Shown here: positions 1 to 64,000 of the stretch, one piece after another | Position numbering within the stretch: position 1 is the stretch's first letter | Layout of the letters: each line of letters begins with the position of its first letter | Source: Prevotella sp. | GTDB lineage: Bacteria; Bacteroidota; Bacteroidia; Bacteroidales; Bacteroidaceae | DNA length: 64,000 nucleotides | Assembly: GCA_021204905.1 (NCBI GenBank) | Contig: JAJPYN010000011.1 | Span: forward strand, 16,803 to 80,802 | Direction of reading: 5' to 3' | Program-made: the position numbers and the translations under genes | The notes under the pieces: generated by a model | Database searches by the model: none | Told to the model about the DNA's origin: nothing | The model's input: the letters and a program-made list of their open reading frames with translations, nothing else

Positions 1-99
1 AATTAACGGCAAGATAACTGTCGAACTGTAAAACAAATTAAACCTAACACATTGACTTTCAACTAAATACAAATTAAACCCTTAGCAACAATCACAAAT

Positions 100-1347
100 T
101 TGAAAGCACTTTACTTGTTAGTAGCAACTGGCCTTTTCGCCGTTTCGCCCGCCACAGCGCAGCAGCACGAGATATTCGACCCCAACATCGCCTCGCTCAC
201 CGTCAAGACCGGCGACGACTGGCGCAACCTGCCCGTTACTTCGCTCGGCGGCCAGCCTGTTTACATCGATTTCGACGAGCTCTCGCACGACTTTCACCGT
301 TATACCTACAAGATTGAGCACTGCGAGGCCGATTGGTCGGTGTCGGAAGAGCTCTTCGCTTCAGACTTCGTGCAAGGTTTCGCCGACGACAACACCATCG
401 ACGATTATGCCCTTTCCGAAGACACCTACCAGCTTTACACGCATTATAAGCTTAAGATCCCGAACCGCCAATGCAGACTGACGATGAGCGGCAACTACCG
501 GCTCACTGTTTACGACGACGGCGACGAGGATGCGCCTGTGCTCTCGGCCTGTTTTATGGTGTGCGACGACGCTGCGAAAACGGCGTTGGGTTACACGACG
601 AACACCGACATCGACGTTAACGCGCACCATCAGCAGCTCACGATGCAAATCGATTACGGCAACCTGAAAATCACATCGCCCGAACGCCAGTTATATGTGG
701 TTGTTTTGCAAAACCGCCGCTACGACAATGCCGTGCGCAACCCGAAGCCGACATTCAGAACCGGCACGACATTAAAGTGGGACCATTGCCGCGACCTCAT
801 CTTCCCCGCCGGCAGCGAATATTACAAGTTCGAGACGCTCAGCCCGTCGCTCGCCACAATGGGTCTCGAGGCTGTCGGGTGGGATGCCGAGCTGTCGCAG
901 TGGCACGCATACGTCCGGCCCGATGAGCCCGCGCGCAATTATGTTTACGATGTTGATGCCGACGGCGCCTTTCTCATCCGCAATTCCGACTATAACAACA
1001 GCGACACGAAATGCGATTACATCATCACCCACCTCGAGCTTCATGCGCCGCGACAGAACGGAACGGTCTATGTTTCAGGCGATTGGACGCGCGGGCAGCT
1101 CGCGCCGGAATATGAGATGACGTGGGATGAAACCGACAATGTCTACCGCGGCGTGATGGCTCTGAAGCAAGGTTATTATTCCTACCGCTATGCCCTGCTC
1201 CGCCCCGACGGCACGCTCGGTTCGCTGTCGGCGGACAATGATTTCTTCCAAACCGAGAACTCCTACCAAGCGCTCGTTTACTACCGCGGCGACGGCGACC
1301 GCACCTACCGCCTCGTGGGCTATGCGGGCATCACCACCGGCAATTAA
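100..1347 (+). CDS. T9SS plug-like protein (DUF5103-type), secreted
   Basis: 415-aa ORF with a TTG start and a signal peptide (..AVSPATAQQ). Motifs YKIEHCEADWS and SGNYRLTVYDD match my recollection of the DUF5103/T9SS-plug family. It is convergent with, and 4 bp overlapping, the gldB-like gene. Confidence 0.6.
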   Translation: MKALYLLVATGLFAVSPATAQQHEIFDPNIASLTVKTGDDWRNLPVTSLGGQPVYIDFDELSHDFHRYTYKIEHCEADWSVSEELFASDFVQGFADDNTIDDYALSEDTYQLYTHYKLKIPNRQCRLTMSGNYRLTVYDDGDEDAPVLSACFMVCDDAAKTALGYTTNTDIDVNAHHQQLTMQIDYGNLKITSPERQLYVVVLQNRRYDNAVRNPKPTFRTGTTLKWDHCRDLIFPAGSEYYKFETLSPSLATMGLEAVGWDAELSQWHAYVRPDEPARNYVYDVDADGAFLIRNSDYNNSDTKCDYIITHLELHAPRQNGTVYVSGDWTRGQLAPEYEMTWDETDNVYRGVMALKQGYYSYRYALLRPDGTLGSLSADNDFFQTENSYQALVYYRGDGDRTYRLVGYAGITTGN

Positions 1348-2159
1348 ATCTCCGAATAATCGGTCATCTCGAGCAGCGTTTTCAGCGACATATCAGGATT
1401 TTTTCGCATAAACGCCGCGACGCGATCGACATATTCGCTCTTGAACGCCTCGCGCCCGGTGAGCTTGTTCGCCACGTACATGATGATGCCCGAATTCACG
1501 TCGCGCCAGTGCTGCGAAGTGCGTGCAAATTCGAACATGCCGTAGCGGCTGAGCAGGTAGAAAACAATGACATCCGGCACGATATAACTGCTCGTCATCG
1601 CCGCGCGCTGGCTGCTGTCGAAGAAGCGTTCGTAGGCCGGGAAATCCGCGCCGAGGTACTTGTCGAGCGAGATGCCGATAGCGTCGTTGTCCACAACAAT
1701 GCTCTGGTTCAAAGCACCGATCTGCGCGTAAAACCTCGGGATCTCCGCCTTCGGGAAAATCTTCTTCAGGTTGCGGAACGCCCCGCGCAGCTCCTTCGTC
1801 AGCCCGTCCATGTCGGCGTACTGCGATTCGGCGGCGAAGACAATCACTTGCAGCGTGCTGTCTTGAAAAAAGTCGAGCAGCGTGTCGCTGATGTTGATGT
1901 CGCTCACCGATCCCAGTTGCAGCAAATCCTCAATCAGCGCGCGCGTCTGCATTGGGTACGACGTGTTCATCTCTTGCAGCGCCGAGAAGTCGCCCGTGGT
2001 AACATAACGCGCCTCCACACGGTCGAAACGCACCACCTCAATGCTGTCGATGGCGTCCTTTTTGTCAAAATGAAAAGGAGCTAAGTCGCACGAAATCAGG
2101 CACATAAGGCAAATTAAGGCAAAGGCTGAATTGAATGCCGGGCGAAAAATATTTGTCAT
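1344..2159 (-). CDS. gldB: GldB-like lipoprotein
   Basis: 271 aa with an ATG start and a lipobox (LISCD). The VVRFDRVEA...YPMQT pattern resembles the gliding-motility lipoprotein GldB. Confidence 0.5.
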   Translation of the reverse strand: MTNIFRPAFNSAFALICLMCLISCDLAPFHFDKKDAIDSIEVVRFDRVEARYVTTGDFSALQEMNTSYPMQTRALIEDLLQLGSVSDINISDTLLDFFQDSTLQVIVFAAESQYADMDGLTKELRGAFRNLKKIFPKAEIPRFYAQIGALNQSIVVDNDAIGISLDKYLGADFPAYERFFDSSQRAAMTSSYIVPDVIVFYLLSRYGMFEFARTSQHWRDVNSGIIMYVANKLTGREAFKSEYVDRVAAFMRKNPDMSLKTLLEMTDYSEI

Positions 2160-2209
2160 TGTGAAGTAAATTGCAAGTTGGTTAAAATGTTAAGAGGTTG
2201 CAGCGAACT

Positions 2210-2296
2210 ATTGAAACGAACCAAACGCTGAACCTTGCTCGTTCTTGCGCACAACTGAGTCGGATTACAGTAGCAACTAAGACCTTCGCAAACGAA
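2210..2296 (-). repeat. Family-A intergenic repeat, degenerate copy c1
   Basis: The sequence attgaaacg...gagtcggattacagtagcaactaaga aligns with copies at 30.2, 32.5, 36.2, 37.9, 48.4 and 60.3 kb. The aaactccgctcg end is degraded. Confidence 0.6.
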
Positions 2297-3661
2297 TTAA
2301 AAGGTCAGTCGCGCAAGCCAGTCGCCGCCGCAGTCAACAAGCTCCTGCGCGCCCGAGACCATGTTTTTCAGCATCAGCTTGCCCGCCGCCATCTCGCTCT
2401 CGCCGACAATGGCAACAAACGGGATGCCCGCAGCGTTGGCGTAAGACATCTGCTTCTTGATCTTCGCAGCGTCAGGGTAAATCTCCGTCCTGATGCCCGC
2501 CGCACGGGCCTTTCGCGCCAAGGGCAAGCAGTAACGCGCCTCCGCCGCGCCGAATGGTGCAAACAGCAGCTGCGTCGCCGCCGAAGCGCTCTCGGGAAAG
2601 AGGTTGAGCCGCTCGAGAACGTCGTAGATGCGGTCGGCGCCGAACGAGATGCCCACGCCCGAGAGCCCGTCGAGCCCGAACACGCCGGTGAGGTTGTCGT
2701 AGCGCCCGCCGCCGCCGATGGAACCGATCTCAACATCGAGGGCCTTCACTTCGAAGATCGCGCCCGTGTAATAATTCAGCCCGCGCGCAAGGGTCAGGTC
2801 GAATTGCAAGGCATTGGCCAGCGGGTTTTCCGAAAGCAGCCCGAGCAACTCGCGCATCTCCGCGATGCCGGTCATGCCCGTCGGCGAGGATGCCAATAGC
2901 CGCTCGGTCTCAGCAAGGATTTCGTCATTATCGCCCGCGAGCGTAAACAAGGGTTCGAGCCTGTCGATTTGTTGCGCCGTCAAACCGTCGTCAACGAGTT
3001 CGGCGATGACATTTTCGCGACCTATCTTGTCGAGCTTGTCGACGGCAACGGTGATGTCAACAATCTTGTCCGTCGCGCCCGCCATCTCCGCGATGCCGTA
3101 AAGGATTTTGCGGTTGTTGAGTTTTATTTCAACGTTGATGCCGAGCCGGCAGTACACCTCGTCGGCCATCAGCAGCAGCTCGGCCTCGTTCATCAGCGAC
3201 GGCGACCCCACCACGTCGGCATCGCACTGCCAGAACTCGCGGTAACGCCCTTTCTGCGGCCGGTCGGCGCGCCACACAGGTTGGATCTGGAAGCGTTTGA
3301 AAGGCATCTGCAGCTCGTCGCGGTGCTGCACGACATAGCGCGCGAAGGGTACGGTGAGGTCGTAGCGCAGGCCTTTCCCGCAGATCTTCGCGGCGAGTGC
3401 GGCGGGCGTGGCGACACTTATTTCGCCGGGCAGAAGACCTTTCGTGAAGTCGCCCGAATCGAGTATTTTGTAAAGCAGTTTATCGCCTTCGTCGCCGTAT
3501 TTGCCGGTGAGCGTGGCGAGGTTTTCCATCGCGGGCGTCTCGATCTGCCGGAAGCCGTAGAGTGCGAAGACGCTGCGGATGGTGTCGAAAATATAGTTGC
3601 GGCGGGCGGTCTCGGCGGGCCCGAAATCGCGCGTGCCTTTGGGTATCGAGGGCTTGTTCAT
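2297..3661 (-). CDS. hisS: histidine--tRNA ligase
   Basis: 454 aa. The N-terminal [21 protein letters not shown] motif and the class II aaRS layout are present. Confidence 0.95.
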
Positions 3662-3685
3662 TTTTTTGAAAAAATTGCGCTTAGG

Positions 3686-4963
3686 CTAATTGCGAATGAT
3701 GGTTTGCGTGCGGTCGGGCCCGACGGAGATGATGGTTATCGGTGCGGCGAGCTGCTCTTCGAGGAACGCCAGATAGCGGCGGAAGGCGTCGGGCAGGTCG
3801 GCCTCGGTGGTGCATGCCGACAGGTCGCATTGCCAGCCGGGCAGCGTCTCGTAAACGGGTTCGATGTCTTTTTCGATGTCGAAGGGGAAGTCGCGCGTGG
3901 TCTTGCCCGCCACCTTGTACGCCACGCACGCCTTGACGACGGGGAAGGTGTCGAGCACGTCGCTCTTGGTGATGATGAGTTGCGTAACGCCGTTGATCAT
4001 CACCGCGTACCTGAGCGCGACAAGGTCGATCCATCCGCAGCGGCGCTCGCGGCCTGTTACGGCACCGTATTCGCGGCCGATGTCCCTTATTTTCGCGCCG
4101 GTTGCGTCGAAAAGTTCGGTGGGGAACGGCCCCGCTCCGACGCGCGTGCAATAGGCTTTAATCAGGCCGAAGACCTCGCCTATCTTGTTCGGCGCGATGC
4201 CCAGTCCGGCGCATGCTCCGGCGCAGATGGTGTTGCTCGATGTTACGAACGGGTACGAACCGAAATCGACATCGAGCATTGTGCCTTGCGCACCTTCGCA
4301 AAGGATGGTTTTGTCGCTGCTAAGTAATTGATTTACAACGTGTTCCGAGTCGACAAGCGTGAATTTTTTAAGGTAGTCGATGCCTTCCATCCAGTGCTTC
4401 TCTTCGGCGGAGATGTCGGGCACGGCGCAACCTAAGGCCTGCAAAATGGCGATATGGCGGCGGCGGCGGGCTTCGTATTTCTTGTCGAAATTGTCGAGGA
4501 TATCTCCCGCGCGAAGGCCGTCGCGACTGGTTTTGTCGGTGTATGCCGGGCCGATGCCTTTGCCCGTCGTGCCCACTTTCCCCTCGCCTTTGAGCCGTTC
4601 GTAAGCGGCGTCGAGCAAGCGGTGGGTGGGCATTATCAGATGGGCTTTTTTCGAGATGAGCAACCGCGCCGTGATGTCCGTTCCGCCGCGTTCGAGCTCG
4701 CGCGCTTCGTCCATAAACATGTCCGGGGCGAGCACCACGCCGTTGCCGATGATGTTCGTTTTACCTTCGTGAAAGATGCCCGACGGGATGCTCCGCAAAA
4801 CGAACTTTGCCCCTTCGAATTCGAGGGTGTGCCCGGCGTTCGGTCCGCCTTGAAAGCGCGCCACAACATCGTACCGCGGCGTGAGCACGTCCACCGCCTT
4901 GCCTTTGCCCTCGTCGCCCCATTGCAGGCCGAGCAGCACGTCAACTTTCCCTATTGCCATCAT
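3686..4963 (-). CDS. purA: adenylosuccinate synthase
   Basis: QWGDEGKGK P-loop and GPNAGHT motifs are present. The start is trimmed to MMAIGKVDV because a TAccTTTG box (4987-4994) lies inside the longer ORF. Confidence 0.93.
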   Translation of the reverse strand: MMAIGKVDVLLGLQWGDEGKGKAVDVLTPRYDVVARFQGGPNAGHTLEFEGAKFVLRSIPSGIFHEGKTNIIGNGVVLAPDMFMDEARELERGGTDITARLLISKKAHLIMPTHRLLDAAYERLKGEGKVGTTGKGIGPAYTDKTSRDGLRAGDILDNFDKKYEARRRRHIAILQALGCAVPDISAEEKHWMEGIDYLKKFTLVDSEHVVNQLLSSDKTILCEGAQGTMLDVDFGSYPFVTSSNTICAGACAGLGIAPNKIGEVFGLIKAYCTRVGAGPFPTELFDATGAKIRDIGREYGAVTGRERRCGWIDLVALRYAVMINGVTQLIITKSDVLDTFPVVKACVAYKVAGKTTRDFPFDIEKDIEPVYETLPGWQCDLSACTTEADLPDAFRRYLAFLEEQLAAPITIISVGPDRTQTIIRN

Positions 4964-4986
4964 TGTCGTTGGTTTGAGTTTGTTCA

Positions 4987-4994
4987 CAAAGGTA
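4987..4994 (-). promoter_or_regulatory. Bacteroidota -7 box (TACCTTTG) for purA
   Basis: The reverse complement of caaaggta is TACCTTTG, 24 nt upstream of the ATG at 4963. Confidence 0.5.
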
Positions 4995-5059
4995 GCGCAA
5001 ACGCGATGAATTGTCAACAATTTTCGCCGATTTATGCCGATTTTTCCGAACGCGGACGC

Positions 5060-6817
5060 TTATTTGCGCTGCAGAATGGCGAGGATGTCGGCTGCAATTT
5101 GTTCGTCGAGCAGGCGGTTGGCGGCAAGCAGTTCGTTCGCGTTGAACCGGTCGTAAAGGCCTTTCGCGATGCCCTTGCAAAGGACGCGCATGCTTGTTGC
5201 TGCGAAATGGCGCGCGATGCGTTCGCCGAACCCGCCGTCGATGAAACCGTCTTCGAGCGTTACGACAAGCTCGTGGTCAGCGGTGAGGCTGTTAAGCAGA
5301 TCCTCGTCAACGCCTGTTATAAAACGCGGATTGACGAGCGTGGCGTCGATTTTTTCCTTAGCCAACAATGCCGCGACGCTCTCGCCTTTCTGATAAAAAT
5401 TGCCGAGGGCGATGATGGCGACTCTGCTGCCGCGATGCATCGTTTTGTAAGTGTTCAGGCGGCTGAAATCGCTGTCGCAAGGCTTGTCGGCATGCACTAC
5501 GGCGACCGGCATGCGGATGGCGACGGGCTGCGCGTTTTGGTCGAGCGCCCAGTTCTCCATCGCGATGAACTCCTCCCACGTTGCCGGCGCGAGGTAGACA
5601 AGGCCGGGGATGTGGCTGAGCATCGGGATGTCGGCCAGGCACGCGTGCGTTACATCGTTCATGCCGAACGCGGAGCAGCCCGCCACGTTGATCACCGCCG
5701 CGTTGCCGTTGATGCAGATGTCCTGCGCGATCTGGTCGTAAGCGCGCTGGATGAACGTGCCGAAGACGCTCCACACGGGCCGCATGCCGCCTTTCGCCAG
5801 TCCGGAGCTGACGGCCGCGGCGCATTCCTCGGCGATGCCCACATCGATGTATTGGCTGCCCAAAGCCTGCCGCATCTCGTGGTTCAGACCCATTGCGCCG
5901 GGTATGCCCGCGATGACGACGACGGTTTTCGGGTCGCTTGCCGCGCGGTTTACAAGGTATTTTCCGAGCAGATCGGAGAAATTCTCGCCGCCTGCGGAAA
6001 GCGGCCTGCCCGTGTCGAGGCTGAACGGCGCGCAGTAATGAAACTCCTCCTTGCGGCTTGCTGCGGGCGCATAGCCGTGGCCCTTTTCAGTGCAGACATG
6101 CACCACCGCGGGGCAATTGACAACTTTAACTTTTTCGAAAGCCTCGACGAGTGCGCCGATGTTATTGCCGTCGGGTACGAAGTAATAATCGTAGCCCATC
6201 GCCTTGAAGAAGTTGCATTCGGCCTTGCCGGAGGTCTCGCGCAGGAGCTTTAAATTGGCGTACAGGCCGCCGTGGTTTTCAGCGATGGATATGTCGTTGT
6301 CGTTCACAATTATAATTATTTTCGAACCCGCTTCCGCCGCGACGTCAAAGCCCTCGAACGCCTCGCCGCCGCTGAGCGAGCCGTCGCCGATGAGCGCGAT
6401 GATGTTCTCTTTGCCGCCGCGCATGTCGCGCGCTTTCTGCAGGCCTGCGGCGAGGGCGACGGACGTTGACGTGTGGCCTACTTGGAAGGTGTCGAATTCG
6501 GGCGCTTCGAGGGGCGAAGCATACCCTGACACTTCGCCGAAACGCGCCTCGTCGGTGAAGCCGTGCGCGCGGCCGGTGAGCATCTTGTAGGGGTAGATTT
6601 GGTGTGAGACATCGAACACGATTTTGTCTGCGGGGAAGTCGAACACGCGCGCGAGGGCAACGGTGAGTTCGACAACGCCGAGGTTCGGTCCGACATGCCC
6701 GCCGCCTTTGCTGACACGGTTCAGTACGCCTTGCCGCAGTTCGCCGGCGAGGGTTTCGAGTTGGTCGCCGGAGAGTGTCTTCACGTCGGCGGGACAGTTA
6801 ATTTTCTCTATAATCAT
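5060..6817 (-). CDS. 1-deoxy-D-xylulose-5-phosphate synthase-like TPP enzyme (short, divergent paralogue)
   Basis: 585 aa with GGHVGPNLGVVELTVAL, FDVSHQIYPYKMLTGR, GHTSTS and GDGSLSGGEAFEG motifs. The canonical WDVGHQ and GDGAxTxG motifs are altered. Confidence 0.7.
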   Translation of the reverse strand: MIIEKINCPADVKTLSGDQLETLAGELRQGVLNRVSKGGGHVGPNLGVVELTVALARVFDFPADKIVFDVSHQIYPYKMLTGRAHGFTDEARFGEVSGYASPLEAPEFDTFQVGHTSTSVALAAGLQKARDMRGGKENIIALIGDGSLSGGEAFEGFDVAAEAGSKIIIIVNDNDISIAENHGGLYANLKLLRETSGKAECNFFKAMGYDYYFVPDGNNIGALVEAFEKVKVVNCPAVVHVCTEKGHGYAPAASRKEEFHYCAPFSLDTGRPLSAGGENFSDLLGKYLVNRAASDPKTVVVIAGIPGAMGLNHEMRQALGSQYIDVGIAEECAAAVSSGLAKGGMRPVWSVFGTFIQRAYDQIAQDICINGNAAVINVAGCSAFGMNDVTHACLADIPMLSHIPGLVYLAPATWEEFIAMENWALDQNAQPVAIRMPVAVVHADKPCDSDFSRLNTYKTMHRGSRVAIIALGNFYQKGESVAALLAKEKIDATLVNPRFITGVDEDLLNSLTADHELVVTLEDGFIDGGFGERIARHFAATSMRVLCKGIAKGLYDRFNANELLAANRLLDEQIAADILAILQRK

Positions 6818-6880
6818 TTGATTTTCAAGGTTTTATGTTATGCTTTCCGTACTGTTTACTTTGCGCGGCGCATTAATGTT

Positions 6881-6925
6881 AATAAACAACAAACTCCCCG
6901 CGTCGTGAATGGTGGAAGCGGGGAG
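6881..6925 (-). terminator. rho-independent terminator of rplU-rpmA
   Basis: On the minus strand, an 8-bp stem CTCCCCGC..GCGGGGAG is followed by TTTGTTGTTTATT. Confidence 0.65.
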
Positions 6926-6961
6926 CGATGTCAGAAATGATGTTGCGTGCTGCGCCTGTGA

Positions 6962-7225
6962 TTACTGCTCTTGAACGGGGATCACCGACACTACGCTCTT
7001 GCCCATCTTGCCTTTGTGGAACGACACTTCGCCGTCGATGAGCGCGTAGAGGCTGTCGTCTTTGCCCTGCCCCACGCCGCTGCCCGCGAAATGCTTGTTG
7101 CCGCGCTGGCGCACGATGATGTTTCCGGCGGTGATCTTCTGTCCGCCGAAGATTTTCACTCCGAGCCGCTGTGAAGCTGATTCGCGGCCGTTTTTCGAGC
7201 TGCCTACACCTTTTTTATGTGCCAT
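6962..7225 (-). CDS. rpmA: 50S ribosomal protein L27
   Basis: The 87-aa product begins [16 protein letters not shown]. Confidence 0.97.
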
Positions 7226-7228
7226 AAA

Positions 7229-7564
7229 TTAGTCCTCCTTGCCTTTGCCTATTACAATTTCCTTCACCTGAATCTGCGAGAACTGCTCGCGGTGGCCGTT
7301 CTTCTTGGCGTACCCCTTGCGGCGTTTCTTTTTGAAGACGATCACCTTGTCGCTTTTCACGAGCGGATTCAGCACTTCAACCAACACTTTCGTACCCTCC
7401 ACTGTCGGCGTGCCTACTTGCACCTTGCCGTCGTTGTCGATGAGGAGCACCCTGTCGAATTCACACGTCTGGCCGGCTTCGGCGTCTTCCATGTGGTGGA
7501 CGAACAGTTTGTCGCCCTCCTGCACCTTGAATTGCTGGCCTTTCATTTCAACTATTGCGTACAT
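7229..7564 (-). CDS. rplU: 50S ribosomal protein L21
   Basis: The 111-aa product begins [14 protein letters not shown]. It lies directly upstream of rpmA. Confidence 0.96.
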
Positions 7565-7648
7565 TTTTCTGAAAATATAGCGTTACGTCCGACGGGCGAA
7601 CGGCCCAACGCCGCTGCTTACCCGAGCCCTGTCGGCACAAAGCGGTCG

Positions 7649-7656
7649 CAAAGGTA
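7649..7656 (-). promoter_or_regulatory. -7 box (TACCTTTG) for rplU-rpmA
   Basis: The reverse complement of caaaggta is TACCTTTG. It leaves a ~78-nt GC-rich leader able to form the stem CCGACAGGGC..GCCCGTCGG. Confidence 0.5.
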
Positions 7657-7776
7657 ATGCTAATCGGCGGAATATCAAAATTTATTTGAACAATTTTATA
7701 AACAAAGGGCACGGCTTAACTTGCGCGGCGGCCCTCATTTTTGCGCGTTATATTTTCATTTTCGCTCGGGAAGCGT

Positions 7777-7784
7777 TAAATTTG
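7777..7784 (+). promoter_or_regulatory. -7 box (TAAATTTG) for rlmN
   Basis: The motif lies 13 nt upstream of the ATG at 7797, inside the over-long ORF that starts at 7686. Confidence 0.4.
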
Positions 7785-7796
7785 CGGCCGCAACGA

Positions 7797-8852
7797 ATGG
7801 TTAAGAGGATGGACTGTACGGGCGGTAAACGTGTGCTGTTGGGCATGTCGCAGGCGGAGATGAGCGCCGCGGCCGTATCGCTCGGACTGCCTGCCTACAC
7901 GGGGTCGCAGATTGCCAAGTGGATCTACCGGCGGGGCGCGCGCACCATTGCGGAGATGACCGACCTTTCGAAAGAGGGGCGGCAGCGGTTGGGCGAGCGC
8001 TTTTGCACGGGGTTAGTTGCTCCTTTGGACGAGCGGCATTCGGCTGACGGCACGGTGAAATACCTCTTCCCCACGGCGGACGGCAAAGCGGTGGAAAGCG
8101 TTTTCATCCCCGACGGCGAGCGCGCCACATTATGCGTTTCGAGCCAAGCGGGGTGCAAGATGAACTGCCTTTTTTGCCACACGGGAAAGCAAGGTTTTCA
8201 CGGCAATCTCACCGCGGGCGACATCCTCAACCAAGTGTACTCGCTGCCAGAGGCGGCACGGCTGACGAACATCGTGTTTATGGGTCAGGGCGAACCGGCC
8301 GACAACCTCGCCGCCGTGCTTAAAGCTGCCGAACTACTGCAAGCGCCTTACGGCATGGCATGGAGCCCGAAGCGCATCACGATTAGCACCGCCGGCATAA
8401 AAGGCAAACTGACGCAGCTCGTTGAAGAAAGCAACTGCCATCTCGCCGTAAGCCTGCACGCCGCACGCGCCGATGTGCGCGCCCGTTTGATGCCCGTCGA
8501 GAAAGGTATGCCCGCAAAGGAGATCATCGCGTTGCTGCGGCGTTACGACTGGCATCATCAGCGGCGCCTGACGTTCGAATATATCCTCTTCGACGGCGTG
8601 AACGATACCGATGCCGACGCCCGCGCGCTCGCCCTGTTGCTGCGGGGCTTGCCGTGCAGAGTGAACATCATCCGCTACCACGAAGCGCCGGGCATCGATC
8701 TAAGGCCGTCGAGCGAGATGAAAATACAGCGGTTCGCGGCGCAGCTTAATGCGAGAGGTCTCACCGCCACCATTCGGGCTTCGCGCGGAGCAGACATCGC
8801 CGCCGCCTGCGGACAGCTTACGGCCACTGAACAAACCGGGACAAAAGATTAA
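7797..8852 (+). CDS. rlmN: 23S rRNA (adenine2503-C2)-methyltransferase, radical SAM
   Basis: A GCKMNCLFCHTG radical-SAM cluster is present and overall RlmN likeness is good. The start is ATG 7797, or possibly 7809. Confidence 0.9.
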   Translation: MVKRMDCTGGKRVLLGMSQAEMSAAAVSLGLPAYTGSQIAKWIYRRGARTIAEMTDLSKEGRQRLGERFCTGLVAPLDERHSADGTVKYLFPTADGKAVESVFIPDGERATLCVSSQAGCKMNCLFCHTGKQGFHGNLTAGDILNQVYSLPEAARLTNIVFMGQGEPADNLAAVLKAAELLQAPYGMAWSPKRITISTAGIKGKLTQLVEESNCHLAVSLHAARADVRARLMPVEKGMPAKEIIALLRRYDWHHQRRLTFEYILFDGVNDTDADARALALLLRGLPCRVNIIRYHEAPGIDLRPSSEMKIQRFAAQLNARGLTATIRASRGADIAAACGQLTATEQTGTKD

Positions 8853-8859
8853 GGAAACA

Positions 8860-9987
8860 ATGATAATTGACAACAGAAAAGTGCGCGTGGCAATCACGCA
8901 AGGCGATGCTAACGGCACGGGCTTCGAGATGATTTTCAAGACGTTTGCCGAACCCGATATGCTCGAGCTCTGCACACCCGTTGTTTACGGTTCGCCGAAG
9001 ATAGCGAGCTACCACAGCAAAGCGCTTGCCGCACACGCCGACGAAGGGGCGGACAGCGAGCAGACACACTATCAATACAGCATCATCACCAAGGCCGAGG
9101 ATGCGCGCGACGACCGCCTCAACCTGCTCGTGTGCTTCGACGACGAACTGAAAGTGGAGTTCGGCAAACGCACGCCAAGCTCCGCCCTGCCCGCCGCAAA
9201 AGCCGTAGCCGCCGCCATCGACGATTGCAAGAAAGGTCTCGTGGATGTGCTCGTGTGCGGACCTGTCGACAGAAGGACCATCGATTTCGCCGGCGAGAGG
9301 ACCAACCTCGGCGACCTTCCGGCATTCATCAGCGACAAAGACGGCCTGCAACCGCTGCTTTTCCAAAACGCGAACATGCGCATCGCCGTCGCTGCAAAAG
9401 CTAATTTAACCTGCATCAAACAGGCTGTCAACGAAGAGAATATCTCCGCGAAACTTGCCGCCGTTCACGCCGCCCTTGTCCGCGATTTCCGCATCGACAA
9501 CCCGCGCATCGCCCTGCTCGGCCTCGACCTTAACGACGAGAGTGAGGAGAATGCGATGCTCGCCGATGTCGTTAACAAGCTGTATTCCAACGACATACAG
9601 GTGTTCGGGCCGTACCGCAGCGACCGCTTTTTCGCCGACCGCAATTTCGAAGCGTTTGATGCTGTTTTGGCGATGTACCCCGAACAGGCTTTACTGCCGA
9701 TGGCGATACTCTCCGACGAGCCGTATGTGGCAGTAAACACAGGCCTTCCCTTCGTTTGCACCGCCCCGTGCTGCGACGCGCAGATGTCGATTGCCGGACG
9801 CGGGAAAGCCGATTGCGCACCGTTGCGCGCAGCCATTTACGCCGCGATGGACATCCTTGCCGCACGACGCGATTACGACAGCGCGCGCGCTAACCCGCTG
9901 CAAAAACTCTATAAGGAGCGCTCCGACCGCGGCGAGAAACCGTTCTTCGTGCCGCCGAAAAAAACTGATGGCGATGGACAACAATAA
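8860..9987 (+). CDS. pdxA: 4-hydroxythreonine-4-phosphate dehydrogenase
   Basis: The protein begins MIIDNRKVRVAITQGDANGTGFEMI and is about 375 aa. It resembles Bacteroidota-type PdxA. Confidence 0.8.
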   Translation: MIIDNRKVRVAITQGDANGTGFEMIFKTFAEPDMLELCTPVVYGSPKIASYHSKALAAHADEGADSEQTHYQYSIITKAEDARDDRLNLLVCFDDELKVEFGKRTPSSALPAAKAVAAAIDDCKKGLVDVLVCGPVDRRTIDFAGERTNLGDLPAFISDKDGLQPLLFQNANMRIAVAAKANLTCIKQAVNEENISAKLAAVHAALVRDFRIDNPRIALLGLDLNDESEENAMLADVVNKLYSNDIQVFGPYRSDRFFADRNFEAFDAVLAMYPEQALLPMAILSDEPYVAVNTGLPFVCTAPCCDAQMSIAGRGKADCAPLRAAIYAAMDILAARRDYDSARANPLQKLYKERSDRGEKPFFVPPKKTDGDGQQ

Positions 9988-11230
9988 ACTGCAAGAAATA
10001 AAGCGGCGGTACAATATCGTGGGCAACTGCGATGCGCTGAACTACTCGCTCGACGTGGCGTTGCAAGTGGCGCCCACCGACCTGTCCGTGCTCGTCGTCG
10101 GCGAGAGCGGCGTGGGCAAAGAAGTAATTCCGAAGCTCATTCACGACAACTCGCCGCGACGCAGGGAGAAATATTTCGCGGTGAACTGCGGCAGCATCCC
10201 GCAAGGCACCATTGACAGCGAGCTGTTCGGCCACGAGAAGGGTTCGTTCACCGGCGCCATCGGCGAGAGCGAAGGTTATTTCGGCGTGGCGAACAAAGGC
10301 ACGATCTTCCTCGACGAGGTGGGCGAACTGCCTATGGCGACGCAAGCGAGGCTGCTGCGCGTGCTCGAGACGGGCGAATATATCCGCGTCGGCGGCCAGC
10401 AAATAATGAAAACCGACGTGCGCATCGTCGCGGCAACAAACGTGAACATCCGCCAGGCCATCAGCGAAGGGCGTTTCCGCGAAGACCTTTACTACCGCCT
10501 GAGCACCATCCCGATAAAGATTCCGGCCCTTCGCGAGCGCGGCGACGACATCGTGCTCCTTTTCCGCCTCTTCGCCTTGCAGATGGCCGAGAAATACCGC
10601 ATGCCCGCCATCACGCTCAACGCCGAGGCAAAGCGCATACTTGTCAATTATAAGTGGCCCGGAAACGTGCGCCAGTTGAAAAACGTTACCGAGCAGATGT
10701 CCGTGCTGTCGCCATCGCGCGAGATTGACGCCGACATCATGAAACGCTTCATCCCCGACGACCGCGAGAGCACGCAACTGGCGCGCCTCGACCCCTCGTC
10801 CGACCGGTCGTTCGCCAACGAGCGCGAGATGATTTACCAGATTTTGTTCGACATGAAAGCCAATGTTGACACGCTCAAAGCCGAGATGAAAACGCTGCGC
10901 AACCAGCTCGACGAACAGCGCTCGCTCGCGGGGCTGGCAGGCTTCGACACGCCGACGGAAGAGAGCAGTTTCAAACTCGGCGACACGGCCGACAAGCCGG
11001 CGGACAACTCGCGGTTGCCCTCGCGAATGGCGCCGGCAGACAGCTCGCACGTGTTCACCGACGCGGAGGAAGTGTCTGAGTTTCAGACCACTAACCTGAA
11101 AGATATGAACCGCGAGATGCTCGTCAAAGTGCTTGAAAAAAACGGCGGCAACCGGCGCAAAACGGCCGAGCAACTGGGCATCTCCGACCGCACGCTCTAC
11201 CGCCGCCTGAGCGAGTTCGGAATAAAATGA
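9968..11230 (+). CDS. sigma-54-interacting AAA+ transcriptional activator (no receiver domain)
   Basis: Motifs GESGVGKE (Walker A) and GAFTGA-like GSFTGA are present, with a C-terminal Fis-type HTH (AEQLGISDRTLYRRL). It overlaps the pdxA end by 20 nt. Confidence 0.88.
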   Translation: MAMDNNKLQEIKRRYNIVGNCDALNYSLDVALQVAPTDLSVLVVGESGVGKEVIPKLIHDNSPRRREKYFAVNCGSIPQGTIDSELFGHEKGSFTGAIGESEGYFGVANKGTIFLDEVGELPMATQARLLRVLETGEYIRVGGQQIMKTDVRIVAATNVNIRQAISEGRFREDLYYRLSTIPIKIPALRERGDDIVLLFRLFALQMAEKYRMPAITLNAEAKRILVNYKWPGNVRQLKNVTEQMSVLSPSREIDADIMKRFIPDDRESTQLARLDPSSDRSFANEREMIYQILFDMKANVDTLKAEMKTLRNQLDEQRSLAGLAGFDTPTEESSFKLGDTADKPADNSRLPSRMAPADSSHVFTDAEEVSEFQTTNLKDMNREMLVKVLEKNGGNRRKTAEQLGISDRTLYRRLSEFGIK

Positions 11231-11326
11231 ACGGCCTTGGGAAAGCGAATTTGAATTAGGATGAACAGCCTTGGAAAGCGAATTCAAAATAAGATGAACA
11301 GCCTTGGAAATCGACTTCGGAGTAAG
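11227..11326 (+). repeat. 3 x ~33-nt tandem repeat, each unit starting with ATGAAC
   Basis: The units are 11227-11260 (34 nt), 11261-11293 and 11294-11326 (33 nt each). Units 2 and 3 are in frame with the lptE-like ORF. Confidence 0.9.
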
Positions 11327-11872
11327 ATGAAACACTTAGCAACCTCTCGCGGGCAACTGCTGCGGAACGCCCTTTGTTTATTGCCCTTTACCGGCGTGCT
11401 CGCCCTTTGTTCGTGCGCCTTTTCGGGCTATAAATTCAACGGCGCGAGCATCGATTACACCACGACGAAGACCATCCAGATTGCCGACTTCCCCAACCGC
11501 GCGTCGTACGTCTGGGGCCCGATGGCATCGATGTTCAACAACTCGCTCAAAGACGAATTCGCCTCGCACACGAAGCTGACGCAAGTCAGGCGCAACGGCG
11601 ACCTTGTCATCGACGGCGAGATCACGCAATACTCGCAGCGCAACAAGTCGGTTTCGTCCGAAGGCTACTCCGCGCAGACCGAGTTGTCGATGACCGTCAA
11701 CGTGCGGTTCACCAACACGAAAAACCAAACCGAGAACTTCGAACAACAGTTCACCGCCACGTCGTCGTACGAAACAACGCAAAGCCTCACGTCGGTGCAG
11801 GAAGAGCTCGTTACCGAGATGATCGACGACCTTGTGGACCAGATTTTCAACGCGACAGTGGCCAACTGGTAG
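11327..11872 (+). CDS. LptE-like lipoprotein
   Basis: A lipobox (LALCSC) is present. The position between the sigma54 ATPase and the TPR/secG genes is conserved in Bacteroidota. Alternative in-frame ATGs lie at 11261 and 11294 inside the repeat. Confidence 0.6.
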   Translation: MKHLATSRGQLLRNALCLLPFTGVLALCSCAFSGYKFNGASIDYTTTKTIQIADFPNRASYVWGPMASMFNNSLKDEFASHTKLTQVRRNGDLVIDGEITQYSQRNKSVSSEGYSAQTELSMTVNVRFTNTKNQTENFEQQFTATSSYETTQSLTSVQEELVTEMIDDLVDQIFNATVANW

Positions 11873-12595
11873 ATGAATTTTAACAAATATATACAACACC
11901 CCGAACTGCTCGACCGCGAGACGCTCTACGCCCTGCGCAGCCACGTGGCGATGTACCCGTGCCACCAAACGGCGCGGCTGCTCATGCTGAAAAACCTGTA
12001 CATCCTCCACGACCCCACCTTCGACGAAGAACTGCGCGCCGCCGCATTTTTCATCACCGACCGCACCGCACTTTTCAACATCGCCGAAGCCGGTTACCAC
12101 ACGCTGCGCAAGCCTTTGGAAACAGCTCCTGACGCTCCCGGCGACGACACCGCCACCATCATCAACCGCTTCATCCAAACATCGTCCGACGGCAACGCAA
12201 CCGTGCCCGCCACAGTCGACGCCACCATCGATTACATGGGTTATCTCATGGCGCAAACGGCCGCGCCCGAGACGCTGAACAACACCAAGACCGACACCGA
12301 CAACATCATCGACAGCTTCCTCGAGAAGGACGGCGGCAAAATCGTCATCCCGCGCGACGCCGGCAACACCACGCCCGACGAGGTGCCCTTCGAGAACGAC
12401 CGCGACGAGGTGCAAGAGGATTTCTACACCGAGAGCCTCGCGAAATTGTACGTCAAACAAGGCAATTACGTTAAGGCGCTCGAAATATTTCGGCAATTAA
12501 ATTTGAACAACTCGCAAAAAAACGTTTACTTTGCAGACCAAATGCGGTTCCTCGAAAAGGCAATCGCCATAACGAAAGGCGCCGCGAAGAAATAA
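11873..12595 (+). CDS. hypothetical protein with a TPR-like C-terminus
   Basis: 240 aa with the C-terminal sequence LAKLYVKQGNYVKALEIFRQL. The ATG overlaps the stop of the preceding gene (TAGATG). Confidence 0.6.
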   Translation: MNFNKYIQHPELLDRETLYALRSHVAMYPCHQTARLLMLKNLYILHDPTFDEELRAAAFFITDRTALFNIAEAGYHTLRKPLETAPDAPGDDTATIINRFIQTSSDGNATVPATVDATIDYMGYLMAQTAAPETLNNTKTDTDNIIDSFLEKDGGKIVIPRDAGNTTPDEVPFENDRDEVQEDFYTESLAKLYVKQGNYVKALEIFRQLNLNNSQKNVYFADQMRFLEKAIAITKGAAKK

Positions 12596-12618
12596 AAAGG
12601 GTAAAAACTACAAAAAAA

Positions 12619-13023
12619 ATGTACACATTATTAGTCATTTTAATAGTGATAATTGCCATTCTCATGATTGGCATCGTGCTCATTCAGGAAAGCAAAGGCG
12701 GCGGCTTGGCCTCCAACCTCTCCGGCGGCAATCAGGTGCTCGGCGTGCGCAAAACCACCGACGTGGTGGAGAAAACAACGTGGATTCTCGCCGCATTGAT
12801 GGTTGTCATCAGCGTCATTTGCGCCTATGTTGCGCCTCGCGCGGCATCGGAACAGAGTGTGTTTGAGGGCGTTACGCCGCAGACCGAGCAGACCAACCCT
12901 GTAACGAAACCGGGCTTCGGAGCGGATGCCACACCTGCCGCACCGGCTGCTACAGGCGCAGAAGGCGGCGAGACAACAGCTCCCGTGCAAGCTCCGGCGG
13001 CTCCGGCAACACCCGCGAAGTAA
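12619..13023 (+). CDS. secG: preprotein translocase subunit SecG
   Basis: The N-terminal TM and LIQESKGGGLAS motif are present. The C-terminal tail is Ala/Pro-rich. Confidence 0.9.
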   Translation: MYTLLVILIVIIAILMIGIVLIQESKGGGLASNLSGGNQVLGVRKTTDVVEKTTWILAALMVVISVICAYVAPRAASEQSVFEGVTPQTEQTNPVTKPGFGADATPAAPAATGAEGGETTAPVQAPAAPATPAK

Positions 13024-13068
13024 CTAATAATTATCCCTTGTTTGCTTGCACTTCCCGCGAGCAAGCAT

Positions 13069-13076
13069 TACCTTTG
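13069..13076 (+). promoter_or_regulatory. -7 box (TACCTTTG) for tRNA-His
   Basis: The motif lies 33 nt upstream of the tRNA 5' end. Confidence 0.45.
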
Positions 13077-13108
13077 TCGCCGCTTTTGAGATGGTCAAAG
13101 GTAGACAT

Positions 13109-13183
13109 GGTGCCCGTAGTTCAGTTGGTTAGAGCGTCAGATTGTGGTTCTGAATGTCGTGGGTTCGAGTCCCACCAGGCACC
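13109..13183 (+). tRNA. tRNA-His (GTG)
   Basis: I folded the cloverleaf by hand. It has an encoded G-1 opposite C73, anticodon loop TTGTGGT and T-loop TTCGAGT. There is one C-A mismatch in the acceptor stem, and no CCA is encoded. Confidence 0.9.
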
Positions 13184-13259
13184 CTGAACAAGGCGGCTTT
13201 GCTTGAAATAAATGTGAGCGGGCCGCCGTTTTAAGTTAAACGCAAATCTATTATTTCCT

Positions 13260-13955
13260 ATGTGGTCAACATTGTTTAGAGCCGTCGTTGCCGTTGTTGC
13301 CGGCGTGCTGATGGTGATGTATCCGAGCGACATCGCCCGCTGGTTCACCATCCTGTTCGGGGTCCTGTTTTTCATCTCGGGCTTCGTCTCGATAGTGTGG
13401 TATTACGTGATGCTGCGGAGGTACAACCGCGCGATGCTCGCCGCAACTTCAACCGAAGAAGAAAGCGAAATGCCGCAAGTGCATAAACCCGCCATCCCCA
13501 TCGTCGGCATCGGTTGCGCATTGCTCGGCTTGATTCTCGCGCTGATGCCCGAAACGGTGAACGACCTGCTCGTCTACGTCTTCGCCGTGATAATCATCCT
13601 CGGCGCAATAAGCGAGTTCATCGCCCTAATCTCGGTGCACATCGCCCTTAACGACTGCCAAAAAACCGCCTCGCCGCCCGTCGCCGCCCGACCCGCTTAC
13701 GGCTATTACATCCTGCCGGCACTGCTGCTCATCTTCGGCATCGTCGCGCTCATCTACGGCAAAGGCCTCCTCTCCGTGCCCTACATCTGCCTCGGCATCG
13801 CGTTCATTGTCTACGGCCTGTCCGAAGTGATCAGCCTCATCAAAACCTCCTCCGTCCGCAAGAATATCTCGCGCGCAACAATCATCGCCATCCCGGCAAG
13901 CGAAACAATTGAAGACGCCGAGGTTGTTTCTGAGGAAGGCAAAGAGAACAATTGA
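13260..13955 (+). CDS. DUF308/HdeD-like integral membrane protein
   Basis: 231 aa with about 6 TM helices and no other recognisable domain. Confidence 0.55.
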   Translation: MWSTLFRAVVAVVAGVLMVMYPSDIARWFTILFGVLFFISGFVSIVWYYVMLRRYNRAMLAATSTEEESEMPQVHKPAIPIVGIGCALLGLILALMPETVNDLLVYVFAVIIILGAISEFIALISVHIALNDCQKTASPPVAARPAYGYYILPALLLIFGIVALIYGKGLLSVPYICLGIAFIVYGLSEVISLIKTSSVRKNISRATIIAIPASETIEDAEVVSEEGKENN

Positions 13956-13960
13956 CAGCA

Positions 13961-14623
13961 ATGCCGGAGCAAAACCTAATTTCTATAAGGAAAGAAGTTT
14001 CGGTTGCGTTTGCGCCGGACATCTTTTACATCAACCTCACGCTGAGAAGCGGACACGAGACGTATGAGGAGGTGTACGAGCAGGCGCGGAGCAACAACAG
14101 CAAGGTGGCAAAGGCTGTGAAAGACGCCGGCGGCAAATCGATTAAGACAGAGGCAACCGGCTTTGAAGTAGCGACGAAGACCGTGCCTGAACACGACGAG
14201 CAAGGCAGGGAAACAGGCACGAAAATCGTCGGGCTGATACTGACGCAGAGGGTAAAAATTGAGTTTAAGCTTAATGCCGCTCTGCTTGTCAAAATGGTGA
14301 ACCTCATCGGCGAGCATATAAAAAATGCGGAATTGGAAATATTCGTCAAAGCAAGCGATTCTCATCAGTATCATTTGAAGGCAATGGAGAAAGCTGTCCG
14401 TGAATCGAAGGAATTGGCGGAGGCGATGGCAAAAGCGGGCGGCGCTGTGTTGGGCGCGATGAAATATATTCATTGTAATTCGGAAGAATGCAATATCGAC
14501 AAATTGATACGCAGGGTAAGTTGTGCGGAAGAAGCGCTTGAACTGACCGAGGATACATTGAATGCAGATGATTTCCGGCTGAATGAAACAGTCGTCGTTT
14601 CGTCAGAGTGGTATTTGCAATAG
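13961..14623 (+). CDS. SIMPL (DUF541)-domain protein without a signal peptide
   Basis: The APDIFYINLTL...GFEV...AMEKAVRESKELAEAMAKAGGAVLGAM pattern is typical of SIMPL/YggE-like proteins. The ATG lies 5 nt after the previous stop. Confidence 0.6.
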   Translation: MPEQNLISIRKEVSVAFAPDIFYINLTLRSGHETYEEVYEQARSNNSKVAKAVKDAGGKSIKTEATGFEVATKTVPEHDEQGRETGTKIVGLILTQRVKIEFKLNAALLVKMVNLIGEHIKNAELEIFVKASDSHQYHLKAMEKAVRESKELAEAMAKAGGAVLGAMKYIHCNSEECNIDKLIRRVSCAEEALELTEDTLNADDFRLNETVVVSSEWYLQ

Positions 14624-14641
14624 CGCGAAAAGCAAGGAGAC

Positions 14642-16909
14642 GTGAACAAATCGGGCTTCTCCATAGTAATTAAAGGCGTCCGGCAAGTAGGGCTGAGCGA
14701 CAAGGACGGCAAGGAGATACTGCCGTGCATTTACGACAAAATCCTCGACTTCGACGACGACGGATACATTCGTTTTCTCAAAGACGGCATATACGGCACC
14801 GTCGATTTGGAAGGAAACATCGTCATCCCGCACGCCAAAGGGCTGACCCATCTCGGCGTCTTTCACGACGGTACGGCACGGGCACAGAAAGGCGACAAGT
14901 GGGGATTGGTCGACACGAAAGGCGATGAAGTAGGAGAATTTTGTTACACGAAGATAAACGCTTGGTACAAAGACAGTTACAAAGCTTATAAGCAAGGCGG
15001 CACAACGGGCAGCTTGTCCGCTGACGGTACATTTGTCGCTTCAAAGAAGAAAGGTCGTCCCGCGCCGCAATTCAGCCATATCGCGACTTACAGAAACGAT
15101 GTTGCGCCGGCGTATATCTACAAAACCGGGTGGGTTTTCATCGACAGGGACAAGCACAGAATCAACGATTACGTCTACGAATGGATGGACCCGGTTTTGC
15201 GAAACGGCGTGTATTACGTTCGCAAAGATTCGCATCATTACGGCATCGCGCGCTACGACGGCACGCCTGTCTCGGACGTCTGGCTTTATTCTGCAATCCA
15301 TTTCGACGAAAACGGACTTGCGATTTGCTCTCAGCCGCACCGCGACGAGAACGGCAAAACGGTAATGCTTGTCAACGGGCAGCCTCGTTACGATTACGGC
15401 ATTTTCAAAATTGACGGCACGTTTCTCTTTCCGATGGTCTATTCCCAACTTCATTGGAACGATTACAAAAAGAAAGATTGCTGGTGCGCCGAAGACGATC
15501 TCGCTTGCTATCTACTTTTCCCCGACGGCACGCGCAGGATTTACAAGAAGACAAGCGCAATACGCGACGGGGTCTCTCTCCGCTGCATCCCGCCAGAAGA
15601 ATATAACAACTTCATCCCCGAAGAAGTATTTTTCAACATCTACCGGCCGAAGGTCATCACCACGGAATACTACCTGCTGTTTGAAAAGCCGACGTTCGAC
15701 CGGGCTGTCGCGACGTGGAAACCGTCCTTCAACAGCGACAAAATTAAAATATTCTTCCGCGACACGGATGCTCCGATAGACCTTAAATTTTACAAAAAAG
15801 GACGGCTGTTACGCGCCGGAGAGTTTATGGAATCTACCGACAAATTGCGCCGCCCGGTGCACAAAACGCGCTTCCTTATCCTCACGAGGATGGATGTGGC
15901 CGACTACGATTCCTTGCAAGATTACATCAAAAAAGAGGACAGCCCGTTTCGCGGAAATGTCATTCACAGCAATGCCTGCTTCGTTGTTCTCGATGTGCAA
16001 CACTGCAACGGCGTAACCCAAATCGTCTTGTTTCAGATTATCGATGCCGCCATTGTCGTTGCAAAAAAGAACAAAGCGAAGATTGATTTTTCCACTTGCA
16101 AATGGTTTCCGGACGGTCTATGCACCTTTGCTTACGAGGTTTTACAAAGTTGCATAAAACAGCCGGTGCATGGGTATTCGATGTCCGACTATTGGATCAA
16201 AGCGATGCACCGCCCGATTGGTTTAAGCGAAGACGGCAAACCCGTGCCGCTGGAATGGCAAAATGAATATACCCTGCTCACGAACACGCAAGAAGAGGAG
16301 GATTTCTATCGGGCTTACGACCGGGTCATCCGCCACGAATATTTTCATTGGACATTTATGGGATTTAAAACGATACAAAATTCAACGGTGAAAGTCGTTG
16401 TGGGCGACATCACCAAACTCGATGTTGATGCGATAGTTAACGCTGCCAACTGCACCCTTCTCGGCGGCGGGGGAGTCGACGGAGCTATCCACCGCGCGGC
16501 GGGGAAACAACTGCTCGAAGAATGCCGGACGCTGGGCGGCTGCGAGACCGGGCAGAGCAAGATTACCGGTGCATATCGACTGCCTTGCAAGAAAATCATT
16601 CACACCGTCGGACCTGTGTGGGAAGGCGGTAATGCAAACGAAGCGGCACTGCTCGCATCTTGTTATAAAACGGCGTTGAAATTAGCGCAAGAAACAGAGA
16701 TGAAAAGCATCGCGTTCCCCTGCATCAGCACCGGCGCGTACGGTTATCCGCGTCAGGAGGCGGCGCAAGTGGCAATGGATGCGATAGTGAAATGCTTGAA
16801 GCGACGCGATTATGAGGGCGACATCATCATCTGCTGTTTCACCGACGAGGATGCCGGAATTTACACCGAAGTGATACGTAAAATGCGCTGCGGCCGCTTC
16901 CTCTTTTAG
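14642..16909 (+). CDS. WG-repeat / unknown central domain / C-terminal macrodomain fusion protein
   Basis: 755 aa with a GTG start and no signal peptide. N-terminal [12 protein letters not shown]-type WG repeats are followed by a C-terminal macrodomain (aa ~583-745: [43 protein letters not shown]). Confidence 0.8.
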
Positions 16910-16949
16910 GTCGCGGGATAACCTAATATGTGTGCAAAGGCTTTGGAGT

Positions 16950-16984
16950 AAAAAAAAACGGGACGCACCATTACGCACGCCCCG
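16950..16984 (-). terminator. rho-independent terminator downstream of the CTD remnant
   Basis: On the minus strand, the stem CGGGGCG..CGTCCCG is followed by T9. Confidence 0.55.
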
Positions 16985-17031
16985 CTTACTTTATGCCGGA
17001 AGCAATCTTGCTTCACAATCTCGGAGCGATC

Positions 17032-17241
17032 TTACTTCACCAGCACTTTCTTCGTAGTCCCGTCGGAATACTTAACGATGTTCACTCCATTTGTCGGAAT
17101 TAAAACCTGCTTGCCGTCAATCGAGCAATAATCGCTGACATTTGTCTGACTGTCAACCGCCACTGCACTAATTCCGTCCACGTTCGAGTCGTCGCCGTCC
17201 ACGTCCGAGTTGTCACCTTGATTCTCGTCAACGTCCGGCAA
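17032..17241 (-). pseudogene. 3' remnant of a T9SS-cargo gene (acidic linker plus C-terminal sorting domain only)
   Basis: The 69 codons end in ..IDGKQVLIPTNGVNIVKYSDGTTKKVLVK, like the CTDs at 37.8, 53.6, 60.0 and 63.7 kb. There is no ATG (the first codon is TTG), and the frame closes immediately upstream. Confidence 0.6.
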
Positions 17242-17334
17242 GTTTTCTACTTCCGTTATGTTATGTTAGTGCATACGTCTGTCTAATCGTAGTCTTAATT
17301 CTATAATATTTATGCTGAAGATACAATTATACCA

Positions 17335-17706
17335 TCACCAATTCCTTTTGCCCGGTTTGCGCCTATTGCTGGCAAGGATGGCGGCATTCTCTTCCTCTGC
17401 CGTCAAGGGAACGGGATTCTTGCGGTTGCACTCGAGCCACTTATCCAACTCGTCTTGATAGAGAACATATCTCTTGCCCGGCTTGGTGGCGGGGATTATA
17501 CCTGCACTCAATTTCATGTACAGGGTGCGGAGCGGGATCCTCAAATATTCCGCCGCTTCCTCCACCGACATCGGGCGATGTTTGTTCTCTTTACGCCCGA
17601 AATACTCTCTTTGCAGATTGACAAGCATCTGCCTCATGCCGATCACCTCATCCCGAAGCTCGGCGACGACCTGCGGAAGGTCGTTGAATGTAATTTGTTC
17701 GTTCAT
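17335..17706 (-). CDS. excisionase-family helix-turn-helix DNA-binding protein
   Basis: MSVEEAAEYLRIPLRTLYMKLSAGIIPATKPGKRYVLYQDELDKWL is an HTH_17/MerR-like excisionase motif. The start is trimmed to MNEQITF. Confidence 0.75.
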   Translation of the reverse strand: MNEQITFNDLPQVVAELRDEVIGMRQMLVNLQREYFGRKENKHRPMSVEEAAEYLRIPLRTLYMKLSAGIIPATKPGKRYVLYQDELDKWLECNRKNPVPLTAEEENAAILASNRRKPGKRNW

Positions 17707-17839
17707 AGTTCTTTGTAGATTAATCGGCGGCAAAAGAACGGAATAATGTGCCGATGATTTCAGTTGCAAGCAATAATCGGGCGATAATCGTCAAATCAAT
17801 GAAAATAATGAAATCTTATTTACTACACTTAAAGGCAAT

Positions 17840-17870
17840 GTATATAACCTGTTGTTAATCAGTTATATAC
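17840..17870. repeat. perfect 9-bp inverted repeat GTATATAAC-N13-GTTATATAC
   Basis: I read it directly from the sequence, between the ASCH-like stop and the HTH gene start. It could be an operator or a terminator. Confidence 0.7.
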
Positions 17871-17940
17871 ACGCAAATTGATTGCGAGCGGCAACGAATA
17901 GCGGCAACGTCGGGCAAGGAACAACTTTTCGGCCCGGATG

Positions 17941-18321
17941 TTATTTGAGGTTGGTTGCGAGTACTTTGCCTAATGTGATGACGAAGAGCGGCATACCTTC
18001 GGGAGCGTCGGCTTCGCTCGGAAATTCTTTTCTGAACTCGTCGTCAACAAACCAAAGTTCAATAGTTTTAACTTCGCAGTCAAGAAACCACTTGTTATTG
18101 TAGGGATAGAAGTGGATAACATCGTACTCTTTCAAGTCGGTTGCCTGATGCGGGTTGTCGGGGTCGTTAAATTCACATAAGCGCACAGCCCAGAAGTCTG
18201 ACCACGCGCGGAACTCGTGCTTCTTCGTGCCTGCAAGAATTTCAAGGGCGTACTCCTTTCGCATCACGCATTTCAACACGCGCAATTCCTGCTCTTGCCG
18301 CTTCGTTTCTTTCTTTGCCAT
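17941..18321 (-). CDS. ASCH-like (PUA-fold) domain protein
   Basis: 126 aa. EILAGTKKHEFRAW resembles the ASCH GxKxxExR signature. Confidence 0.45.
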   Translation of the reverse strand: MAKKETKRQEQELRVLKCVMRKEYALEILAGTKKHEFRAWSDFWAVRLCEFNDPDNPHQATDLKEYDVIHFYPYNNKWFLDCEVKTIELWFVDDEFRKEFPSEADAPEGMPLFVITLGKVLATNLK

Positions 18322-18353
18322 AATCGATTTATCAGGTGGTTTCGTTTATTTGG

Positions 18354-18361
18354 CAAATATA
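18354..18361 (-). promoter_or_regulatory. -7 box (TATATTTG) for the ASCH-like gene
   Basis: The reverse complement of caaatata is TATATTTG, 33 nt upstream of the ATG at 18321. Confidence 0.4.
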
Positions 18362-18395
18362 TTAAATTTCTTTTTCGAGCCGAAATTTACACGAG

Positions 18396-18438
18396 GTTAT
18401 TGCTACTTAAAAGCAAAGTTATTGCTATTTGGAAGCAA
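18396..18438. repeat. two adjacent 21-bp direct repeats (GTTATTGCTAyTTrrAAGCAA)
   Basis: The copies are at 18396-18416 and 18418-18438, at the right edge of the AT-rich islet just before the symporter stop. Confidence 0.7.
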
Positions 18439-18488
18439 GCTTTTTAAGGCCAAATAGCGGCATTAAGACTTAGTGATAAGGCGAAGGG

Positions 18489-19862
18489 TCAGTCTTCGTC
18501 GTCCATGCTCTTGTCAAGGTTGCCCTCCCAGAGGTATTTGCGGGTCTCACTGACGATGACGCCGCTGAGGAAGATGAGGGCGAGGAGGTTCGGGATGGCC
18601 ATCAACGCGTTCATGCAGTCGGCGATGTTCCACACCACGTCGAGGTTCATGATGCTGCCGAGGAAGACAGCTGCAACGAAGATGAGGCGGTAGGCGAGGC
18701 TCCAACGGCGCTGCTTCAAGTACTCCACCGCGCGCTCGCCGTAGATCTCCCACCCGAGGATGGTGCTGAACGCGAAGGTGAGCAGACCGAACGTGAGCAA
18801 GGGTGTGCCGACGACGGGTATCTTGCTGAAAGCCAGCTTGGTAAGTGTCGCGCCGTTGTCGTATGTGATGTCGGGGTAGGCGAGGATGCTGCTTACGATG
18901 ACCAAGCCGGTGAGGGCGCAGATGACAACGGTGTCCCAGAAGGTGCCGGACGCCGAGACGAGTGCCTGCCGTACCGGGTTGCGTGTTTGTGCTGCGGCTG
19001 CTACGATTGGCGCAGAACCCATGCCCGACTCGTTGGAGAACAGTCCGCGCGCGATGCCGTACCGTGCCGTCAACATTATGCCTCCGCCTACGAAGCCCCC
19101 GCCCGCAGCCATTGGTGTGAAGGACGCTTTGCAGATTAAGGCGAGGGCGGACAAGAGGAAACTATGATTGAAGACGAGGATAACCACGCAGCCGATGATG
19201 TAAAAGACGGACATAAACGGCACCAGCATTGTGCAGACGCGTGCGATGCTCTTTATACCGCCGATGACAACCGCCCCGACGAGGATGCAGAGGATGATGC
19301 CCGTTGCGTAGGGCGAGACGTTGTAACTCTCGCTTGCGAGCGTCGCAATGGCGTTTGCTTGAACGGTGTTGCCAATGCCGAACGCCGCGATTGCCGTAAA
19401 TATCGCGAAGAGTATGGCGAGTTTTTTCCATCCCAAGCCGCGCTCAAGGGCGTACATCGGGCCCCCTAACGTCCTGCCGTCCTTAGCTTTGACGCGGTAT
19501 TTCACCGCCAGCAGCCCCTCCGCGTACTTCGTCGAGATGCCGAGCAAACCGGTGAGCCAGCACCACAAGACTGCCCCGGGTCCGCCAAGCGCCACTGCCG
19601 TCGCAACACCGATGATGTTCCCCGTGCCGATGGTTGCAGCTAATGCCGTAGCCAGCGCGCCGAATTGCGAAACGTCGCCGTCGGCACCTTTGTCTTTGCG
19701 GACGGAGCATTTGATGGCGGTCCACAGCTTGCGTTGCGGGAAGCGGAGGCGGACGGTGAGGAAAATGTGGGTGCCGAGCAAAAGGATAATCATCGGGAAG
19801 CCCCAAAGGAAGGTGCTCAGCTGCGAGAAGAACTGCCCTACGATGTCCGCTATTGCCGCCAT
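18489..19862 (-). CDS. alanine/glycine:cation symporter (AGCS family)
   Basis: 457 aa, polytopic. The ALATALAATIGTGNIIGVATA motif is present. Confidence 0.88.
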   Translation of the reverse strand: MAAIADIVGQFFSQLSTFLWGFPMIILLLGTHIFLTVRLRFPQRKLWTAIKCSVRKDKGADGDVSQFGALATALAATIGTGNIIGVATAVALGGPGAVLWCWLTGLLGISTKYAEGLLAVKYRVKAKDGRTLGGPMYALERGLGWKKLAILFAIFTAIAAFGIGNTVQANAIATLASESYNVSPYATGIILCILVGAVVIGGIKSIARVCTMLVPFMSVFYIIGCVVILVFNHSFLLSALALICKASFTPMAAGGGFVGGGIMLTARYGIARGLFSNESGMGSAPIVAAAAQTRNPVRQALVSASGTFWDTVVICALTGLVIVSSILAYPDITYDNGATLTKLAFSKIPVVGTPLLTFGLLTFAFSTILGWEIYGERAVEYLKQRRWSLAYRLIFVAAVFLGSIMNLDVVWNIADCMNALMAIPNLLALIFLSGVIVSETRKYLWEGNLDKSMDDED

Positions 19863-19875
19863 AACTTATTGCAAA

Positions 19876-20337
19876 TCAGTCGTCTACGGGCATCTGGCGG
19901 TCGATTACGGCATTGAAGCTCACGATTGTCTCCGAGCGCGATAAACCCAGCGGTTGCAGCTTGTCGTGGATGATGTTGAGCAGGTGGTGGTTGTTCCGCG
20001 CATAAATCTTGATGAACATGTCGAAAGCCCCTGTCGTGTAATGGCATTCCACCACCTCGGGGATGGTCCGCAGCTCCTCCACGACGCGGTCGAAATGCGA
20101 GGGGTCTTTCAGGTAGAGCCCGATGTACGCACAGGTCTCGTAACCGATGGCCTCGGGCGAGATGAGGTATTGACTGCCGCGCAGCACCCCCGCCTGCTCC
20201 AATTTCTGCACACGTTGGTGGACGGACGCCCCGCTGACACCCGTCAGTCGCGCCACTTCGAGAAAAGGCATCCTCGCATCCCGCGCAAGGAGATTGAGGA
20301 TTTTCCTGTCTAATGCGTCTAATTCTATCTTTGCCAT
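19876..20337 (-). CDS. Lrp/AsnC family transcriptional regulator
   Basis: LDRKILNLLARDARMPFLEVARLTGVSGASVHQRV forms the HTH, followed by an AsnC C-terminal domain. The start is trimmed to MAKIELD because a -7 box overlaps the longer ORF. Confidence 0.88.
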   Translation of the reverse strand: MAKIELDALDRKILNLLARDARMPFLEVARLTGVSGASVHQRVQKLEQAGVLRGSQYLISPEAIGYETCAYIGLYLKDPSHFDRVVEELRTIPEVVECHYTTGAFDMFIKIYARNNHHLLNIIHDKLQPLGLSRSETIVSFNAVIDRQMPVDD

Positions 20338-20355
20338 AATCGCGTTATTATGCTG

Positions 20356-20363
20356 CAAAGGTA
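20356..20363 (-). promoter_or_regulatory. -7 box (TACCTTTG) for the lrp-symporter operon
   Basis: The reverse complement of caaaggta is TACCTTTG, 19 nt upstream of the ATG at 20337. Confidence 0.5.
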
Positions 20364-20479
20364 ACCTTTCGCCGGCAGAAAAACAAAATAATTTCTCGCC
20401 AAACGCACGCTTTTATTTACAATCGCGCGTTTTTCCCGCCCCTTTTGTGATAAATTGTAAGTGGAAAGAAGATGATATG

Positions 20480-21274
20480 TCAGACGGAGACGGCGGCGGG
20501 GATGTGGGGGTGCGGGTCGTAACCCTCGAGGCGGAAGTCGTCGTAGCGGAAATCGAAGAGGGACTTCACGTCGGGGTTGAGGAGCATTCGCGGCAGGGGG
20601 CGCGGGGAGCGCGTGAGTTGCAGGCGCGCCTGATCGAGGTGGTTAAGGTAGAGATGCGTGTCGCCTGTGGTGTGGATGAAGTCGCCGCATTCGAGGCCTG
20701 TTACTTGCGCCATCATTTGCAGGAGCAACGCATACGACGCGATGTTGAACGGCACGCCGAGGAACATATCCGCCGAGCGCTGGTAGAGCTGGAGCGAGAG
20801 TTTGCCGTTTGCAACGTAAAACTGAAACAGGCAATGGCACGGCGGCAGAGCCATTTTGTCGATTACGGCGGGGTTCCACGCGCTGACAATCATCCTTCGC
20901 GAGTCGGGATTACGGCGTATCGTCTCCACCACCTGCGAGATCTGGTCAATCGTGCCGCCGTTGTAATCCTGCCACGCGCGCCATTGCTTGCCGTAGACGG
21001 GACCCAAATCCCCGTTTTCATCCGCCCATTCGTTCCAAATCCTTACGCCATTCTCCTGCAAAAAATGCACGTTGGTGTCGCCGGAGAGGAACCACAGCAG
21101 CTCGTAGATGATGGATTTCAGATGGAGCTTCTTCGTTGTCAAAAGCGGGAAGCCGTCGCTCAACGGGAAGCGCATCTGGTGTCCGAAGACGCTGAGCGTG
21201 CCCGTGCCCGTGCGGTCCTCTTTCCTCTCGCCCTCCGTCAGGACGCGATTGAGCAGGTCAAGATATTGTTTCAT
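20480..21274 (-). CDS. thyA: thymidylate synthase
   Basis: The 264-aa product carries [22 protein letters not shown]. Confidence 0.96.
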
Positions 21275-21729
21275 CGTTCGTCAGCATTATCTGCGGCGTC
21301 GGTACCGCTATAGTTTATTTTCAGAATCTGTGCGTCGCGAAGTGCCGTTTTTACAGCATTGATAATTTTCATCGGCGTATGGCGGTCGGCTTGCAGCGAG
21401 GCGCACAGTTGTTCATCGCCGTAGGCGGTCGCCTCCTTGCTCTCTTTTTGCAGCGCGGCGGGCAGTTCGCCGAGGGTGCAGCGCGTGTTTCCCACCTGCA
21501 ACTCATAGTCGCCCGTCGCGGCGTTTCTTCCCACGAAGATGTCAATCACCGCTGCGTTTTTCTTCATCTTCTGCAGGTTGGCGCCCGCCGGCTCTTCGTA
21601 AGGTATCTGCGGGGTGCTCTGGCGGATGTGCGTAACGATCATGAAGAAGAACAGGATGGTGAAAATCAGATCGGGCATTGCCGTCATTTGCAAGCTCGGC
21701 AGACTGTTGTTGCGGCGGCGTATCTTCAT
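21271..21729 (-). CDS. exbD: ExbD/TolR biopolymer transport protein
   Basis: 152 aa with a single N-terminal TM ([15 protein letters not shown]). It overlaps thyA by 4 bp. Confidence 0.8.
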
Positions 21730-22256
21730 TGCGCGTCCTCCTCGTGATAATTCTCCGCCACGCGGTGGGGCAGGCGCGTGAGCACGGCGGTACGCTCCTC
21801 ATCGGTCAACCGGCTCATCGCGCGGCCGTATTCCTTCTCCGCCGTTGTCTCACGCGCGCCGCGATATGCTTCCGTCAAGGCGTTTTGCACGGCGTAATAA
21901 GCCGCGTAAGGGCAGTCGTTGTCGGCATCAATCGTGATGAGATGTTTGTCTTTGCGGCTTAAAATAAAGGTCTGCAGTTGCCCGCGCAGAAGGCGAATGT
22001 CGGCGAGGGTGTCGTTCACGGACAGTTGCCCGGCGGCATCAAGCCCGAGCGCCATAATATTATCCTTGTCGACAACCATCTCATTCCGTTGCTTCTCGTC
22101 CTTGTCTTTCGGGGGCAACCGGCGGATGAAGCCTTTGTCGACGTACATCGAAGTGGTAACAAGGAAAAAGACGAGCAGCATGAACGAGATGTCCGCCGTC
22201 GATGTGGTGTTCAGTCCGAAATAACCCGTTTGTCGTTTGCGCAGTTTCATCGGCAT
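21726..22256 (-). CDS. exbD: ExbD/TolR biopolymer transport protein
   Basis: The start is trimmed to MPMKLRKRQ. The TM is ADISFMLLVFFLVT. It overlaps the next exbD by 4 bp. Confidence 0.8.
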   Translation of the reverse strand: MPMKLRKRQTGYFGLNTTSTADISFMLLVFFLVTTSMYVDKGFIRRLPPKDKDEKQRNEMVVDKDNIMALGLDAAGQLSVNDTLADIRLLRGQLQTFILSRKDKHLITIDADNDCPYAAYYAVQNALTEAYRGARETTAEKEYGRAMSRLTDEERTAVLTRLPHRVAENYHEEDAQ

Positions 22257-22543
22257 CTTATCATTGACCAAGCGACAACTATCACACCCGCGATTAACAG
22301 CGAGAACAAGCTGATGAGCATAACGTCCGCCACCGAGCCGTCGCCGAAGAGCCTCGCGCAAACCGCAACGAGCACCACGAAGCCGCACAGACAAAGGTCG
22401 AGCACTCTCACCTTAATGCCGTTCTGCACCGCCCCGCGTCCCGTCGAGCGCCACCGCATACGGCAATACGACCACAGCGTTACGCCGATTGCCACGGCGA
22501 GAACGATGTAGACAATGGTGAGTATGACGTCGGTAAATTCCAT
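22247..22543 (-). CDS. small 3-TM membrane protein in the exbBD cluster
   Basis: 98 aa and hydrophobic. It sits between exbB and exbD. Confidence 0.5.
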   Translation of the reverse strand: MEFTDVILTIVYIVLAVAIGVTLWSYCRMRWRSTGRGAVQNGIKVRVLDLCLCGFVVLVAVCARLFGDGSVADVMLISLFSLLIAGVIVVAWSMIRCR

Positions 22544-22571
22544 CTTTCGGCTAAAAAAGAAAAGTTATGCG

Positions 22572-23261
22572 TCAGGAAGTTTCGCCCTTTGAATGCTTAT
22601 ACTTGCCGATGACATCGAGCAGCGATATGGCGCTTTCCTCCATCTGCATCGTGATGCGGTCGATTTTCGTCAGGATGTAATTGTAAAACAGCTGCAACAC
22701 GACAGCCGCCACAATGCCGAAGATAGTAGTGAGCAGTGCCACTTTCATACCTTCCGCCACGATTGTCGGACTGATGTCGCCCGCTATCTCGATGCGCTCG
22801 AACGCCATCACGATACCAATCACCGTGCCGAGAAAACCGAGCGAGGGGGCGATGGCGATGAACAGTTTTATCCACGCCGAACCTTTCTCCAATAGCGACA
22901 GCTGCACGTTGGCGTAAGACTCCATACTGCGGTCGATGTCCTCAATCGGGTCGTTCATCCGCAGCAGACCCTGATAACAAATGCTCGCCACGGGTCCGAC
23001 GGTGTTGCGCGCCTTGTCTTTCGCCCCGTCGATGTTGCCCGTCTCGATAAATTCCGCCAGCTCCGCCACGAACTTCCGCGCGTTGATCTCCGAGAGCGTG
23101 AGGTAGATGATGCGCTCAATGCAAAACGCCAAGCCGAGGATTAAGGCGATTGCCACGAGCGACATAAACAGCACGTTGCCCTCCACGAACTTGTCCTTGA
23201 TGATTTGGTGGATGCCGCCCTCGCCGCTGATTTGCAGGAAGAAAAATAAAAACGTGTTCAT
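22572..23261 (-). CDS. exbB: MotA/TolQ/ExbB proton channel protein
   Basis: The start is trimmed to MNTFLFFFLQ. The C-terminal IAPSLGFLGTVIGIV motif is present. An ATGA overlap links it to the glmM stop. Confidence 0.85.
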   Translation of the reverse strand: MNTFLFFFLQISGEGGIHQIIKDKFVEGNVLFMSLVAIALILGLAFCIERIIYLTLSEINARKFVAELAEFIETGNIDGAKDKARNTVGPVASICYQGLLRMNDPIEDIDRSMESYANVQLSLLEKGSAWIKLFIAIAPSLGFLGTVIGIVMAFERIEIAGDISPTIVAEGMKVALLTTIFGIVAAVVLQLFYNYILTKIDRITMQMEESAISLLDVIGKYKHSKGETS

Positions 23262-24643
23262 TTTGTCATCGAACCGATTACGTCCATAATTTGTTTGCCG
23301 AGCCGCGCCGCTTCGTCCTGAGTGTGAGCCTCGCTGTACACGCGGATTATCGGCTCGGTATTCGATTTGCGGAGGTGCACCCAACTGTCGGCGAAGTCGA
23401 TTTTCACGCCGTCGATGTCGGTGATCCGCTCTGTCGTGTAAAGCTCTTTCACCCTCGCGAGGATCTTGTCGATGTCCGTCTCGGGGCGAAGCTCAACCTT
23501 GTTTTTTGCAATGAAATAATCCGGCAAGGCGGCTCTGAATTCGCTGACGGAAATGCCTCTTTCAGCCAATGCCGAAAGGAAAAGCGCAATGCCGACAAGC
23601 GCGTCGCGACCATAATGGCACTCGGGGTAGATCACGCCGCCGTTGCCCTCGCCGCCAATCACGGCTGATGTCTCTTTCATCGTCGCCACAACGTTCACCT
23701 CGCCCACCGCCGATGCCGCATAGTTGCCGCCGTGCCGCAGGGTGATGTCCCTCAGCGCGCGCGACGAAGAGAGGTTGCTCACGGCATTTCCCGGCGTCTT
23801 CGACAGCACAAAATCCGCCGCGCCGACAAGCGTGTATTCCTCGCCGATCATCCGTCCGCGCTCGTCGATAAACGCCAGCCGGTCAACATCGGGGTCGACA
23901 ACTATGCCCATGTCATACCCTCCGCCGCGAACAAGCTCCATAATGCCCGCAAGGTTCTGCTCCAACGGCTCGGGGTTGTGCGCGAAATTGCCGTCGGGAA
24001 CATTATTTATAATTGTGTATTCCGCGCCCAACGCCTCGAACAAACGCGGCAGGATAACCGCACCGACCGAGTTAATGGTGTCTGCTGCGACGCGGAAATG
24101 CCGGGCCTTAATCGCTTTAACATTAACTAATGGAAGCTTGACAACCGCCTCAACGTGTTTCAAATCAAAACTGTCGTCTTTCGTGATAGTGCCGAGCCGG
24201 TCGACCTCGGCATAAGCAAAGTCCTCTTTCTCGGCAAGCGCAATCACCTCCTTGCCCTCTTTGTCAGAAAGAAATTCGCCCTCGCCGTTAAGCAGTTTCA
24301 AGGCGTTCCAATGTCTCGGGTTATGGCTCGCGGTGATGATTATTCCGCCCGCCGCTTTCGACATAATCACCGCAAGCTCCGTCGTCGGCGTCGTTGCGAG
24401 CCCGATATCCAGCACGTCGAAACCCGCGCCGAGCAGCGTGCCGCAAACGATGTCTTTCACCATTTCGCCGGAGACCCTCGCGTCGCGACCTACCACAATC
24501 GTGTTGCTCGTTGCCGCGGCCGTTTTGCGAATGAACATCGCGTAGGCGGAAACGAATTTAACTATGTCGAGCGGGGTCAAACCCTCACCCGCACGCCCGC
24601 CGATAGTGCCGCGAATGCCCGATATTGATTTGATTAATGCCAT
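23258..24643 (-). CDS. glmM: phosphoglucosamine mutase
   Basis: 461 aa with SGIRGT and the TASHNP active-site loop. Confidence 0.92.
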   Translation of the reverse strand: MALIKSISGIRGTIGGRAGEGLTPLDIVKFVSAYAMFIRKTAAATSNTIVVGRDARVSGEMVKDIVCGTLLGAGFDVLDIGLATTPTTELAVIMSKAAGGIIITASHNPRHWNALKLLNGEGEFLSDKEGKEVIALAEKEDFAYAEVDRLGTITKDDSFDLKHVEAVVKLPLVNVKAIKARHFRVAADTINSVGAVILPRLFEALGAEYTIINNVPDGNFAHNPEPLEQNLAGIMELVRGGGYDMGIVVDPDVDRLAFIDERGRMIGEEYTLVGAADFVLSKTPGNAVSNLSSSRALRDITLRHGGNYAASAVGEVNVVATMKETSAVIGGEGNGGVIYPECHYGRDALVGIALFLSALAERGISVSEFRAALPDYFIAKNKVELRPETDIDKILARVKELYTTERITDIDGVKIDFADSWVHLRKSNTEPIIRVYSEAHTQDEAARLGKQIMDVIGSMTK

Positions 24644-24706
24644 CGCTCTGCCGTCTTTTTCAAAAGGTTTTAAGATTCAACCTAATAACCTCATAACCTC
24701 AAACCA

Positions 24707-25348
24707 TCACATCCCGCGCTCGTAGGTGATGACATACAGGCAGGGATAGACGTTCGCCGAAGCGTAATATTGCCCTTGCGACGACGGCACGATAACCGAT
24801 ATTTTTGCCGTCTCGTCGTCGTCGTTCACAGGCCGCCCGATGTTGAGATAGGTCAGCGGATAGAGCCATCCCGACGGCACCGACGCACTGGAATATGCCG
24901 CATACATCAGGCTGCTCTCCGTGTCGAACGAACCCGAAAACGTCCCCGAGTTGTTCGTTACCGTCATCTTTTCGGGGATTGACGAGTAGTAAAGGTTGTC
25001 GTTGGACAGTTGCAGCGAATCGCCGAGCAGGTTGTACTCCGAGAACCGGCACAGGATATCTACCGTTTCGCCCTGCCGGATTTTCTCGCCGCAGCCCTGA
25101 CGGATAATTTGCAGGTAGATGCCGTTGCTGTCGAACAGGACATATTCGTTCTTCGACACGTCCGTGGTGTAGCCCTGCGCCGCAAACGTATCTTCGGAGA
25201 TGACCTTCACGTTGTAGTCCGAGAGGTAAGCGTTGATCGCCGCGTCCTCCTTCTTCCGCATATCGGCGTAGGTCTCCTCATCGCTGCACGAGTCGAAAAC
25301 CACCGCCGCGCACACGACGAAACAATAGAAAAAGACGTTTCTTTTCAT
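24707..25348 (-). CDS. DUF4827-like lipoprotein
   Basis: A lipobox (FDSCS) is present. Its position next to glmM is conserved in Bacteroidales, as I recall. Confidence 0.55.
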   Translation of the reverse strand: MKRNVFFYCFVVCAAVVFDSCSDEETYADMRKKEDAAINAYLSDYNVKVISEDTFAAQGYTTDVSKNEYVLFDSNGIYLQIIRQGCGEKIRQGETVDILCRFSEYNLLGDSLQLSNDNLYYSSIPEKMTVTNNSGTFSGSFDTESSLMYAAYSSASVPSGWLYPLTYLNIGRPVNDDDETAKISVIVPSSQGQYYASANVYPCLYVITYERGM

Positions 25349-25376
25349 TTCAAAAATGAGCCTTGTAAAATCGTTG

Positions 25377-25384
25377 CAAAGTTA
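25377..25384 (-). promoter_or_regulatory. -7 box (TAACTTTG) for the DUF4827-glmM operon
   Basis: The reverse complement of caaagtta is TAACTTTG, 29 nt upstream of the ATG at 25348. Confidence 0.45.
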
Positions 25385-25577
25385 ATGCAATATGGAATAA
25401 ATAAGAAACAAAACCGGCAGTTTTTATTATATAATGTAAAAGCCGAAGCCGCAACTAAAAACGTAGCTCGAAACGCAGCTCAAAGCGATTGAAACGAACC
25501 GGACGGTAATTCTTCTTCGTCGCCGCCGCGTTGATTTAAATCAATAAATAGCAACTAACATTCACTTTTTTAGCGGT

Positions 25578-25586
25578 GGGGGGGGG
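25578..25586 (+). repeat. homopolymeric G9 tract
   Basis: I counted nine consecutive G. The tract ends 17 nt upstream of a near-consensus -7 box (TAACTTCG, 25604-25611) and 57 nt upstream of the small ORF at 25643. Confidence 0.9.
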
Positions 25587-25642
25587 AGAAGTGGCATTTC
25601 CCGTAACTTCGCACCATAAAACTAATAAAATTGCAAGGAATT

Positions 25643-25816
25643 ATGAAAGTGATTAGTGAAAAGAAAGCGTATTTCAAACCCGAAAGCGAGGTTGCCGCGA
25701 ACCTTGGGACAGAGTTCTATGTCATGAGCCCTGGTTCTAGCCAAGCCAAGGATGCCGGAGATTGGGAAACCGAGACCGAAGACGATTGGAGTAATCCCGA
25801 CGGCTTCGACCGGTAA
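25643..25816 (+). CDS. small acidic Trp-containing peptide (57 aa)
   Basis: The product is MKVISEKKAYFKPESEV...DWETETEDDWSNPDGFDR. It resembles the 52-aa ORF at 63497-63655. I saw no signal peptide. Confidence 0.4.
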   Translation: MKVISEKKAYFKPESEVAANLGTEFYVMSPGSSQAKDAGDWETETEDDWSNPDGFDR

Positions 25817-26034
25817 CTTCCTCCGCTTTGCGCGAAACTCTTAGTCGCTACTAATTCAACGAACAAACGGCGCCGGGCACGACGTCGTTTTTCGTATCCG
25901 GTTAGCAAATAATCTCACATGCTAATCAAACTCGGGTAGGGATATAGTTGCGTACCTTTCGGCACGCATTTACCTTACTACCTTTGAGTACTTTTCGGCA
26001 CTTTTTTACCTTTCCGCACCTCGCCGCTGACGAA

Positions 26035-27081
26035 TCACTTTTTCAATCGCTCCGCAAAGGCCTTGATGGCGCGGCGCGTGATGGTCTCCGCTTCGGCGAG
26101 CGACGTGAAGAGGTGTCCTCCCGCCGCATTGAGGTGTCCGCCGCCGTTGAAGAACTGCTCCGCCATTTCGTTGCAGGGGAAGTCGTCGACCGAGCGGATG
26201 CTCACCCAGATCCTGTTGTCCACGCGGTCGTCTTCGCGCAAGGAAACCGACAGGCGCATGCCTTTGATGGTCAGCGGCACGTTCACCAAGCCCTCCGCGT
26301 CGCCTTTGTTGAAGTGATAATCGAGCATCTCCTGCCGCGAGATGGTGAAATACGACGCGTGGAGGTCGGGGAAAACGCACAGCTTCTGCGCCATAATATA
26401 GCCCCGGAAGCGCACCGCCCATTGTGAAAAATTGTTATAAACGAGGCGGTAAATCTTGTCTTTGTCGATGCGCTTGGCAAGCAGTTCGCCGATGATGCTG
26501 TAAATCTCCGGCCGCGACGAGTTATAAGTGAAGCCGCCCGTGTCGGTCATCATGCCGCAATAAATCATCGACGCCCATTTCTTGTCCATTCGCTCCGACA
26601 GCCCCAGCCGGCTGACGACGGCGAACAGCACTTCGCACGTGGAGCACCGCTCGCTGCGTGAGATGGTGAGCAGGCAGTCGATGTCGGGGTCGAGATGGTG
26701 GTCTATCATCACCTTGCGCGCCGTGCTTTGCCGAAACGCCTGCTCCGCTTCGCCCATGCGGGAATAGCTGTTCAGGTCCATGAAAAATATGGTGTCGGCT
26801 TTGGCGATGAGGCTGTCGGCGAGGTCGCGTTTGCGCTCGTAGTTGATGATAGTCTGGCTGTCGGGCAGCCACTGGTAGTATTCGGGGAAATTGTCCGGCA
26901 CGACGACCGACACGTTGGCGCCGTAGACCGTCCGCACGAGGTATGCCATAGCGAGGCAGGATCCCAGCGCGTCCCCGTCCGGGTTCTTATGCCCTACAAC
27001 CACCACCTCCTTCGCCGAGGCAAGAATAGAAAGGAGCAACTCCCGCTGCTCCTCCGTTATGATGTCTTTTGCGTCCTGCAT
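26035..27081 (-). CDS. nrnA: DHH/DHHA1 phosphoesterase (NrnA-like oligoribonuclease/pAp phosphatase)
   Basis: Motifs GHKNPDGDALGS, DHH (IDHHLD) and GGGHLNAAGG are present. The start is trimmed to MQDAKD. Confidence 0.85.
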   Translation of the reverse strand: MQDAKDIITEEQRELLLSILASAKEVVVVGHKNPDGDALGSCLAMAYLVRTVYGANVSVVVPDNFPEYYQWLPDSQTIINYERKRDLADSLIAKADTIFFMDLNSYSRMGEAEQAFRQSTARKVMIDHHLDPDIDCLLTISRSERCSTCEVLFAVVSRLGLSERMDKKWASMIYCGMMTDTGGFTYNSSRPEIYSIIGELLAKRIDKDKIYRLVYNNFSQWAVRFRGYIMAQKLCVFPDLHASYFTISRQEMLDYHFNKGDAEGLVNVPLTIKGMRLSVSLREDDRVDNRIWVSIRSVDDFPCNEMAEQFFNGGGHLNAAGGHLFTSLAEAETITRRAIKAFAERLKK

Positions 27082-27995
27082 CAGAACATCTTTTCCGGGT
27101 ATTGCCCGCCGTCGTGTAGCGCTTTGAGCTTCTCCACCACTGCCGGACGGTCCTCGGGATAGGTTACCCCGAACCATTTCGATGTCGTGTCGAGCACTTC
27201 GCACGTCGCTACGCCGCGCTTGATAAGGTCGTCCACCATCAGCGGGATGAAAAATTCCGCCTTCGGATTAGCCTGTGTCTGCGGGTCGGAAAGGAATTTT
27301 TTGAAATAGCTCAAAGAATGTTCGAAGTAGTCGGGAGTGAAGCCCCAGAAATTCATCGATACCGGCGTGGTGTCCGCGATGCTCACCCATTGCCCGTCGT
27401 CGTCAAGATATTGCACGATGCCGTCGTGCCGCTCGATTTTCGTCCGCTCAACAACGGAGGAGAGATAGTGCGTCTTCTCGTCGTTCACACAGATGCCGCG
27501 GCTGACCGTGCCGCTCTCGCTCAGCGTGCTTGCCACACGGAAGCCCACCATCGCATATCTGCCTGTGGAGCCCTCCGGCAAGGCGCTGAGGAACCGTCCC
27601 ATCACGCGGAAAGCGTCGCGGTCGTAGAAATCGTCGCAGTTAATCACGGCAAACGGCTCGCGAATGATGTCCTTGCCCATCAGCACCGCGTGGTTCGTGC
27701 CCCACGGCTTCGTGCGCCCCTCGGGAACGGAAAAGCCTTCGGGCAGCTTGTCGAGGCTCTGGAAACACAGTTCGCACGGGATCTGCCCCTCGTATTTCGA
27801 CAAAATCTGCGTGCGGAACTGCTCCTCGAAATCCTTGCGGATGACCCATACAATCTTGCCGAATCCCGCCTGAATAGCGTCGTAAATGCTGTAATCCATA
27901 ATCGCCTCGCCGTGAGGGCCGAGCGTGTCAAGCTGCTTCAATCCGCCGTAGCGGCTGCCCATGCCGGCTGCAAGAAGAAAAAGTGTCGGTTTCAT
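27081..27995 (-). CDS. sugar-phosphate nucleotidyltransferase family protein
   Basis: The N-terminal LAAGMGSRYGGLKQL motif is an NTP_transferase signature. Its stop shares 1 nt with the nrnA start (TGATG). Confidence 0.75.
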   Translation of the reverse strand: MKPTLFLLAAGMGSRYGGLKQLDTLGPHGEAIMDYSIYDAIQAGFGKIVWVIRKDFEEQFRTQILSKYEGQIPCELCFQSLDKLPEGFSVPEGRTKPWGTNHAVLMGKDIIREPFAVINCDDFYDRDAFRVMGRFLSALPEGSTGRYAMVGFRVASTLSESGTVSRGICVNDEKTHYLSSVVERTKIERHDGIVQYLDDDGQWVSIADTTPVSMNFWGFTPDYFEHSLSYFKKFLSDPQTQANPKAEFFIPLMVDDLIKRGVATCEVLDTTSKWFGVTYPEDRPAVVEKLKALHDGGQYPEKMF

Positions 27996-28136
27996 AATTG
28001 TTTTGATTTTTGTTATTAATTATTATGATGTTTATTATTAATTGTTAAAGCAACGTTGCCCCTCGTCTTCGCAAAGCAAAGGTAAAGCAATCAAGAGAAA
28101 TATTCAAATTAAATTTGATATTTTACTCGTTTGCAC

Positions 28137-28144
28137 TACCTTTG
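28137..28144 (+). promoter_or_regulatory. -7 box (TACCTTTG)
   Basis: The motif lies 40 nt upstream of the ATG at 28184. Confidence 0.5.
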
Positions 28145-28183
28145 CCAATCATTTCAGAACAAAACTTAATAAAAAAGAAAGAT

Positions 28184-28879
28184 ATGGAAAAGAAAAACGG
28201 GCAAAAAGGGCAAAGCGCGCAAGGACAAGCGCAGACGCAGACAGGAGCCGTTACTTCCCTGCTCGAGCGTCATCGCACAAGTGTCATCGTCGTCGTCGTG
28301 CTTGTGGTGGCGGTCATCGCCGGCTTGTTCCTCTACCGCTCTTACTACGCCGCGCCGCGTGAGGACCGGGCTTCGACGGCATTGGCCAAGGCGCAGGACC
28401 TCTTTGCGGCGGAAGACTCGACAGCCCTCGCTAGTTTCCTTGCCGTGGCAAGCGACTATCGCGGCACGAAAGCGGCCAACCTCGCCTCGCTCTACGCCGG
28501 GTTGTGCTACGCCAAAGACGAGAAATGGGCCGACGCCGTGAAATACCTTGAGAAATTCTCCGCGAAAGGCGACGCGATGATCTCGCCGGCAGCAACAGCA
28601 GCTCTGGCCAACGCCTACGCCAACACGGGCAACATCGATAAGGCCGTCGCCACACTGAAAAAGGCGGTGAAGATGGCGGACCGCCAAGCGCTCGACGGCG
28701 TGAACTATTCCCTCTCGCCGCTGTTCCTCGTCCAAGCCGCGCAGCTCCTCGAAAGTCAAGGCAAAAACGACGAGGCGCTCACTATCTACAAGGACATCCG
28801 CGCGAAATACATCAACTCGCAGCCCGTGCAGTCGAAGGAGATCGACAAGTATATCCAGCGGCTCGAGGAGAAGCGGTAA
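28184..28879 (+). CDS. membrane-anchored TPR-like protein (YfgM-like)
   Basis: One TM (VIVVVVLVVAVIAGLFLY) is followed by an Ala-rich helical-repeat region. Confidence 0.6.
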   Translation: MEKKNGQKGQSAQGQAQTQTGAVTSLLERHRTSVIVVVVLVVAVIAGLFLYRSYYAAPREDRASTALAKAQDLFAAEDSTALASFLAVASDYRGTKAANLASLYAGLCYAKDEKWADAVKYLEKFSAKGDAMISPAATAALANAYANTGNIDKAVATLKKAVKMADRQALDGVNYSLSPLFLVQAAQLLESQGKNDEALTIYKDIRAKYINSQPVQSKEIDKYIQRLEEKR

Positions 28880-28940
28880 ATTGCTTGAATAGCTTTTAAA
28901 CAAAGGTCTTAAGCCCGAGGTATAACAAGCGAAGAAAAAG

Positions 28941-28976
28941 GGTGCATCGTGATTTGATTTTCGGTGTGCCTTTTTT
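28941..28976 (+). terminator. putative rho-independent terminator
   Basis: The stem GGTGCATCG..CGGTGTGCC (three G-U pairs) is followed by T6. It lies inside the over-long malY-like ORF and supports the ATG at 29026. Confidence 0.45.
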
Positions 28977-29025
28977 CATTGGCAAACAGCTTTCCACAGG
29001 CAACAAACAGTTTTTTCATAGGCAA

Positions 29026-30195
29026 ATGACGGAATACGATTTCGGCGAGATAATCCCGCGCCGCGGCACATCGTCAATGAAATATGACTCCTTCGGCGAC
29101 AAGGACGACATCATCGAGATGTGGGTGGCCGATATGGATTTCCGCGTCGCGCCCCCGATCATCGAGGCCCTCAGGCGGCGTGTTCAGCACGGCATCTTCG
29201 GCTACAACACCATCCCCGACAGCTATTTCGAGGCTGTTCAGAGCTGGTTTCTCCGCCGGCATAATTTTGCGATAGAAAAGGAATGGATAATGCCAGCACC
29301 CGGGGTTGTCGCGGCCCTCTCGTGCGTGATAAAAGCCCTGACGCAGCCGGGCGACGCCGTACTCTTCCACACCCCCGCCTACAACTGCTTCTTCTCGTCG
29401 GTGAGGAACAATGGTTGTCGCGCCGAACTGTCCCCGCTCGTTCCAAAAGGCGATAGCTATGTCATTGATTTTGAGGACTTTGAACGCCGTTGCGCCCGCC
29501 CCGACGTGAAAATGTTCGTCCTCTGCAACCCCCACAACCCCACCGGCCGCGTGTGGACACGAAACGAACTGGCACGTATGGCCGACATCTGCTTTCGAAA
29601 CAATGTCATCATCGTCGCCGACGAGATCCATTGCGACATCATCATGCCCGGACAAAAGCATATCCCCTTCGCCACGGTCGACATAACATCGGAAAGCCAC
29701 ATCACCCTCGCCTCGCCCTCGAAAGGCTTCAACATCGCCGGCTTGCAAATAGCGAACATCATCTGCGACAACGCCCTCTGGCGACGGAAAATCGACCGCG
29801 CCATCAACGACAACGAGGTGTGCGACCTCAACCCCTTCGGCATCGTCGCCCTCCAAGCAGCATACAACGAGAGCGAGGCGTGGCTCGACGCAATGTGCAA
29901 ATATATCCACGCCAATTACCTCGCAATGAGAACTTTCTTCGAGGAAAAAATCCCCGCCGTAAAGGTATGCCGCCTCGAAGGCACCTACCTCGCGTGGGTC
30001 GATGTAAGCCGCTTGCCCATCACGGCGGAAAAGTTGTCCGAACTCATCCTAAATAAAGGCAGAGTGCGCATTAACGACGGCCGTATGTACGGCGACCCCG
30101 AACCCCAACAGCACATCCGCATCAACCTCGCCTGCCCCCGGCCAATCCTCCTCGAAGCCTTGCAAAGAATGTCGGTCGTGATGAAAAACCTGTAA
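29026..30195 (+). CDS. MalY/PatB-type PLP-dependent C-S lyase (cystathionine beta-lyase)
   Basis: The protein begins MTEYDFGEIIPRRGTSSMKYD. It carries LCNPHNPTGRVW and a SPSKGFNIAG Lys motif. Confidence 0.85.
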   Translation: MTEYDFGEIIPRRGTSSMKYDSFGDKDDIIEMWVADMDFRVAPPIIEALRRRVQHGIFGYNTIPDSYFEAVQSWFLRRHNFAIEKEWIMPAPGVVAALSCVIKALTQPGDAVLFHTPAYNCFFSSVRNNGCRAELSPLVPKGDSYVIDFEDFERRCARPDVKMFVLCNPHNPTGRVWTRNELARMADICFRNNVIIVADEIHCDIIMPGQKHIPFATVDITSESHITLASPSKGFNIAGLQIANIICDNALWRRKIDRAINDNEVCDLNPFGIVALQAAYNESEAWLDAMCKYIHANYLAMRTFFEEKIPAVKVCRLEGTYLAWVDVSRLPITAEKLSELILNKGRVRINDGRMYGDPEPQQHIRINLACPRPILLEALQRMSVVMKNL

Positions 30196-30229
30196 AGATT
30201 AATCACAATACATTTACTCGAAAAAACCA

Positions 30230-30334
30230 TTTAAACGTAGGCGACAACGAAGGCTGATGTGTCCAAGAGCTTAATTGAGTCGGGATTATAGTCGCGACTA
30301 AGATAAAACTTATCCGCCGCCAAACTCCGCCCGC
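30230..30334 (-). repeat. Family-A intergenic repeat, copy c2
   Basis: The sequence is tttaaacgtaggcgaca...gagtcgggattatagtcgcgactaagataaaac...ccaaactccgccc. It lies between the convergent malY-like and metY genes. Confidence 0.8.
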
Positions 30335-30368
30335 AGTCTGCGCCGCCGACAAATGCCCTTTGTATAAA

Positions 30369-31655
30369 TCAAATCTTTGCAAAGGCTTGAGCAAGGTCGG
30401 CAAGGAGGTCGTCGGCATGCTCCGTACCTACCGACAGGCGAACCGTACCGGCCGTAATCCCCTGTTCGGCTAATTCCTCGTTCGACAGCTGCGAATGGGT
30501 TGTCGTGGCGGGATGGATGACGAGCGACTTCGTGTCCGCCACATTCGCCAAGAGCGAGAAAATCCCAAGGCTGTCGATGAAACGGTACGCCTCCTTCTGC
30601 CCGCCCGCTATATCAAACGTGAAGATTGAACCCGCACCGCCGGGGAAATATCTCTCGTAAACCGCGTGGTCCTTTCGCGAAGCAATAGCAGGGTGATTCA
30701 CGCGCACCACCTTCCTGTTGCCGCGCAGATAATCCACAATCGCCAAAGCATTCTTCACGTGCCGCTCCACACGCAACGACAGCGTCTCGCTACCCTGCAA
30801 CAAGAGGAACGCATTGAAAGGACTGATCGCCGCACCGGTATCTCTAAGCAACACGGCACGGATGCGCGTAACGTACGCCGCCCTGCCCGCAGCCTCGGTG
30901 AAACGCACGCCATGGTAGCTCGCGTCGGGCTCGGATAGTTGCGGGAAACGTCCCGAAGCCTGCCAGTCGAAATTGCCCGAATCGATGATTACGCCGCCGA
31001 GCGACGACCCTTGCCCGCCGATGAATTTCGTGGCGGAATGCACAACGATGTCGGCACCATGCTCAATAGGACGGATGAGGTAAGGCGTGCCGAACGTGTT
31101 GTCTATAATCAGCGGAATAGCGTGCGCGTGGGCAATATCCGCAACCGCCTCAATATCAACAACATTCGAGTTCGGGTTGCCTAAGGTCTCGATGAAAACG
31201 GCCTTCGTGTTGTCGCGAATGGCAGCGCGGAAGTTCTCCGCATCGTCCGCATCGACGAAAGTAACGCTAATGCCGTAGGTGCCGAGCGTGTGCTGCAAGA
31301 GGTTGTACGAACCGCCATAGATGGTCTTCTCCGCAACAACATGGTCGCCCGCGCGCAGGATATTGAGCAAAGCGTAGGTTATTGCGGCCGCACCGGAAGC
31401 TACGGCAAGTGCCGCCACGCCGCCCTCGAGTGCTGCCATACGCTCCTCGAACACGGCCTGCGTGGGGTTGGTCAGACGCCCGTAGATATTGCCCGCGTCG
31501 CTCAGGCCGAACCGCGCCGCAGCATGCTCGGAATTGTTGAAAACATACGCCGCCGTTTGGTAGATAGGTACGGCGCGCGCACCTGTGGCACTGTCGGGTT
31601 TCTCTTGTCCGGCGTGTACTTGCAACGTTTCGAAATGCAGTTTGTTCTTGTTCAT
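30369..31655 (-). CDS. metY: O-acetylhomoserine aminocarboxypropyltransferase/sulfhydrylase
   Basis: LHFETLQVHAGQ and the SATKFIGGQG Lys motif are present. The start is trimmed to MNKNKL. Confidence 0.9.
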   Translation of the reverse strand: MNKNKLHFETLQVHAGQEKPDSATGARAVPIYQTAAYVFNNSEHAAARFGLSDAGNIYGRLTNPTQAVFEERMAALEGGVAALAVASGAAAITYALLNILRAGDHVVAEKTIYGGSYNLLQHTLGTYGISVTFVDADDAENFRAAIRDNTKAVFIETLGNPNSNVVDIEAVADIAHAHAIPLIIDNTFGTPYLIRPIEHGADIVVHSATKFIGGQGSSLGGVIIDSGNFDWQASGRFPQLSEPDASYHGVRFTEAAGRAAYVTRIRAVLLRDTGAAISPFNAFLLLQGSETLSLRVERHVKNALAIVDYLRGNRKVVRVNHPAIASRKDHAVYERYFPGGAGSIFTFDIAGGQKEAYRFIDSLGIFSLLANVADTKSLVIHPATTTHSQLSNEELAEQGITAGTVRLSVGTEHADDLLADLAQAFAKI

Positions 31656-31702
31656 AAAATTGTCCTCCGTTTTTTTAATTGTCAATAGAATAATTTTCTG
31701 CA

Positions 31703-31710
31703 CAAAGGTA
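31703..31710 (-). promoter_or_regulatory. -7 box (TACCTTTG) for metY
   Basis: The reverse complement of caaaggta is TACCTTTG, 48 nt upstream of the ATG at 31655. Confidence 0.5.
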
Positions 31711-31761
31711 GAATCGCAATGCACTTTTTCCAAATTTCTTGAAAAAATAAGAAAATATCAC

Positions 31762-31769
31762 TATATTTG
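31762..31769 (+). promoter_or_regulatory. -7 box (TATATTTG) for the divergent lrp-like gene
   Basis: The motif lies 69 nt upstream of the ATG at 31838. Confidence 0.45.
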
Positions 31770-31837
31770 CGGCAATATTTAGAACGTTTATTCTAAGAGC
31801 CGGCTTAAAAAACAATCAAAACAGAATAATATTCTTT

Positions 31838-32455
31838 ATGGGCAAAACGGAAAAACAAGGTGCAAGCGGGAAACAGGGCTTGTGGCAGCGGATAAAAGCG
31901 GGGTTGCTGCGGTCTTCGGGCGTTAAAAAGGCATCGGCGGCAGCTAATGAGACCGGTTCATCTTCCCGAACGCAGCCGGTGATGACCGATTCAGCTGGCA
32001 AATTAGACGCGGCAGACAGGCGCATTTTGCGGACGTTGCAGGAGGATGCGCGGCTGTCCACAAAGGAGCTGGCGGCGCGCGTGGGGTTGTCGTCAACGCC
32101 TGTGTTTGAACGACTTAAGCGTCTCGAGAAGGCGGGTTACATCAAGAAATATATCACCGTGCTTGACGCCGAGAAACTCGGGCAGGGCTTCTCTGTTTTC
32201 TGCAACGTGAAGATGTCGCACATCAACTCGAAGGTGGCGGCGGATTTCACGGAGGTGGTAAGGGGCATCGACGAGGTTGCGGAGTGTTACAACATCTCGG
32301 GCGGCAACGATTATCTGCTCAAGATCCACGCGCCGGACATGACTTACTACAAGGAGTTTATCCTCAACGTGCTCGGCGAGATCAGTTATATCTCGTCGGT
32401 GGAGAGCCTGTTCGTGATGGACGAGGTGAAGCACGAGTACGGCCTCCCGCTGTGA
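31838..32455 (+). CDS. Lrp/AsnC family regulator with a possible 48-aa basic/Ser-rich N-terminal extension
   Basis: The core LDAADRRILRTLQEDARLSTKELAARVGLSSTPVFERL is followed by an AsnC domain. An alternative start is ATG 31982 (MTDSAGK). Confidence 0.8.
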   Translation: MGKTEKQGASGKQGLWQRIKAGLLRSSGVKKASAAANETGSSSRTQPVMTDSAGKLDAADRRILRTLQEDARLSTKELAARVGLSSTPVFERLKRLEKAGYIKKYITVLDAEKLGQGFSVFCNVKMSHINSKVAADFTEVVRGIDEVAECYNISGGNDYLLKIHAPDMTYYKEFILNVLGEISYISSVESLFVMDEVKHEYGLPL

Positions 32456-32514
32456 TTTTTCCATGCCGGAACGCTTTTCGAACGAGCCTCCACAATAAAT
32501 ATAAATTATTAAGG

Positions 32515-32694
32515 GCTCGCGAGCGGAGTTTGGAGACAAGAAAACTTTATCTTAGTCGCTACTATAATCCCGGCTGAGTTTTGCGCCACGAACACCCGTT
32601 ACAAGTGTCGCCTACGTTTGACTTCGCCGAACTCCGGCTGCACTCGGCAAAAGAAATAAATTCCATTGCTCTCGTTGGCACGTCGTTTCAATGC
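32515..32694 (+). repeat. Family-A repeat copy c3 plus an adjoining second module
   Basis: The core gagcggagtttgg...cttagtcgctactataatcccggctgag...gtcgcctacgtttgac spans 32521-32622. It is followed by ..ggctgcactcggcaaa..ttgctctcgttggcacgtcgtttcaa, whose reverse complement recurs at 60.10-60.16 kb. Confidence 0.8.
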
Positions 32695-32756
32695 TCCGCC
32701 ATTTTTTTGACAAGACATTCGTTCGCGTTTTTCATTGGAATATTCGCCCTTTTCTT

Positions 32757-32764
32757 TATTTTTG
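32757..32764 (+). promoter_or_regulatory. -7 box (TATTTTTG) for the GH2 gene
   Basis: The motif lies 25 nt upstream of the ATG at 32789. Confidence 0.45.
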
Positions 32765-32788
32765 CACAAACTAAAAAAATCTTTTACG

Positions 32789-35338
32789 ATGATGAAGAGG
32801 AGCATATTTCTTTTATTCTTGTTGGTGATTGCCGCCGGCGTGTTTGCCCAGCGACAGACGGAATGTTTGGACGAGGGTTGGCGTTTCGCTTTCGGAGATG
32901 CTTCCTCTGCTGAGAAGGACTTCGGTTGCGGCACGGAGTATTTCAACTACCTGACGAAGGCTGCATCGCTGCATAACGAGGGTCCTTATGCGGTTAGTTT
33001 CAACGACAGCACGTGGGCGGAGGTGCGCATCCCTCACGACTGGGCTTCCGCCTTGCCTTACGCTGAGGAGGCGAGCCATTCGCACGGGTATAAGACCGTA
33101 GGGTATAAGTATCCCGAGACGTCGGTGGGGTGGTACCGCAAGCGCCTTTCCATTCCCGAGAGCGCGCTCGGGCAACACCTTGAGCTGCGTTTTAACGGCA
33201 TCTTCCGGAGTGCGCAGGTATGGTTTAACGGCATTTTCATGGGTCAAGAGCCGAGCGGATACGCTACTCAGGTTTACGACATCACCGATTATATCAACTA
33301 CGGCGGGGACAATCTTATTTGCGTCAGGGCGGACGCGACGCTCGAGGAGGGCTGGTTCTACGAGGGTGCGGGCATCTACCGCGACGTGTGGCTTGTGAGC
33401 AGCTCGCCCGTGCATGTCCCTTATTCCGGCACGTTTGTCTATTCAGAGCTAAATGACGATTTTTCCACAGCCTTGCTCACCATTGAGACCGATATCGAAA
33501 ACAGCTCGCTTGCAGGCGTCTCTTGCGACGTGCGCACCATGCTCCTTGACGCCGACGGCAATATCGTGGCGAAGGCTAACGACAGCGGGGCGTTCATCGA
33601 AGCGAAAGACAAGGCGCATCTTGCGAATATTAAGATTAGCCTCGACAATCCTCACCTGTGGGACACCGCCGACCCCTATCTCTACACTGTCCGCACGGAG
33701 GTGCTTGTTGGCGGTGAGGTTGCCGACACTTACCTCACGCGCACGGGCATTCGCAAGGTAGAGTTCACTGCGGACAAAGGGTTCTTCCTCAACGGCAGAA
33801 ATATCAAGCTCAAAGGCGTGAATATGCACCAAGATCACGCTGGGGTCGGGTCGGCTCTGCCCGAGGCGCTGATGCGTTGGCGCATAAAGCAAATAAAGGC
33901 GTTCGGGGCCAATGCCTACCGCGCGTCGCACAACCCGATGACGCCCGCGCAGCTCGACATTTGCGACGAGGAGGGCATACTGGTTATCGACGAGAACAGG
34001 CTGATGGGGACGAACGATTACCACCGCCGTCTGTTGGAGAACTTCATCCGTCGCGACCGCAATCACCCGTCAGTCATCCTCTGGAGCACGGGCAACGAGG
34101 AGTGGGGCTTGGAGAGCAGTCCGACCGGGGAGCGCATAGCAGCGTCGATGAGGGAGATAACGCGGCGGCTCGACCCTACCAGACATTCCACCGTGGCAAA
34201 TGCTGGCGGCACGGAACTGATTAAGGGCGCGGATGTTGTGGGGTATAACTACATCATCCAGAACGATGTTATCAACAGGCGTAATGAGCACCCCGACCGG
34301 AAGATTGTCGGTACGGAGGAGACTACGGGCTGCGGTACGAGAGGCGTTTATTTTAATATTAAGGACGAGCCCGGGCAGATGGCTTCGCTCAACCGCATAC
34401 CTGCGGACAGCCTCTACCAACCGGACTGCGACCCGTCGGCGGCGCGAAACACACCCGGACCCTATACGCAGGGCATCGAGCGCGGCTGGCAGTTCTATCG
34501 CGACACGCCGTGGGCTGCGGGCTGCTTCTTCTGGACGGGCTTCGATTATCGCGGCGAGCCGAACCCGCTGAAATACCCGGCGCACGACTCGCAGTTCGGC
34601 CTCCTCGACTATTGCGGGTTCCCCAAGGACGAGGCGTTCTACCTTAAAGCGGCGTGGACGGACGAGCCGACACTGCATATCCTGCCGCACTGGAACCTCT
34701 TCGGCCACGAGGGCGACACCATCGATGTTTGGGTTTACTCCAACTGCGAGGAGGTGGCGCTAAGTGTCAATGGTAAGAACCTCGGGCGGCAAGCGATGCC
34801 GAAGGACGGGCACCTCACTTGGAAAGCCGTTTATCAACCGGGAAAAGTAACGGCCACGGGCTATGTCGGCGGGAAGAAAGTATTAGTTGAGACTGTTGAA
34901 ACCACAGACCGTGCGACGCAGATTAATGCTCATGCCGACCGCACAACCCTCCTTGCCGACGGGCGCGACGTGGCAATCGTCAATATCGACCTTGTGGATA
35001 AGAAAGGCAGGTTCGTGCCCGACGCTTGCCCGAACCTTGTGTTTAGTTTGGAGGGCGAGGGCAGGATAATCGGCGCGGGCAATGGCGACCCGGCGTGCAG
35101 CGTCATCGATCACCCCGAAGACATCAAGGCTCGTGCAAACGAGAGTACAAACTTGTTCGATACCGAGTGCAGCCGAGGCTCGGCGGTAGCCAACTGTAAG
35201 ACGTTCGCCTTCCCCGCCTTCAACGGCCACGCACAGGTGTTAGTACAGACTACGAAAGCGGCGGGAGACATCCGGCTTGTTTGCTCCGGTGAGGGTTTGC
35301 GCGAGTGTGCGGTGGACTTGGTTTCGACTGAGGAATAA
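32789..35338 (+). CDS. glycoside hydrolase family 2 (beta-galactosidase-like)
   Basis: A signal peptide is present. The GH2 motifs are NAYRASHNP and WSTGNEE (acid/base). Confidence 0.85.
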   Translation: MMKRSIFLLFLLVIAAGVFAQRQTECLDEGWRFAFGDASSAEKDFGCGTEYFNYLTKAASLHNEGPYAVSFNDSTWAEVRIPHDWASALPYAEEASHSHGYKTVGYKYPETSVGWYRKRLSIPESALGQHLELRFNGIFRSAQVWFNGIFMGQEPSGYATQVYDITDYINYGGDNLICVRADATLEEGWFYEGAGIYRDVWLVSSSPVHVPYSGTFVYSELNDDFSTALLTIETDIENSSLAGVSCDVRTMLLDADGNIVAKANDSGAFIEAKDKAHLANIKISLDNPHLWDTADPYLYTVRTEVLVGGEVADTYLTRTGIRKVEFTADKGFFLNGRNIKLKGVNMHQDHAGVGSALPEALMRWRIKQIKAFGANAYRASHNPMTPAQLDICDEEGILVIDENRLMGTNDYHRRLLENFIRRDRNHPSVILWSTGNEEWGLESSPTGERIAASMREITRRLDPTRHSTVANAGGTELIKGADVVGYNYIIQNDVINRRNEHPDRKIVGTEETTGCGTRGVYFNIKDEPGQMASLNRIPADSLYQPDCDPSAARNTPGPYTQGIERGWQFYRDTPWAAGCFFWTGFDYRGEPNPLKYPAHDSQFGLLDYCGFPKDEAFYLKAAWTDEPTLHILPHWNLFGHEGDTIDVWVYSNCEEVALSVNGKNLGRQAMPKDGHLTWKAVYQPGKVTATGYVGGKKVLVETVETTDRATQINAHADRTTLLADGRDVAIVNIDLVDKKGRFVPDACPNLVFSLEGEGRIIGAGNGDPACSVIDHPEDIKARANESTNLFDTECSRGSAVANCKTFAFPAFNGHAQVLVQTTKAAGDIRLVCSGEGLRECAVDLVSTEE

Positions 35339-35341
35339 CTA

Positions 35342-36145
35342 ATGGACATTGAGCGGATAGAAAGCACGCAGAACGCGCGGATAAAGCACTTGCTGGCGTT
35401 GCAGGGGAAGTCGGCGTTGCGGCGCGAAGAAGGGCTCTTCGTGGTGGAGGGTCGGCGCGAACTGATGCACTGTCTTAATGCCGGGTTCGACATCGCCGGA
35501 GTGTTCTATTGTCCTGAAATACAGCCTTTTACGGAGGAAAAGGTAGTTTTTAATAAAGGCACGCAGTTGTTTTCCTTGTCGCGAAAGGTGTACGAGAAGG
35601 CGGCTTATCGCGGAAGCACGGAGGGCGTTATCGCCATTGTCAGGGAGCGCAGACTGACTTTTGACGACTTGCAACTGCCTGATAACCAATTAATTATAGT
35701 AGTGGAAGGCGTGGAGAAGCCCGGCAATCTCGGTGCGATATTGCGCACGGCGGACGGTGCGGGCGCGGATGCGGTGGTGTTCTGCGACGCGGGGGCCGAC
35801 CCTTACAACCCGAACCTGATCCGCAGTTCGATGGGGGCGGTGTTCTCGGTGCCGGTGGTTTGCAGTACGTCCGGGGAGTGCATCGCCTTCTTGAAAGGGC
35901 GCGGGATAAGGATTCTCACGGCGCAGTTGCAGGACTCCGAGCCGTATTACTCCGCCGATATGACCCGTCCCACGGCGATTGTGGTGGGCAACGAGGCGGC
36001 GGGGCTAACGGACGTCTGGCGGGAGAATGCCGACGGGCACGTGCTGATCCCCATGCTCGGGCGGTGCGACTCCCTCAACGTGTCCGCCAGCGCCGCCATC
36101 CTCGTGTATGAGGCGGTGAGGCAGAGGAGGGGGCAGTCAGAATAG
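35342..36145 (+). CDS. TrmH/SpoU family RNA 2'-O-methyltransferase
   Basis: Motifs EKPGNLGAILRTADGAG and LNVSASAAILVYE are present. Confidence 0.85.
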   Translation: MDIERIESTQNARIKHLLALQGKSALRREEGLFVVEGRRELMHCLNAGFDIAGVFYCPEIQPFTEEKVVFNKGTQLFSLSRKVYEKAAYRGSTEGVIAIVRERRLTFDDLQLPDNQLIIVVEGVEKPGNLGAILRTADGAGADAVVFCDAGADPYNPNLIRSSMGAVFSVPVVCSTSGECIAFLKGRGIRILTAQLQDSEPYYSADMTRPTAIVVGNEAAGLTDVWRENADGHVLIPMLGRCDSLNVSASAAILVYEAVRQRRGQSE

Positions 36146-36159
36146 TTTGAGCGATAAAC

Positions 36160-36267
36160 CTCTCGAGCGGAGTTTGGCGCAAGAAAAAGTTTATCTTAGT
36201 CGCTACTATAATCCCGGCTAAGTTTTGCGCTACGAACACCAGCCTTAGTTGTTTGGTACGTTTCAAC
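36160..36267 (+). repeat. Family-A intergenic repeat, copy c4
   Basis: The sequence is gagcggagtttggcgcaagaaaaagtttatcttagtcgctactataatcccggctaag...ggtacgtttcaac. Confidence 0.85.
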
Positions 36268-36316
36268 TTTTTCAAATTAATTTGACATTTTGCTTAATTT
36301 TGCGGGACGATTTAGG

Positions 36317-36324
36317 TACCTTTG
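36317..36324 (+). promoter_or_regulatory. -7 box (TACCTTTG) for the GH5 gene
   Basis: The motif lies 36 nt upstream of the ATG at 36360. Confidence 0.5.
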
Positions 36325-36359
36325 TACACGTTCAGAACAATCAGAAGAACGATTAGGAT

Positions 36360-37823
36360 ATGAAGAAGAATTTACTTATCGGGACGGCGTGGCTTGCCGC
36401 GTTTGTCTTGACGACGGGCAAGGTTGGCGCGCAGGACTTTGAGAGTGCGTCGGAGGCGGTGGCTAATATGCGTGTGGGCTGGAACGTTGGGAACAGTCTT
36501 GAAAGCAATTCTGGCGACCTTGACAATATGTGGATTGAGACGTGGACCGACCGGTCGCCTAACGCTTACGAGACGGCTTGGGGTCAGCCTGCCACGACGA
36601 AGGCATTGATTAAGATGTTTCGCGACGCGGGGTTCGGCGCCATTCGCGTGCCGGTTACTTGGTATCCGCATATCGACGATAACGGCGCTGTTGACGAGAA
36701 ATGGATGGCGCGCGTGAAAGAGGTGGTGGACTATGTGATTGATTTGGGGCTGTATTGCATTCTGAATGTTCATCACGACACGGGCTCGGCCAATACGGCT
36801 TGGCTCAGGGCGAGCGGCACCACCTACACCGGTACGAAGACGAAGTTTGAAGCCCTGTGGACGAATATCGCCAACGAGTTTAAGGACTACGGCGAGAAAC
36901 TGCTGTTCGAGGGCTACAACGAGATGCTCGACGATTACAGCTCGTGGTGCTTCGCCTCTTTCGGCACGTCGTCGGGCTATGATGCTTCGGTTGCTTCCGA
37001 CGCTTATTCGGCGATAAACAACTATGCGCAGAGCTTCGTCAATGCCGTGCGCGCTACGGGCGGGAACAATGCCGTGCGCAATCTTGTGGTGAACACCTAC
37101 GGCGGATGTGATGGCGACGGCACGTGGAGCAGTCATCTTTCCGACCCGCTCACGAATTTGAATTACCCCGAGGACAATGTCAGCGGCCATATCGCTTTCG
37201 AGGTGCATTACTACCCCACAATCTCGGACTTGTCGACATCCATCAGCGGCGCGCAGCAGTGCTTCGGGTCCATCAAGACGAACCTGATGTCGAAGGGTGC
37301 GCCGGTGATCATCGGCGAATGCGGCACGCTCGACGATACGGCATATAACACCAACCGGGATGTCATGCTCGAGTTCACCAAAGAATATATCGCGCTGGCG
37401 AAGGAGTACGGTATGGCTGCGTTCTATTGGATGACGCTCTCCGACGCCAGCGACCGCAGCGTTCCGCAGTGGACAACGGAGGATCTGAAGGACGCCATCA
37501 TCACCGGCTATTATGGCGACGAGGGCTTCACCTATGAGGGCGATGATGACGATGATGATATTGATTCCGACGGCAATGTTGAAGACAACAACGGCAATGT
37601 TGACGAAAACAACGGCGATGACAATTCCGACGGCAATGTTGAAGACAACAACGGCAATGTTGAAGATAACAATGGCAATGTTGACGACGACACCAACGGC
37701 ATCAAGAACGTCTCTTCCGACGATAGCAACGAGCCTGTCTACAATATGCAAGGCGTGCGCGTGGATGATATGTCGAAGAAAGGCCTCTATATCAAGGGCG
37801 GCAAGAAATATATTGTAAGGTAG
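36360..37823 (+). CDS. GH5 endoglucanase/cellulase with an Asp/Asn-rich repeat linker and a T9SS C-terminal sorting domain
   Basis: A signal peptide is present, with WNVGNSLE and the LFEGYNEM catalytic Glu. The linker is built of GNVEDNN repeats. The C-terminus is ..VYNMQGVRVDDMSKKGLYIKGGKKYIVR. Confidence 0.85.
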   Translation: MKKNLLIGTAWLAAFVLTTGKVGAQDFESASEAVANMRVGWNVGNSLESNSGDLDNMWIETWTDRSPNAYETAWGQPATTKALIKMFRDAGFGAIRVPVTWYPHIDDNGAVDEKWMARVKEVVDYVIDLGLYCILNVHHDTGSANTAWLRASGTTYTGTKTKFEALWTNIANEFKDYGEKLLFEGYNEMLDDYSSWCFASFGTSSGYDASVASDAYSAINNYAQSFVNAVRATGGNNAVRNLVVNTYGGCDGDGTWSSHLSDPLTNLNYPEDNVSGHIAFEVHYYPTISDLSTSISGAQQCFGSIKTNLMSKGAPVIIGECGTLDDTAYNTNRDVMLEFTKEYIALAKEYGMAAFYWMTLSDASDRSVPQWTTEDLKDAIITGYYGDEGFTYEGDDDDDDIDSDGNVEDNNGNVDENNGDDNSDGNVEDNNGNVEDNNGNVDDDTNGIKNVSSDDSNEPVYNMQGVRVDDMSKKGLYIKGGKKYIVR

Positions 37824-37847
37824 GTTTAAGGTTATTAGGTCTTAAGG

Positions 37848-37887
37848 TTATGAGGTTGTGAGGTGAAATTACCTCATAGCCTCATAA
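37848..37887 (+). terminator. 17-bp stem-loop downstream of the GH5 gene
   Basis: TTATGAGGTTGTGAGGT-gaaatt-ACCTCATAGCCTCATAA pairs with two G-U pairs. The T tract that follows is weak. Confidence 0.45.
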
Positions 37888-37889
37888 TT

Positions 37890-37994
37890 GTTGAAACGCA
37901 GGCGACAATTAAGGCTGGTGCTCGTGGCGCAAAACTTAGCCGGGATTATAGTAGCGACTAAGATAAACTTTTCCCCTCGCCAAACTCCGCTCGC
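37890..37994 (-). repeat. Family-A intergenic repeat, copy c5 (inverted relative to c4)
   Basis: The sequence is gttgaaacgcaggcgacaa...cttagccgggattatagtagcgactaagataaac...ccaaactccgctcgc. Confidence 0.85.
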
Positions 37995-38045
37995 AAGACA
38001 TATTAAATAAATCCGGTTTTGTTCTCATTTGCACGAAAATTGCAC

Positions 38046-38053
38046 TACTTTTG
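38046..38053 (+). promoter_or_regulatory. -7 box (TACTTTTG) for the six-gene operon
   Basis: The motif lies 19 nt upstream of the ATG at 38072. I saw no other TAnnTTTG box until 46133. Confidence 0.5.
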
Positions 38054-38071
38054 CAGCGTAATTGAATAAAG

Positions 38072-39598
38072 ATGAGGAGCGGTCTATCAGGGAAATATTG
38101 GCGCGGGGGGCTGACGTTGCTGTTTGCGGCGGGTATCTTCGCGTTTTGGAAGTTCGGTTACCCTCAGGCGCTGTCGTATCAGGAGCAGAACCAGTTGTTC
38201 CTGTTCTCGGGCGATTATTTCTGGAAGGACGTGCGCGTGGCGGGGGGCTTGTCGGCGTGGTTGTCGGAGTTTCTCGTGCAGTTTTATTATGTGGAGTGGC
38301 TCGGTGCGCTCATCCTTGCTTTGCTGTTCGCGTGCCTGCAGCGGTTGACGTGGGTTTACATTAAGAGGTTGACGACGAGATGGCGCGCACTATGGTTTAT
38401 TGTTAGCTTCATTCCCGCGCTGTTGCTATTGGGCGTTATGGGCGACCATAATGTGCTGCTGGCGTTCCCTGTCGCCGTTGTTCTTGCCGTGGCGATTGCC
38501 GTGCTTATGCGGCGCGCGTCGTTGTGGTGGGACTTGCTTATAATTCCGATTTGCTTCTGGCTTGTGGGCAGCACGATGTGGATTTATGTTGCTTTGCGGC
38601 TGTTCGACAAAGGGCTGAGGCATTGCTACCTGCGTCTGTGGCTTGCGCCTTACCTGCTCGGCGTGCAGCTGTTGGCGGCTTATACGGTGCTGTCGCTCTG
38701 GTCGCCTGTTACGGTTATTCGCGGCAACGGCTATTACCGCATCCCCTACCCTTACACCGATTACACTTTCGGTTTCAACAAAGACGTTTACGAGCTGCTG
38801 CGGCAGGATTATCTTGTGCGCAACGAGCGTTGGGACGAGATTATCCGTCGTGCGGAGAAATACCAACCGAAGACGCCGTTCAGCTCGGTCTGCGTAAACC
38901 TTGCGCTGGCGAAGAAGCACCAGTTGGCCGAGCGTATGTTCGATTTCTACCAGAGCGGGCGGGACGCGCTGGTGATGCCCATTTTCCGCGACAATATGTC
39001 GGATATGCCCACGAGCGAGGTGTTTTGGCACTTGGGGATGATCAACTCGTGCCTGCGCTATTCGTTCGATTTGCAGGAGGCCATCCTCAACGCCAAACGG
39101 TCGTCGCGCCTGACGAAAAGGCTGACGCAATGTTACATCATCAACGGCAAGTATGAAGTGGCTCAGAAGCACCTCGCGCTGCTGAAAAAGACCTTGTTCT
39201 ACCGCCGTTGGGCGCTGGAGACGGAGCGTATTATGCAGAGCGAGGCGGCAATCAACGCGCACCCTGTCTACGGCCGTAAGCGGCAGTTGCGGTTTAAGAC
39301 GGAGATGCTTTACAACTACAACGAGATTGACAAGATGTTCGGTTTGCTCTTCGTCAACGACCCTTCGAACACGCTCGCGCTCGATTATTTTATGGCGCAG
39401 ATGCTCCTCCGCGGCGATGTCGACGGCTTCATCAACCACCTGCCGTGGGCGCAGCAGTACGGCGGTTACCAGCAGATGCCGCGCGGCTATCGTGATGCGC
39501 TGCAATGCATTCAGGCGGGCGGCAACTTGCCCGGTTCGTCTTACGCCAAGTACATCAAGTTTATGAGCGAGACGGGGCGCGTGAGGAAGCCTGAATAG
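38072..39598 (+). CDS. polytopic membrane protein with a helical-repeat C-terminal domain (DUF6057-like), paralogue A
   Basis: 508 aa with about 7 TM helices followed by ~270 aa of helical repeats. The ALSYQEQNQLFLF loop motif is shared with the paralogue at 41742. Confidence 0.6.
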   Translation: MRSGLSGKYWRGGLTLLFAAGIFAFWKFGYPQALSYQEQNQLFLFSGDYFWKDVRVAGGLSAWLSEFLVQFYYVEWLGALILALLFACLQRLTWVYIKRLTTRWRALWFIVSFIPALLLLGVMGDHNVLLAFPVAVVLAVAIAVLMRRASLWWDLLIIPICFWLVGSTMWIYVALRLFDKGLRHCYLRLWLAPYLLGVQLLAAYTVLSLWSPVTVIRGNGYYRIPYPYTDYTFGFNKDVYELLRQDYLVRNERWDEIIRRAEKYQPKTPFSSVCVNLALAKKHQLAERMFDFYQSGRDALVMPIFRDNMSDMPTSEVFWHLGMINSCLRYSFDLQEAILNAKRSSRLTKRLTQCYIINGKYEVAQKHLALLKKTLFYRRWALETERIMQSEAAINAHPVYGRKRQLRFKTEMLYNYNEIDKMFGLLFVNDPSNTLALDYFMAQMLLRGDVDGFINHLPWAQQYGGYQQMPRGYRDALQCIQAGGNLPGSSYAKYIKFMSETGRVRKPE

Positions 39599-39610
39599 AA
39601 GAAGGAAACG

Positions 39611-41083
39611 ATGAAAAGGATTTTTACATATCTGTCGATACTCGCGGTTGTCGTGGCGTTTGTTGCTTGCGGAGGCAGGGTGAAGGATGCCAAGCGCATC
39701 CACCGCGTGCCGCCGATTTTCCCCGATTACACCGAAGTAACCGTCCCCGTGGATATTGCGCCGCTGTGCTTCAACTTCGCCGACGAGAGCGTGAAGCGGA
39801 TGGATGTTGTCGTGCGCGGCAGCAAGGGCGGCGAGCTGCATTCGTCGGGCAGCTATGCCGATTTCAGCGTGAAGGCTTGGCATAAGTTGACTGAGCGGAA
39901 TAAGGGCGGCGAACTGATTGTTACGGTGTGCGTTAAGCGCGGCGGGGAATGGTTGCAGTACGACGATTTTAAGATTTACGTCAGCTCGTATCCGCTGACC
40001 GACTACGGCGTAACCTACCGGCGTATTGCTCCGGGCTACGAGGCGGGCGGCAACATCGGCATCTGGCAGCGCGACATACATTCGTTTAAGGAGAGCCCGA
40101 TTCTCACCGAATATTCCACGCCGACCTATTGCATGAACTGCCACACCGCCAACCGTTGCGACCCGAAGGAGTTCTCCATCCAGATACGCGGCGAGCGCGG
40201 CGCAACGATCTTGCAGATTGACGGCAAGCAGAAATTCCTGTCGACAAAGACCGACTCGACGCGCGCGGCGTGCAGTTACACCTATTGGCACCCGTCGGGC
40301 AAGTATATAGCCTACGCCACGAATGCGGTGTTTCAGGCGTTCTTCGTGGGGACGTACAAGCCGAAAGAGGTTTACCACACGTTCAGCGACATCGTCCTTT
40401 TAGACACGCGCACCGACGAGCTGATTTTAGACCCTCACCTGCAGACGGAGGATTTGGAGATCTTCCCCGCCTTTTCCGCCGACGGCAAGACATTGTTTTA
40501 CAGCACGTCGAAGCCCTGCCGGATGCCTGCGGAGTATCTGAAAGTGAAATGCAGCCTGTGCGCCATCGGGTTCGACGAGAAGACCGGCACGTTCGTTGGC
40601 GAGCCTGACACGCTGCTCAACGGACCCGCCGACGATATGAGTTACATCAACGCGCGGCCTTCCTACGACGGCAGATGGCTGATGTACACGCGTTGCAGCC
40701 GCAGCAATTTCTCCGTCGAGCAGCGTGATGCCGATCTGTGGCTGATGGATCTGCGGACGAAAGAAGTGAAGGAGCTGACCGTGATGAACAGCGATTTCAG
40801 CGACGGTTGGCATAATTGGAGCACCGACTCGCACTGGGTGGTGTTCGCCAGCAAGCGCGGCGACAGCTTTTACGGCAAGCTTTATTTCGCGTCGATCGAC
40901 GACGAGGGTAATGCCACGAAGCCGTTTCTCCTGCCGCAGCGCAACCCGCGCGAGTACTACCGGCTGACGTTCGACGCTTACAACGCGCCCGACTTCACCA
41001 AGACGCCCGTGAAATTCAATATCCGCGAGGCAAGAAAGAATCTGTTTAAAGGCGACAGGACACAAGTAGAAATAAGACAATAA
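39611..41083 (+). CDS. lipoprotein with a single CXXCH motif and PD40/TolB-like propeller repeats, paralogue A
   Basis: A lipobox (FVACG) is present. CMNCH lies at 40130-40144. PD40-like strings are WHPSGKYIAYATN, FSADGKTLFYS, PSYDGRWLMYT and WSTDSHWVVFASKR. Confidence 0.6.
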   Translation: MKRIFTYLSILAVVVAFVACGGRVKDAKRIHRVPPIFPDYTEVTVPVDIAPLCFNFADESVKRMDVVVRGSKGGELHSSGSYADFSVKAWHKLTERNKGGELIVTVCVKRGGEWLQYDDFKIYVSSYPLTDYGVTYRRIAPGYEAGGNIGIWQRDIHSFKESPILTEYSTPTYCMNCHTANRCDPKEFSIQIRGERGATILQIDGKQKFLSTKTDSTRAACSYTYWHPSGKYIAYATNAVFQAFFVGTYKPKEVYHTFSDIVLLDTRTDELILDPHLQTEDLEIFPAFSADGKTLFYSTSKPCRMPAEYLKVKCSLCAIGFDEKTGTFVGEPDTLLNGPADDMSYINARPSYDGRWLMYTRCSRSNFSVEQRDADLWLMDLRTKEVKELTVMNSDFSDGWHNWSTDSHWVVFASKRGDSFYGKLYFASIDDEGNATKPFLLPQRNPREYYRLTFDAYNAPDFTKTPVKFNIREARKNLFKGDRTQVEIRQ

Positions 41084-41084
41084 G

Positions 41085-41723
41085 ATGAGACGAATATTAT
41101 TTTTCTTAGCGGCGCTGCTGACTGTATGCTTCGCCGTAGAGAGTTGCAAAAACAACCCCGACGAGGGCAAATGCGTCATCGAAGGCACCATCAACCCGCG
41201 CTTCAACAACAAGAGGATTTTCCTTGTGCCGATGAACGGTCCGCAGGATGCCGCGCATGTCGACTCCGTCGTGGTCAGGAACAGCAAGTTCCGCTTCGTG
41301 AAAGACACCACCGAGTTGGCCGTCATCCGCGTGGATTATCATTTCCGCACGGGCGTGCAAGACTTGCTCCTTATCACCGAGCCGGGAAAGGTGGAGGTTG
41401 TGATTGACTCGGTTAGCGACTGCAAAGGCACGCCGCAGAACGACTCGATAAGCAAATGGAAAGGCATGTCGGCGCAGTTCAACGCCAACCACGTGGCGCG
41501 CGTCAGGCAGATGCGTGCGGCAAAGCGGCAGGGCGACACGCTCACTGTCAGCCGTATGAAGGCCGAGATCGACTCGTGCTATAAGGCGTACAAGGCGCAA
41601 TCGCGGCAGTTGGCGGACAACCTGAAAGAGGGCGTGCTGCACGACTTCCTCGAGACCACTTTCCCGCGCACTTATAAGAAGCGCATGCCCGACGGCAGCA
41701 TCAAAACGGTTGCTAACGAATAA
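41085..41723 (+). CDS. DUF4369-like lipoprotein without a thioredoxin domain
   Basis: A lipobox (AVESC) is present. CVIEGTINPRFNNKRIFLV resembles the DUF4369 N-terminal module of Bacteroidota TlpA-like proteins. There is no CXXC motif. Confidence 0.45.
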   Translation: MRRILFFLAALLTVCFAVESCKNNPDEGKCVIEGTINPRFNNKRIFLVPMNGPQDAAHVDSVVVRNSKFRFVKDTTELAVIRVDYHFRTGVQDLLLITEPGKVEVVIDSVSDCKGTPQNDSISKWKGMSAQFNANHVARVRQMRAAKRQGDTLTVSRMKAEIDSCYKAYKAQSRQLADNLKEGVLHDFLETTFPRTYKKRMPDGSIKTVANE

Positions 41724-41741
41724 GTCCGGCGCGCCGCACGT

Positions 41742-43487
41742 ATGATGTCCGCAATCTGTCGCCGGTCGCTCGTTGTGTCGCTGCTCTTCGCGGCGGCTGC
41801 GGCTGCGGTGTGGGCGGTGGAATATGTCGGTGCGCTGTCTTATCAAGAGCAATATCAGCTATTCCTTTGGACCGGCGGCTATTTCGCCTCGCGCATTGTT
41901 TTGCCCGGCGGACTGGCGGACTGGTTTGCCGAATGTCTGACGCAATTCAATTTCCTGCCCGCGTTAGGCGCGATAATCATTGCCGCGCTTTTCTTCGTAT
42001 TTCAGCGATTGACGTGGCTTGTGATGAAAGCTCTCGGCGCAAGCAGCGGCTGGTACGGCTTGTCGTTCGTGCCCGTCCTGTTGCTGTGGCTTTACCAGTC
42101 GGACCCGAACGTGATGCCGTCGCTGACAATATCATTGATTGCTGCAACATCCGCCGTTTATGCAATAATAAAATTCGCAAGGGGGAAAAAGGGCTGCACA
42201 TTAATAAATATCTTCGCTGTAATCATCCTCCTGCCGCTGTTCTATTGGCTGTTCGGCACGGCGGTTTATATCGTCGCAGCGGCAATCCTGATTGAGACAA
42301 TACGCTGCAAACGACCTTTATTCGGCTTGCTCGCCGCAGTTTATGCCGTCGCGTTCGTCTATGCGATGTCGTTCGTCCTGCCTTACTCCGAGAGCCGCCT
42401 GCTCATCGGGCTGCACTACTACCGCTATCCCGTCAACGTGCCTGCGATGCAATGGGTTGTGCTGGCGGCGGCGCTGCTTGTGCCTTACATTTCGGCGATA
42501 TTGCCCCGCTGGCGGTCGGTGGTCTTTGAGATAATCCTTTTGATAATGGTCTTCGCCGCGGGCGGAATAGCGATAAGAAACGCCTTCAACGACGATGCCC
42601 ACGAGCTGATCGACTACGATTACCTTGTCCGCACCGAGCAATGGGACGCCATCATCAGTAAGGCTGAGAAGAAGCAACCCTCGTCGCCGATGAGCGTGTC
42701 GATTGTCAACCTTGCGCTCAGCCAACGCGGACTGTTGCTCGAACGCTTGTTCCATTTCTTTCAGAACGGCGGCGAAGGGCTGTTCCCCGCTTTTTCGCGA
42801 GACATCCTCTCGCCTGTCTCCACGGCAGAGATCTTCTTCCGGCTCGGCATGGTCAACGATTGCGAGCGTTATTGCTTCGAGGCGATGCAGTCGATACCCG
42901 ATTTCCAACGCTCGGGCAGACTGATGAAACGCATAACGCAGTGCGAAGTAGCGAACGGGCAATACAAAGTGGCGAGGCGCTATCTGCTGCAACTATCGCG
43001 CTCGACGTTCTACCGCAAGTGGGCGAAAAAGACGCTTGCCATGCTCGGCAACGAACAGCTCATCAACGACGACCCGGCATACGTGCGTCTGCGCGGCAAC
43101 CGCGAGCAGCACTCCGACTATCTGTTCTCCGAGCGCGAGATGGACCAGATGACGGGCCTGCTGCTGATGAACAACCCGAAGAACCGCATGGCTTACGAAT
43201 ATCTCATCGCCTACGAACTGCTGCAACGCGACCTGCAACATTTCAGCGAGTACTACATCTTGGGGCAAAACATTGATTATCAGCGGCTTCCGACCGTCAT
43301 TCAGGAGGTGCTCATCGGGCAATGGCTGCAAACACACGGCACACTGCGCGGCATACCGTTCAGCGTGGAGCCGTCGGTGGTGAACGGTACGGCGGACTTC
43401 CTACGCGCATATATGGCAAACCGCGACGACGCGCGCCTAAAGCAACCGCCGATGTGTTACAACGCGTGGAGGTACCTGCTAAAATAA
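41742..43487 (+). CDS. polytopic membrane protein with a helical-repeat C-terminal domain (DUF6057-like), paralogue B
   Basis: 581 aa. It shares ALSYQEQYQLFLW, FQRLTWL, DYLVRTEQWD, VNLALSQ and RITQCEVANGQYKVA with paralogue A. Confidence 0.6.
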   Translation: MMSAICRRSLVVSLLFAAAAAAVWAVEYVGALSYQEQYQLFLWTGGYFASRIVLPGGLADWFAECLTQFNFLPALGAIIIAALFFVFQRLTWLVMKALGASSGWYGLSFVPVLLLWLYQSDPNVMPSLTISLIAATSAVYAIIKFARGKKGCTLINIFAVIILLPLFYWLFGTAVYIVAAAILIETIRCKRPLFGLLAAVYAVAFVYAMSFVLPYSESRLLIGLHYYRYPVNVPAMQWVVLAAALLVPYISAILPRWRSVVFEIILLIMVFAAGGIAIRNAFNDDAHELIDYDYLVRTEQWDAIISKAEKKQPSSPMSVSIVNLALSQRGLLLERLFHFFQNGGEGLFPAFSRDILSPVSTAEIFFRLGMVNDCERYCFEAMQSIPDFQRSGRLMKRITQCEVANGQYKVARRYLLQLSRSTFYRKWAKKTLAMLGNEQLINDDPAYVRLRGNREQHSDYLFSEREMDQMTGLLLMNNPKNRMAYEYLIAYELLQRDLQHFSEYYILGQNIDYQRLPTVIQEVLIGQWLQTHGTLRGIPFSVEPSVVNGTADFLRAYMANRDDARLKQPPMCYNAWRYLLK

Positions 43488-43497
43488 TCTTAACCAA

Positions 43498-44967
43498 ATG
43501 AAACACAGCATATTTGCATTATTATTACTCCTCTTGGCAGCTTGCAACACCGCGCCGCGCAACGCCAAGCACGCAAATAAGACGCCGGAGATTTATCCCG
43601 ACTACATCGGCGTAACCATCCCCGCCTCTATCGCGCCTATGAACTTCGACTTTGCCGGCGAATGCGACAGGATTGACGTGGTGATAACCGGCTCGAAAGG
43701 CGGGCGGCTGCATTCGGGCGGCAAGCGGCTGAACATCAATATCGACAAGTGGCACGCGCTGACCGAACGCAACAAAGGCGGGCGGCTCACCTTCGAAGTA
43801 AGCATACGGCGGGGCGCGACGTGGACGCAATATAAGCCGTTCGATATGTTTGTCAGCAGCGACGACCTCGGCGAATGGGGCCTCACCTACCGCCGCATCG
43901 CACCGGGCTATGAGGTGTTCGGGCGCATGGGCATCTACCAGCGCGACCTGTCGACATTCAAAGAGACGGCGATCATCGAGAACACGCTGCCGCCCGGAGC
44001 TTGTTTCAACTGCCACACATCCAACCGCACCGACCCCGAACAGATCACTTTCCACGTGCGCGGGGAGCACGGCGCGACATTCATCCGGCACGACGGCAAG
44101 GACGAGATACTGCAAGCGGTGAACGACTCCATCGGCGGCTCGCTCGTCTATCCCTATTGGCACCCGTCGGGAAGATGGACGGCATACTCGACGAACACCA
44201 CGCGGCAGGGCTTTCACGCCATACGCAGCGAGCGCATTGAGGTGTTCGACCAAGCCTCCGACGTGCTCATCTTCGACCCGGAGACGCACACCATCCTGCG
44301 CGACACGATAGTAGGCACGAAATCGCACTACGAGACCTACCCCGTCTTCTCGCCCGACGGCAAGACGCTCTATTTCTGCTCGTCGACAGCCGAACCTATC
44401 CCCGCGCGCTATCAAGAGATAAAATACAACATCTGCCGCATCGCTTTCGACCCCGCCACAGGGCAACTCACGGGAGCAGTCGACACCATTTTCAACGCGC
44501 GCGCCATAGGGAAAAGCGCCATCCATCCGCGGCCTTCCTACGACGGGCGCTACTTGATGTTCACCCTCGCGGACTACGGCTGCTTCCCCATCTGGCACAA
44601 GGAGGCGGACAACTGGCTGCTCGACCTGCAGACATTGCAAGCCGCCGCACTGACCGAAGCCAACAGCGGCGACACCGACAGCTGGCATAATTGGAGCGGC
44701 AACAGCCGGTGGTTCGTGTTCACCTCACGGCGCGGCGACGGCCTCTACACGCGCCTCTACCTCTGCCATATCGACGGCGGCAAAGCAAGCAAGCCGTTCC
44801 TTCTGCCGCAGAAATCGCCGAAAGCATTTTACAACAATATGCTCTATTCATACAACACCCCCGACTTCACGGCGCGCCCCGTAGCTCTCGACAAGCGGCG
44901 GACTTCCAAGGCGATAAGCAAAGCCGAGCGCGTGGCGACCAAAGTGAAAAATATGAACACAAAATAA
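43498..44967 (+). CDS. lipoprotein with a single CXXCH motif and PD40/TolB-like propeller repeats, paralogue B
   Basis: A lipobox (LAACN) is present. CFNCH lies at 44002-44016. It is colinear with paralogue A (YRRIAPGYE, WHPSG, FSPDGKTLYF, PSYDGRYLMFT, WHNWS). Confidence 0.6.
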   Translation: MKHSIFALLLLLLAACNTAPRNAKHANKTPEIYPDYIGVTIPASIAPMNFDFAGECDRIDVVITGSKGGRLHSGGKRLNINIDKWHALTERNKGGRLTFEVSIRRGATWTQYKPFDMFVSSDDLGEWGLTYRRIAPGYEVFGRMGIYQRDLSTFKETAIIENTLPPGACFNCHTSNRTDPEQITFHVRGEHGATFIRHDGKDEILQAVNDSIGGSLVYPYWHPSGRWTAYSTNTTRQGFHAIRSERIEVFDQASDVLIFDPETHTILRDTIVGTKSHYETYPVFSPDGKTLYFCSSTAEPIPARYQEIKYNICRIAFDPATGQLTGAVDTIFNARAIGKSAIHPRPSYDGRYLMFTLADYGCFPIWHKEADNWLLDLQTLQAAALTEANSGDTDSWHNWSGNSRWFVFTSRRGDGLYTRLYLCHIDGGKASKPFLLPQKSPKAFYNNMLYSYNTPDFTARPVALDKRRTSKAISKAERVATKVKNMNTK

Positions 44968-44970
44968 ACT

Positions 44971-46095
44971 ATGCTTTCCTTACACAAGCAAATCATCGAC
45001 CGGCGGATAAAGGCGGAAAAGACAATATTCACTGCCGCCGACGGGGAAAAGGAAATTCACGTCCTGCTCTCCGCCGACCATAATTCTGCAACGGATTTCC
45101 CCTCGCTGCTCGCCGCCATGCTAAAAGTTTGCGACCGGCAGGCGGCACAAGAGAACGCCGCAATAATCCTGCAAAGATTTTTCGTAACCGACGCTGCAAA
45201 CAGACAAGCGGTTATTCTTAACGCCCTGAAAAACAAACCCTTACGCGCCGTATCAATAGTAGAGCAACCGCCGGCGGACGGCAGCGAAATCGCGCTGTGG
45301 GCTTACTTGTCGACGGGCGCATCTGTTTCTAAAACAAAGGAGGGAATGATCATCGCCGAGCATAGGCAGTACACGCAGTTTTGGGCGACCAATCTCACGG
45401 CAAACGGCAGCGAGGAGCGCGAAGAGACTTTCAACATCTTCCGCCGCTATTCCGACCTGCTGGCAACGCACGGTTTGACCTTGCGCGCAGGCTGCCGGCG
45501 CACGTGGCTCTTCGTGAGCGACATCGACCGCCGCTATTCGGGCATGATACGCGGACGCAACGACGCCTTCGACCGCGAGGGGCTCACCGCAGAGACGCAC
45601 TTCATCGCAAGCACGGGCATCGCGGGCAACAACCCCGCAGGAAAGTCGGTGATGATGGACGCCGTGGCATACAAAGGCATAGCCGAAGACAAGATACATT
45701 ATCTATACGCCGCCAACCGGATGAACCGCACAAGCGACTACGGCGTGCGTTTCGAGCGCGGCACGGCCATCGACCTTCCGCAAAGCAGACTGGAGTACAT
45801 CTCCGGTACGGCAAGCATCGACAACAAAGGGCAAATCGTCGCGACGGGCGATGTACTCCGGCAAGCGGAACGGATGATGGGCAATGTCGAGGCGCTGCTC
45901 GCGGAGGCCGGTTGCAATATCGGCGACATACAGCAATCGCTCGTTTACCTGCGCAACGCGGACGATTATTTCAAAGTGGCTGAATGGTTCGACAACCGCT
46001 ACCCCGCCCTGCCCCGCCTCATCCTCCACGCGCCGGTCTGCCGCACGGACTGGCTCATAGAAATAGAGTGCATGGCAAGCGCGGCCAAGCCATAA
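44971..46095 (+). CDS. RidA/YjgF-superfamily protein, chorismatase (FkbO/Hyg5/XanB2)-like
   Basis: RRTWLFVSDIDRRYSGMIRGRNDAF resembles the chorismatase RxWNxxxxI...YxxFxxGRxxAF signature. The C-terminal YjgF-like end is ISGTASID..VYLRN..WLIEIECMA. Confidence 0.45.
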   Translation: MLSLHKQIIDRRIKAEKTIFTAADGEKEIHVLLSADHNSATDFPSLLAAMLKVCDRQAAQENAAIILQRFFVTDAANRQAVILNALKNKPLRAVSIVEQPPADGSEIALWAYLSTGASVSKTKEGMIIAEHRQYTQFWATNLTANGSEEREETFNIFRRYSDLLATHGLTLRAGCRRTWLFVSDIDRRYSGMIRGRNDAFDREGLTAETHFIASTGIAGNNPAGKSVMMDAVAYKGIAEDKIHYLYAANRMNRTSDYGVRFERGTAIDLPQSRLEYISGTASIDNKGQIVATGDVLRQAERMMGNVEALLAEAGCNIGDIQQSLVYLRNADDYFKVAEWFDNRYPALPRLILHAPVCRTDWLIEIECMASAAKP

Positions 46096-46132
46096 AACTC
46101 GCGTTTTATTTGCCTGTTACGCACTTTTCCAT

Positions 46133-46140
46133 TAATTTTG
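46133..46140 (+). promoter_or_regulatory. -7 box (TAATTTTG) for ppiD
   Basis: The motif lies 39 nt upstream of the ATG at 46179. Confidence 0.45.
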
Positions 46141-46178
46141 CGCGCATTGAAAAAAAGAATTAATTAAAAAACCATAAA

Positions 46179-48320
46179 ATGGCAGCATTAGGCAAAATCA
46201 GAAGCAAGGGTAAAATTCTTGCCATAATCATCGGCTTGGCGCTCTTCGCCTTCATCGCCGAGGAGCTCTTCCGCTCGTGCGAGAGCACACGCAACGACCA
46301 GCGGCAACAGATCGGCAAGATCCTCGGACACCGCGTGAGCGTGCAGGAATTCCAATCGTTATTCGATGAGTATCAGGAAGTTATGAAACTGCAGCGCGGC
46401 ACGGAGAGCCTCACCGAAGAGGAGTCGAACCAAGCGAAAGACTGGGTGTGGAACTCGCTCATCCAGTCGCGCATCCTCGAGAACGAGACGCAGAAGCTCG
46501 GGCTGACCGTTACCGACCAAGAGATGCAGGACGTGCTCAACGAAGGCACCAACCCGATGCTCCGCCAGACGCCGTTCGTAGACCAGCAGACGGGGCGGTT
46601 CGACGCCAACCAGCTGAAAAAATTCCTCGCCGAATACAAGGCGCAGCAGACCGCCAACCCGCAGCTCGCCGAGCAGTACCGCACGCTCTACCACTTCTGG
46701 ACGTTCGTCGAGAAGAACCTTCGCCAGCAGCTCCTCGCGCAGAAATATCAGGCGCTGTTCAGCCACTGCCTGCTCACGAACCCCGTCGAGTGCAAAGCGG
46801 CGTTCGAGGCTTCCAACGAGGAGGCTGACATCCAGCTCGCGGCCTTTGCTTACAATGATGTCAACGACTCGAAGATTAGCATCTCCGACGCCGACATGAA
46901 GAAGAAATACGACGAGATTAAAGAGACCTTCCGGCAATATGTCGAGACGCGCAACGTGAAATACATTGATATTCAAGTAGATGCGTCCGCTGCCGACCGC
47001 GCCGAGTTGCAAGCGCAGTTCGACGGTTATGCTGCCGAGCTCGCCGACGCTGCCGACCCGTCCGACCTTGTCCGCAAGAGCACGTCGCTCGTGGCTTACC
47101 TCGGGCTGCCCGTGAAGAAAAACGCGTTCCCGGCGGACATCTCGGCGATGATCGATTCGCTCGCCGTGGGCCAGACCTCGCAGGTGTTCGAGACCAAGCG
47201 CGACAACACGCTCAACGTGATGAAGGTCGTCTCGAAAGAGAGCCTGCCCGACTCCGTCGAGTACCGCCAGATACAGGTGGCCGCGGACACGCCGGAGCAG
47301 TCGCGCGCCAAGGCCGACTCGATTTACAACGCGCTGAGCAACGGCGCCGACTTCGAACTTGTGGCGAAGAACTACGGTCAGACGGGCGAGACCATCTGGC
47401 TCACCACCGCGCAATACCAGTCGTCGCCCTCGCTCGACGCCAACACGCGCACCTACCTTGAGACGCTCAACACGCTTGCGCCGGGCGAGATAAAGAACCT
47501 CGATCTCGACCAAGTGAACATCGTCGTACAGGTGGTAAGCCGCCGCGCATTCGTCGACAAATATGTCGTTGCGGCCGTAAAGAAAACCATCGATTTCTCG
47601 CACGAGACCTATTCTGCGGCATACAATAAATTCGCGGCGTTCGTCAGCGCCAACCGCACGGGCGAGGACATCGTGAAGAACGCCGAAGGCAGCGGTTACA
47701 CCGTGAGCGAATACAGCGACCTTACCACTGCGGCGCACGACATCGCCAATATCCACGGCACGCGCGACGCTCTCAAATGGGTGTTCGACGCGAAGGAGGG
47801 CGCCGTTTCGCCGATGTATGAATGCGGCGATAACAACCACCTGCTCGTTGTCGTGCTCGACAAGATCAACAAGAAGGGTTACCGCGGGCTCGACGATGCG
47901 CAAGTGGCTGACTTCATCAAGGCCGAGCTGACGAAGGACAAGAAGGCCGAGGTAATCCTTGCCGACATCAAAGGCGTGAAGAGCGTGAAGGATGCCGCTG
48001 CGAAAGGCGGGAAGACCGCGCCGATAAAGAGCATCACGTTCGCCACGCCCGCGTTCGTGCCGCTGACGGGTACGGCGGAGGCTGCGCTGTCGGGAGCGGT
48101 GGCGAGCACGCCGAAGGGCAAGTTCTGCAACAAGCCCGTGAAAGGCGAAGGCGGCGTGTATGTTTATCAGGTGGTGAACAAGACGCAGCGTGAGGGCAAG
48201 TACGACGCGGCGAGGACGAAGGCGCAGTTGAAGCAGAAGGCTATGCAGGCCACGGGCAGTTTCATGAACGAGCTGCGCACGAACGCCGACGTTACGGACA
48301 ACCGCTACATCTTCTTCTAA
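46179..48320 (+). CDS. ppiD: periplasmic chaperone PpiD-like (SurA N-terminal/PPIase family)
   Basis: 713 aa with an N-terminal TM anchor (ILAIIIGLALFAFI). The long helical/parvulin-like body is typical of Bacteroidota PpiD. Confidence 0.75.
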   Translation: MAALGKIRSKGKILAIIIGLALFAFIAEELFRSCESTRNDQRQQIGKILGHRVSVQEFQSLFDEYQEVMKLQRGTESLTEEESNQAKDWVWNSLIQSRILENETQKLGLTVTDQEMQDVLNEGTNPMLRQTPFVDQQTGRFDANQLKKFLAEYKAQQTANPQLAEQYRTLYHFWTFVEKNLRQQLLAQKYQALFSHCLLTNPVECKAAFEASNEEADIQLAAFAYNDVNDSKISISDADMKKKYDEIKETFRQYVETRNVKYIDIQVDASAADRAELQAQFDGYAAELADAADPSDLVRKSTSLVAYLGLPVKKNAFPADISAMIDSLAVGQTSQVFETKRDNTLNVMKVVSKESLPDSVEYRQIQVAADTPEQSRAKADSIYNALSNGADFELVAKNYGQTGETIWLTTAQYQSSPSLDANTRTYLETLNTLAPGEIKNLDLDQVNIVVQVVSRRAFVDKYVVAAVKKTIDFSHETYSAAYNKFAAFVSANRTGEDIVKNAEGSGYTVSEYSDLTTAAHDIANIHGTRDALKWVFDAKEGAVSPMYECGDNNHLLVVVLDKINKKGYRGLDDAQVADFIKAELTKDKKAEVILADIKGVKSVKDAAAKGGKTAPIKSITFATPAFVPLTGTAEAALSGAVASTPKGKFCNKPVKGEGGVYVYQVVNKTQREGKYDAARTKAQLKQKAMQATGSFMNELRTNADVTDNRYIFF

Positions 48321-48356
48321 ATCAAGGGTTTCGTTTTAGTTGCAAGCAAAAAAATA

Positions 48357-48393
48357 AATGCTGCGGGGCTTGGTTGCTTCGCGGCATTTTTTT
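48357..48393 (+). terminator. rho-independent terminator of ppiD
   Basis: The stem AATGCTGCG..CGCGGCATT is followed by T7. Confidence 0.65.
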
Positions 48394-48427
48394 GTTCGGG
48401 GCTTGTTTGAGACTTGCCTGAGGGTTG

Positions 48428-48601
48428 TTTGAGCGAGCGGAGTTTGGCTTGAAAAAAGTTTATCTTAGTCGCTACTATAATCCGACTCAACGTTGCGCGG
48501 CGCACAACAGCAACAAGTGTCGCCTGCGTTTCAACAATAATCTCAATTGCTTCGAATGTCGCGTACCTTCGGCACGCATTTTCTACTATGCTTTCTTTTT
48601 C
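48428..48601 (+). repeat. Family-A intergenic repeat, long copy c6
   Basis: The ~174-bp sequence is gagcggagtttggcttgaaaaaagtttatcttagtcgctactataatccgactcaa...gtcgcctgcgtttcaacaataatctcaattgc..gtcgcgtaccttcggcacgcatttt..ctatgc. It is the inverted partner of 60228-60387. Confidence 0.9.
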
Positions 48602-48707
48602 CGAGGGCTGAAGCCCCCGGTTATTCTTGTTTGCGTACCTAACGGCACGCATAACCCGCAATTTGCACGACGTTTCAAAAGCACACAATCTTTGTATTGA
48701 ATTATCC

Positions 48708-48796
48708 TTATGCAACGTCTCCGACGTAGTTAGTTACTTATGCACCTTACCCCACGTAAAAACGTGGGGCTAACCTTATTTAACGTCTCCGACGTT
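48708..48796 (+). repeat. three-hairpin composite repeat (unit X1)
   Basis: The unit is AACGTC-tcc-GACGT .. CCCCACG-taaaaa-CGTGGGG .. AACGTC-tcc-GACGTT. It recurs twice at 63.27-63.47 kb. Confidence 0.85.
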
Positions 48797-48886
48797 TCTC
48801 TCACTTGCACAACAATTTCCCAAAAGAGCTGTCGCGTACCTTCGGCACGCATTTATTCTTCCAACCTTAATTCATCCTTTCAAACT

Positions 48887-49483
48887 TCAACCTTTTAAAG
48901 AGGCTGCACGGACGCGCGAGAGTGTTTCGGGCGTCATTTGGAGGTAGTTCGCGATGTGGAGCAGTGGCGTGCGGATGACCACTTGCGGCTCTTGTTTGCA
49001 GAGCTTCTCGTAGCGGCTTTGTGCGTTCTCGAAGCGCATCAGGTCGGCTCGTCGCTGTGAGATGATGAGGCTTTCTTCGAGTATTTTGCGGTAGAGCATC
49101 TGGATGTTGACGTAGTGTAGCGAGATCTCCTCGAGTTTGCTTTTGGGCAGGCCGTAGATGATGGACAGCTCGAGGGTCTCGATTTGGTTTTTGCTGGGGA
49201 TGTCTTTGAAGAGGCTCTCGATGCTCATGAAGATGGTGTGGTCGGACGCGAGGTACTCGGTTACTTCTTTGTCGTTTTTGTAGTAGAACTGCCGGATGAG
49301 GCCTTGGTCGAGGTAGTAGATGTACTCGCACTGGTCGCCCGCTGCGAGGATTGTTTCGCCTTTTTTGTACCTCATCGGCTCGATGATGCTTTCGAGGATG
49401 TCGAGTTCTTGCAGCGTCATGGTGCTGTACTTTCGGGCCAATTCCCTTGCGATGTCTCGTGTTTGAAATCTGAACCTTGCCAT
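48887..49483 (-). CDS. Crp/Fnr family transcriptional regulator
   Basis: 198 aa with a cNMP-binding-like N-terminus and a C-terminal HTH (LLHIANYLQMTPETLSRVR). Confidence 0.8.
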   Translation of the reverse strand: MARFRFQTRDIARELARKYSTMTLQELDILESIIEPMRYKKGETILAAGDQCEYIYYLDQGLIRQFYYKNDKEVTEYLASDHTIFMSIESLFKDIPSKNQIETLELSIIYGLPKSKLEEISLHYVNIQMLYRKILEESLIISQRRADLMRFENAQSRYEKLCKQEPQVVIRTPLLHIANYLQMTPETLSRVRAASLKG

Positions 49484-49587
49484 TGTTTTGTCTCCTTGCT
49501 AAATGGTTAGTATGGTTTTTAAATCGTTGGTTATCAGTGGTTTAAGTGGATTTTTATTCTTGGTTTAAATGAATTATAATTGAGCCT

Positions 49588-51369
49588 TTAATCGAGCTTC
49601 AAAACGGCTAAGAAGGCTTTTTGCGGCACCTCCACCGTTCCGATGCGCTTCATTCGCTTCTTGCCGCGTTTCTGCTTCTCCAAGAGCTTGCGCTTGCGGC
49701 TGACGTCGCCGCCGTAGCACTTTGCCGTAACGTCTTTCCTGACGCACTTTATCGTCTCCCGGGCGATGATTTTCGCGCCTATCGCGGCTTGTATGGCGAT
49801 GTCGAATTGTTGTCTGGGGATGAGCTCTTTCAGCTTTTCGCACATCCTGCGGCCGAGCGCGACGGCGTTGTCGGTGTGGGTCAGCGTCGACAGGGCGTCC
49901 ACCGGCTCGCCGTTGAGCAGTATGTCGAGCTTTGCCAGACGCGAGGGGCGGAACCCGTCGAGGTGGTAATCAAACGAGGCATAGCCCTTCGACAGCGACT
50001 TCAGACGGTCGTAGAAGTCGATCACTATCTCGCCCAGCGGCAGGAAGAAATGCAGCTCCACGCGGTTGCCAGTGATGAATTCCTGCTTTATCAGCTCGCC
50101 GCGCTTGTCGAGACAGAGCTTCATTATCGGCCCGATAAATGTCGATGTGGTGATAATCGACGCACGTATGTACGGCTCCTCGATACGGTCTATCATCGTC
50201 GGGTCCGGCATGCCGGAGGGGTTGTGCACCTCTGTTGCCTCGCCGTGCTTGTCGTAGACCATATAACTAACGTTGGGCACGGTCGTGATGACGTCCATAT
50301 TGAACTCGCGGTCGAGCCGTTCCTGCACTATCTCCATGTGCAATAAGCCGAGGAAGCCGCAACGGAAGCCGAAGCCCAACGCCACGGACGACTCCGGCTG
50401 AAAGGTCAATGACGCGTCGTTGAGCTGCAGTTTCTCGAGCGAGGAGCGCAGGTTCTCGTAGTCCGTAGGGTCTATCGGGTAGACGCCGGCGAACACCATG
50501 GGCTTCACCTCCTGAAATCCCGCTATGGCTGTGCCGCACGGACGCGCCACGTGGGTTATCGTGTCCCCGACCTTCACCTCCGTGGCGTTCTTTATCCCCG
50601 TTATGAGATAGCCCACCTCGCCGGCGGAGAGACAGTCCTTCGGCACGAGTTTCATCTTCAGCACGCCCACCTCCACCGCGTCGTATTCCATATCGGTGTT
50701 GGCGAATTTCACGCGGTCGCCCTTGCGTATCGTGCCGTTTTCTATCTTGAAATATGCGATGATGCCGCGGAAAGAATTAAACACGGAGTCGAAGATAAGC
50801 GCCTGCAGGGGTGCTGCGGGGTCCCCTTTCGGGCAGGGGATACGGTCTACAATGGCGTCGAGAACGGCGTCCACGCCCTCGCCCGTCCTTGCCGAAGCGC
50901 GGAGAATGTCCTCTTTTTTGCAACCGAGCAGCTCGATTATCTCCTCCTCAACCTTGTCCGGCATGGCGGTCGGCACGTCGATTTTGTTTATCACGGGGAT
51001 GATTTCAAGGTCGTGTTCGAGCGCCATATACAGGTTTGAAATGGTCTGCGCCTGCACGCCCTGAGTAGCGTCGACTACGAGCAGCGCCCCCTCGCACGCG
51101 GCGATACTGCGGCTCACCTCGTAGGAGAAGTCGACGTGTCCCGGCGTGTCGATAAGGTTTAAGACAAACGTTTCCCCGTCCTTGACGTACAACATCTGAA
51201 TGGCGTGGCTCTTGATGGTGATGCCGCGCTCCCGTTCGAGGTCCATATCGTCGAGCATCTGCCCCGCAGTGATCTCGATGGTGCGCGTCTTTTCCAGCAG
51301 ACGGTCCGCCAGCGTGGACTTCCCGTGGTCGATATGGGCGATGATACAGAAGTTCCTAATGTTCAGCAC
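49588..51369 (-). CDS. lepA: translation elongation factor 4
   Basis: [22 protein letters not shown] is present in a 593-aa product. The start is GTG. Confidence 0.96.
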
Positions 51370-51397
51370 AGGGGACTATTCGTTTGAATTCTAATTG

Positions 51398-51405
51398 CAA
51401 ATGTA
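51398..51405 (-). promoter_or_regulatory. -7 box (TACATTTG) for lepA
   Basis: The reverse complement of caaatgta is TACATTTG, 29 nt upstream of the start at 51369. Confidence 0.5.
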
Positions 51406-51427
51406 GCGAAAATATCAAAATTCGCCT

Positions 51428-51435
51428 TAACTTTG
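51428..51435 (+). promoter_or_regulatory. -7 box (TAACTTTG) for the lipoprotein gene
   Basis: The motif lies 23 nt upstream of the ATG at 51458. It is divergent from the lepA promoter. Confidence 0.5.
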
Positions 51436-51457
51436 CGCGAAATTAAAGCGATAACGA

Positions 51458-51853
51458 ATGAAAACAATCCTTTGCGCGGCCGTTATGCTGCTGCTCGTTG
51501 CCGGGTGCCGCGAGAATATCGAGAAGCGCGCCGCACGCGAGGCCGACGAATACACGCGCCGCAACTGCCCCACGCCCGTGGCCAATTACAGCCGAACGGA
51601 CAGCGTGAAGTTCGACCCGACAGCCCGCGCGTTTGTTTATTACAGCACGTTCGTTGAACGCTTCGACAGCGAGGCGAAAGTGGCGCAATACCGCACGCGC
51701 ATCTCCGAAGGTCTGCACAACGAGATTGCCGCGCGCGCGTCGATGAAAAAGTATGTTGATGCCGGCATTTGCTTCGTGTACATCGTGCGCTCCGAGCGGC
51801 ATCCCGACAAAGTCCTTTATCAAGATACCATTCGCGTTGAGCCGCGCGAATAA
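51458..51853 (+). CDS. hypothetical lipoprotein
   Basis: 131 aa with a lipobox (LVAGC). I recognised no family. Confidence 0.55.
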   Translation: MKTILCAAVMLLLVAGCRENIEKRAAREADEYTRRNCPTPVANYSRTDSVKFDPTARAFVYYSTFVERFDSEAKVAQYRTRISEGLHNEIAARASMKKYVDAGICFVYIVRSERHPDKVLYQDTIRVEPRE

Positions 51854-51959
51854 CTATTTAAAACACTGATTATCAGGCGGTTAATGCGAAGTTAAAGCTT
51901 CGGCAACAATGCAATTAGCGCGAAGTAAGGTCGTTGTCAATAGCCGGTTAACCGCAAAA

Positions 51960-52631
51960 TCAATAACGCCGCTCGCCGAAAATCTTCGTGCCGATTCTCA
52001 CTAAATTTGCTCGTTGCCCCACGGCAATCGGGTAGTCGCCGCTCATGCCCCACGAGCGCGTGTCGAAACTGCCGTCATCGGCGAAGAAACGCTTGCTTGC
52101 AAAGTCGAAATAGTCCGCAGCAACCCTGAATTCCCTTGCTATTTGCGCCTCGTCGTCGGTGTTCGAAGCCATCGCCATCAGCCCGCGGATGCGCACGTTC
52201 GGGTAATTTTCTTTGTTGAACGTAGCCAGAAACGCCGTGCAGTCGTCCGGCGCGAAACCCGACTTCGTTGCCTCTTGCGCGATGTGCAGCTCGAGCAGGA
52301 CGTCGATTTGCCGGTTCACCCTGAAAGCGCAACGTTGAATCTCAGCTATAAGCCTTTGGGAATCAACACTTTGTATCAGTGCGATGAACGGTGCGATGAG
52401 CCTTGCCTTGTTCGTTTGCAGATGGCCGATGAAGTGCCACGCGATGTCCTTCGGCAGTGCCTCGTGCTTAATCAAAAGTTCCTTGACATAGCTCTCGCCG
52501 AACGCCCGCTGCCCCGCGCGGTAAGCCTCCATGATGCTCTCCGCAGGGTGAAATTTGCTCACCGCCACAAGCGCGACATCGCCGGGCAGCTCGGCGCGCA
52601 AGGCTTGGATATTTTCACTTATCGTCGGCAC
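51960..52631 (-). CDS. yggS: YggS-family PLP homeostasis protein
   Basis: VAVSKFHP (PLP Lys) and HFIGHLQTNK are present. The start is GTG. Confidence 0.9.
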   Translation of the reverse strand: MPTISENIQALRAELPGDVALVAVSKFHPAESIMEAYRAGQRAFGESYVKELLIKHEALPKDIAWHFIGHLQTNKARLIAPFIALIQSVDSQRLIAEIQRCAFRVNRQIDVLLELHIAQEATKSGFAPDDCTAFLATFNKENYPNVRIRGLMAMASNTDDEAQIAREFRVAADYFDFASKRFFADDGSFDTRSWGMSGDYPIAVGQRANLVRIGTKIFGERRY

Positions 52632-52640
52632 AACGCGCCT

Positions 52641-53105
52641 TTATTTATTGGTCTTCGCCGAAAGGTCGTGCTCGAAAACATCCATCACGGCAGTCTCGGC
52701 GACGGACGCAATCACATAGTCGATCATCGTCTTGCTCATAATCTCGTCGACATACGCCACAGCCTTGGCGAGCGTGCCTGCCTGCACGAGGTAATACACC
52801 GTTTGCCGCTTCTCCTTCTCGGTGTTCTCGTCGAACGTGATGAACTGCAGCTTGGCCTTAAACCAGCGGTCGTCGTGCGCGTCGTCGGAGAAAAACGCCT
52901 CTTTGTAAGCGGCCTCAACGATGTTCGTAATCTTGAATTCGCCGCTCGCCAGCGACGCCATCTCGTCGGTCATCCGCGCCTCAGCCTCGGCGAACGACAG
53001 CGCGTCGACAACGTACAATTCCGAGGCTGTCTTGAGCAAACCGTCGTCCATCATCTTGTCGTATCTCACTTTGGTTTCAAACCATGTGGTTGTTCTCGAT
53101 CTCAT
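52641..53105 (-). CDS. DUF4494-like protein
   Basis: The sequence includes WFETKVRYDKMMDDGLLKT. The start is ATG 53105, because the longer ORF begins with TTG just downstream of a -7 box. Confidence 0.5.
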   Translation of the reverse strand: MRSRTTTWFETKVRYDKMMDDGLLKTASELYVVDALSFAEAEARMTDEMASLASGEFKITNIVEAAYKEAFFSDDAHDDRWFKAKLQFITFDENTEKEKRQTVYYLVQAGTLAKAVAYVDEIMSKTMIDYVIASVAETAVMDVFEHDLSAKTNK

Positions 53106-53137
53106 GCTTCTTTGCGTTTTGGTTGTCAATGGAAAGG

Positions 53138-53145
53138 CAAAATTA
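53138..53145 (-). promoter_or_regulatory. -7 box (TAATTTTG) for the DUF4494-yggS operon
   Basis: The reverse complement of caaaatta is TAATTTTG, 33 nt upstream of the ATG at 53105. Confidence 0.45.
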
Positions 53146-53219
53146 AGACAATTATTTCAATCGGCTCCGGCGAGGCAAAAAATTCGCGCTATTTTTTTTG
53201 TAAGCAGCAAATATTCTCT

Positions 53220-53227
53220 TACCTTTG
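53220..53227 (+). promoter_or_regulatory. -7 box (TACCTTTG) for tRNA-Phe
   Basis: The motif lies 43 nt upstream of the tRNA 5' end. Confidence 0.45.
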
Positions 53228-53269
53228 CACCCGTCTTTCGGCGAAGGGCGAGCGTTCTGACGAATAATT

Positions 53270-53342
53270 GGTGCCATAGCTCAGTTGGTAGAGCAAAGGA
53301 CTGAAAATCCTTGTGTCCCCGGTTCGATTCCTGGTGGTACCA
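53270..53342 (+). tRNA. tRNA-Phe (GAA)
   Basis: I folded the 73-nt cloverleaf by hand. The anticodon loop is CTGAAAA and the T-loop is TTCGATT. There is one C-U mismatch in the T stem (51-63), and no CCA is encoded. Confidence 0.88.
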
Positions 53343-53357
53343 CCCCTCCTTTCATTT

Positions 53358-53399
53358 AGCCCCGCACGCGGCGATTTCTTGTCGGTGCAGGGCTTTTTT
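53358..53399 (+). terminator. rho-independent terminator after tRNA-Phe
   Basis: The stem AGCCCCGCAC..GTGCAGGGCT (one mismatch) is followed by T6. Confidence 0.6.
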
Positions 53400-53421
53400 A
53401 TGTGGAAAGAAAGGGGCTTTT

Positions 53422-53560
53422 GAAGCTTTATTAAAAGGCTGTCGAAACTTTATTAAAAGGCTGTGCAGGGCTTGTTAAAAGGCTGTTCAAGGCTTGTTAA
53501 AAGGCTGCTCAAGGCTTGTTAAAAGGCTGTGCAATGCTTGTTAAAAGGCTTGTTCAAGGC
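53422..53560. repeat. 22-bp tandem repeat, 6 full copies
   Basis: TTAAAAGGCT recurs at 53431, 53453, 53475, 53497, 53519 and 53541, an exact 22-bp period. The unit is ~caaGGCTTGTTAAAAGGCTGnt. Confidence 0.92.
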
Positions 53561-53561
53561 T

Positions 53562-55436
53562 TTACTCAACAACAAATTTGCGGCCGCCCCTGACATAAAC
53601 GCCCTTGCCGAGCCTTGCCTCATCCTTGCCTGCAGGACGGCCGTCGAGCGTGTAAATCATGCTGTTTTCATCGGCTGCCGACGCGTCGATTTCCTTAATG
53701 CCCGCTGCGTCGAACGACAGTTTATTGTCGAGCCAATCGAAGCGGTCGCGGATGTAATTTTTCACAACCTCAACCTCCCCTTCGTACGTGCCCGCCGCCT
53801 GCCAGTTTTGGTGCACCATCGTCGACAGAATGGGCCAGCGGAGGAAGTTCAGCCGCTGCGAAGCGTCGAGCAAACAGGCCGTCTCGTCGACATATTCGAG
53901 GAACGAATCGGGCGTCATCCCCTTGTTGCGCCGCGCGTCGGCCCACATCTCTTGCAACTCGCCCATCGTGCGGCTGTCGCTCTTGATGATGCGGTTGACA
54001 AAGTTGAGCATGTCGCCCGCGTGACTGCCGAAGGTGTAAGCAAAATCCGAGTGGCTGTTGATCGGATAGGTGCGGTTGTCGTTCTCGAAGGCGATGTCGA
54101 AATCCCAGACCGGCCCCGTGTAGAAACGCTCGTCGCTGCGGCGCTTCGACATATTCGTGCTCCAAAACGTGTCGGTGTTGCCCGTGAATTCGCCCACAAG
54201 GAAGAACTGCAAGAAACTCGTGATGTCGAGCCAAGCGCGGTAACCCGTGGCGTCGGACGTGAAATCCGAAGCGTAAACGGCGGCCTCCATCGTGTTAAAC
54301 TGACTGCGGATGTAAGCGTTTTGCTCTGTCGTGATGTCGTCGCTGTCGGGGTATTTCACCGTTACCGGCGTACCCTTGTTCGAGTAGAAATAATTGTCTT
54401 CGTCGTAGGCATAAGCGTCGATCTCGACAAGGTAGCCGCCCGTGAGAAGCTCGCCCGACGTGCAGTCTTCGTCCATCTCCTCGACCTCCACGCGCCCGTT
54501 GCCGACCTCCACTTGGTCGCACAGCTGGTAGCAACCCTTATACTCGCCGTTCACCATCACGTCGACGGGCGTGCAAAACGGCGTGTAAGCCATCCCGAAA
54601 CGGCGGCTTACCTCGAACGCGAGGATGTTGCGCATGAGCGTCTTGTCGCCGTAGTTATTGATCAGCGTCCATTTCTTTGCCGACGCGGGCGAAGAGAACA
54701 CGTGCCGCTTCTTGTCGAACTTGATGCGGTAAGGCTTCTTCGGGAAATTCATCGACGCATTGCCGCGCAAACGGATGGTCGCCGACGCTGTTTCCGCCTC
54801 GCTGCCGTCGGCCGGGATGAGCGTTATCGTGCAATTTAAATCGTTAATCTTGTCCTGCGGCTCGGCATCATTCTCGATGTGAACGGACACCAACGGCAGG
54901 TTCGTCGGGCGGTAAAAACTATCGTCCGAGCCCTCGCCTTCGTAACCGTAAAACTCCGCCTCGGCAATGTTGCAATGCGAGTTGTTCGGGCCGACATAGC
55001 GGACATAACGAAAGGCGCGCGAGACATTGACATCGGCATAAGTCATTTCGCCGATCGTACCCGCGGCATCGTTCATAAACAAAGGCACCGCGTCGGAGAA
55101 ATCGGCCTCGTTCGCACCCTCGAAAACCGCCAATACCACGCGCTCCCCGCCGACAGAAGCATCGCGCGGCGACCAGCCAACACGCGTTATTATATGCGGC
55201 GTTCCAAGGTCTAATCCGCACCAGCCGAGACTGCCCGTGTTCGTGGCGAAGAAGGTCGAGAGGTCGCCGTCGAACGCATTCTCGCGCGTGTTCACCGTCG
55301 TCGATGCCCCGCCAGCGGAGTAGTCGTAAGCGAGCTCCGTGCCGATGACCGTACCCGACAGTCTTTGCGCCTCCTGCGCCGCAGCAGGAAGAGCTGTTAT
55401 AGCCGTAAGTAAGATGAAGTTTCTCAGTCGTGTCAT
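53562..55436 (-). CDS. CotH-family protein with an N-terminal discoidin (F5/8 type C)-like domain and a T9SS CTD
   Basis: A signal peptide is present (start trimmed to MTRLRNF). The CotH-like region includes LRGNASMNFPKKPYRIKF..KWTLINNYGDKTLMRN. The C-terminus is ..GKGVYVRGGRKFVVE. Confidence 0.75.
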   Translation of the reverse strand: MTRLRNFILLTAITALPAAAQEAQRLSGTVIGTELAYDYSAGGASTTVNTRENAFDGDLSTFFATNTGSLGWCGLDLGTPHIITRVGWSPRDASVGGERVVLAVFEGANEADFSDAVPLFMNDAAGTIGEMTYADVNVSRAFRYVRYVGPNNSHCNIAEAEFYGYEGEGSDDSFYRPTNLPLVSVHIENDAEPQDKINDLNCTITLIPADGSEAETASATIRLRGNASMNFPKKPYRIKFDKKRHVFSSPASAKKWTLINNYGDKTLMRNILAFEVSRRFGMAYTPFCTPVDVMVNGEYKGCYQLCDQVEVGNGRVEVEEMDEDCTSGELLTGGYLVEIDAYAYDEDNYFYSNKGTPVTVKYPDSDDITTEQNAYIRSQFNTMEAAVYASDFTSDATGYRAWLDITSFLQFFLVGEFTGNTDTFWSTNMSKRRSDERFYTGPVWDFDIAFENDNRTYPINSHSDFAYTFGSHAGDMLNFVNRIIKSDSRTMGELQEMWADARRNKGMTPDSFLEYVDETACLLDASQRLNFLRWPILSTMVHQNWQAAGTYEGEVEVVKNYIRDRFDWLDNKLSFDAAGIKEIDASAADENSMIYTLDGRPAGKDEARLGKGVYVRGGRKFVVE

Positions 55437-55573
55437 ACGCCGCAAAGGTAAGCCAAAAACGGCGATAACCGCCCTTTGACAAAGGAAAAATTGCGCCCTT
55501 TGCAAGGCAGACGCCAATCTCGCGCCGAACCAAAAATTCTTCGCCCTAATTTTGCCGCGCGCCCAACTTTGGT

Positions 55574-55581
55574 TACATTTG
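55574..55581 (+). promoter_or_regulatory. -7 box (TACATTTG)
   Basis: The motif lies 30 nt upstream of the ATG at 55611. Confidence 0.45.
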
Positions 55582-55610
55582 CAATTCTTTCACGGGCTAA
55601 TAGGAAGGAA

Positions 55611-55838
55611 ATGAACTGTTTGGAATATAAAGGTTACAGGGGCTCGATAGAGTACAGCCGTGCCGACAAGTGTTATCACGGCAAGGTTATGGGGATGAAA
55701 GGCATTCTCATTAATTATGAGGGCGACACTTTGGACGAACTTCGCAAGGACTTTGAGGACGGTATCGACGACTATCTCGAAGGGCTTATGGCGGAAGGTA
55801 TCATCGCTTCGCCCGCCCGTGAGGACATCATAGAATAA
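55611..55838 (+). CDS. HicB-like antitoxin-family protein (orphan)
   Basis: The 75-aa product carries MNCLEYKGYRGSIEYSRADKCYHGKV..INYEGDTLDELRKDFEDGIDDYLE, which is typical of the HicB N-terminal domain. Confidence 0.6.
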   Translation: MNCLEYKGYRGSIEYSRADKCYHGKVMGMKGILINYEGDTLDELRKDFEDGIDDYLEGLMAEGIIASPAREDIIE

Positions 55839-55857
55839 TTAAAACGCAAGAAATATC

Positions 55858-57063
55858 ATGCCGGAAATATCCGTTCGCGGGCAGGAGATGCCCGAATCGC
55901 CTATCCGCAAGTTGGCACCGCTGGCAGTGGCGGCAGAGCGTCGGGGCGTCCGCGTCTATCATCTCAACATCGGTCAGCCGGACTTGCCCACGCCGAAAGT
56001 GGGGCTCGACGCGCTGAAAACCATCGACCGCACCGTCTTGGAGTACTCCCCGTCGCAGGGCATACAGTCGTACCGGGAGAAGCTGGTCGGCTATTATAAG
56101 AAATATAACATCAACGTTGACGCCGACGACATCATCATCACGTCGGGCGGGAGCGAGGCTGTCCTCTTTGCATTCCTGTCGTGTCTCAACCCGGGCGACG
56201 AGATATTGGTGCCCGAACCCGCATACGCGAACTACATGGCGTTTGCAATCTCCGCCGGCGCAGTTATCCGCACGGTTACCACGACCATCGACGAGGGTTT
56301 CTCATTGCCTAAGGTGGAGAAGTTTGAAGAGCTCATCAACGAGCGCACGAGGGCGATAATGATTTGCAACCCGAATAACCCGACGGGCTACCTTTATACG
56401 CGCAAGGAGATGGAGCAGATACGTGCGATGGTGCAGAAATACGACTTGTACCTTTTCTCCGACGAGGTCTACCGCGAATATATCTACACCGGCAGCCCCT
56501 ATATCTCCGCCTGCCACCTCGAGGGAATACAGAACAACGTCATCCTAATCGACTCCGTGTCGAAGCGATACTCCGAGTGCGGCATCCGCATAGGTGCGCT
56601 GATAACGAAGAATAAAGAGGTTCGCGCCGCGGTGATGAAGTTCTGTCAGGCACGCCTCTCGCCGCCTCTGATAGGGCAAATCATTGCCGAAGCGTCGCTC
56701 GATGCCGAGGAGGAATACTACCGCAGCGTATACGACGAATACGTGGAGCGCCGCAAATGCCTCATCGACGGTCTGAACAGGATACCCGGCGTGTATTCTC
56801 CCATACCGATGGGGGCATTCTATACCGTGGCGCGACTGCCGGTGGACGACAGCGAGAAGTTCTGCCGCTGGTGCTTGGAGGAATTTTCTTACGAGGGCGC
56901 GACGGTGATGATGGCTCCCGCGTCAGGCTTTTACACCACTCCGGGCGTGGGCGTCGACGAGGTGCGCATCGCCTACGTGCTGAACAAGAGCGACCTGAAA
57001 CGCGCATTACTTGTATTGTATAAAGCCCTCGAAGCCTATCCGGGACGGAAGCGCAACGACTGA
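55858..57063 (+). CDS. PLP-dependent aminotransferase, class I (aspartate aminotransferase-like)
   Basis: Motifs ESPIRKL, NPNNPTG and SVSKRYSECGIRIG (Lys) are present. Confidence 0.85.
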   Translation: MPEISVRGQEMPESPIRKLAPLAVAAERRGVRVYHLNIGQPDLPTPKVGLDALKTIDRTVLEYSPSQGIQSYREKLVGYYKKYNINVDADDIIITSGGSEAVLFAFLSCLNPGDEILVPEPAYANYMAFAISAGAVIRTVTTTIDEGFSLPKVEKFEELINERTRAIMICNPNNPTGYLYTRKEMEQIRAMVQKYDLYLFSDEVYREYIYTGSPYISACHLEGIQNNVILIDSVSKRYSECGIRIGALITKNKEVRAAVMKFCQARLSPPLIGQIIAEASLDAEEEYYRSVYDEYVERRKCLIDGLNRIPGVYSPIPMGAFYTVARLPVDDSEKFCRWCLEEFSYEGATVMMAPASGFYTTPGVGVDEVRIAYVLNKSDLKRALLVLYKALEAYPGRKRND

Positions 57064-58310
57064 TGAGCCTCCCCCTTTTCATATCGCGAAGGATCTACGC
57101 CGGCAATAATGACGGGCGGAAAGTGTCGCGCCCGGCGGTCAGGATAGCCGTTGCGGGCGTGGCGATAGGGCTCGCGGTGATGATCATTTCCGTCAGCGTG
57201 GTGATCGGTTTCAAACGTTCGATACGCGAGAAAGTAACGGGCTTCGGCGGCAGCATACAGGTCGCCAACTACCGGACGTTGCAGTCGTCGGAGTTTCTGC
57301 CCGTCTGCGTGGGCGACTCCATGCTGGACGTGCTGCGCAATATCGATGGTGTAACGCACGCGGAACGGTTCTGCACGGCGCAGGGAATGCTGAAGACGGA
57401 CGACGATTTCCTCGGTGTAACATTCAAAGGAGTGGCGGAAGAATGGGACTCCACATTTATTCACGACAACCTGAAAGCGGGGTCGATACCCGTGTTTTCC
57501 GCCGATACGAGCTCTAACAACATAGTTATCTCGCGCTCAATAGCAAAGAAACTGCGGCTCGAAGCGGGTCAAAGGGTGTTCGCATATTTCTTCGACGGCG
57601 ACGGCGTGCGTATGCGGCGCTTCACCGTAGCGGGCATCTACGAGACCAATCTCTCGCAATACGACGACGTGATGTGCTTCACCGACCTCCACACAACGGT
57701 GCGGCTGAACGGCTGGACGGGCGAGGAGGCGCTCGGCGCGGAGCTGTCCGTGAGCGACTTTTCCATGCTCGACCGCATCGAGGACAACGTTGTGGCGCGC
57801 GTCAACCGCACCACCGACAGCGAGGGACGCACCTTCTCGTCGCTGACAATCAAGGAGCTCAACCCACAAATCTTCGCGTGGCTCGACCTGCTCGATATGA
57901 ACGTCTGGGTGATCCTCGCACTGATGCTGCTCGTGGCAAGCGTAACAATCATCTCCGGCCTGTTGATAATAATCCTCGAGCGCACCGCGATGATCGGCAT
58001 CCTCAAAGCCCTCGGCGCACGCAACATCATCATCCGCCGCACATTCCTCTGGTTCGGACTCTTCATCACAAGCAAAGGCATGCTCATCGGCGACATCATC
58101 GCCATCGCCATCCTGCTGCTGCAACGCTTCACAGGCTTCATCCGCCTCGACCCCGCAACCTACTACGTGAGCGCCGTGCCTGTCGATTTCAACATCCCGC
58201 TGTTCCTCGCGCTCAACATCGCCACGCTCGTCGTAAGCCTGCTCGTGCTGCTCCTGCCGAGCCTGATAATCGCCGGAATAAGACCCGCGAAGGCCATGCG
58301 GTTTGATTAA
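57063..58310 (+). CDS. FtsX-like ABC transporter permease (LolC/E family)
   Basis: 415 aa with 4 TM helices and a large periplasmic loop. The start shares 1 nt with the preceding stop. Confidence 0.8.
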   Translation: MSLPLFISRRIYAGNNDGRKVSRPAVRIAVAGVAIGLAVMIISVSVVIGFKRSIREKVTGFGGSIQVANYRTLQSSEFLPVCVGDSMLDVLRNIDGVTHAERFCTAQGMLKTDDDFLGVTFKGVAEEWDSTFIHDNLKAGSIPVFSADTSSNNIVISRSIAKKLRLEAGQRVFAYFFDGDGVRMRRFTVAGIYETNLSQYDDVMCFTDLHTTVRLNGWTGEEALGAELSVSDFSMLDRIEDNVVARVNRTTDSEGRTFSSLTIKELNPQIFAWLDLLDMNVWVILALMLLVASVTIISGLLIIILERTAMIGILKALGARNIIIRRTFLWFGLFITSKGMLIGDIIAIAILLLQRFTGFIRLDPATYYVSAVPVDFNIPLFLALNIATLVVSLLVLLLPSLIIAGIRPAKAMRFD

Positions 58311-58378
58311 AATATTAGTAGTAACTAATTGAAAATCAGTATATTAAATTAAATTAGACAAAGCTTGAATCATCTATT

Positions 58379-60082
58379 ATGCAAATAATTAAATCGTTGC
58401 TCGCCGGCTTAATACTCGTTGCAACAAACACCTTTGCAGCCATTCCCGAAGGCTATTACTCCGCCGTCGACGGGCTTGCCGCTAATGAACTGAAAAGTGC
58501 GCTAACGAGCATCATTAGCAAACATAACACATTGGCTTACAGCGACTTATGGGATTACTACCCTTACACTTATTATTGCCTCGACAACCCCGATCAGGTA
58601 CTCGACCTTTACTCGTCCGACGTAACCTATTTTTCGAACTATTCCGCGCTGAACAGGGAGCATGTCGTGCCGCAAGCGTGGTGGGGCGGAAGCACGGACT
58701 CGGGACCCGGCTGCGACCTGTTCAACGTCATCCCCAGCGAGACCAAGGCCAACAGCGCGAAAGCCGATTATCCGCTCGGAAAAGTCGCAACTGCAACCTT
58801 CGACAACGGCGTAATCAAAGTGGGCAGCTCGGCCGTGAGCGGCTACACGGGCAACGTCTTCGAGCCTGTCGACAAATATAAAGGCGATTTCGCGCGCATC
58901 TATCTCTACGTCGCCGCGTGCTACCCCGGCATCGCGTGGGACGACAACAAAGCCGACGCTATGACCGACTCCGACGATATGACCTTGAAGTCGTGGATTA
59001 TCCCCACCCTGCTCGAATGGAACGCCGCCGACCCCGTCGATGAGGCCGAAATACAGCGCAACGAGGACATCGCGAAGTACCAAGCCAACCGCAACCCGTT
59101 CATCGATTACCCCGAGCTGGCCGATTACATCTGGGGCAATAACAGCAGCCAAAAATTCAACCTCGCCGAGCACGTTGCAAACGAAGGGCAGCCCAACACA
59201 AGCCTTAAAACAAAAGCGCCCGTGTTCAGCCTCGACTACGGCACGCCCGACAATCCGAAAGCCATCGCCGACGGCACCACCCTCATCGTCCGAGCCGGCG
59301 CAGCCTACGCCACATTGCACGTCCGCGTCAACAGCGGCAGCTGGCAACAAGCAACCTATTCTGTCTCGAACGGCAAAATCACCTTCGCGCAAATCGCCGT
59401 AACCATCAGCGGCGAAACGACCGTCGAGACCTTTTGCACCAACGACGGCTATGCCGACAGCGACACCATCACCGCCTGCTTCAGCGGCACCGACCTCGCC
59501 AACCAATACCTGCTCTACGAAGCGTTCGACGCCGTCACAACAGGCGGAAACACGCTCACCGGCGACTCAGGCACGCGATGGTCCGGCAACGACAATTTCC
59601 CCGACGTCAGCAACGCATTCTGCGCGGGATACGCCCTCCGGCTCGGCTCGAGCAGCGACACCGGCAGCATCACCTCGCGCACGCTCAACACCGCCGGAGG
59701 CACAATAGCCATTAGCCTCGACATCAAAGGTTGGACCACCGTCGAAGGCGACATCACCGTCAGCCTCACAGGCGCCGCCAAACAAACCGTAACCTACTCC
59801 GCCACCATCGCCGACGACTTCGAGCACGCCGCGCTCACTTTCACGAACGTCAGTGCCAACCCGACGCTCACCATCGCCACCACAGCCAAGCGCGCGTTCG
59901 TCGACAACATCATTGTTTACAGCACAACCAGCGGCATCGAGGCGATAAATTTTAAGGAGGCCGACGATGTAAATTCAAGTTCAAATTCAAGTGCAAGCGC
60001 GACTTTCAACCTTGCCGGCCAGCGCATTAACGCAAACACGCGCGGCATCGTCATTCAGAACGGCAAGAAAGTTTTAAGGTAA
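58379..60082 (+). CDS. endonuclease I family nuclease with a T9SS CTD
   Basis: A signal peptide is present. REHVVPQAWWGG and DLFNVIPSETKANSAKADYPLG are Endonuclease_1 motifs. The C-terminus is ..FNLAGQRINANTRGIVIQNGKKVLR. Confidence 0.75.
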   Translation: MQIIKSLLAGLILVATNTFAAIPEGYYSAVDGLAANELKSALTSIISKHNTLAYSDLWDYYPYTYYCLDNPDQVLDLYSSDVTYFSNYSALNREHVVPQAWWGGSTDSGPGCDLFNVIPSETKANSAKADYPLGKVATATFDNGVIKVGSSAVSGYTGNVFEPVDKYKGDFARIYLYVAACYPGIAWDDNKADAMTDSDDMTLKSWIIPTLLEWNAADPVDEAEIQRNEDIAKYQANRNPFIDYPELADYIWGNNSSQKFNLAEHVANEGQPNTSLKTKAPVFSLDYGTPDNPKAIADGTTLIVRAGAAYATLHVRVNSGSWQQATYSVSNGKITFAQIAVTISGETTVETFCTNDGYADSDTITACFSGTDLANQYLLYEAFDAVTTGGNTLTGDSGTRWSGNDNFPDVSNAFCAGYALRLGSSSDTGSITSRTLNTAGGTIAISLDIKGWTTVEGDITVSLTGAAKQTVTYSATIADDFEHAALTFTNVSANPTLTIATTAKRAFVDNIIVYSTTSGIEAINFKEADDVNSSSNSSASATFNLAGQRINANTRGIVIQNGKKVLR

Positions 60083-60227
60083 AGTTTTTATGCGTGCCGA
60101 ATTATCGTGCAAACGAGAGCAGAGCCGAACTTGTTCGAGCTTTGCCGAGTGCAGCCGATGATGACCGATTTATCGGGCAAGGTACGCGATAAGAGTAACC
60201 GTAGGTTTCAACCTACGGAAAAGAAGG

Positions 60228-60387
60228 CATAGTAGTAAAATGCGTGCCGAAGGTACGCGACATCCTAAGTAATTGAGATTATTGTTGAAACGCAGGCGAC
60301 ACTAACAACTGCTGCTCTTCGCGCAAGGTTGAGTCGGACTACAGTAGCAACTAAGATAAACTTTTTTCGAGCTAAACTCCGCTCGCT
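60228..60387 (-). repeat. Family-A intergenic repeat, long copy c7 (inverted partner of c6)
   Basis: The sequence is gcatagtagtaaaatgcgtgccgaaggtacgcgac..aattgagattattgttgaaacgcaggcgacac...gagtcggactacagtagcaactaagataaactttttt..aaactccgctcgc. Confidence 0.9.
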
Positions 60388-60437
60388 GAACAAACCTCAG
60401 GCAAGCTTCAAACAACCAATCAGCCTAATCAACCGAA

Positions 60438-61310
60438 TCAACCGAGGTACTTCATTAAAATTTTAATGTTGCCCGAGTCGCGCAGTTTCGCAATCGACTT
60501 CTCACGAATCTGGCGCACACGTTCGCGCGTCAGGCCGAGCTGGTCGCCGATCTCCTCGAGCCCTTTCTCCGGACAACCGATGCCGAAGCACTCGCGGATA
60601 ATGGTAATCTCGCGGTCGCGCAGCACCTTGTTGAGCACCGAATCGAGCTCAAGCGCCATCGACTCGTGGTCGGCGTGGCGGTCGGTGCTCGTGTCGTCGC
60701 CCGAAGGGATCACGTCGAGCATGCAGTTGTCCTCGCCCTCTTGGAACGGCGCGTCGATCGACACGTGATGGCCGTCCGCCATAAGGCTCTGCCCTATTTT
60801 CTCCTCGTCGATCTGCGTAACCTCCGACAGCTCGCTCACCGACGGGTGGCGCTGGTTCTCCTGCTCGAACTTGTTTATCTCGTGGTTGATTTTATTGAGC
60901 GACCCCACCTGATTTAAGGGCAAACGCACGATGCGGCTCTGCTCGGCGATGGCTTGCAGGATGCTCTGGCGTATCCACCACACCGCGTAGGAGATGAACT
61001 TAAACCCGCGCGTCTCGTCGAACTTCTGCGCCGCCTTGATCAAGCCTATGTTGCCCTCGTCGATGAGGTCGGTAAGGCTCAACCCTTGGTGCTGGTACTG
61101 CTTGGCCACCGACACGACGAAGCGCAGGTTGGCCGTAACGAGCTTGTCCTTGGCCTTCTCGCCCTCGACGCCGCCCTTCTTGATTTTTTGCGCAAGCTCA
61201 ATCTCCTCGTCGATAGAGATGAGCGGCGCGCGCCCTATTTCGACCAGATACTTGTCAAGAGCCTCGCTCGAACGGTTGGTGATGCTCTTCTGAATCTTTA
61301 ATTGTCTCAT
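60438..61310 (-). CDS. rpoD: RNA polymerase primary sigma factor (Bacteroidota sigma-A)
   Basis: 290 aa with NLRFVVSVAKQY, GNIGLIKAAQKFD, YAVWWIRQSI and the region 4 motif LTRERVRQIREKS. Confidence 0.93.
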   Translation of the reverse strand: MRQLKIQKSITNRSSEALDKYLVEIGRAPLISIDEEIELAQKIKKGGVEGEKAKDKLVTANLRFVVSVAKQYQHQGLSLTDLIDEGNIGLIKAAQKFDETRGFKFISYAVWWIRQSILQAIAEQSRIVRLPLNQVGSLNKINHEINKFEQENQRHPSVSELSEVTQIDEEKIGQSLMADGHHVSIDAPFQEGEDNCMLDVIPSGDDTSTDRHADHESMALELDSVLNKVLRDREITIIRECFGIGCPEKGLEEIGDQLGLTRERVRQIREKSIAKLRDSGNIKILMKYLG

Positions 61311-61376
61311 CCAAAATTGATATTATCCTAAACGCGACGCGCGAAATGCCAAGATGATTAATCCGCGTGCAAAGGG

Positions 61377-61384
61377 CAAATGTA
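61377..61384 (-). promoter_or_regulatory. -7 box (TACATTTG) for rpoD
   Basis: The reverse complement of caaatgta is TACATTTG, 67 nt upstream of the ATG at 61310. Confidence 0.45.
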
Positions 61385-61433
61385 GCATTATGACGCGAAT
61401 TAAATGCCGTTTATTGCGAAGATATAACTTAAA

Positions 61434-61967
61434 TTATGTTTCTTTTTCGTTTGTTTTCAAGATAATCGATGTCGCACCGAGCGTGAACAGCGTGCCGTCG
61501 GAGATGATGCGCCGCTCGTTCTTGGCAAGCAGGTCGCCGCCGACGAAGGTGCCGGTGAACGAGGGTCCGTCGCGCAGGACATACTGCAAGCGCCCGTGCT
61601 TGTCGTGCCGCACGGTGAGCACGCAATGGAGCATGTCGAGACTCGGGTCGCCGCTCTCTATCGCGCAGTCGACAGTGTTTCCGGGTTGGTAGCGGCCGAT
61701 GGTGTTGTCGCCCGGTTTCAGCGGCAGGATCTGCTTGAAAGCGAACATATTCTCGATGACGATGAGCTCGCCGAAAGCATTCTCACGCGCAGCCTCGGCC
61801 TCGTTGACCGGCGCGTTTTGCATCTCGCGCAGAGGCGTGGCACCGATGCGTATGCCGAACTGCTTGCCGCAGCTATCGCATTGAAACACAAGGTCTTGAC
61901 CCTTGGGATATCTGGTCTCGTCGAAGATGACATAGTTGTCGCAACGAGGGCAGCGCACGCGTTTCAT
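61434..61967 (-). CDS. zinc-ribbon plus FHA-domain protein
   Basis: An N-terminal CPRCDN..CDSCGK motif is followed by an FHA-like C-terminus (TIGRYQPGN..DMLHCVLTV..RDGPSFTGTFVGG..ISDGTLFTLG). Confidence 0.7.
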   Translation of the reverse strand: MKRVRCPRCDNYVIFDETRYPKGQDLVFQCDSCGKQFGIRIGATPLREMQNAPVNEAEAARENAFGELIVIENMFAFKQILPLKPGDNTIGRYQPGNTVDCAIESGDPSLDMLHCVLTVRHDKHGRLQYVLRDGPSFTGTFVGGDLLAKNERRIISDGTLFTLGATSIILKTNEKET

Positions 61968-62005
61968 GGCGGTGTGTACTTTCTTTGTAAATGGTTGAAA
62001 ATCAG

Positions 62006-63097
62006 TTATTTAAGTGCGGTAACCCACGCGTCGGCGAGCTCGCTGTTCTTGGCCAATGCGCGGCGTGCCTGCTGCGCCTCGTCGAGCGTTGCATAGCGCC
62101 CGGACACCACGCGCAGGTCCTTGCCCTCGCCAATCTGCTCCGCCGTGATGCCGCCCTCGGCCAGATGCTCCACGAAGCGGCGCGCGTTTGTCGCGGAGAC
62201 CCTTGCGGCAAGCACCACGGTGTACTTCGCGTCTTCGGCATTTGCGGCGAGGCTATCTGTTTTTTCGGAAGAAACAACTTCGGAAGAAGGCTCAACAGAC
62301 GAAGCATCTCCGGAAGCAAGTTCGTTGGCGGAAGAGACAGTAGTAGTTGCTACTTCAACGCTGCTCTGCGGCGCGCTATTTCGCGTGAATAAGTTTTCGA
62401 TACTGTCAAAATTGATGCCGCCGGTGAGCGCGTGCGTGTTAACATTCTTGCCGATGAACGGAATCGACGCGACAATCATCAGCGCGATGCAGGCTGCGGC
62501 GGTCCAGCGAAGAGCCTTGCGCGGGATTTTTATCACGACATATTCCCCGTTCAATTCCTCCTCGCCCACCTCGATTTCATCAATGTTTACAGGCACTTCC
62601 GACGTTTCTTCAAAGGCATTCTCTTTCAAAGCGGCATCTTCTGCTTGATTTTCATCTAAAACCATCGCTGCGGAAAGGAAGCACTCGGAGCGGGCGGTAT
62701 CGACGGGCGCAAGACCGAAAAGGCTCGGGTTGGCGATGCCCGCAGGCGAGGGTTCGAACTCGAGTTTGCCGTTGGCCGCGAGCGTTAAAACGCCGACCGA
62801 ACGGAACTCGAACTGCCCGTCCTCACGCAGCTTGGCGCGCAATTGCTCAATCTCGCTCTCGACCACGCTCAGAGCCTCGGGGAAGCTGTAATCGTAGGCC
62901 TCGACATACGACTGGACGAGCAGCGAATCGTTCATCGTCAGCTGCGGGTTGAAGCCGGCGGTCTCCATCGGCGGCAGGAGGCGGCAGCCCTCGGTGCGCG
63001 CGCTGACCCGGTGCTTCACGAAGCCGCCGAAGCCCGGCAGGATGACGCAATCGCACCTGAGCAGCAGTAATTCGATATGCCTGTCTAAGCGAAACAT
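62006..63097 (-). CDS. HU-CCDC81-like plus SPOR domain protein
   Basis: The N-terminus carries CVILPGFGGFVKH, followed by one TM. The C-terminal SPOR-like sequence is YTVVLAARVSATNARRFVEHL..RVVSGRYATLDEAQQAR. Confidence 0.7.
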   Translation of the reverse strand: MFRLDRHIELLLLRCDCVILPGFGGFVKHRVSARTEGCRLLPPMETAGFNPQLTMNDSLLVQSYVEAYDYSFPEALSVVESEIEQLRAKLREDGQFEFRSVGVLTLAANGKLEFEPSPAGIANPSLFGLAPVDTARSECFLSAAMVLDENQAEDAALKENAFEETSEVPVNIDEIEVGEEELNGEYVVIKIPRKALRWTAAACIALMIVASIPFIGKNVNTHALTGGINFDSIENLFTRNSAPQSSVEVATTTVSSANELASGDASSVEPSSEVVSSEKTDSLAANAEDAKYTVVLAARVSATNARRFVEHLAEGGITAEQIGEGKDLRVVSGRYATLDEAQQARRALAKNSELADAWVTALK

Positions 63098-63271
63098 TTT
63101 TTTGTTTAAGCAAAAGCGGATTCCCGCAGGTTTGCCCGATATGTTTTTGGGAACCCGGCCGCGAAGATAAAGAAAATTTCCCGCCCGAAGAAATGATTGT
63201 CGCGAAATGAATGTTAATTTTTAGGTTGTAAGGTCCTAAGGTTTTGAGGTTTTAACCCATAACCTCGAGAG

Positions 63272-63474
63272 TACGTCGGAGACGTTACATAAGCATAGCC
63301 CCACGTTTTTACGTGGGGTATTGGCAAGCAAGAAGAAAACAACGTCGGAGATGTTGAATAAGGACATATTGATTGCGTTATCCCTATGCAACGTCTCCGA
63401 CGTTGATAACTACTCTTGCAACTTGCCCCACGTAAAAACGCGGGGCTAACCCTATTACGATGTCTCCGACATCT
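63272..63474. repeat. two inverted copies (X2, X3) of the three-hairpin composite repeat
   Basis: 63272-63356 is the reverse complement of the unit at 48708-48796. 63383-63474 is the forward copy. Together they form a ~200-bp palindromic block. Confidence 0.85.
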
Positions 63475-63496
63475 GGTATTGCCTCACAACCTGACA

Positions 63497-63655
63497 ATTA
63501 CCAATCGCTGTCGGGGGCGTCGTCCCACTCCGAATCCTTCGTGTAGTTACCTTCAACTTTGCCCTTGGTAGGGCTGCCGTATCCCAAGTCGTCTTGAAGG
63601 AATGCCTCGAGGTCGGTTACCAGCGTTTTCGTTGCGGGTTTGATATATTTCTTCA
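63497..63655 (-). CDS. small acidic Trp-containing peptide (52 aa); not in the supplied ORF track
   Basis: I translated it by hand as MKKYIKPATKTLVTDLEAFLQDDLGYGSPTKGKVEGNYTKDSEWDDAPDSDW*. It begins 20 nt downstream of the cargo-gene stop and resembles the peptide at 25643. Confidence 0.4.
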
Positions 63656-63675
63656 TGATTGTCAGGGTTTTAAGA

Positions 63676-64000
63676 TTATTGTTTCACCACTTTCCGGCCG
63701 TCGACGATGTAAATGCCTTTTTTCGACATATCGCCGACGCGCACGCCTTGGAGGTTGTAGATTGTCTTAGTTGCAACTTGAACGTCAGCACTCGCGGCGG
63801 AAATGCCGGTGGTTTCGTTGTCGGTGGCGTTATTGTCAGGCTCGATGTCGTTTTCGCCCTCAAGAGGATAGAACGAGATTTTCGCGTCGCCGCTACTGTC
63901 GGTCGTCTCTTTCGGGATGGCGAGCCAAGCCAATTTCGCGCCGTTTGTGAAAGGTCCGCCGCAGTTGGTAGCATTATCGCCTTCGGTGTCGCCCCAATAG
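63676..64000 (-). CDS. 3' part of a T9SS-cargo gene (continues beyond the window)
   Basis: The frame stays open to position 64000, and the track's M at 63933 is an internal TTG. An acidic linker precedes the CTD ..IYNLQGVRVGDMSKKGIYIVDGRKVVKQ. Confidence 0.75.
   Translation of the reverse strand, partial: YWGDTEGDNATNCGGPFTNGAKLAWLAIPKETTDSSGDAKISFYPLEGENDIEPDNNATDNETTGISAASADVQVATKTIYNLQGVRVGDMSKKGIYIVDGRKVVKQ

Follow-up and report, generated by a model that had tools for sequence, protein, structure and literature searches.

A stretch of 64,000 nucleotides from Prevotella sp. (GCA_021204905.1 JAJPYN010000011.1:16803-80802), referred to here in its full length as the window, contains a two-gene cassette in which a small SIMPL-domain gene is followed, after a spacer of 18 nt, by a gene encoding a 755-aa protein composed of WG repeats, a predicted ADP-ribosyltransferase (ART)-like domain and a macrodomain (Table 1). 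The ORF listing confirmed the extent of the larger gene, its GTG start and its place just after the SIMPL gene, as given in an original prediction that was made from the sequence alone, and the start is credible because homologs aligned with the protein also begin with MNKSG[FY]. In a 19-residue hydropathy scan the protein showed no signal peptide, as anticipated, and no transmembrane segment, the peak value of 1.7 falling inside a predicted β-hairpin of the ART core. Its closest homolog is 59% identical and the exact protein is not on record, PADLOC-DB v2 gave zero matches for either protein of the cassette, and a description of the WG/ART-like/macrodomain architecture was not found in literature searches, which agrees with the earlier statement that it was not known to be described.

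Table 1. Features of the cassette and its surroundings (positions counted from the first letter of the window).
Feature	Position	Strand	Basis or remark
tRNA-His	13110-13184		0.8 kb upstream of cassette
Low-GC islet: cassette and three small minus-strand genes	13952..18400	.	GC contrast
Cytoplasmic SIMPL-domain protein, 220 aa	13961..14623	+	Probable ATG at 13961; ORF opens with TTG at 13952
Shine-Dalgarno-like AAGGAG	14634..14639	+	2 nt 5' of GTG; read straight from the sequence
Whole gene, 755-aa WG-repeat/ART-like/MacroD protein	14642..16909	+	GTG start; ORF listing, Pfam, NCBIfam
N-terminal WG-repeat module, aa 1-140	14642..15061	+	Pfam WG_beta_rep; co-occurs with SIMPL partner
Second WG-repeat module, aa 141-320	15062..15601	+	Repeats at aa 163-301 readable in the sequence
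Middle domain, aa 321-580	15602..16381	+	AF2 model, Foldseek
Predicted ART-fold core of middle domain, aa ~366-467	15737-16042	+	Followed by helical extension, aa 468-580
Codons R373-D374, β1 motif Y/F-R-D-T-D (ART 'R' motif)	15758..15763	+	Predicted strand 369-375
Codon Q460, position of catalytic Glu of ART ExE motif	16019..16021	+	Start of strand past hairpin turn; predicted secondary structure
MacroD/YmdB-type macrodomain, aa 581-747	16382..16882	+	Pfam Macro; NF001664; MACROD2 alignment
Hairpin, 13-bp stem and T-run	16956..16987	-	Between gene and convergent small ORF; consensus scan only
Excisionase-type HTH_17 gene	17335-17769	-	TIGR01764 E 5e-15; PHROG excisionase families
phrog_625-like gene	17941-18321	-	PHROGs match
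69-aa ORF	in islet 13952..18400	-	Small gene of the islet

The neighbors of the 755-aa gene are DUF308, SIMPL, HTH_17 and phrog_625-like genes. The low-GC islet named in the original prediction is borne out by GC contents of 0.48 for the SIMPL gene, 0.51 for the 755-aa gene and 0.48-0.51 for the three genes downstream, with flanks of 0.57-0.60. Neither an integrase nor direct repeats flanking the islet (the 3' end of the tRNA-His or another att-like pair) were found, and it is the GC content and the excisionase-like gene that suggest that the islet may be mobile. A sigma-70 promoter scan is uninformative for a Bacteroidales-like genome such as this.

The N-terminal part of the protein carries WG repeats, as predicted (Pfam WG_beta_rep, E 1.5e-11, in two scored stretches), and about seven G-h-h-D-x-x-G hairpin units can be read in residues 17-267. 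The first of its two modules, in which many columns are conserved at ≥90% among 74 aligned sequences, is detected in most SIMPL-carrying loci, and the second is missing from some relatives, which are variants of ~550 aa.

The middle domain had been described in the original prediction as unrecognized, and at the level of sequence this still holds, since none of Pfam, NCBIfam, PADLOC and PHROGs matches residues ~320-580, and profile searching of the PDB sequences was also empty. No ART family was matched by any of 38 members (Pfam, E ≤ 5), nor did PDB-sequence profile searches with two alignments find an ART. An ART fold, which was among the folds that had been suggested for a Foldseek search, is nevertheless what the AF2 model of the domain gives (pLDDT 89.9, pTM 0.86): the 50 best listed PDB matches are all ART-fold proteins (ExoT, 6gnn_C, E 3e-5; Tre1, 6drh, E 2e-4), and many of the top matches among viral models are annotated as phage ADP-ribosyltransferases. 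The 50 best listed PDB matches are likewise all of the ART fold for a second, independent AF2 model (pLDDT 93.1), that of the distant stand-alone relative P0151, for which 66 matches have E ≤ 1e-3 and the best is Tre1 (E 6e-6, rmsd 2.2 Å over 98 columns). The R-S-E ARTs matched by the two models are ExoT/ExoS, Tre1, C3, iota, XopAI and HopU1, and the families of the two domains are homologous (hhalign probability 100%, E 7e-43; profiles ~28% identical). By structure prediction alone, all sequence-level searches having failed, the middle domain is predicted to be a divergent ADP-ribosyltransferase-fold domain in which Gln replaces the catalytic Glu, and no other ART-like copy was found in the 64-kb window.

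Among the traits of the R-S-E clade, the domain has the fold, the β1 Arg and the β2 Ser/Thr and lacks the catalytic Glu of [QE]-x-E, where Q460, R373 and [ST]399 are mapped onto the ART motifs by predicted secondary structure and not by residue-level structural superposition. Conservation of R373, D374, [ST]399, R410, D451 and Q460 extends over 129 relatives of ≤50% identity. In the aligned relatives, R373 is kept in 109/119 and D374 in 117/119, and [ST]399, of the STS-like motif in β2, is kept in 117/122 with a predicted strand at the expected place. The position of Q460 is occupied by Gln in 115 of 124, by Glu in none, and is invariant in the core family.

The ART-like domain defines a family of ~330 clusters that is otherwise unannotated. 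Its members stand alone or are fused to Macro (the core family), ARH (P0133), NADAR (P0227, P0170), a DSP-PTPase phosphatase, 'PTP-SAK' (P0186), SseB (P0218), HIRAN or CpXC, and further fusions are to Sel1 and to DUF2314/Imm34. For the C-terminal domain of the 'type B' relatives a PDB sequence search was empty and the sole lead is a sub-threshold match to DUF6994. Stand-alone relatives sit among metabolic genes. The stand-alone members, of 170-250 aa, have no adjacent neutralizing or immunity gene in the three contexts examined, two of which are in sequenced isolate genomes, and no fusion to a toxin-delivery domain (RHS, PAAR, LXG or similar) occurs among 62 long relatives; together these observations argue against a constitutive toxin. 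A polymorphic or secreted toxin was rejected given the lack of both delivery-domain fusions and signal peptide or transmembrane segments. A phage origin was rejected as well, and the family is taken to be cellular and not phage-borne because neither the middle domain nor SIMPL has a PHROGs family and, of 2.9 million IMG/VR contigs, just 2 encode a relative.

The C-terminal ~165 aa are a macrodomain, as the original prediction had stated, with the motifs quoted there present and matches to both Pfam Macro (PF01661, residues 599-711, E 1.4e-47, 161 bits versus a cutoff of 22) and NCBIfam NF001664, 'O-acetyl-ADP-ribose deacetylase' (215 bits versus a cutoff of 200). Its best PDB matches are MACROD2 (4iqy, E 7e-52), MACROD1 (E 1e-51) and YmdB (E ~1e-46), and the 60 PDB matches listed include no DarG or TARG1 entry. 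N600, N603, G608-G611, D613, H617, G698 and Y700 are present and align with MACROD2 (NxxN, GGGGVDGxIH, ISTGxYGYP), so that all of the catalytic and ADP-ribose-binding residues, whose possible absence the original prediction had raised, are kept, and the domain is predicted to be a MacroD-type hydrolase. MacroD-type enzymes strip ADP-ribose from acidic residues and from phosphate-linked nucleic-acid ends, and they process O-acetyl-ADP-ribose and ADP-ribose-1''-phosphate. The comparison with the antitoxin DarG that had been drawn earlier fails because the macrodomain is of the MacroD/YmdB type and not of the DarG/TARG1 type.

About half of the relatives (~60% of cluster representatives) lack the macrodomain or carry a degenerate one, and the ART-like site is as well conserved in these as in relatives whose macrodomain is intact. 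Relatives in the clearest defense islands are among those with a degenerate macrodomain or none, and they keep SIMPL and the ART-like site. The conserved core is the ART-like site with its SIMPL partner, not the macrodomain, and eraser catalysis cannot be the universal core activity because about half of the cassette relatives keep this core without an intact macrodomain. The form closest to the DarG comparison, a fused DarTG-like toxin-antitoxin in which the ART domain modifies DNA and the macrodomain is its obligate cis-antidote, would account for an ART fold and a macrodomain in one protein, for the defense-island contexts and for the HIRAN (which binds DNA 3' ends) or NADAR (which reverses guanine ADP-ribosylation) of some relatives. 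However, 45 lineages with a degenerate or missing macrodomain show no change in the ART-like site, which would be intolerable for an obligate cis-antidote of a toxic transferase; this role of the macrodomain was rejected, and the reading, which is extremely improbable and largely refuted already, conflicts also with the MacroD type of the macrodomain, with the lack of any Pfam match to DarT (DUF4433) in the neighbors or the middle domain, and with the missing catalytic Glu.

Characterized bacterial members of the SIMPL family are periplasmic and have signal peptides. The SIMPL protein of the window (PF04402, E 3.9e-16, 60 bits versus a cutoff of 25) aligns at its N-terminus with the partner SIMPLs of other loci, and neither it nor the 25 partner SIMPLs examined have a signal peptide or hydrophobic N-terminus; they start directly with the first β-strand. 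In each of the 27 loci with upstream DNA a SIMPL gene immediately precedes the WG-ART-like gene, and in a search from SIMPL the WG-ART-like gene adjoins it in 43 of 50 loci, with an ARH gene instead in five. These ARH genes match Tri1 (6dre_A), their loci are without an ART-like domain, and one of the five lies in a neighborhood of the same type as some cassettes, with WYL and Sel1 genes. SIMPL, which the original prediction had named as a mere neighbor, is an obligate partner of the WG-ART-like gene.

Strict co-inheritance of a small partner with a polypeptide that combines both folds could also reflect an endogenous switch like DraT/DraG or SirTM/MacroD, in which the macrodomain would remove the ADP-ribose that the ART-like domain attaches to SIMPL or to another host protein, SIMPL being the component under regulation. 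The existence of ARH-SIMPL pairs and of eukaryotic macro-PARPs that combine the two folds fits this as well. To our knowledge, however, characterized ART transferases have an acidic catalytic residue at the position equivalent to Q460, which is never Glu here; in addition, the eraser half has decayed in many representatives with the 'writer' site unaltered, and the ARH-SIMPL loci have no writer, all of which makes such a switch improbable.

The family of the 755-aa protein is sporadic, with ~100 clusters at 90% identity that come nearly all from gut and rumen Bacteroidales, and its neighbors vary between loci. Relatives are often found in defense islands or mobile elements, where they adjoin GmrSD, McrBC, RM, WYL, relaxase or TraG genes; in 22 loci the cassette is accompanied by WYL regulators and Sel1 genes, and in 14 by GmrSD-like genes. 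The surroundings of the window copy are free of WYL, Sel1 and restriction genes, and a T6SS context was not seen, although T6SS effectors had been proposed as possible neighbors. Three of the eight contexts with annotated neighbors have housekeeping-looking surroundings, and this, together with the metabolic surroundings of stand-alone relatives, the macrodomain's score above an equivalog cutoff for O-acetyl-ADP-ribose deacetylase and conserved arginines that could bind phosphate, would fit ordinary NAD or ADP-ribose housekeeping, either by a YmdB/MacroD deacetylase or ADP-ribose-1''-phosphatase with extra domains or by a variant Tpt1-like phosphotransferase followed by macrodomain clean-up. 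Such a function is nonetheless highly improbable: the family is patchy and its genomic location varies among related Bacteroidales, the window copy lies in a low-GC islet, the frequent associations are with defense and mobile-element genes, the macrodomain has decayed in about half of the family, and the Foldseek matches are R-S-E toxins and not Tpt1. The original prediction of a conflict or immunity protein, which a widespread core-genome architecture would have weakened, is partly supported by the non-housekeeping architecture, the sporadic distribution and the defense and mobile contexts, while its role as immunity protein or eraser, as opposed to effector, is drawn by inference.

The main rival reading, that the ART-like domain is itself the effector, is possible, if on balance somewhat unlikely. 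The domain would then consume NAD+, either as an NAD(P)+ glycohydrolase like TNT, Tse6 and Tne2 or as a non-canonical enzyme of another sort, in an abortive-infection or toxin-antitoxin-like cassette in which the WG repeats and SIMPL sense a trigger or restrain the enzyme and the macrodomain (ARH or NADAR in relatives) provides accessory ADP-ribose binding or clean-up. The domain is the sole element conserved everywhere, with its site kept irrespective of the state of the macrodomain, and its Y372, R373, D374, R410, D451 and Q460 resemble an active site. In the active glycohydrolases TNT, Tne2 and Tse6 the place of diphtheria toxin's catalytic Glu is taken by Gln, which is accompanied by Arg and Asp residues (PMC6398120). 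The defense-island contexts fit too, as does the gene order of the cassette, in which the small SIMPL gene comes first and the large gene second with ORFs that overlap or nearly abut, which resembles antitoxin-toxin operons. On the other hand, TNT must be co-produced with its antitoxin IFT (PMC6398120), while the stand-alone members have no adjacent antitoxin. There is also no Pfam TNT or ART sequence match, TNT and Tse6 are not among the 50 best listed Foldseek matches, the repeated fusions to ARH, NADAR, Macro and phosphatase domains are hard to explain if the product is free ADP-ribose, and SIMPL pairs in related loci with a plain ARH hydrolase.

What the cassette looks like is an undescribed ADP-ribose-centered conflict module of gut Bacteroidales, because it joins an ART-like domain with Gln to the constant company of SIMPL and to frequent defense islands. 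The reading that we prefer, at a probability of roughly 0.4, is that SIMPL and the 755-aa protein are a horizontally mobile two-gene cassette on the defender side of an ADP-ribosylation conflict, which, as the Bacteroidales form of such host systems, would sense and reverse foreign ADP-ribosylation, for example that from phage ARTs or injected ART toxins. The ART-fold domain, which is proposed not to be a classical transferase because Gln replaces the catalytic Glu, would keep the NAD+/ADP-ribose pocket with its Arg and Ser/Thr motifs and could act as the core that recognizes or senses a ligand or adduct with ADP-ribose in it. Binding of the target or trigger would fall to the WG repeats and the cytoplasmic SIMPL, possibly in contact with each other, and the C-terminal domain would be the output, in the window copy a MacroD hydrolase with an intact predicted catalytic site.

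In favor of this defender-side reading is the fusion set of the family (ARH, NADAR, Macro, DSP-PTPase, SseB, HIRAN), which is the same set of partners as in anti-ADP-ribosylation systems predicted earlier (PMC9503650). The ART fold of the two models, the conserved site without Glu, the adjacency of SIMPL, the replacement of the WG-ART-like gene by ARH beside SIMPL, the WYL, Sel1, GmrSD, McrBC, RM, relaxase and TraG neighbors, the stand-alone members without a neutralizing gene and the intact macrodomain of the window copy are counted for it as well. Against it count the degenerate or missing macrodomain of about half of the cassette relatives, the constellation of conserved Arg, Asp and Gln, which resembles an active site more than a site of passive binding, the mapping of Q460 by predicted secondary structure, the lack of a PADLOC model, and the window copy's own surroundings, which lack WYL, Sel1 and restriction genes. 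A further alternative, unlikely but by no means negligible, is an unrecognized anti-phage or anti-toxin immune system of gut Bacteroidales, formed by SIMPL and the WG/R-S-Q protein, whose core would be a new class of ART-fold domains acting on NAD+ or ADP-ribose (NADase, adduct hydrolase or sensor) and in which SIMPL would be a genuine immune component. If so, SIMPL, a bacterial relative of animal IRAK1BP1/SIMPL of NF-κB signaling, would join the immune modules common to bacteria and animals. The SIMPL link may bear on the origin of the animal protein.

ADP-ribosylation and NAD+ are central in phage-host and interbacterial conflict. The host countermeasures against foreign ADP-ribosyltransferases that are known to us are mostly predicted and rarely demonstrated, and a two-gene cassette of Bacteroidales that abound in gut and rumen is concrete and testable. 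A family of ~330 clusters with a predicted ART fold and Gln at the catalytic position raises the question of whether it comprises NADases, readers or a new kind of eraser, and its fusions tie it to domains that process ADP-ribose (ARH, NADAR, Macro and DSP-type phosphatase). The bacterial cytoplasmic SIMPL gains its first consistent functional context, beside ADP-ribose hydrolases and often in defense islands, and new annotations could be given to thousands of proteins now called 'macro domain-containing', 'WG repeat-containing' or 'hypothetical'.

Among known systems, the ARG (ARH)-centered host systems of Actinobacteria, Planctomycetes and Proteobacteria, which are predicted to counter viral ADP-ribosylation and are defined by the absence of an ART, are predictions only (Iyer, Burroughs, Anantharaman and Aravind 2022; PMC9503650, section 3.8). 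They share with the present family a network of ARH, phosphatases of the rhodanese-phosphatase superfamily (DSP-PTPase), SseB-type chaperones, Macro, NADAR, HIRAN, WYL and restriction-type neighbors. Their description includes neither SIMPL and the WG module (the terms 'SIMPL' and 'WG repeat' do not occur in PMC9503650) nor an ART-like domain of the R-S-Q kind, and ARPP, an unknown component there, has a conserved Cys and a different predicted fold. Their characteristic eraser, to which no canonical ART or sirtuin is coupled, is seen here in the intact macrodomain beside a sole ART-fold domain that lacks the catalytic Glu, while the nearby WYL or Nudix regulator is absent from the window and present as WYL in the 22 related loci, and the coupling to phosphatase, SseB, Macro and NADAR is found at the level of the family, the window protein having Macro only.

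In Tre1-Tri1 (a Serratia T6SS ART toxin and its ARH immunity protein; PDB 6DRE/6DRH) an ART fold of the R-S-E type is likewise linked with a protective ADP-ribose hydrolase, and Tre1 heads the structural matches of the stand-alone relative and ranks high among those of the window domain. Tre1, however, is a secreted toxin with the catalytic Glu whose immunity protein comes from a separate gene, whereas the window domain has Gln, is cytoplasmic, is fused to MacroD and WG and not to a delivery domain, and has no detectable sequence similarity to Tre1. TNT, Tse6 and Tne2 are likewise domains of ~200 aa with an ART-related fold, and they have a Gln and functionally important Arg and Asp residues (PMC6398120) that may correspond to the conserved Q460, R373, D374, R410 and D451, with Q460 equated to TNT Gln822 by analogy only. 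Unlike these enzymes, which are secreted and have dedicated immunity proteins, the window domain has no match to PF14021, TNT and Tse6 are absent from the 50 best listed matches in both PDB searches, and it resembles classical R-S-E ARTs, whereas TNT is without the ARTT and other ART motifs.

DarTG, which acts in phage defense, also couples an ART-fold enzyme genetically to a macrodomain hydrolase, but DarT, whose target is DNA, belongs to the H-Y-E type and has a catalytic Glu, the DarG macrodomain is TARG1-like and the two are separate proteins, whereas here the macrodomain is of the MacroD type, about half of the family can dispense with it, and SIMPL is the partner. Macro-PARPs have antiviral roles and combine both folds in eukaryotes. 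In PARP9, PARP14 and PARP15 a MacroD-type macrodomain and an ART-fold domain share one polypeptide. According to a recent preprint, the ART domain of PARP9 is considered catalytically impaired and its first macrodomain an active eraser (bioRxiv 10.64898/2026.08.12.744356). These proteins are eukaryotic, belong to the H-Y-E (PARP) clade and have the opposite domain order, and the likeness is at the level of fold only. MacroD1, MacroD2 and E. coli YmdB, to whose group the C-terminal 165 aa genuinely belong, differ in being housekeeping proteins that have a single domain or unrelated N-termini. Finally, the partner protein matches the same Pfam model as SIMPL/BP26/YggE and animal IRAK1BP1 (PF04402) but, unlike BP26 and YggE, belongs to a clade without signal peptide that is dedicated to WG-ART-like-Macro or ARH neighbors.

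The middle region of the 755-aa protein (residues ~320-580), which the original prediction had called unrecognised, has no match to any sequence family in Pfam, NCBIfam, PADLOC, or PHROGs, but structure comparison identifies it as a predicted ADP-ribosyltransferase (ART) fold. Residues 320-582 were modelled with AlphaFold2 from 73 homologues (pLDDT 89.9, pTM 0.86), and the model was compared with the PDB using Foldseek; the 50 best matches listed were all ART-fold proteins. These included ExoT/ExoS (E 3e-5), Tre1 of the Tre1-Tri1 toxin-immunity pair, C3 exoenzymes, and XopAI, as well as Vis, iota/CDTa/VIP2, the ART from a Listeria ART-ARH pair, and anthrax lethal factor through its ART-like domain. 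Annotated phage ARTs were also among the best matches in a library of viral models, independently of the PDB search. A second AlphaFold2 model (pLDDT 93.1, pTM 0.90) was made of P0151, a distant stand-alone relative whose profile is ~28% identical to that of the window domain, and it matched ARTs exclusively (66 matches at E <= 1e-3), with Tre1 as the top match (rmsd 2.2 Å over 98 columns). The alignments of P0151 and of the window domain are homologous (hhalign probability 100%, E 7e-43). TM-scores were modest (0.3-0.48) because the alignable part is a core of only ~100-150 residues. Profile searches with the ART-like family against Pfam and PDB sequences gave no match, and by this measure the family is an orphan.

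To map the putative active site, conserved residues were placed on the predicted strands by secondary structure rather than by residue-level superposition, and conservation was counted over 129 representatives that are at most 50% identical to one another. The ART arginine is carried by the beta-1 motif Y-R373-D374-T-D (R373 in 109 and D374 in 117 of 119 representatives), [DE]397-x-[ST]399 occupies the location of the STS motif ([ST]399 in 117/122), and R410 (120/122) and D451 (122/127) are also conserved. At the [QE]-x-E location, the start of the post-hairpin strand, lies Q460 within the motif G-x-T-Q460-I-L-L, which is Gln in 115 of 124 representatives and Glu in none. Since the Arg and Ser/Thr motifs are conserved and the Gln is never Glu, the domain is termed R-S-Q, and the models indicate that it would keep the residues of an NAD+/ADP-ribose pocket with the catalytic Glu systematically swapped. 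The Gln is no proof of inactivity, as TNT, Tne2, and Tse6, all of them NAD(P)+ glycohydrolases, carry Gln at the position of the catalytic Glu of diphtheria toxin (PMC6398120).

An exhaustive HMM search recovered 330 clusters of the ART-like family at E <= 1e-3. Many members are stand-alone "hypothetical" proteins of 170-250 aa from Flavilitoribacter, Chryseobacterium, Flavobacterium, and gut Bacteroidales, and in three contexts (Chryseobacterium and Flavilitoribacter isolate genomes and one metagenome contig) they are solitary, with no conserved neighbor beside them. In other members, the domain is fused to ARH (P0133), NADAR (P0227, P0170), the DSP-PTPase "PTP-SAK" (P0186), SseB (P0218), HIRAN with or without radical SAM (P0162, P0164, P0179), or to Sel1, DUF4272, or DUF2314/Imm34. 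A further fusion combines CpXC, the ART-like domain, and a C-terminal region with a sub-threshold match to DUF6994, which is predicted to be similar to HNH/type IV restriction enzymes (PMC11701544). No toxin-delivery domain was seen among the fused members. A "type B" cassette was also observed at four loci of relatives (L051:4841-7620, L034, L035, and L036), where a CpXC zinc-ribbon is encoded by a separate upstream gene or fused to the WG/ART-like protein, the C-terminus of which has no macrodomain and is a Cys-rich and helical region with the same sub-threshold DUF6994 match; the L051 cassette has a GmrSD-like gene on one side and a radical SAM gene on the other.

The element common to all of the evidence is ADP-ribose: the ART-fold pocket is repeatedly fused to ADP-ribose hydrolases, and the SIMPL clade always has an ADP-ribose hydrolase as its neighbor, in the form of a macro-containing protein or of an ARH. 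The reading that we favor, with a probability of about 0.4, is that the cassette of SIMPL and WG-ART-like genes is a defender-side module that senses and reverses ADP-ribosylation. The R-S-Q domain would recognise NAD+/ADP-ribose or an adduct, the WG module and SIMPL would bind the target or trigger, and the C-terminal domain would provide the output, in the window copy that of an active MacroD eraser. A defender-side module accounts for the eraser fusions, for stand-alone copies that do no harm, and for the lack of delivery domains. One weak point is that the conserved Arg/Asp/Gln constellation looks catalytic, and on this side stands the main rival, in which an abortive-infection system would have the ART-like domain as its effector, a TNT-like NADase, a reading we regard as possible if rather unlikely.

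SIMPL is the obligate partner of the WG-ART-like gene. A SIMPL gene (~225 aa) lies directly 5' of it in the window and in 27/27 genome or metagenome loci with upstream DNA, and the two ORFs overlap or are a few nt apart regardless of the other neighbors. No signal peptide was found in these partner SIMPL proteins. The reverse search, in which metagenome contigs were queried with SIMPL, gave 50 loci with sufficient downstream DNA, and the gene directly 3' was the WG-ART-like gene in 43, McrBC was the neighbor in two, and in five the place was taken by an ADP-ribosylhydrolase of the ARH family (confirmed by comparison with ARH3, DraG, Tri1, and Lmo0067), a replacement for which the defender-side reading also accounts. 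A writer-eraser switch acting on SIMPL would be in keeping with so constant a pairing, has the eraser decay described below to contend with, and seems improbable. The five SIMPL-ARH loci (L087:3974-5566, L101, L096:1999-4066, L098, and L099) carry the same cytoplasmic SIMPL clade; GmrSD-like genes are near four of them (L087, L098, L099, and L101), and the remaining one, L096, carries genes for WYL and Sel1. In comparison with nine other partner SIMPLs, the window SIMPL reaches 29-34% identity; those nine have many invariant columns in common.

The macrodomain was correctly recognised in the original prediction (Pfam Macro, residues 599-711, E 1.4e-47), and the catalytic and ADP-ribose-binding residues N600, N603, G608-G611, D613, H617, G698, and Y700 are all present. 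The likening to DarG fails: by family the domain is assigned to the MacroD/YmdB-type hydrolases and not to DarG/TARG1, with 215 bits to NCBIfam NF001664 (O-acetyl-ADP-ribose deacetylase; cutoff 200) and, as the nearest solved structures, MACROD2 and MACROD1 from human (E ~1e-52) and YmdB from E. coli. The macrodomain is not the core of the family. Among 73 cluster representatives of WG-ART-like proteins, its signature is intact in 25, nearly so in three, degenerate (GGGGxDxxxH lost) in 40, and missing in five, and the decay reaches the closest, 50%-identical relatives of the window protein. Decay in half of the family is the second weak point of the defender-side reading. The key ART-like residues are equally conserved whether the macrodomain is intact, nearly intact, degenerate, or missing, which largely refutes a fused DarTG-like toxin-antitoxin, a reading invited by the joining of an ART fold to a macrodomain and now hardly credible.

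The cassette often has WYL regulators and restriction systems in its vicinity. WYL regulators and a Sel1-repeat gene lie beside it in 22 loci, including those of Hallella multisaccharivorax DSM 17128 and Prevotella sp. AGR2160 and one ARH-SIMPL locus, and GmrSD-like genes in 14. Macrodomains are degenerate in 11 and intact in two of the WYL-linked copies, versus 18 and 26, respectively, of those without the link. The recurrence of WYL with Sel1 points to an extended system of four genes in some lineages, chiefly the ones whose macrodomains are degenerate. The WYL and Sel1 loci are L006-L008, L047/L048, L031, L032, and 15 more. The clearest defence context is L047, with the order TraG, HSP20, WYL, Sel1, GmrSD, SIMPL, WG-ART-like gene, two WYL-WCX genes, AAA_15/21 ATPase, and type I RM. 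The window copy has an intact macrodomain, and within 64 kb there is no gene for WYL, Sel1, or GmrSD. Annotated neighbors were available for eight distinct contexts, five of which are mobile-element or defence and three housekeeping-like, and a role in housekeeping NAD/ADP-ribose metabolism, to which the latter would correspond, is quite improbable.

The predicted low-GC islet was evident at the window locus (Table), with a GC content of 0.48-0.51 from the SIMPL gene to ~18.4 kb versus 0.57-0.60 on both sides, ending before an alanine symporter gene. It contains the SIMPL gene, the 755-aa gene, a 69-aa ORF, and HTH_17 and phrog_625-like genes; the last two appear to be mobile-element remnants, in an islet where neither an integrase nor flanking repeats were found. 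The DUF308 gene is probably outside the system, given its native GC and its lack of conservation beside the cassette elsewhere. The window SIMPL ORF opens with TTG at 13952, a 4-nt overlap with the end of the DUF308 gene, and alignment with orthologues suggests that ATG 13961 (MPEQNLISI...) is the real start. The ORF listing returned the 755-aa gene as predicted, 18 nt beyond the SIMPL ORF, and its start is credible because homologues open with the same MNKSG[FY]. The WG repeats were likewise recovered (Pfam WG_beta_rep, E 1.5e-11), with ~7 G-h-h-D-x-x-G hairpin units readable in residues 17-267, and neither a signal peptide nor a membrane segment was found, in line with the predicted cytoplasmic location. 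The closest homologue of the 755-aa protein is 59% identical, making the window cassette a divergent member. The strong hairpin between the convergent 755-aa gene and 69-aa ORF is likely a terminator, and the 22-nt repeats, just 5' of the phrog_625-like gene, may serve in regulation or recombination.

Table. Features at and beside the low-GC islet
Feature	Position	Strand	Remarks
tRNA-His	13110-13184		followed by DUF308 gene
DUF308 (HdeD-like) membrane protein gene	13260-13955	+	directly 5' of SIMPL, overlapping; native GC
Shine-Dalgarno-like AAGGAG	2 nt 5' of GTG	+	read in sequence
755-aa protein gene	14642-16909	+	GTG start
Hairpin	16956-16987		T-run on - strand; 13-bp stem, 7 G-C pairs
69-aa acidic ORF	17032-17241	-	21-nt tandem duplication (17174-17215), DGDDSNVDG-like repeats; no Pfam or PHROGs family matched
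Excisionase-family HTH_17 gene	17335-17769	-	weak match also to MADS system protein Mad1
phrog_625/ASCH-like small protein gene	17941-18321	-	
Tandem 22-nt unit, two copies	18396-18439		GTTATTGCTACTTAAAAGCAAA / GTTATTGCTATTTGGAAGCAAG; intergenic, right edge of islet

Conflict systems based on ADP-ribosylation are of an already known kind, and the predicted host countermeasures to viral ADP-ribosylation (Iyer et al., 2022; PMC9503650, section 3.8) share with the ART-like family the partners ARH, rhodanese-phosphatase-type phosphatase, SseB, Macro, NADAR, HIRAN, and WYL. SIMPL, WG repeats, and the ART-like domain, however, are absent from that description (PMC9503650), and, as the original prediction supposed of the architecture, the combination of an orphan ART-fold family, a cytoplasmic SIMPL, and MacroD turned up neither in the searchable literature nor in PADLOC, Pfam, or NCBIfam. 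Beside these known systems, the cassette has a realistic chance of harboring an enzyme or sensor of a new class, and of placing SIMPL proteins in immunity.

What the first reader, a model, noticed from the sequence alone, without database searches (positions are those of the whole stretch)
38046..46095. Six-gene operon built on a tandemly duplicated pair of a polytopic membrane protein and a CXXCH propeller lipoprotein, with no assignable function
Six same-strand ORFs are separated by only 12, 1, 18, 10 and 3 nt. One TAnnTTTG box (38046) precedes them, and the next one (46133) follows them. The order is membrane protein A, lipoprotein A, a DUF4369-like lipoprotein, membrane protein B, lipoprotein B and a RidA/chorismatase-like enzyme. 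The A and B copies are clearly paralogous, at roughly 35-45% identity by eye. The membrane proteins share ALSYQEQxQLFL, QRLTW, DYLVRxExWD and RxTQCxxxNGxYxVA. The lipoproteins share YRRIAPGYE, CxNCHT, WHPSG, FSxDGKTL, PSYDGR and WHNWS. This points to a two-component module that was duplicated and kept. The membrane protein has about 7 TM helices, a conserved acidic first extracytoplasmic loop and a ~270-aa helical-repeat domain. That layout is reminiscent of GT-C-type glycosyl/lipid transferases or polymerase/ligase-like proteins, but I recognise only an uncharacterised Bacteroidota family (DUF6057, from recollection). None of the six products has an established role that explains their co-occurrence.
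Basis: partly seen in the sequence, partly recalled or inferred. Interest (0 to 1): 0.8.

Follow-up and report, generated by a model that had tools for sequence, protein, structure and literature searches.

The report
Membrane protein–haem lipoprotein pairs, function unknown
This operon carries two copies of an unstudied gene pair (an inner-membrane protein plus a propeller-shaped lipoprotein that probably binds haem) that is common in gut and rumen Bacteroidales and usually sits inside gene clusters for digesting plant fibre.

Summary
Six same-strand ORFs (38072-46095) are spaced 12, 1, 18, 10 and 3 nt apart: DUF6057 membrane protein (M), CxNCH propeller lipoprotein (L), DUF4369 protein (D), a second M-L pair, and a chorismatase-fold protein (CHOR).

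Across 160 related loci, 159 of 170 M genes in the first 80 are followed directly by an L. Sixty-two junctions are ATGA overlaps. The M and L paralogue types match with no exceptions, so M-L is a real, co-duplicating two-protein module. No paper in the held library mentions DUF6057.

- **GT-C/Wzy idea:** not supported. There is no fold, profile or Pfam match for the membrane domain.
- **Haem:** CxNCH is invariant in 162 of 162 L proteins.
- **Link to cytochrome c maturation:** CHOR relatives sit beside the cytochrome c synthetase CcsBA in 5 of 7 contexts inspected. One of these is an M-L-CHOR-CcsBA operon.
- **Fibre-digestion context:** the module is usually embedded in SusC/SusD loci and, in several different gene orders, next to beta-mannan or xyloglucan genes.

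My best reading, at low-to-moderate confidence, is a membrane-docked monohaem c-type cytochrome module that accompanies hemicellulose utilisation. Its reaction and the membrane topology of M remain unresolved.

The parts
38046..38053 (+). TACTTTTG, a Bacteroidota -7-type promoter box 18 nt upstream of the memA start codon
   Evidence: Sequence read. Pattern count: 25 in the window against about 9 expected. No transcript data.
38072..39598 (+). memA: DUF6057 inner-membrane protein, 508 aa. Lacks two helices present in memB. C-terminal TPR-like domain of about 280 aa.
   Evidence: PF19529 E 2e-121. 34% identical to memB. Falls in paralogue type 2.
38168..38203 (+). Codons for ALSYQEQNQLFL, the conserved first periplasmic loop motif of memA
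   Evidence: Coordinates. The equivalent Glu (E36 of memB) is conserved in 97% of 169 homologues.
39611..41083 (+). lipA: lipoprotein with an N-terminal beta domain and a TolB-like beta-propeller, 490 aa
   Evidence: Lipobox FVAC. PD40 hit. 44% identical to lipB.
40130..40144 (+). Codons for CMNCH (residues 174-178), the putative c-type haem attachment site of lipA
   Evidence: Coordinates. CxxCH is present in 162 of 162 homologues, as CxNCH in 161.
41085..41723 (+). D: exported protein (possible lipoprotein) with a DUF4369 domain and a helical tail, 212 aa. No thioredoxin domain.
   Evidence: PF14289 E 1.9e-8, residues 31-120. A homologue is present in 76 of 160 related loci.
41742..43487 (+). 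memB: DUF6057 inner-membrane protein, 581 aa. N terminus in the cytoplasm. Eight helices in the AlphaFold model, then a TPR-like domain of about 300 aa.
   Evidence: PF19529 E 2.5e-150. AlphaFold pLDDT 89, pTM 0.85. No PDB fold match.
41832..41867 (+). Codons for ALSYQEQYQLFL, the conserved first periplasmic loop motif of memB (includes E36)
43498..44967 (+). lipB: lipoprotein (lipobox LAAC) with an N-terminal beta domain and a TolB-like propeller, 489 aa
   Evidence: AlphaFold pLDDT 85, pTM 0.87. Foldseek matches TolB at E 3e-13.
44002..44016 (+). Codons for CFNCH (residues 169-173), the putative haem c attachment site of lipB
   Evidence: Further invariant histidines at H222 and H397.
44971..46095 (+). 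CHOR: cytoplasmic two-domain RidA/chorismatase-fold protein, 374 aa
   Evidence: PF01042 and TIGR04444 (47.7 bits, below cut-off). Aligns over both domains to PDB 5ag3 and 4bps. Relatives sit next to CcsBA.
46133..46140 (+). TAATTTTG, the promoter box of the next gene (a PpiD-like chaperone, 46179-48320). Marks the downstream end of the operon.
32735..37823 (+). Upstream context: GH2 (32735-35338), a SpoU/TrmH methyltransferase (35342-36145) and GH5 (36360-37823)
   Evidence: Pfam. The GH2 is 62% identical to the GH2 that lies directly upstream of the M-L cluster in L075.

Best explanation
The six genes form one transcription unit built around two copies of a conserved two-protein module.

**What the parts are**
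- M is a DUF6057 inner-membrane protein. Its N terminus is in the cytoplasm, its first loop is a conserved Glu/Gln-rich periplasmic loop, and it ends in a TPR-like domain.
- L is a periplasm-facing lipoprotein with an N-terminal beta domain and a TolB-like propeller. It carries a covalently attached c-type haem at the invariant CxNCH motif.
- M and L are made in coupled fashion and act as a 1:1 membrane-docked complex.
- The two remaining genes are accessories of the haem protein rather than of glycan chemistry. DUF4369 is otherwise the N-terminal domain of Bacteroidota TlpA/ResA-type thiol-disulfide oxidoreductases. The chorismatase-fold protein otherwise travels with the cytochrome c synthetase CcsBA.

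**Where it belongs**
- In the wider family the module is an accessory part of SusC/SusD loci for plant hemicelluloses (beta-mannan, xyloglucan).
- In this genome it sits next to GH2 and GH5 genes without a SusC/SusD pair.

**Most likely role**
- A periplasmic electron-transfer or redox step that accompanies uptake or processing of hemicellulose-derived material.

**Shown versus inferred**
- Shown: operon structure, paralogy, strict M-L pairing and co-divergence, the invariant motif, and the genomic contexts.
- Inferred: haem attachment, physical M-L complex, the roles of D and CHOR, and redox function.
- Unknown: the substrate and the electron partner.
For: **Pairing**
- 159 of 170 M genes are followed directly by a same-strand L. 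Six more lie at contig ends, and the other five have a miscalled ORF, or CHOR or D, as the next gene.
- 62 junctions are 4-nt ATGA overlaps and the median gap is -1.
- Every L in an independent L-seeded metagenome sample that has room upstream has an M there.
- Three of four M proteins at about 30% identity keep an L.
- Pairwise identities of M and L correlate at r = 0.94. The two-type split of M (48 versus 108) matches that of L with no exceptions.

**Haem**
- CxxCH is present in 162 of 162 L proteins, as CxNCH in 161, across paralogue types that share about 37% identity.
- H222 and H397 are also invariant.
- L carries a lipoprotein signal peptide.
- A fused ResB+CcsA synthetase lies in the operon M-L-CHOR-CcsBA in L113.
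- CHOR relatives sit immediately beside CcsBA in L164, L165, L167 and L169, next to or near di-haem DHOR genes.
- Bacteroides, Porphyromonas and Prevotella carry NrfAH with CcsBA (PMC10434189).

**Polysaccharide-locus context**
- SusC/SusD is present in 81 of 160 loci, commonly as SusC-SusD-lipoprotein-[D]-(M-L)n.
- GH26-GH130-MFS_2-epimerase lies downstream of M-L in Bacteroides and Parabacteroides, and upstream of it in L114 and L132.
- A GH2 beta-mannosidase is inserted between M and L in L081.
- GH31 and GH2 follow CHOR in L129.
Against: - No haem has been shown. The CxNCH loop has low model confidence (pLDDT 58-74), and no cytochrome Pfam or NCBIfam model matches L.
- CcsBA is adjacent in only 1 of 163 M-L loci, and the window itself holds none.
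- M has no conserved His, Cys or Met and no match to any redox or quinone-binding family, so there is no evident electron path to the membrane.
- The window has no SusC/SusD, GH26 or GH130.
- Some distant M-L pairs have no glycan genes nearby (L170).
- Part of the SusC/SusD linkage may be inherited synteny, because most sampled loci are Prevotellaceae.
- No redox step is known or needed in beta-mannan or xyloglucan catabolism by anaerobes.
Confidence: 0.4

Rival explanations
1. The operon is one functional cytochrome (L) plus its private maturation team. M is a dedicated factor that holds, docks or supplies cofactor to its own L during export, lipidation and haem attachment. D and CHOR assist the same process. 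Whatever L does, M has no separate catalytic role.
For: - It explains in one stroke the strict 1:1 pairing, the co-duplication without partner swapping and the translational coupling.
- DUF4369 is, from my own knowledge, the usual N-terminal domain of TlpA/ResA-like proteins.
- CHOR is adjacent to CcsBA in 5 of 7 contexts.
- The conserved Arg/Tyr-rich site formed by loop 6 and the C-terminal domain of M could bind an anionic ligand.
Against: - The motif is a standard CXXCH, which the general CcsBA should handle.
- M has no conserved His or Cys for handling haem.
- M shows no relationship to CcsBA by hhalign (probability 0.6%).
- One distant DUF6057 protein is solitary.
Confidence: 0.2
2. M-L is a trans-membrane sensing device for the polysaccharide locus. 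L senses a periplasmic ligand or redox state through its propeller or haem. It signals through the first periplasmic loop of M to a cytoplasmic TPR-like domain, which binds a cytoplasmic partner.
For: - The AlphaFold model gives a single 36-residue helix at residues 153-188.
- The uncharged run after the invariant G172 is only 9-13 residues in most members.
- Together these give an even helix count, which would place the TPR-like domain in the cytoplasm.
- Many of the SusC/SusD-M-L loci show no recognisable regulator within 10 kb.
- c-type haem sensor domains exist in other bacteria (own knowledge).
Against: - No DNA-binding or kinase partner is conserved in the neighbourhood. AraC regulators appear in only a few loci, and hybrid two-component (HTCS) regulators are rare.
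- The positive-inside count slightly favours the opposite topology.
- Two to three pairs per locus is unusual for a sensor.
Confidence: 0.13
3. The module works in iron or haem acquisition or iron redox chemistry, and its position next to glycan genes is incidental or merely co-regulated. It would be a TonB-dependent receptor plus a periplasmic haem lipoprotein plus an inner-membrane protein, with CHOR making a hydroxybenzoate chelator or reductant.
For: - CHOR relatives lie in loci with imelysin (Peptidase_M75), di-haem DHOR, CcsBA, FeoAB and a hemerythrin-GerE regulator.
- That locus type is induced 69- to 324-fold by iron starvation in B. thetaiotaomicron (BT2473-82, PMC10434189).
- Bacteroidales are haem auxotrophs (own knowledge).
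Against: - The receptor next to M-L always has a SusD partner and a surface-lipoprotein gene, the hallmark of glycan loci.
- Linkage to GH26/GH130/GH2/GH31 recurs in several different gene orders.
- No Feo, imelysin or Hmu gene was found among the recurrent neighbours of the 160 M-L loci that were clustered and scanned.
Confidence: 0.1
4. CxNCH binds a structural or catalytic metal, or forms a redox disulfide, rather than haem. L would then be a glycan-binding or glycan-cleaving propeller, with M as its membrane dock.
For: - Propeller folds are common in glycoside hydrolases and lyases. An oligogalacturonate lyase is among the Foldseek hits (3pe7, E 1.9e-7).
- L has many invariant aromatic and acidic residues.
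- The glycan context is strong.
Against: - The exact C-x-x-C-H spacing is kept in 162 of 162 proteins.
- CcsBA lies in the operon in L113, and CHOR is linked to CcsBA elsewhere.
- No CAZy-type family matches L.
Confidence: 0.1
5. One reading: M is a GT-C-type glycosyl or lipid transferase, or a Wzy/ligase-like polymerase, that modifies an envelope component, with L as its partner or substrate.
For: - M is a polytopic protein with an invariant acidic residue in a long first periplasmic loop that contains short helices.
- It has a helical-repeat domain, as in TPR-bearing GT-C enzymes (own knowledge).
Against: - No PDB structure matches below E 0.1 despite many solved GT-C structures. The only such hit, chain 8b6l_I of the human OSTA translocon complex, has E 0.57 and TM-score 0.21.
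- The profile search of PDB sequences is empty.
- No GT-C Pfam family appears, even at E up to 10, in 65 members.
- No polyprenyl-phosphate sugar synthase or flippase is among the recurrent neighbours.
Confidence: 0.04

Closest known systems
Pfam DUF6057 (PF19529)
   Same: Both membrane proteins are full-length members (E 2e-121 and 2.5e-150).
   Different: The family has no known function, structure or literature. This work adds an obligate lipoprotein partner and the genomic context.
TolB of the Tol-Pal system
   Same: Best structural match of lipB: a beta-propeller with an extra N-terminal domain (E 3e-13, TM-score 0.46-0.54).
   Different: - L is lipidated and carries an invariant CxNCH.
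- It scores 25 bits against a 343-bit equivalog cut-off.
- It has no tolQRA or pal neighbours.
- It pairs with a DUF6057 protein instead.
SusC/SusD polysaccharide-utilisation loci, especially the beta-mannan type (GH26, GH130, MFS_2 symporter, cellobiose 2-epimerase)
   Same: Relatives of the module lie inside or beside such loci in several gene orders.
   Different: M, L, D and CHOR are not among the described components of these loci. The window's own copy has no SusC/SusD within 64 kb.
System II cytochrome c maturation (CcsBA with a ResA/TlpA-type thioredoxin)
   Same: - CcsBA lies in one M-L-CHOR operon and next to CHOR relatives elsewhere.
- DUF4369 is the usual N-terminal domain of Bacteroidota TlpA-like proteins (own knowledge).
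   Different: - M is unrelated to CcsBA.
- D has no thioredoxin domain.
- A RidA/chorismatase-fold partner of CcsBA has not been described, to my knowledge.
FkbO/Hyg5/XanB2 chorismatases
   Same: - Gene 6 has the same two-domain layout and aligns to PDB 5ag3 and 4bps over residues 174-369.
- The alignment includes the C-terminal VCRxDxLxEIE stretch.
- Some homologues carry PF21168.
   Different: - It scores only 47.7 bits against a 325-bit cut-off.
- No aryl-polyene, polyketide or quinone pathway genes are nearby.
- It travels with c-type cytochrome genes instead.
Membrane-docked periplasmic redox modules, such as quinohaemoprotein propeller dehydrogenases or cofactor-free NrfD/PsrC-type membrane subunits with a periplasmic redox partner
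   Same: Analogy of layout only: a propeller plus haem c, held at the inner membrane by a polytopic protein with no cofactors of its own (own knowledge).
   Different: No sequence or fold relationship was found. No organic cofactor, substrate or quinone site has been identified.

Membership tests
DUF6057 (PF19529) | Full-length match above the Pfam gathering score | tested here: met
   407 and 503 bits against a 29.8-bit cut-off.
GT-C glycosyltransferases / Wzy-type polymerases and ligases | Transmembrane core with the GT-C (or Wzy) fold | tested here: not met
   Foldseek of a pLDDT-89 model against the PDB gave no match at E <= 0.001. The best E was 0.11, to a helical-repeat subunit of a transcription elongation complex.
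GT-C glycosyltransferases / Wzy-type polymerases and ligases | Sequence or profile similarity to a member family | tested here: not met
   A 65-member profile against PDB sequences found nothing relevant. Pfam at E up to 10 on 65 members gave only TPR-type families.
GT-C glycosyltransferases / Wzy-type polymerases and ligases | Conserved acidic residue in the first extracytoplasmic loop | tested here: met
   E36 is invariant in 65 diverse members and 97% conserved in 169. This feature is not specific to GT-C.
GT-C glycosyltransferases / Wzy-type polymerases and ligases | Genes for a lipid-linked donor (polyprenyl-phosphate sugar synthase, flippase) in the neighbourhood | tested here: not met
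   None among the recurrent neighbours of the 160 loci that were clustered and scanned.
c-type cytochrome | CXXCH haem-attachment motif | tested here: met
   CxxCH in 162 of 162 L proteins, CxNCH in 161. Window coordinates 40130-40144 and 44002-44016.
c-type cytochrome | Export to the periplasmic side | tested here: met
   Signal peptides with lipoboxes FVAC and LAAC. A lipobox-like motif is present in 125 of 162 called ORFs.
c-type cytochrome | A cytochrome c maturation system in the same organism | tested here: inconclusive
   CcsBA is adjacent in 1 of 163 loci and absent from the window. The lineage is known to have CcsBA (PMC10434189). Whole genomes could not be checked.
c-type cytochrome | Covalently bound haem | not testable with these tools
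   Needs haem staining, a pyridine haemochrome assay or mass spectrometry.
TolB (Tol-Pal system) | Propeller fold with an N-terminal domain | tested here: met
   Foldseek match to 2hqs at E 3e-13, TM-score 0.46/0.54.
TolB (Tol-Pal system) | Equivalog-level sequence match and a tolQRA-pal neighbourhood | tested here: not met
   TIGR02800 scores 22-25 bits against a 343-bit cut-off. No tol or pal genes were noted in the neighbours examined.
FkbO/Hyg5/XanB2 chorismatase | Score above the family cut-off | tested here: not met
   TIGR04444 scores 47.7 bits against a 325-bit cut-off.
FkbO/Hyg5/XanB2 chorismatase | Two-domain RidA-like architecture with the C-terminal catalytic Glu region | tested here: met
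   Residues 174-367 align to residues 125-337 of 5ag3, including VCRTDWLIEIE against VCRSDLLVEIE. That this Glu is the catalytic residue is my recollection, not something tested here.
FkbO/Hyg5/XanB2 chorismatase | Chorismate cleavage activity | not testable with these tools
   Needs an enzyme assay.
SusC/SusD polysaccharide-utilisation locus | Adjacent SusC/SusD pair | tested here: not met
   This applies to the window's own copy: there is no SusC/SusD homologue in the 64 kb. Relatives do meet it, in 81 of 160 loci.
SusC/SusD polysaccharide-utilisation locus | Co-located carbohydrate-active enzymes | tested here: met
   In the window, GH2 and GH5 lie upstream. In relatives, GH26, GH130, GH2, GH31, GH9, GH3, GH43, GH115 and esterase-like genes are present (by reading the sequences, 64, 76, 77).

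The most novel reading that the evidence does not exclude
A haem-c-dependent periplasmic redox step is an integral and so far unrecognised part of hemicellulose use in strictly anaerobic gut and rumen Bacteroidales. It would be carried out by a new kind of two-protein unit: a DUF6057 membrane protein with no cofactors of its own, docking a monohaem propeller lipoprotein. The chorismatase-fold protein would be a new cytoplasmic accessory of system II cytochrome c maturation.
Probability: 0.15. Interest if true: 0.85.

Novelty: categorically new. Interest (0 to 1): 0.65.

Why it matters
- **Scale.** The module is abundant. About 3050 clusters at 50% identity match the membrane protein, and there are thousands of lipoprotein relatives. 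It occurs in organisms that dominate fibre digestion in the human gut and the rumen, including Segatella copri, Prevotella, Bacteroides and Parabacteroides.
- **A gap in well-studied loci.** It sits inside the class of loci that has been dissected most closely in these bacteria, yet none of its four gene families has a described role.
- **If L is a cytochrome.** Polysaccharide-utilisation loci of anaerobes would contain an electron-transfer component that current models do not account for.
- **A separate lead.** The CHOR-CcsBA linkage is independently testable and bears on how haem-auxotrophic Bacteroidales make c-type cytochromes.
- **Even if the redox idea fails.** The strict M-L pairing defines a new membrane/periplasm protein complex that is easy to test genetically.

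Tried and rejected
- **GT-C / Wzy fold for M.** Rejected. Foldseek against the PDB, a profile against PDB sequences, and permissive Pfam scans of the separate domains and of 65 members all came back empty.
- **M as a CcsBA-like haem handler.** Rejected. hhalign probability is 0.6%, and M has no conserved His or Cys.
- **L as TolB.** Rejected on score and context.
- **Riboswitch or known RNA in the leader.** Rfam found nothing between 35000 and 49000 apart from a chance-level hit.
- **Sigma-70-type promoter and terminator scans.** Uninformative, at shuffle level.
- **Literature.**
  - No paper mentions DUF6057 or PF19529.
  - DUF4369 gets only incidental mentions.
  - No paper combines polysaccharide utilisation with CXXCH.
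  - No paper links chorismatase to Bacteroidales in a relevant way.
- **Published mannan loci.** The main-text passages I searched in papers on S. copri and B. cellulosilyticus mannan loci do not mention these genes. Term searches of the supplementary tables of the S. copri paper and of a rumen Segatella/Xylanibacter transcriptome paper found no entry for these families.
- **General O-oligosaccharyltransferase of Bacteroidota.** Considered and dropped. The family is multi-copy, and one paper I checked gave no lead on the identity of that enzyme.
- **Third (type 1) pair, SusC/SusD or CcsBA in the window.** None found.
- **Membrane topology of the C-terminal domain.**
  - Not settled.
  - The AlphaFold helix pattern and hydrophobic run lengths favour a cytoplasmic domain.
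  - The Lys+Arg loop counts slightly favour a periplasmic one.

Full report
**1. The observation**

The window holds six + strand ORFs at 38072-39598, 39611-41083, 41085-41723, 41742-43487, 43498-44967 and 44971-46095. They are separated by 12, 1, 18, 10 and 3 nt.

- Pfam places ORFs 1 and 4 in DUF6057 (PF19529, E 2e-121 and 2.5e-150).
- ORFs 2 and 5 have PD40 propeller repeats.
- ORF 3 has a DUF4369 domain.
- ORF 6 has a C-terminal RidA/L-PSP domain. It also matches the FkbO/Hyg5 chorismatase model over both halves, but weakly (47.7 bits against a 325-bit cut-off).
- The two membrane proteins are 34% identical (E 2e-91). The two lipoproteins are 44% identical (E 2e-152).
- The TAnnTTTG boxes at 38046 and 46133 are real. 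A third + strand match at 43845, inside lipB, was overlooked and is probably chance.
- Homologues that carry a source name are from Prevotella or Prevotellaceae assemblies.

**2. Is the pair a real module?**

I collected 80 loci seeded with the membrane protein (M) from one genome per species. I collected another 80 seeded with a distant lipoprotein (L) from metagenomes.

- In the first set, 159 of 170 M genes are followed directly by a same-strand L. Six more lie at contig ends. In the other five the next gene is a miscalled ORF, or CHOR or D.
- Sixty-two junctions are 4-nt ATGA overlaps and the median gap is -1, which points to translational coupling.
- In the L-seeded set, every L with room upstream has an M there.
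- Of four M proteins at about 30% identity, three keep an L immediately downstream and one is solitary.
- Pairwise identities of partnered M and L proteins correlate at r = 0.94.
- The deepest split of the M tree (48 type 1, 108 type 2) matches the split of the L tree with no exceptions. The pairs have therefore duplicated as units and have not swapped partners.
- Loci carry one (54), two (66) or three (31) adjacent pairs.
- The window has two type 2 pairs and no type 1 pair.
- The M family is large: 3050 clusters at 50% identity match at E <= 0.001.

**3. What the proteins look like**

*Membrane protein M*

- memB gives a confident AlphaFold model (pLDDT 89, pTM 0.85).
- It has N-terminal transmembrane helices. 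The first loop (residues 27-72) contains three short helices and the invariant E36, Q39 and F41. It ends in an all-helical domain of about 300 residues.
- Foldseek finds no PDB match below E 0.1. The weak hits are almost all TPR or other helical-repeat proteins.
- A 65-member profile finds nothing in the PDB.
- Pfam scans at E up to 10 show only TPR-type families.
- The GT-C / Wzy lead is therefore not supported.

*Topology of M*

- The N terminus is cytoplasmic and the first loop is periplasmic. Both follow clearly from charge counts over 169 sequences.
- The side of the C-terminal domain is unresolved.
- The model has one 36-residue helix at 153-188, and the uncharged run after the invariant G172 is only 9-13 residues in most members. 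That argues for a single pass and a cytoplasmic domain.
- The Lys+Arg counts in the later loops slightly favour two passes and a periplasmic domain.
- memA lacks two helices that memB has, so both copies keep the same orientation.

*Lipoprotein L*

- lipB also models well (pLDDT 85, pTM 0.87).
- It has a lipobox, a conserved N-terminal beta domain and a propeller whose best matches are TolB structures (E 3e-13).
- It fails the TolB equivalog score by a wide margin.

**4. The haem motif and the accessory genes**

- CxxCH is present in 162 of 162 L proteins, as CxNCH in 161. This holds across paralogue types that share only about 37% identity.
- H222 and H397 are also invariant.
- The motif lies in a loop of an all-beta region with low model confidence. 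That would be expected if a cofactor is missing from the model, but it proves nothing.

Two independent context signals point to a genuine c-type cytochrome.

- First, in locus L113 the order is SusC-SusD-lipoprotein-M-L-CHOR followed, 1 nt later, by a fused ResB+CcsA cytochrome c synthetase. This is the only such case among 163 loci.
- Second, I looked up six relatives of the window's last gene (41-45% identical) in their own contigs.
  - Four sit immediately beside a fused CcsBA: L164, L165, L167 (which has two tandem copies) and L169.
  - Three of those four loci also hold a di-haem DHOR protein and an imelysin. FeoAB (L165) and a hemerythrin-GerE regulator (L164, L165, L169) are also present in some of them.
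  - Two relatives have no cytochrome gene nearby.
  - This matches the B. thetaiotaomicron BT2473-82 locus, which is induced 69- to 324-fold by iron starvation (PMC10434189).

CHOR therefore tracks c-type haem proteins and their synthetase, not glycan enzymes.

- It still looks like a chorismatase-family protein. It aligns with 5ag3 and 4bps across both domains, including the C-terminal VCRxDxLxEIE stretch. Some homologues carry PF21168.
- Whether it cleaves chorismate, binds haem or does something else is unknown.
- DUF4369 is, from my own knowledge, the usual N-terminal domain of Bacteroidota TlpA/ResA-type thiol-disulfide oxidoreductases. Here it occurs without a thioredoxin domain.
- M itself is unrelated to CcsBA (hhalign probability 0.6%).

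**5. Genomic context in relatives**

Counts over the 160 loci:

| Feature | Loci |
|---|---|
| SusC or SusD | 81 |
| DUF4369 gene | 76 |
| CHOR | 39 (38 of them adjacent to and co-directional with M, L or D) |
| Any of GH26, GH130, MFS_2 symporter, cellobiose-2-epimerase-like gene | 32 |

The commonest layout is SusC-SusD-surface lipoprotein-[D]-(M-L)n. The link to hemicellulose genes recurs in different gene orders:

- Bacteroides and Parabacteroides...D-M-L-M-L-GH26-GH130-MFS_2-epimerase-esterase.
- L114 and L132: GH26-GH130-MFS_2-epimerase-M-L-CHOR.
- L081: SusC-SusD-x-D-M-GH2 beta-mannosidase-L.
- L129 and L135: M-L-CHOR-GH31-GH2, a xyloglucan-type set (GH31 and GH2 confirmed on L129 and L123).
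- GH9, GH3, GH43 and GH115 genes and a hybrid two-component regulator appear in other loci.
- Segatella copri-type loci have SusC-SusD-lipoprotein plus M-L pairs and CHOR, but no glycoside hydrolase.

The window's own copy has no SusC/SusD, GH26 or GH130 within 64 kb. It lies downstream of a GH2 and a GH5. The GH2 is 62% identical to the GH2 found directly upstream of M in L075. Some distant pairs have no glycan genes at all (L170).

Part of the SusC/SusD linkage could be inherited synteny, because most sampled loci are Prevotellaceae. The several permuted arrangements argue for selection on the linkage.

**6. How it most likely works**

- *Shown:* an operon of two co-duplicated, translationally coupled M-L pairs, an invariant haem-attachment motif, accessory genes that elsewhere accompany cytochrome c maturation, and embedding in hemicellulose-utilisation loci in relatives.
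- *Inferred:* L is a monohaem c-type cytochrome held at the inner membrane by M. D and CHOR serve its maturation or haem supply. The module performs a periplasmic electron-transfer or redox step that accompanies uptake or processing of hemicellulose-derived material. I put about 0.4 on this composite.
- *Weakest link:* the redox step itself. No substrate, electron partner or quinone site is evident, and the known mannan and xyloglucan pathways of anaerobes need none.
- *Rivals:*
  - M is a private maturation or docking factor for L (0.2).
  - M-L is a trans-membrane sensor for the locus (0.13).
  - The module works in iron or haem acquisition (0.1).
  - CxNCH is a non-haem metal or disulfide site in a glycan-binding propeller (0.1).
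  - M is a GT-C-type transferase (0.04).

**7. Comparison with what is known, and novelty**

- M is a member of DUF6057 and of nothing else detectable.
- L has a TolB-like fold but is not TolB.
- Gene 6 is chorismatase-like but falls below the family threshold and sits in an unprecedented context.
- The system-level layout resembles membrane-docked periplasmic redox modules only by analogy.
- No paper in the held library mentions DUF6057 or PF19529. The main-text passages I searched in papers on S. copri and B. cellulosilyticus mannan loci do not mention these genes.
- I rate it as categorically new in the sense that no described system contains these parts. Its function is still unknown.

**8. 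Verdict**

- Interest 0.65. The module is abundant in well-studied fibre-degrading gut bacteria, is probably a cytochrome in an unexpected place, and yields a second testable lead in the CHOR-CcsBA linkage. The mechanism remains inferential.

Noticed in passing
L164:6755-10146, L165:6688-10125, L167:6904-11307, L169:9001-11324, L113:11400-14587 (approximate): Relatives of the window's chorismatase-fold gene sit immediately beside a fused ResB+CcsA cytochrome c synthetase. Three of these loci also hold imelysin and di-haem DHOR genes, and some hold FeoAB or a hemerythrin-GerE regulator, as in iron-starvation loci. A RidA/chorismatase-fold companion of CcsBA has not been described, to my knowledge.
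   Followed up: partly
window 36360-37823 and 63685-63849 (- strand): The GH5 upstream of the operon has a long Asp/Asn-rich repetitive linker (DGNVEDNNGNV...). It ends in a C-terminal stretch of about 55 residues that recurs at 45% identity at the far end of the window. This looks like a shared C-terminal sorting domain, possibly type IX secretion.
   Followed up: no
window 43845-43852: A third + strand TAnnTTTG match (TATGTTTG) lies inside the lipB coding sequence.
   Followed up: yes
L081:10001-16023 and L082 (same layout): In one Prevotella lineage a GH2 beta-mannosidase gene is inserted between the DUF6057 gene and its lipoprotein partner. This is one of the few cases where the pair is split.
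   Followed up: partly
L083:10001-11758: A DUF6057 protein 31% identical to memB stands alone, with no propeller lipoprotein nearby. It lies next to two SiaC-family genes and a GH43. The pairing is therefore not universal across the whole Pfam family.
   Followed up: partly
L114:48-3141 and L132 (same layout): Directly upstream of a GH26-GH130-MFS_2-epimerase-M-L-CHOR cluster lie four small genes. Two of them hit a URO-D-like methyltransferase family and a B12 methionine-synthase activation-domain family. This suggests a corrinoid-dependent demethylase set attached to a mannan locus.
   Followed up: no
window 53562-55517 (- strand): A 651-aa protein has a CotH kinase domain and an F5/8 type C (discoidin) domain.
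   Followed up: no
L057, L062, L066, L077, L078, L080 (gene upstream of the type 1 M): In several Prevotella loci the position taken by the chorismatase-fold gene in S. copri is occupied by a gene of about 345 aa. Its stop overlaps the start of the type 1 M gene. By eye it looks like a PLP-dependent threonine-aldolase-type enzyme, but I did not scan it against any library.
   Followed up: no
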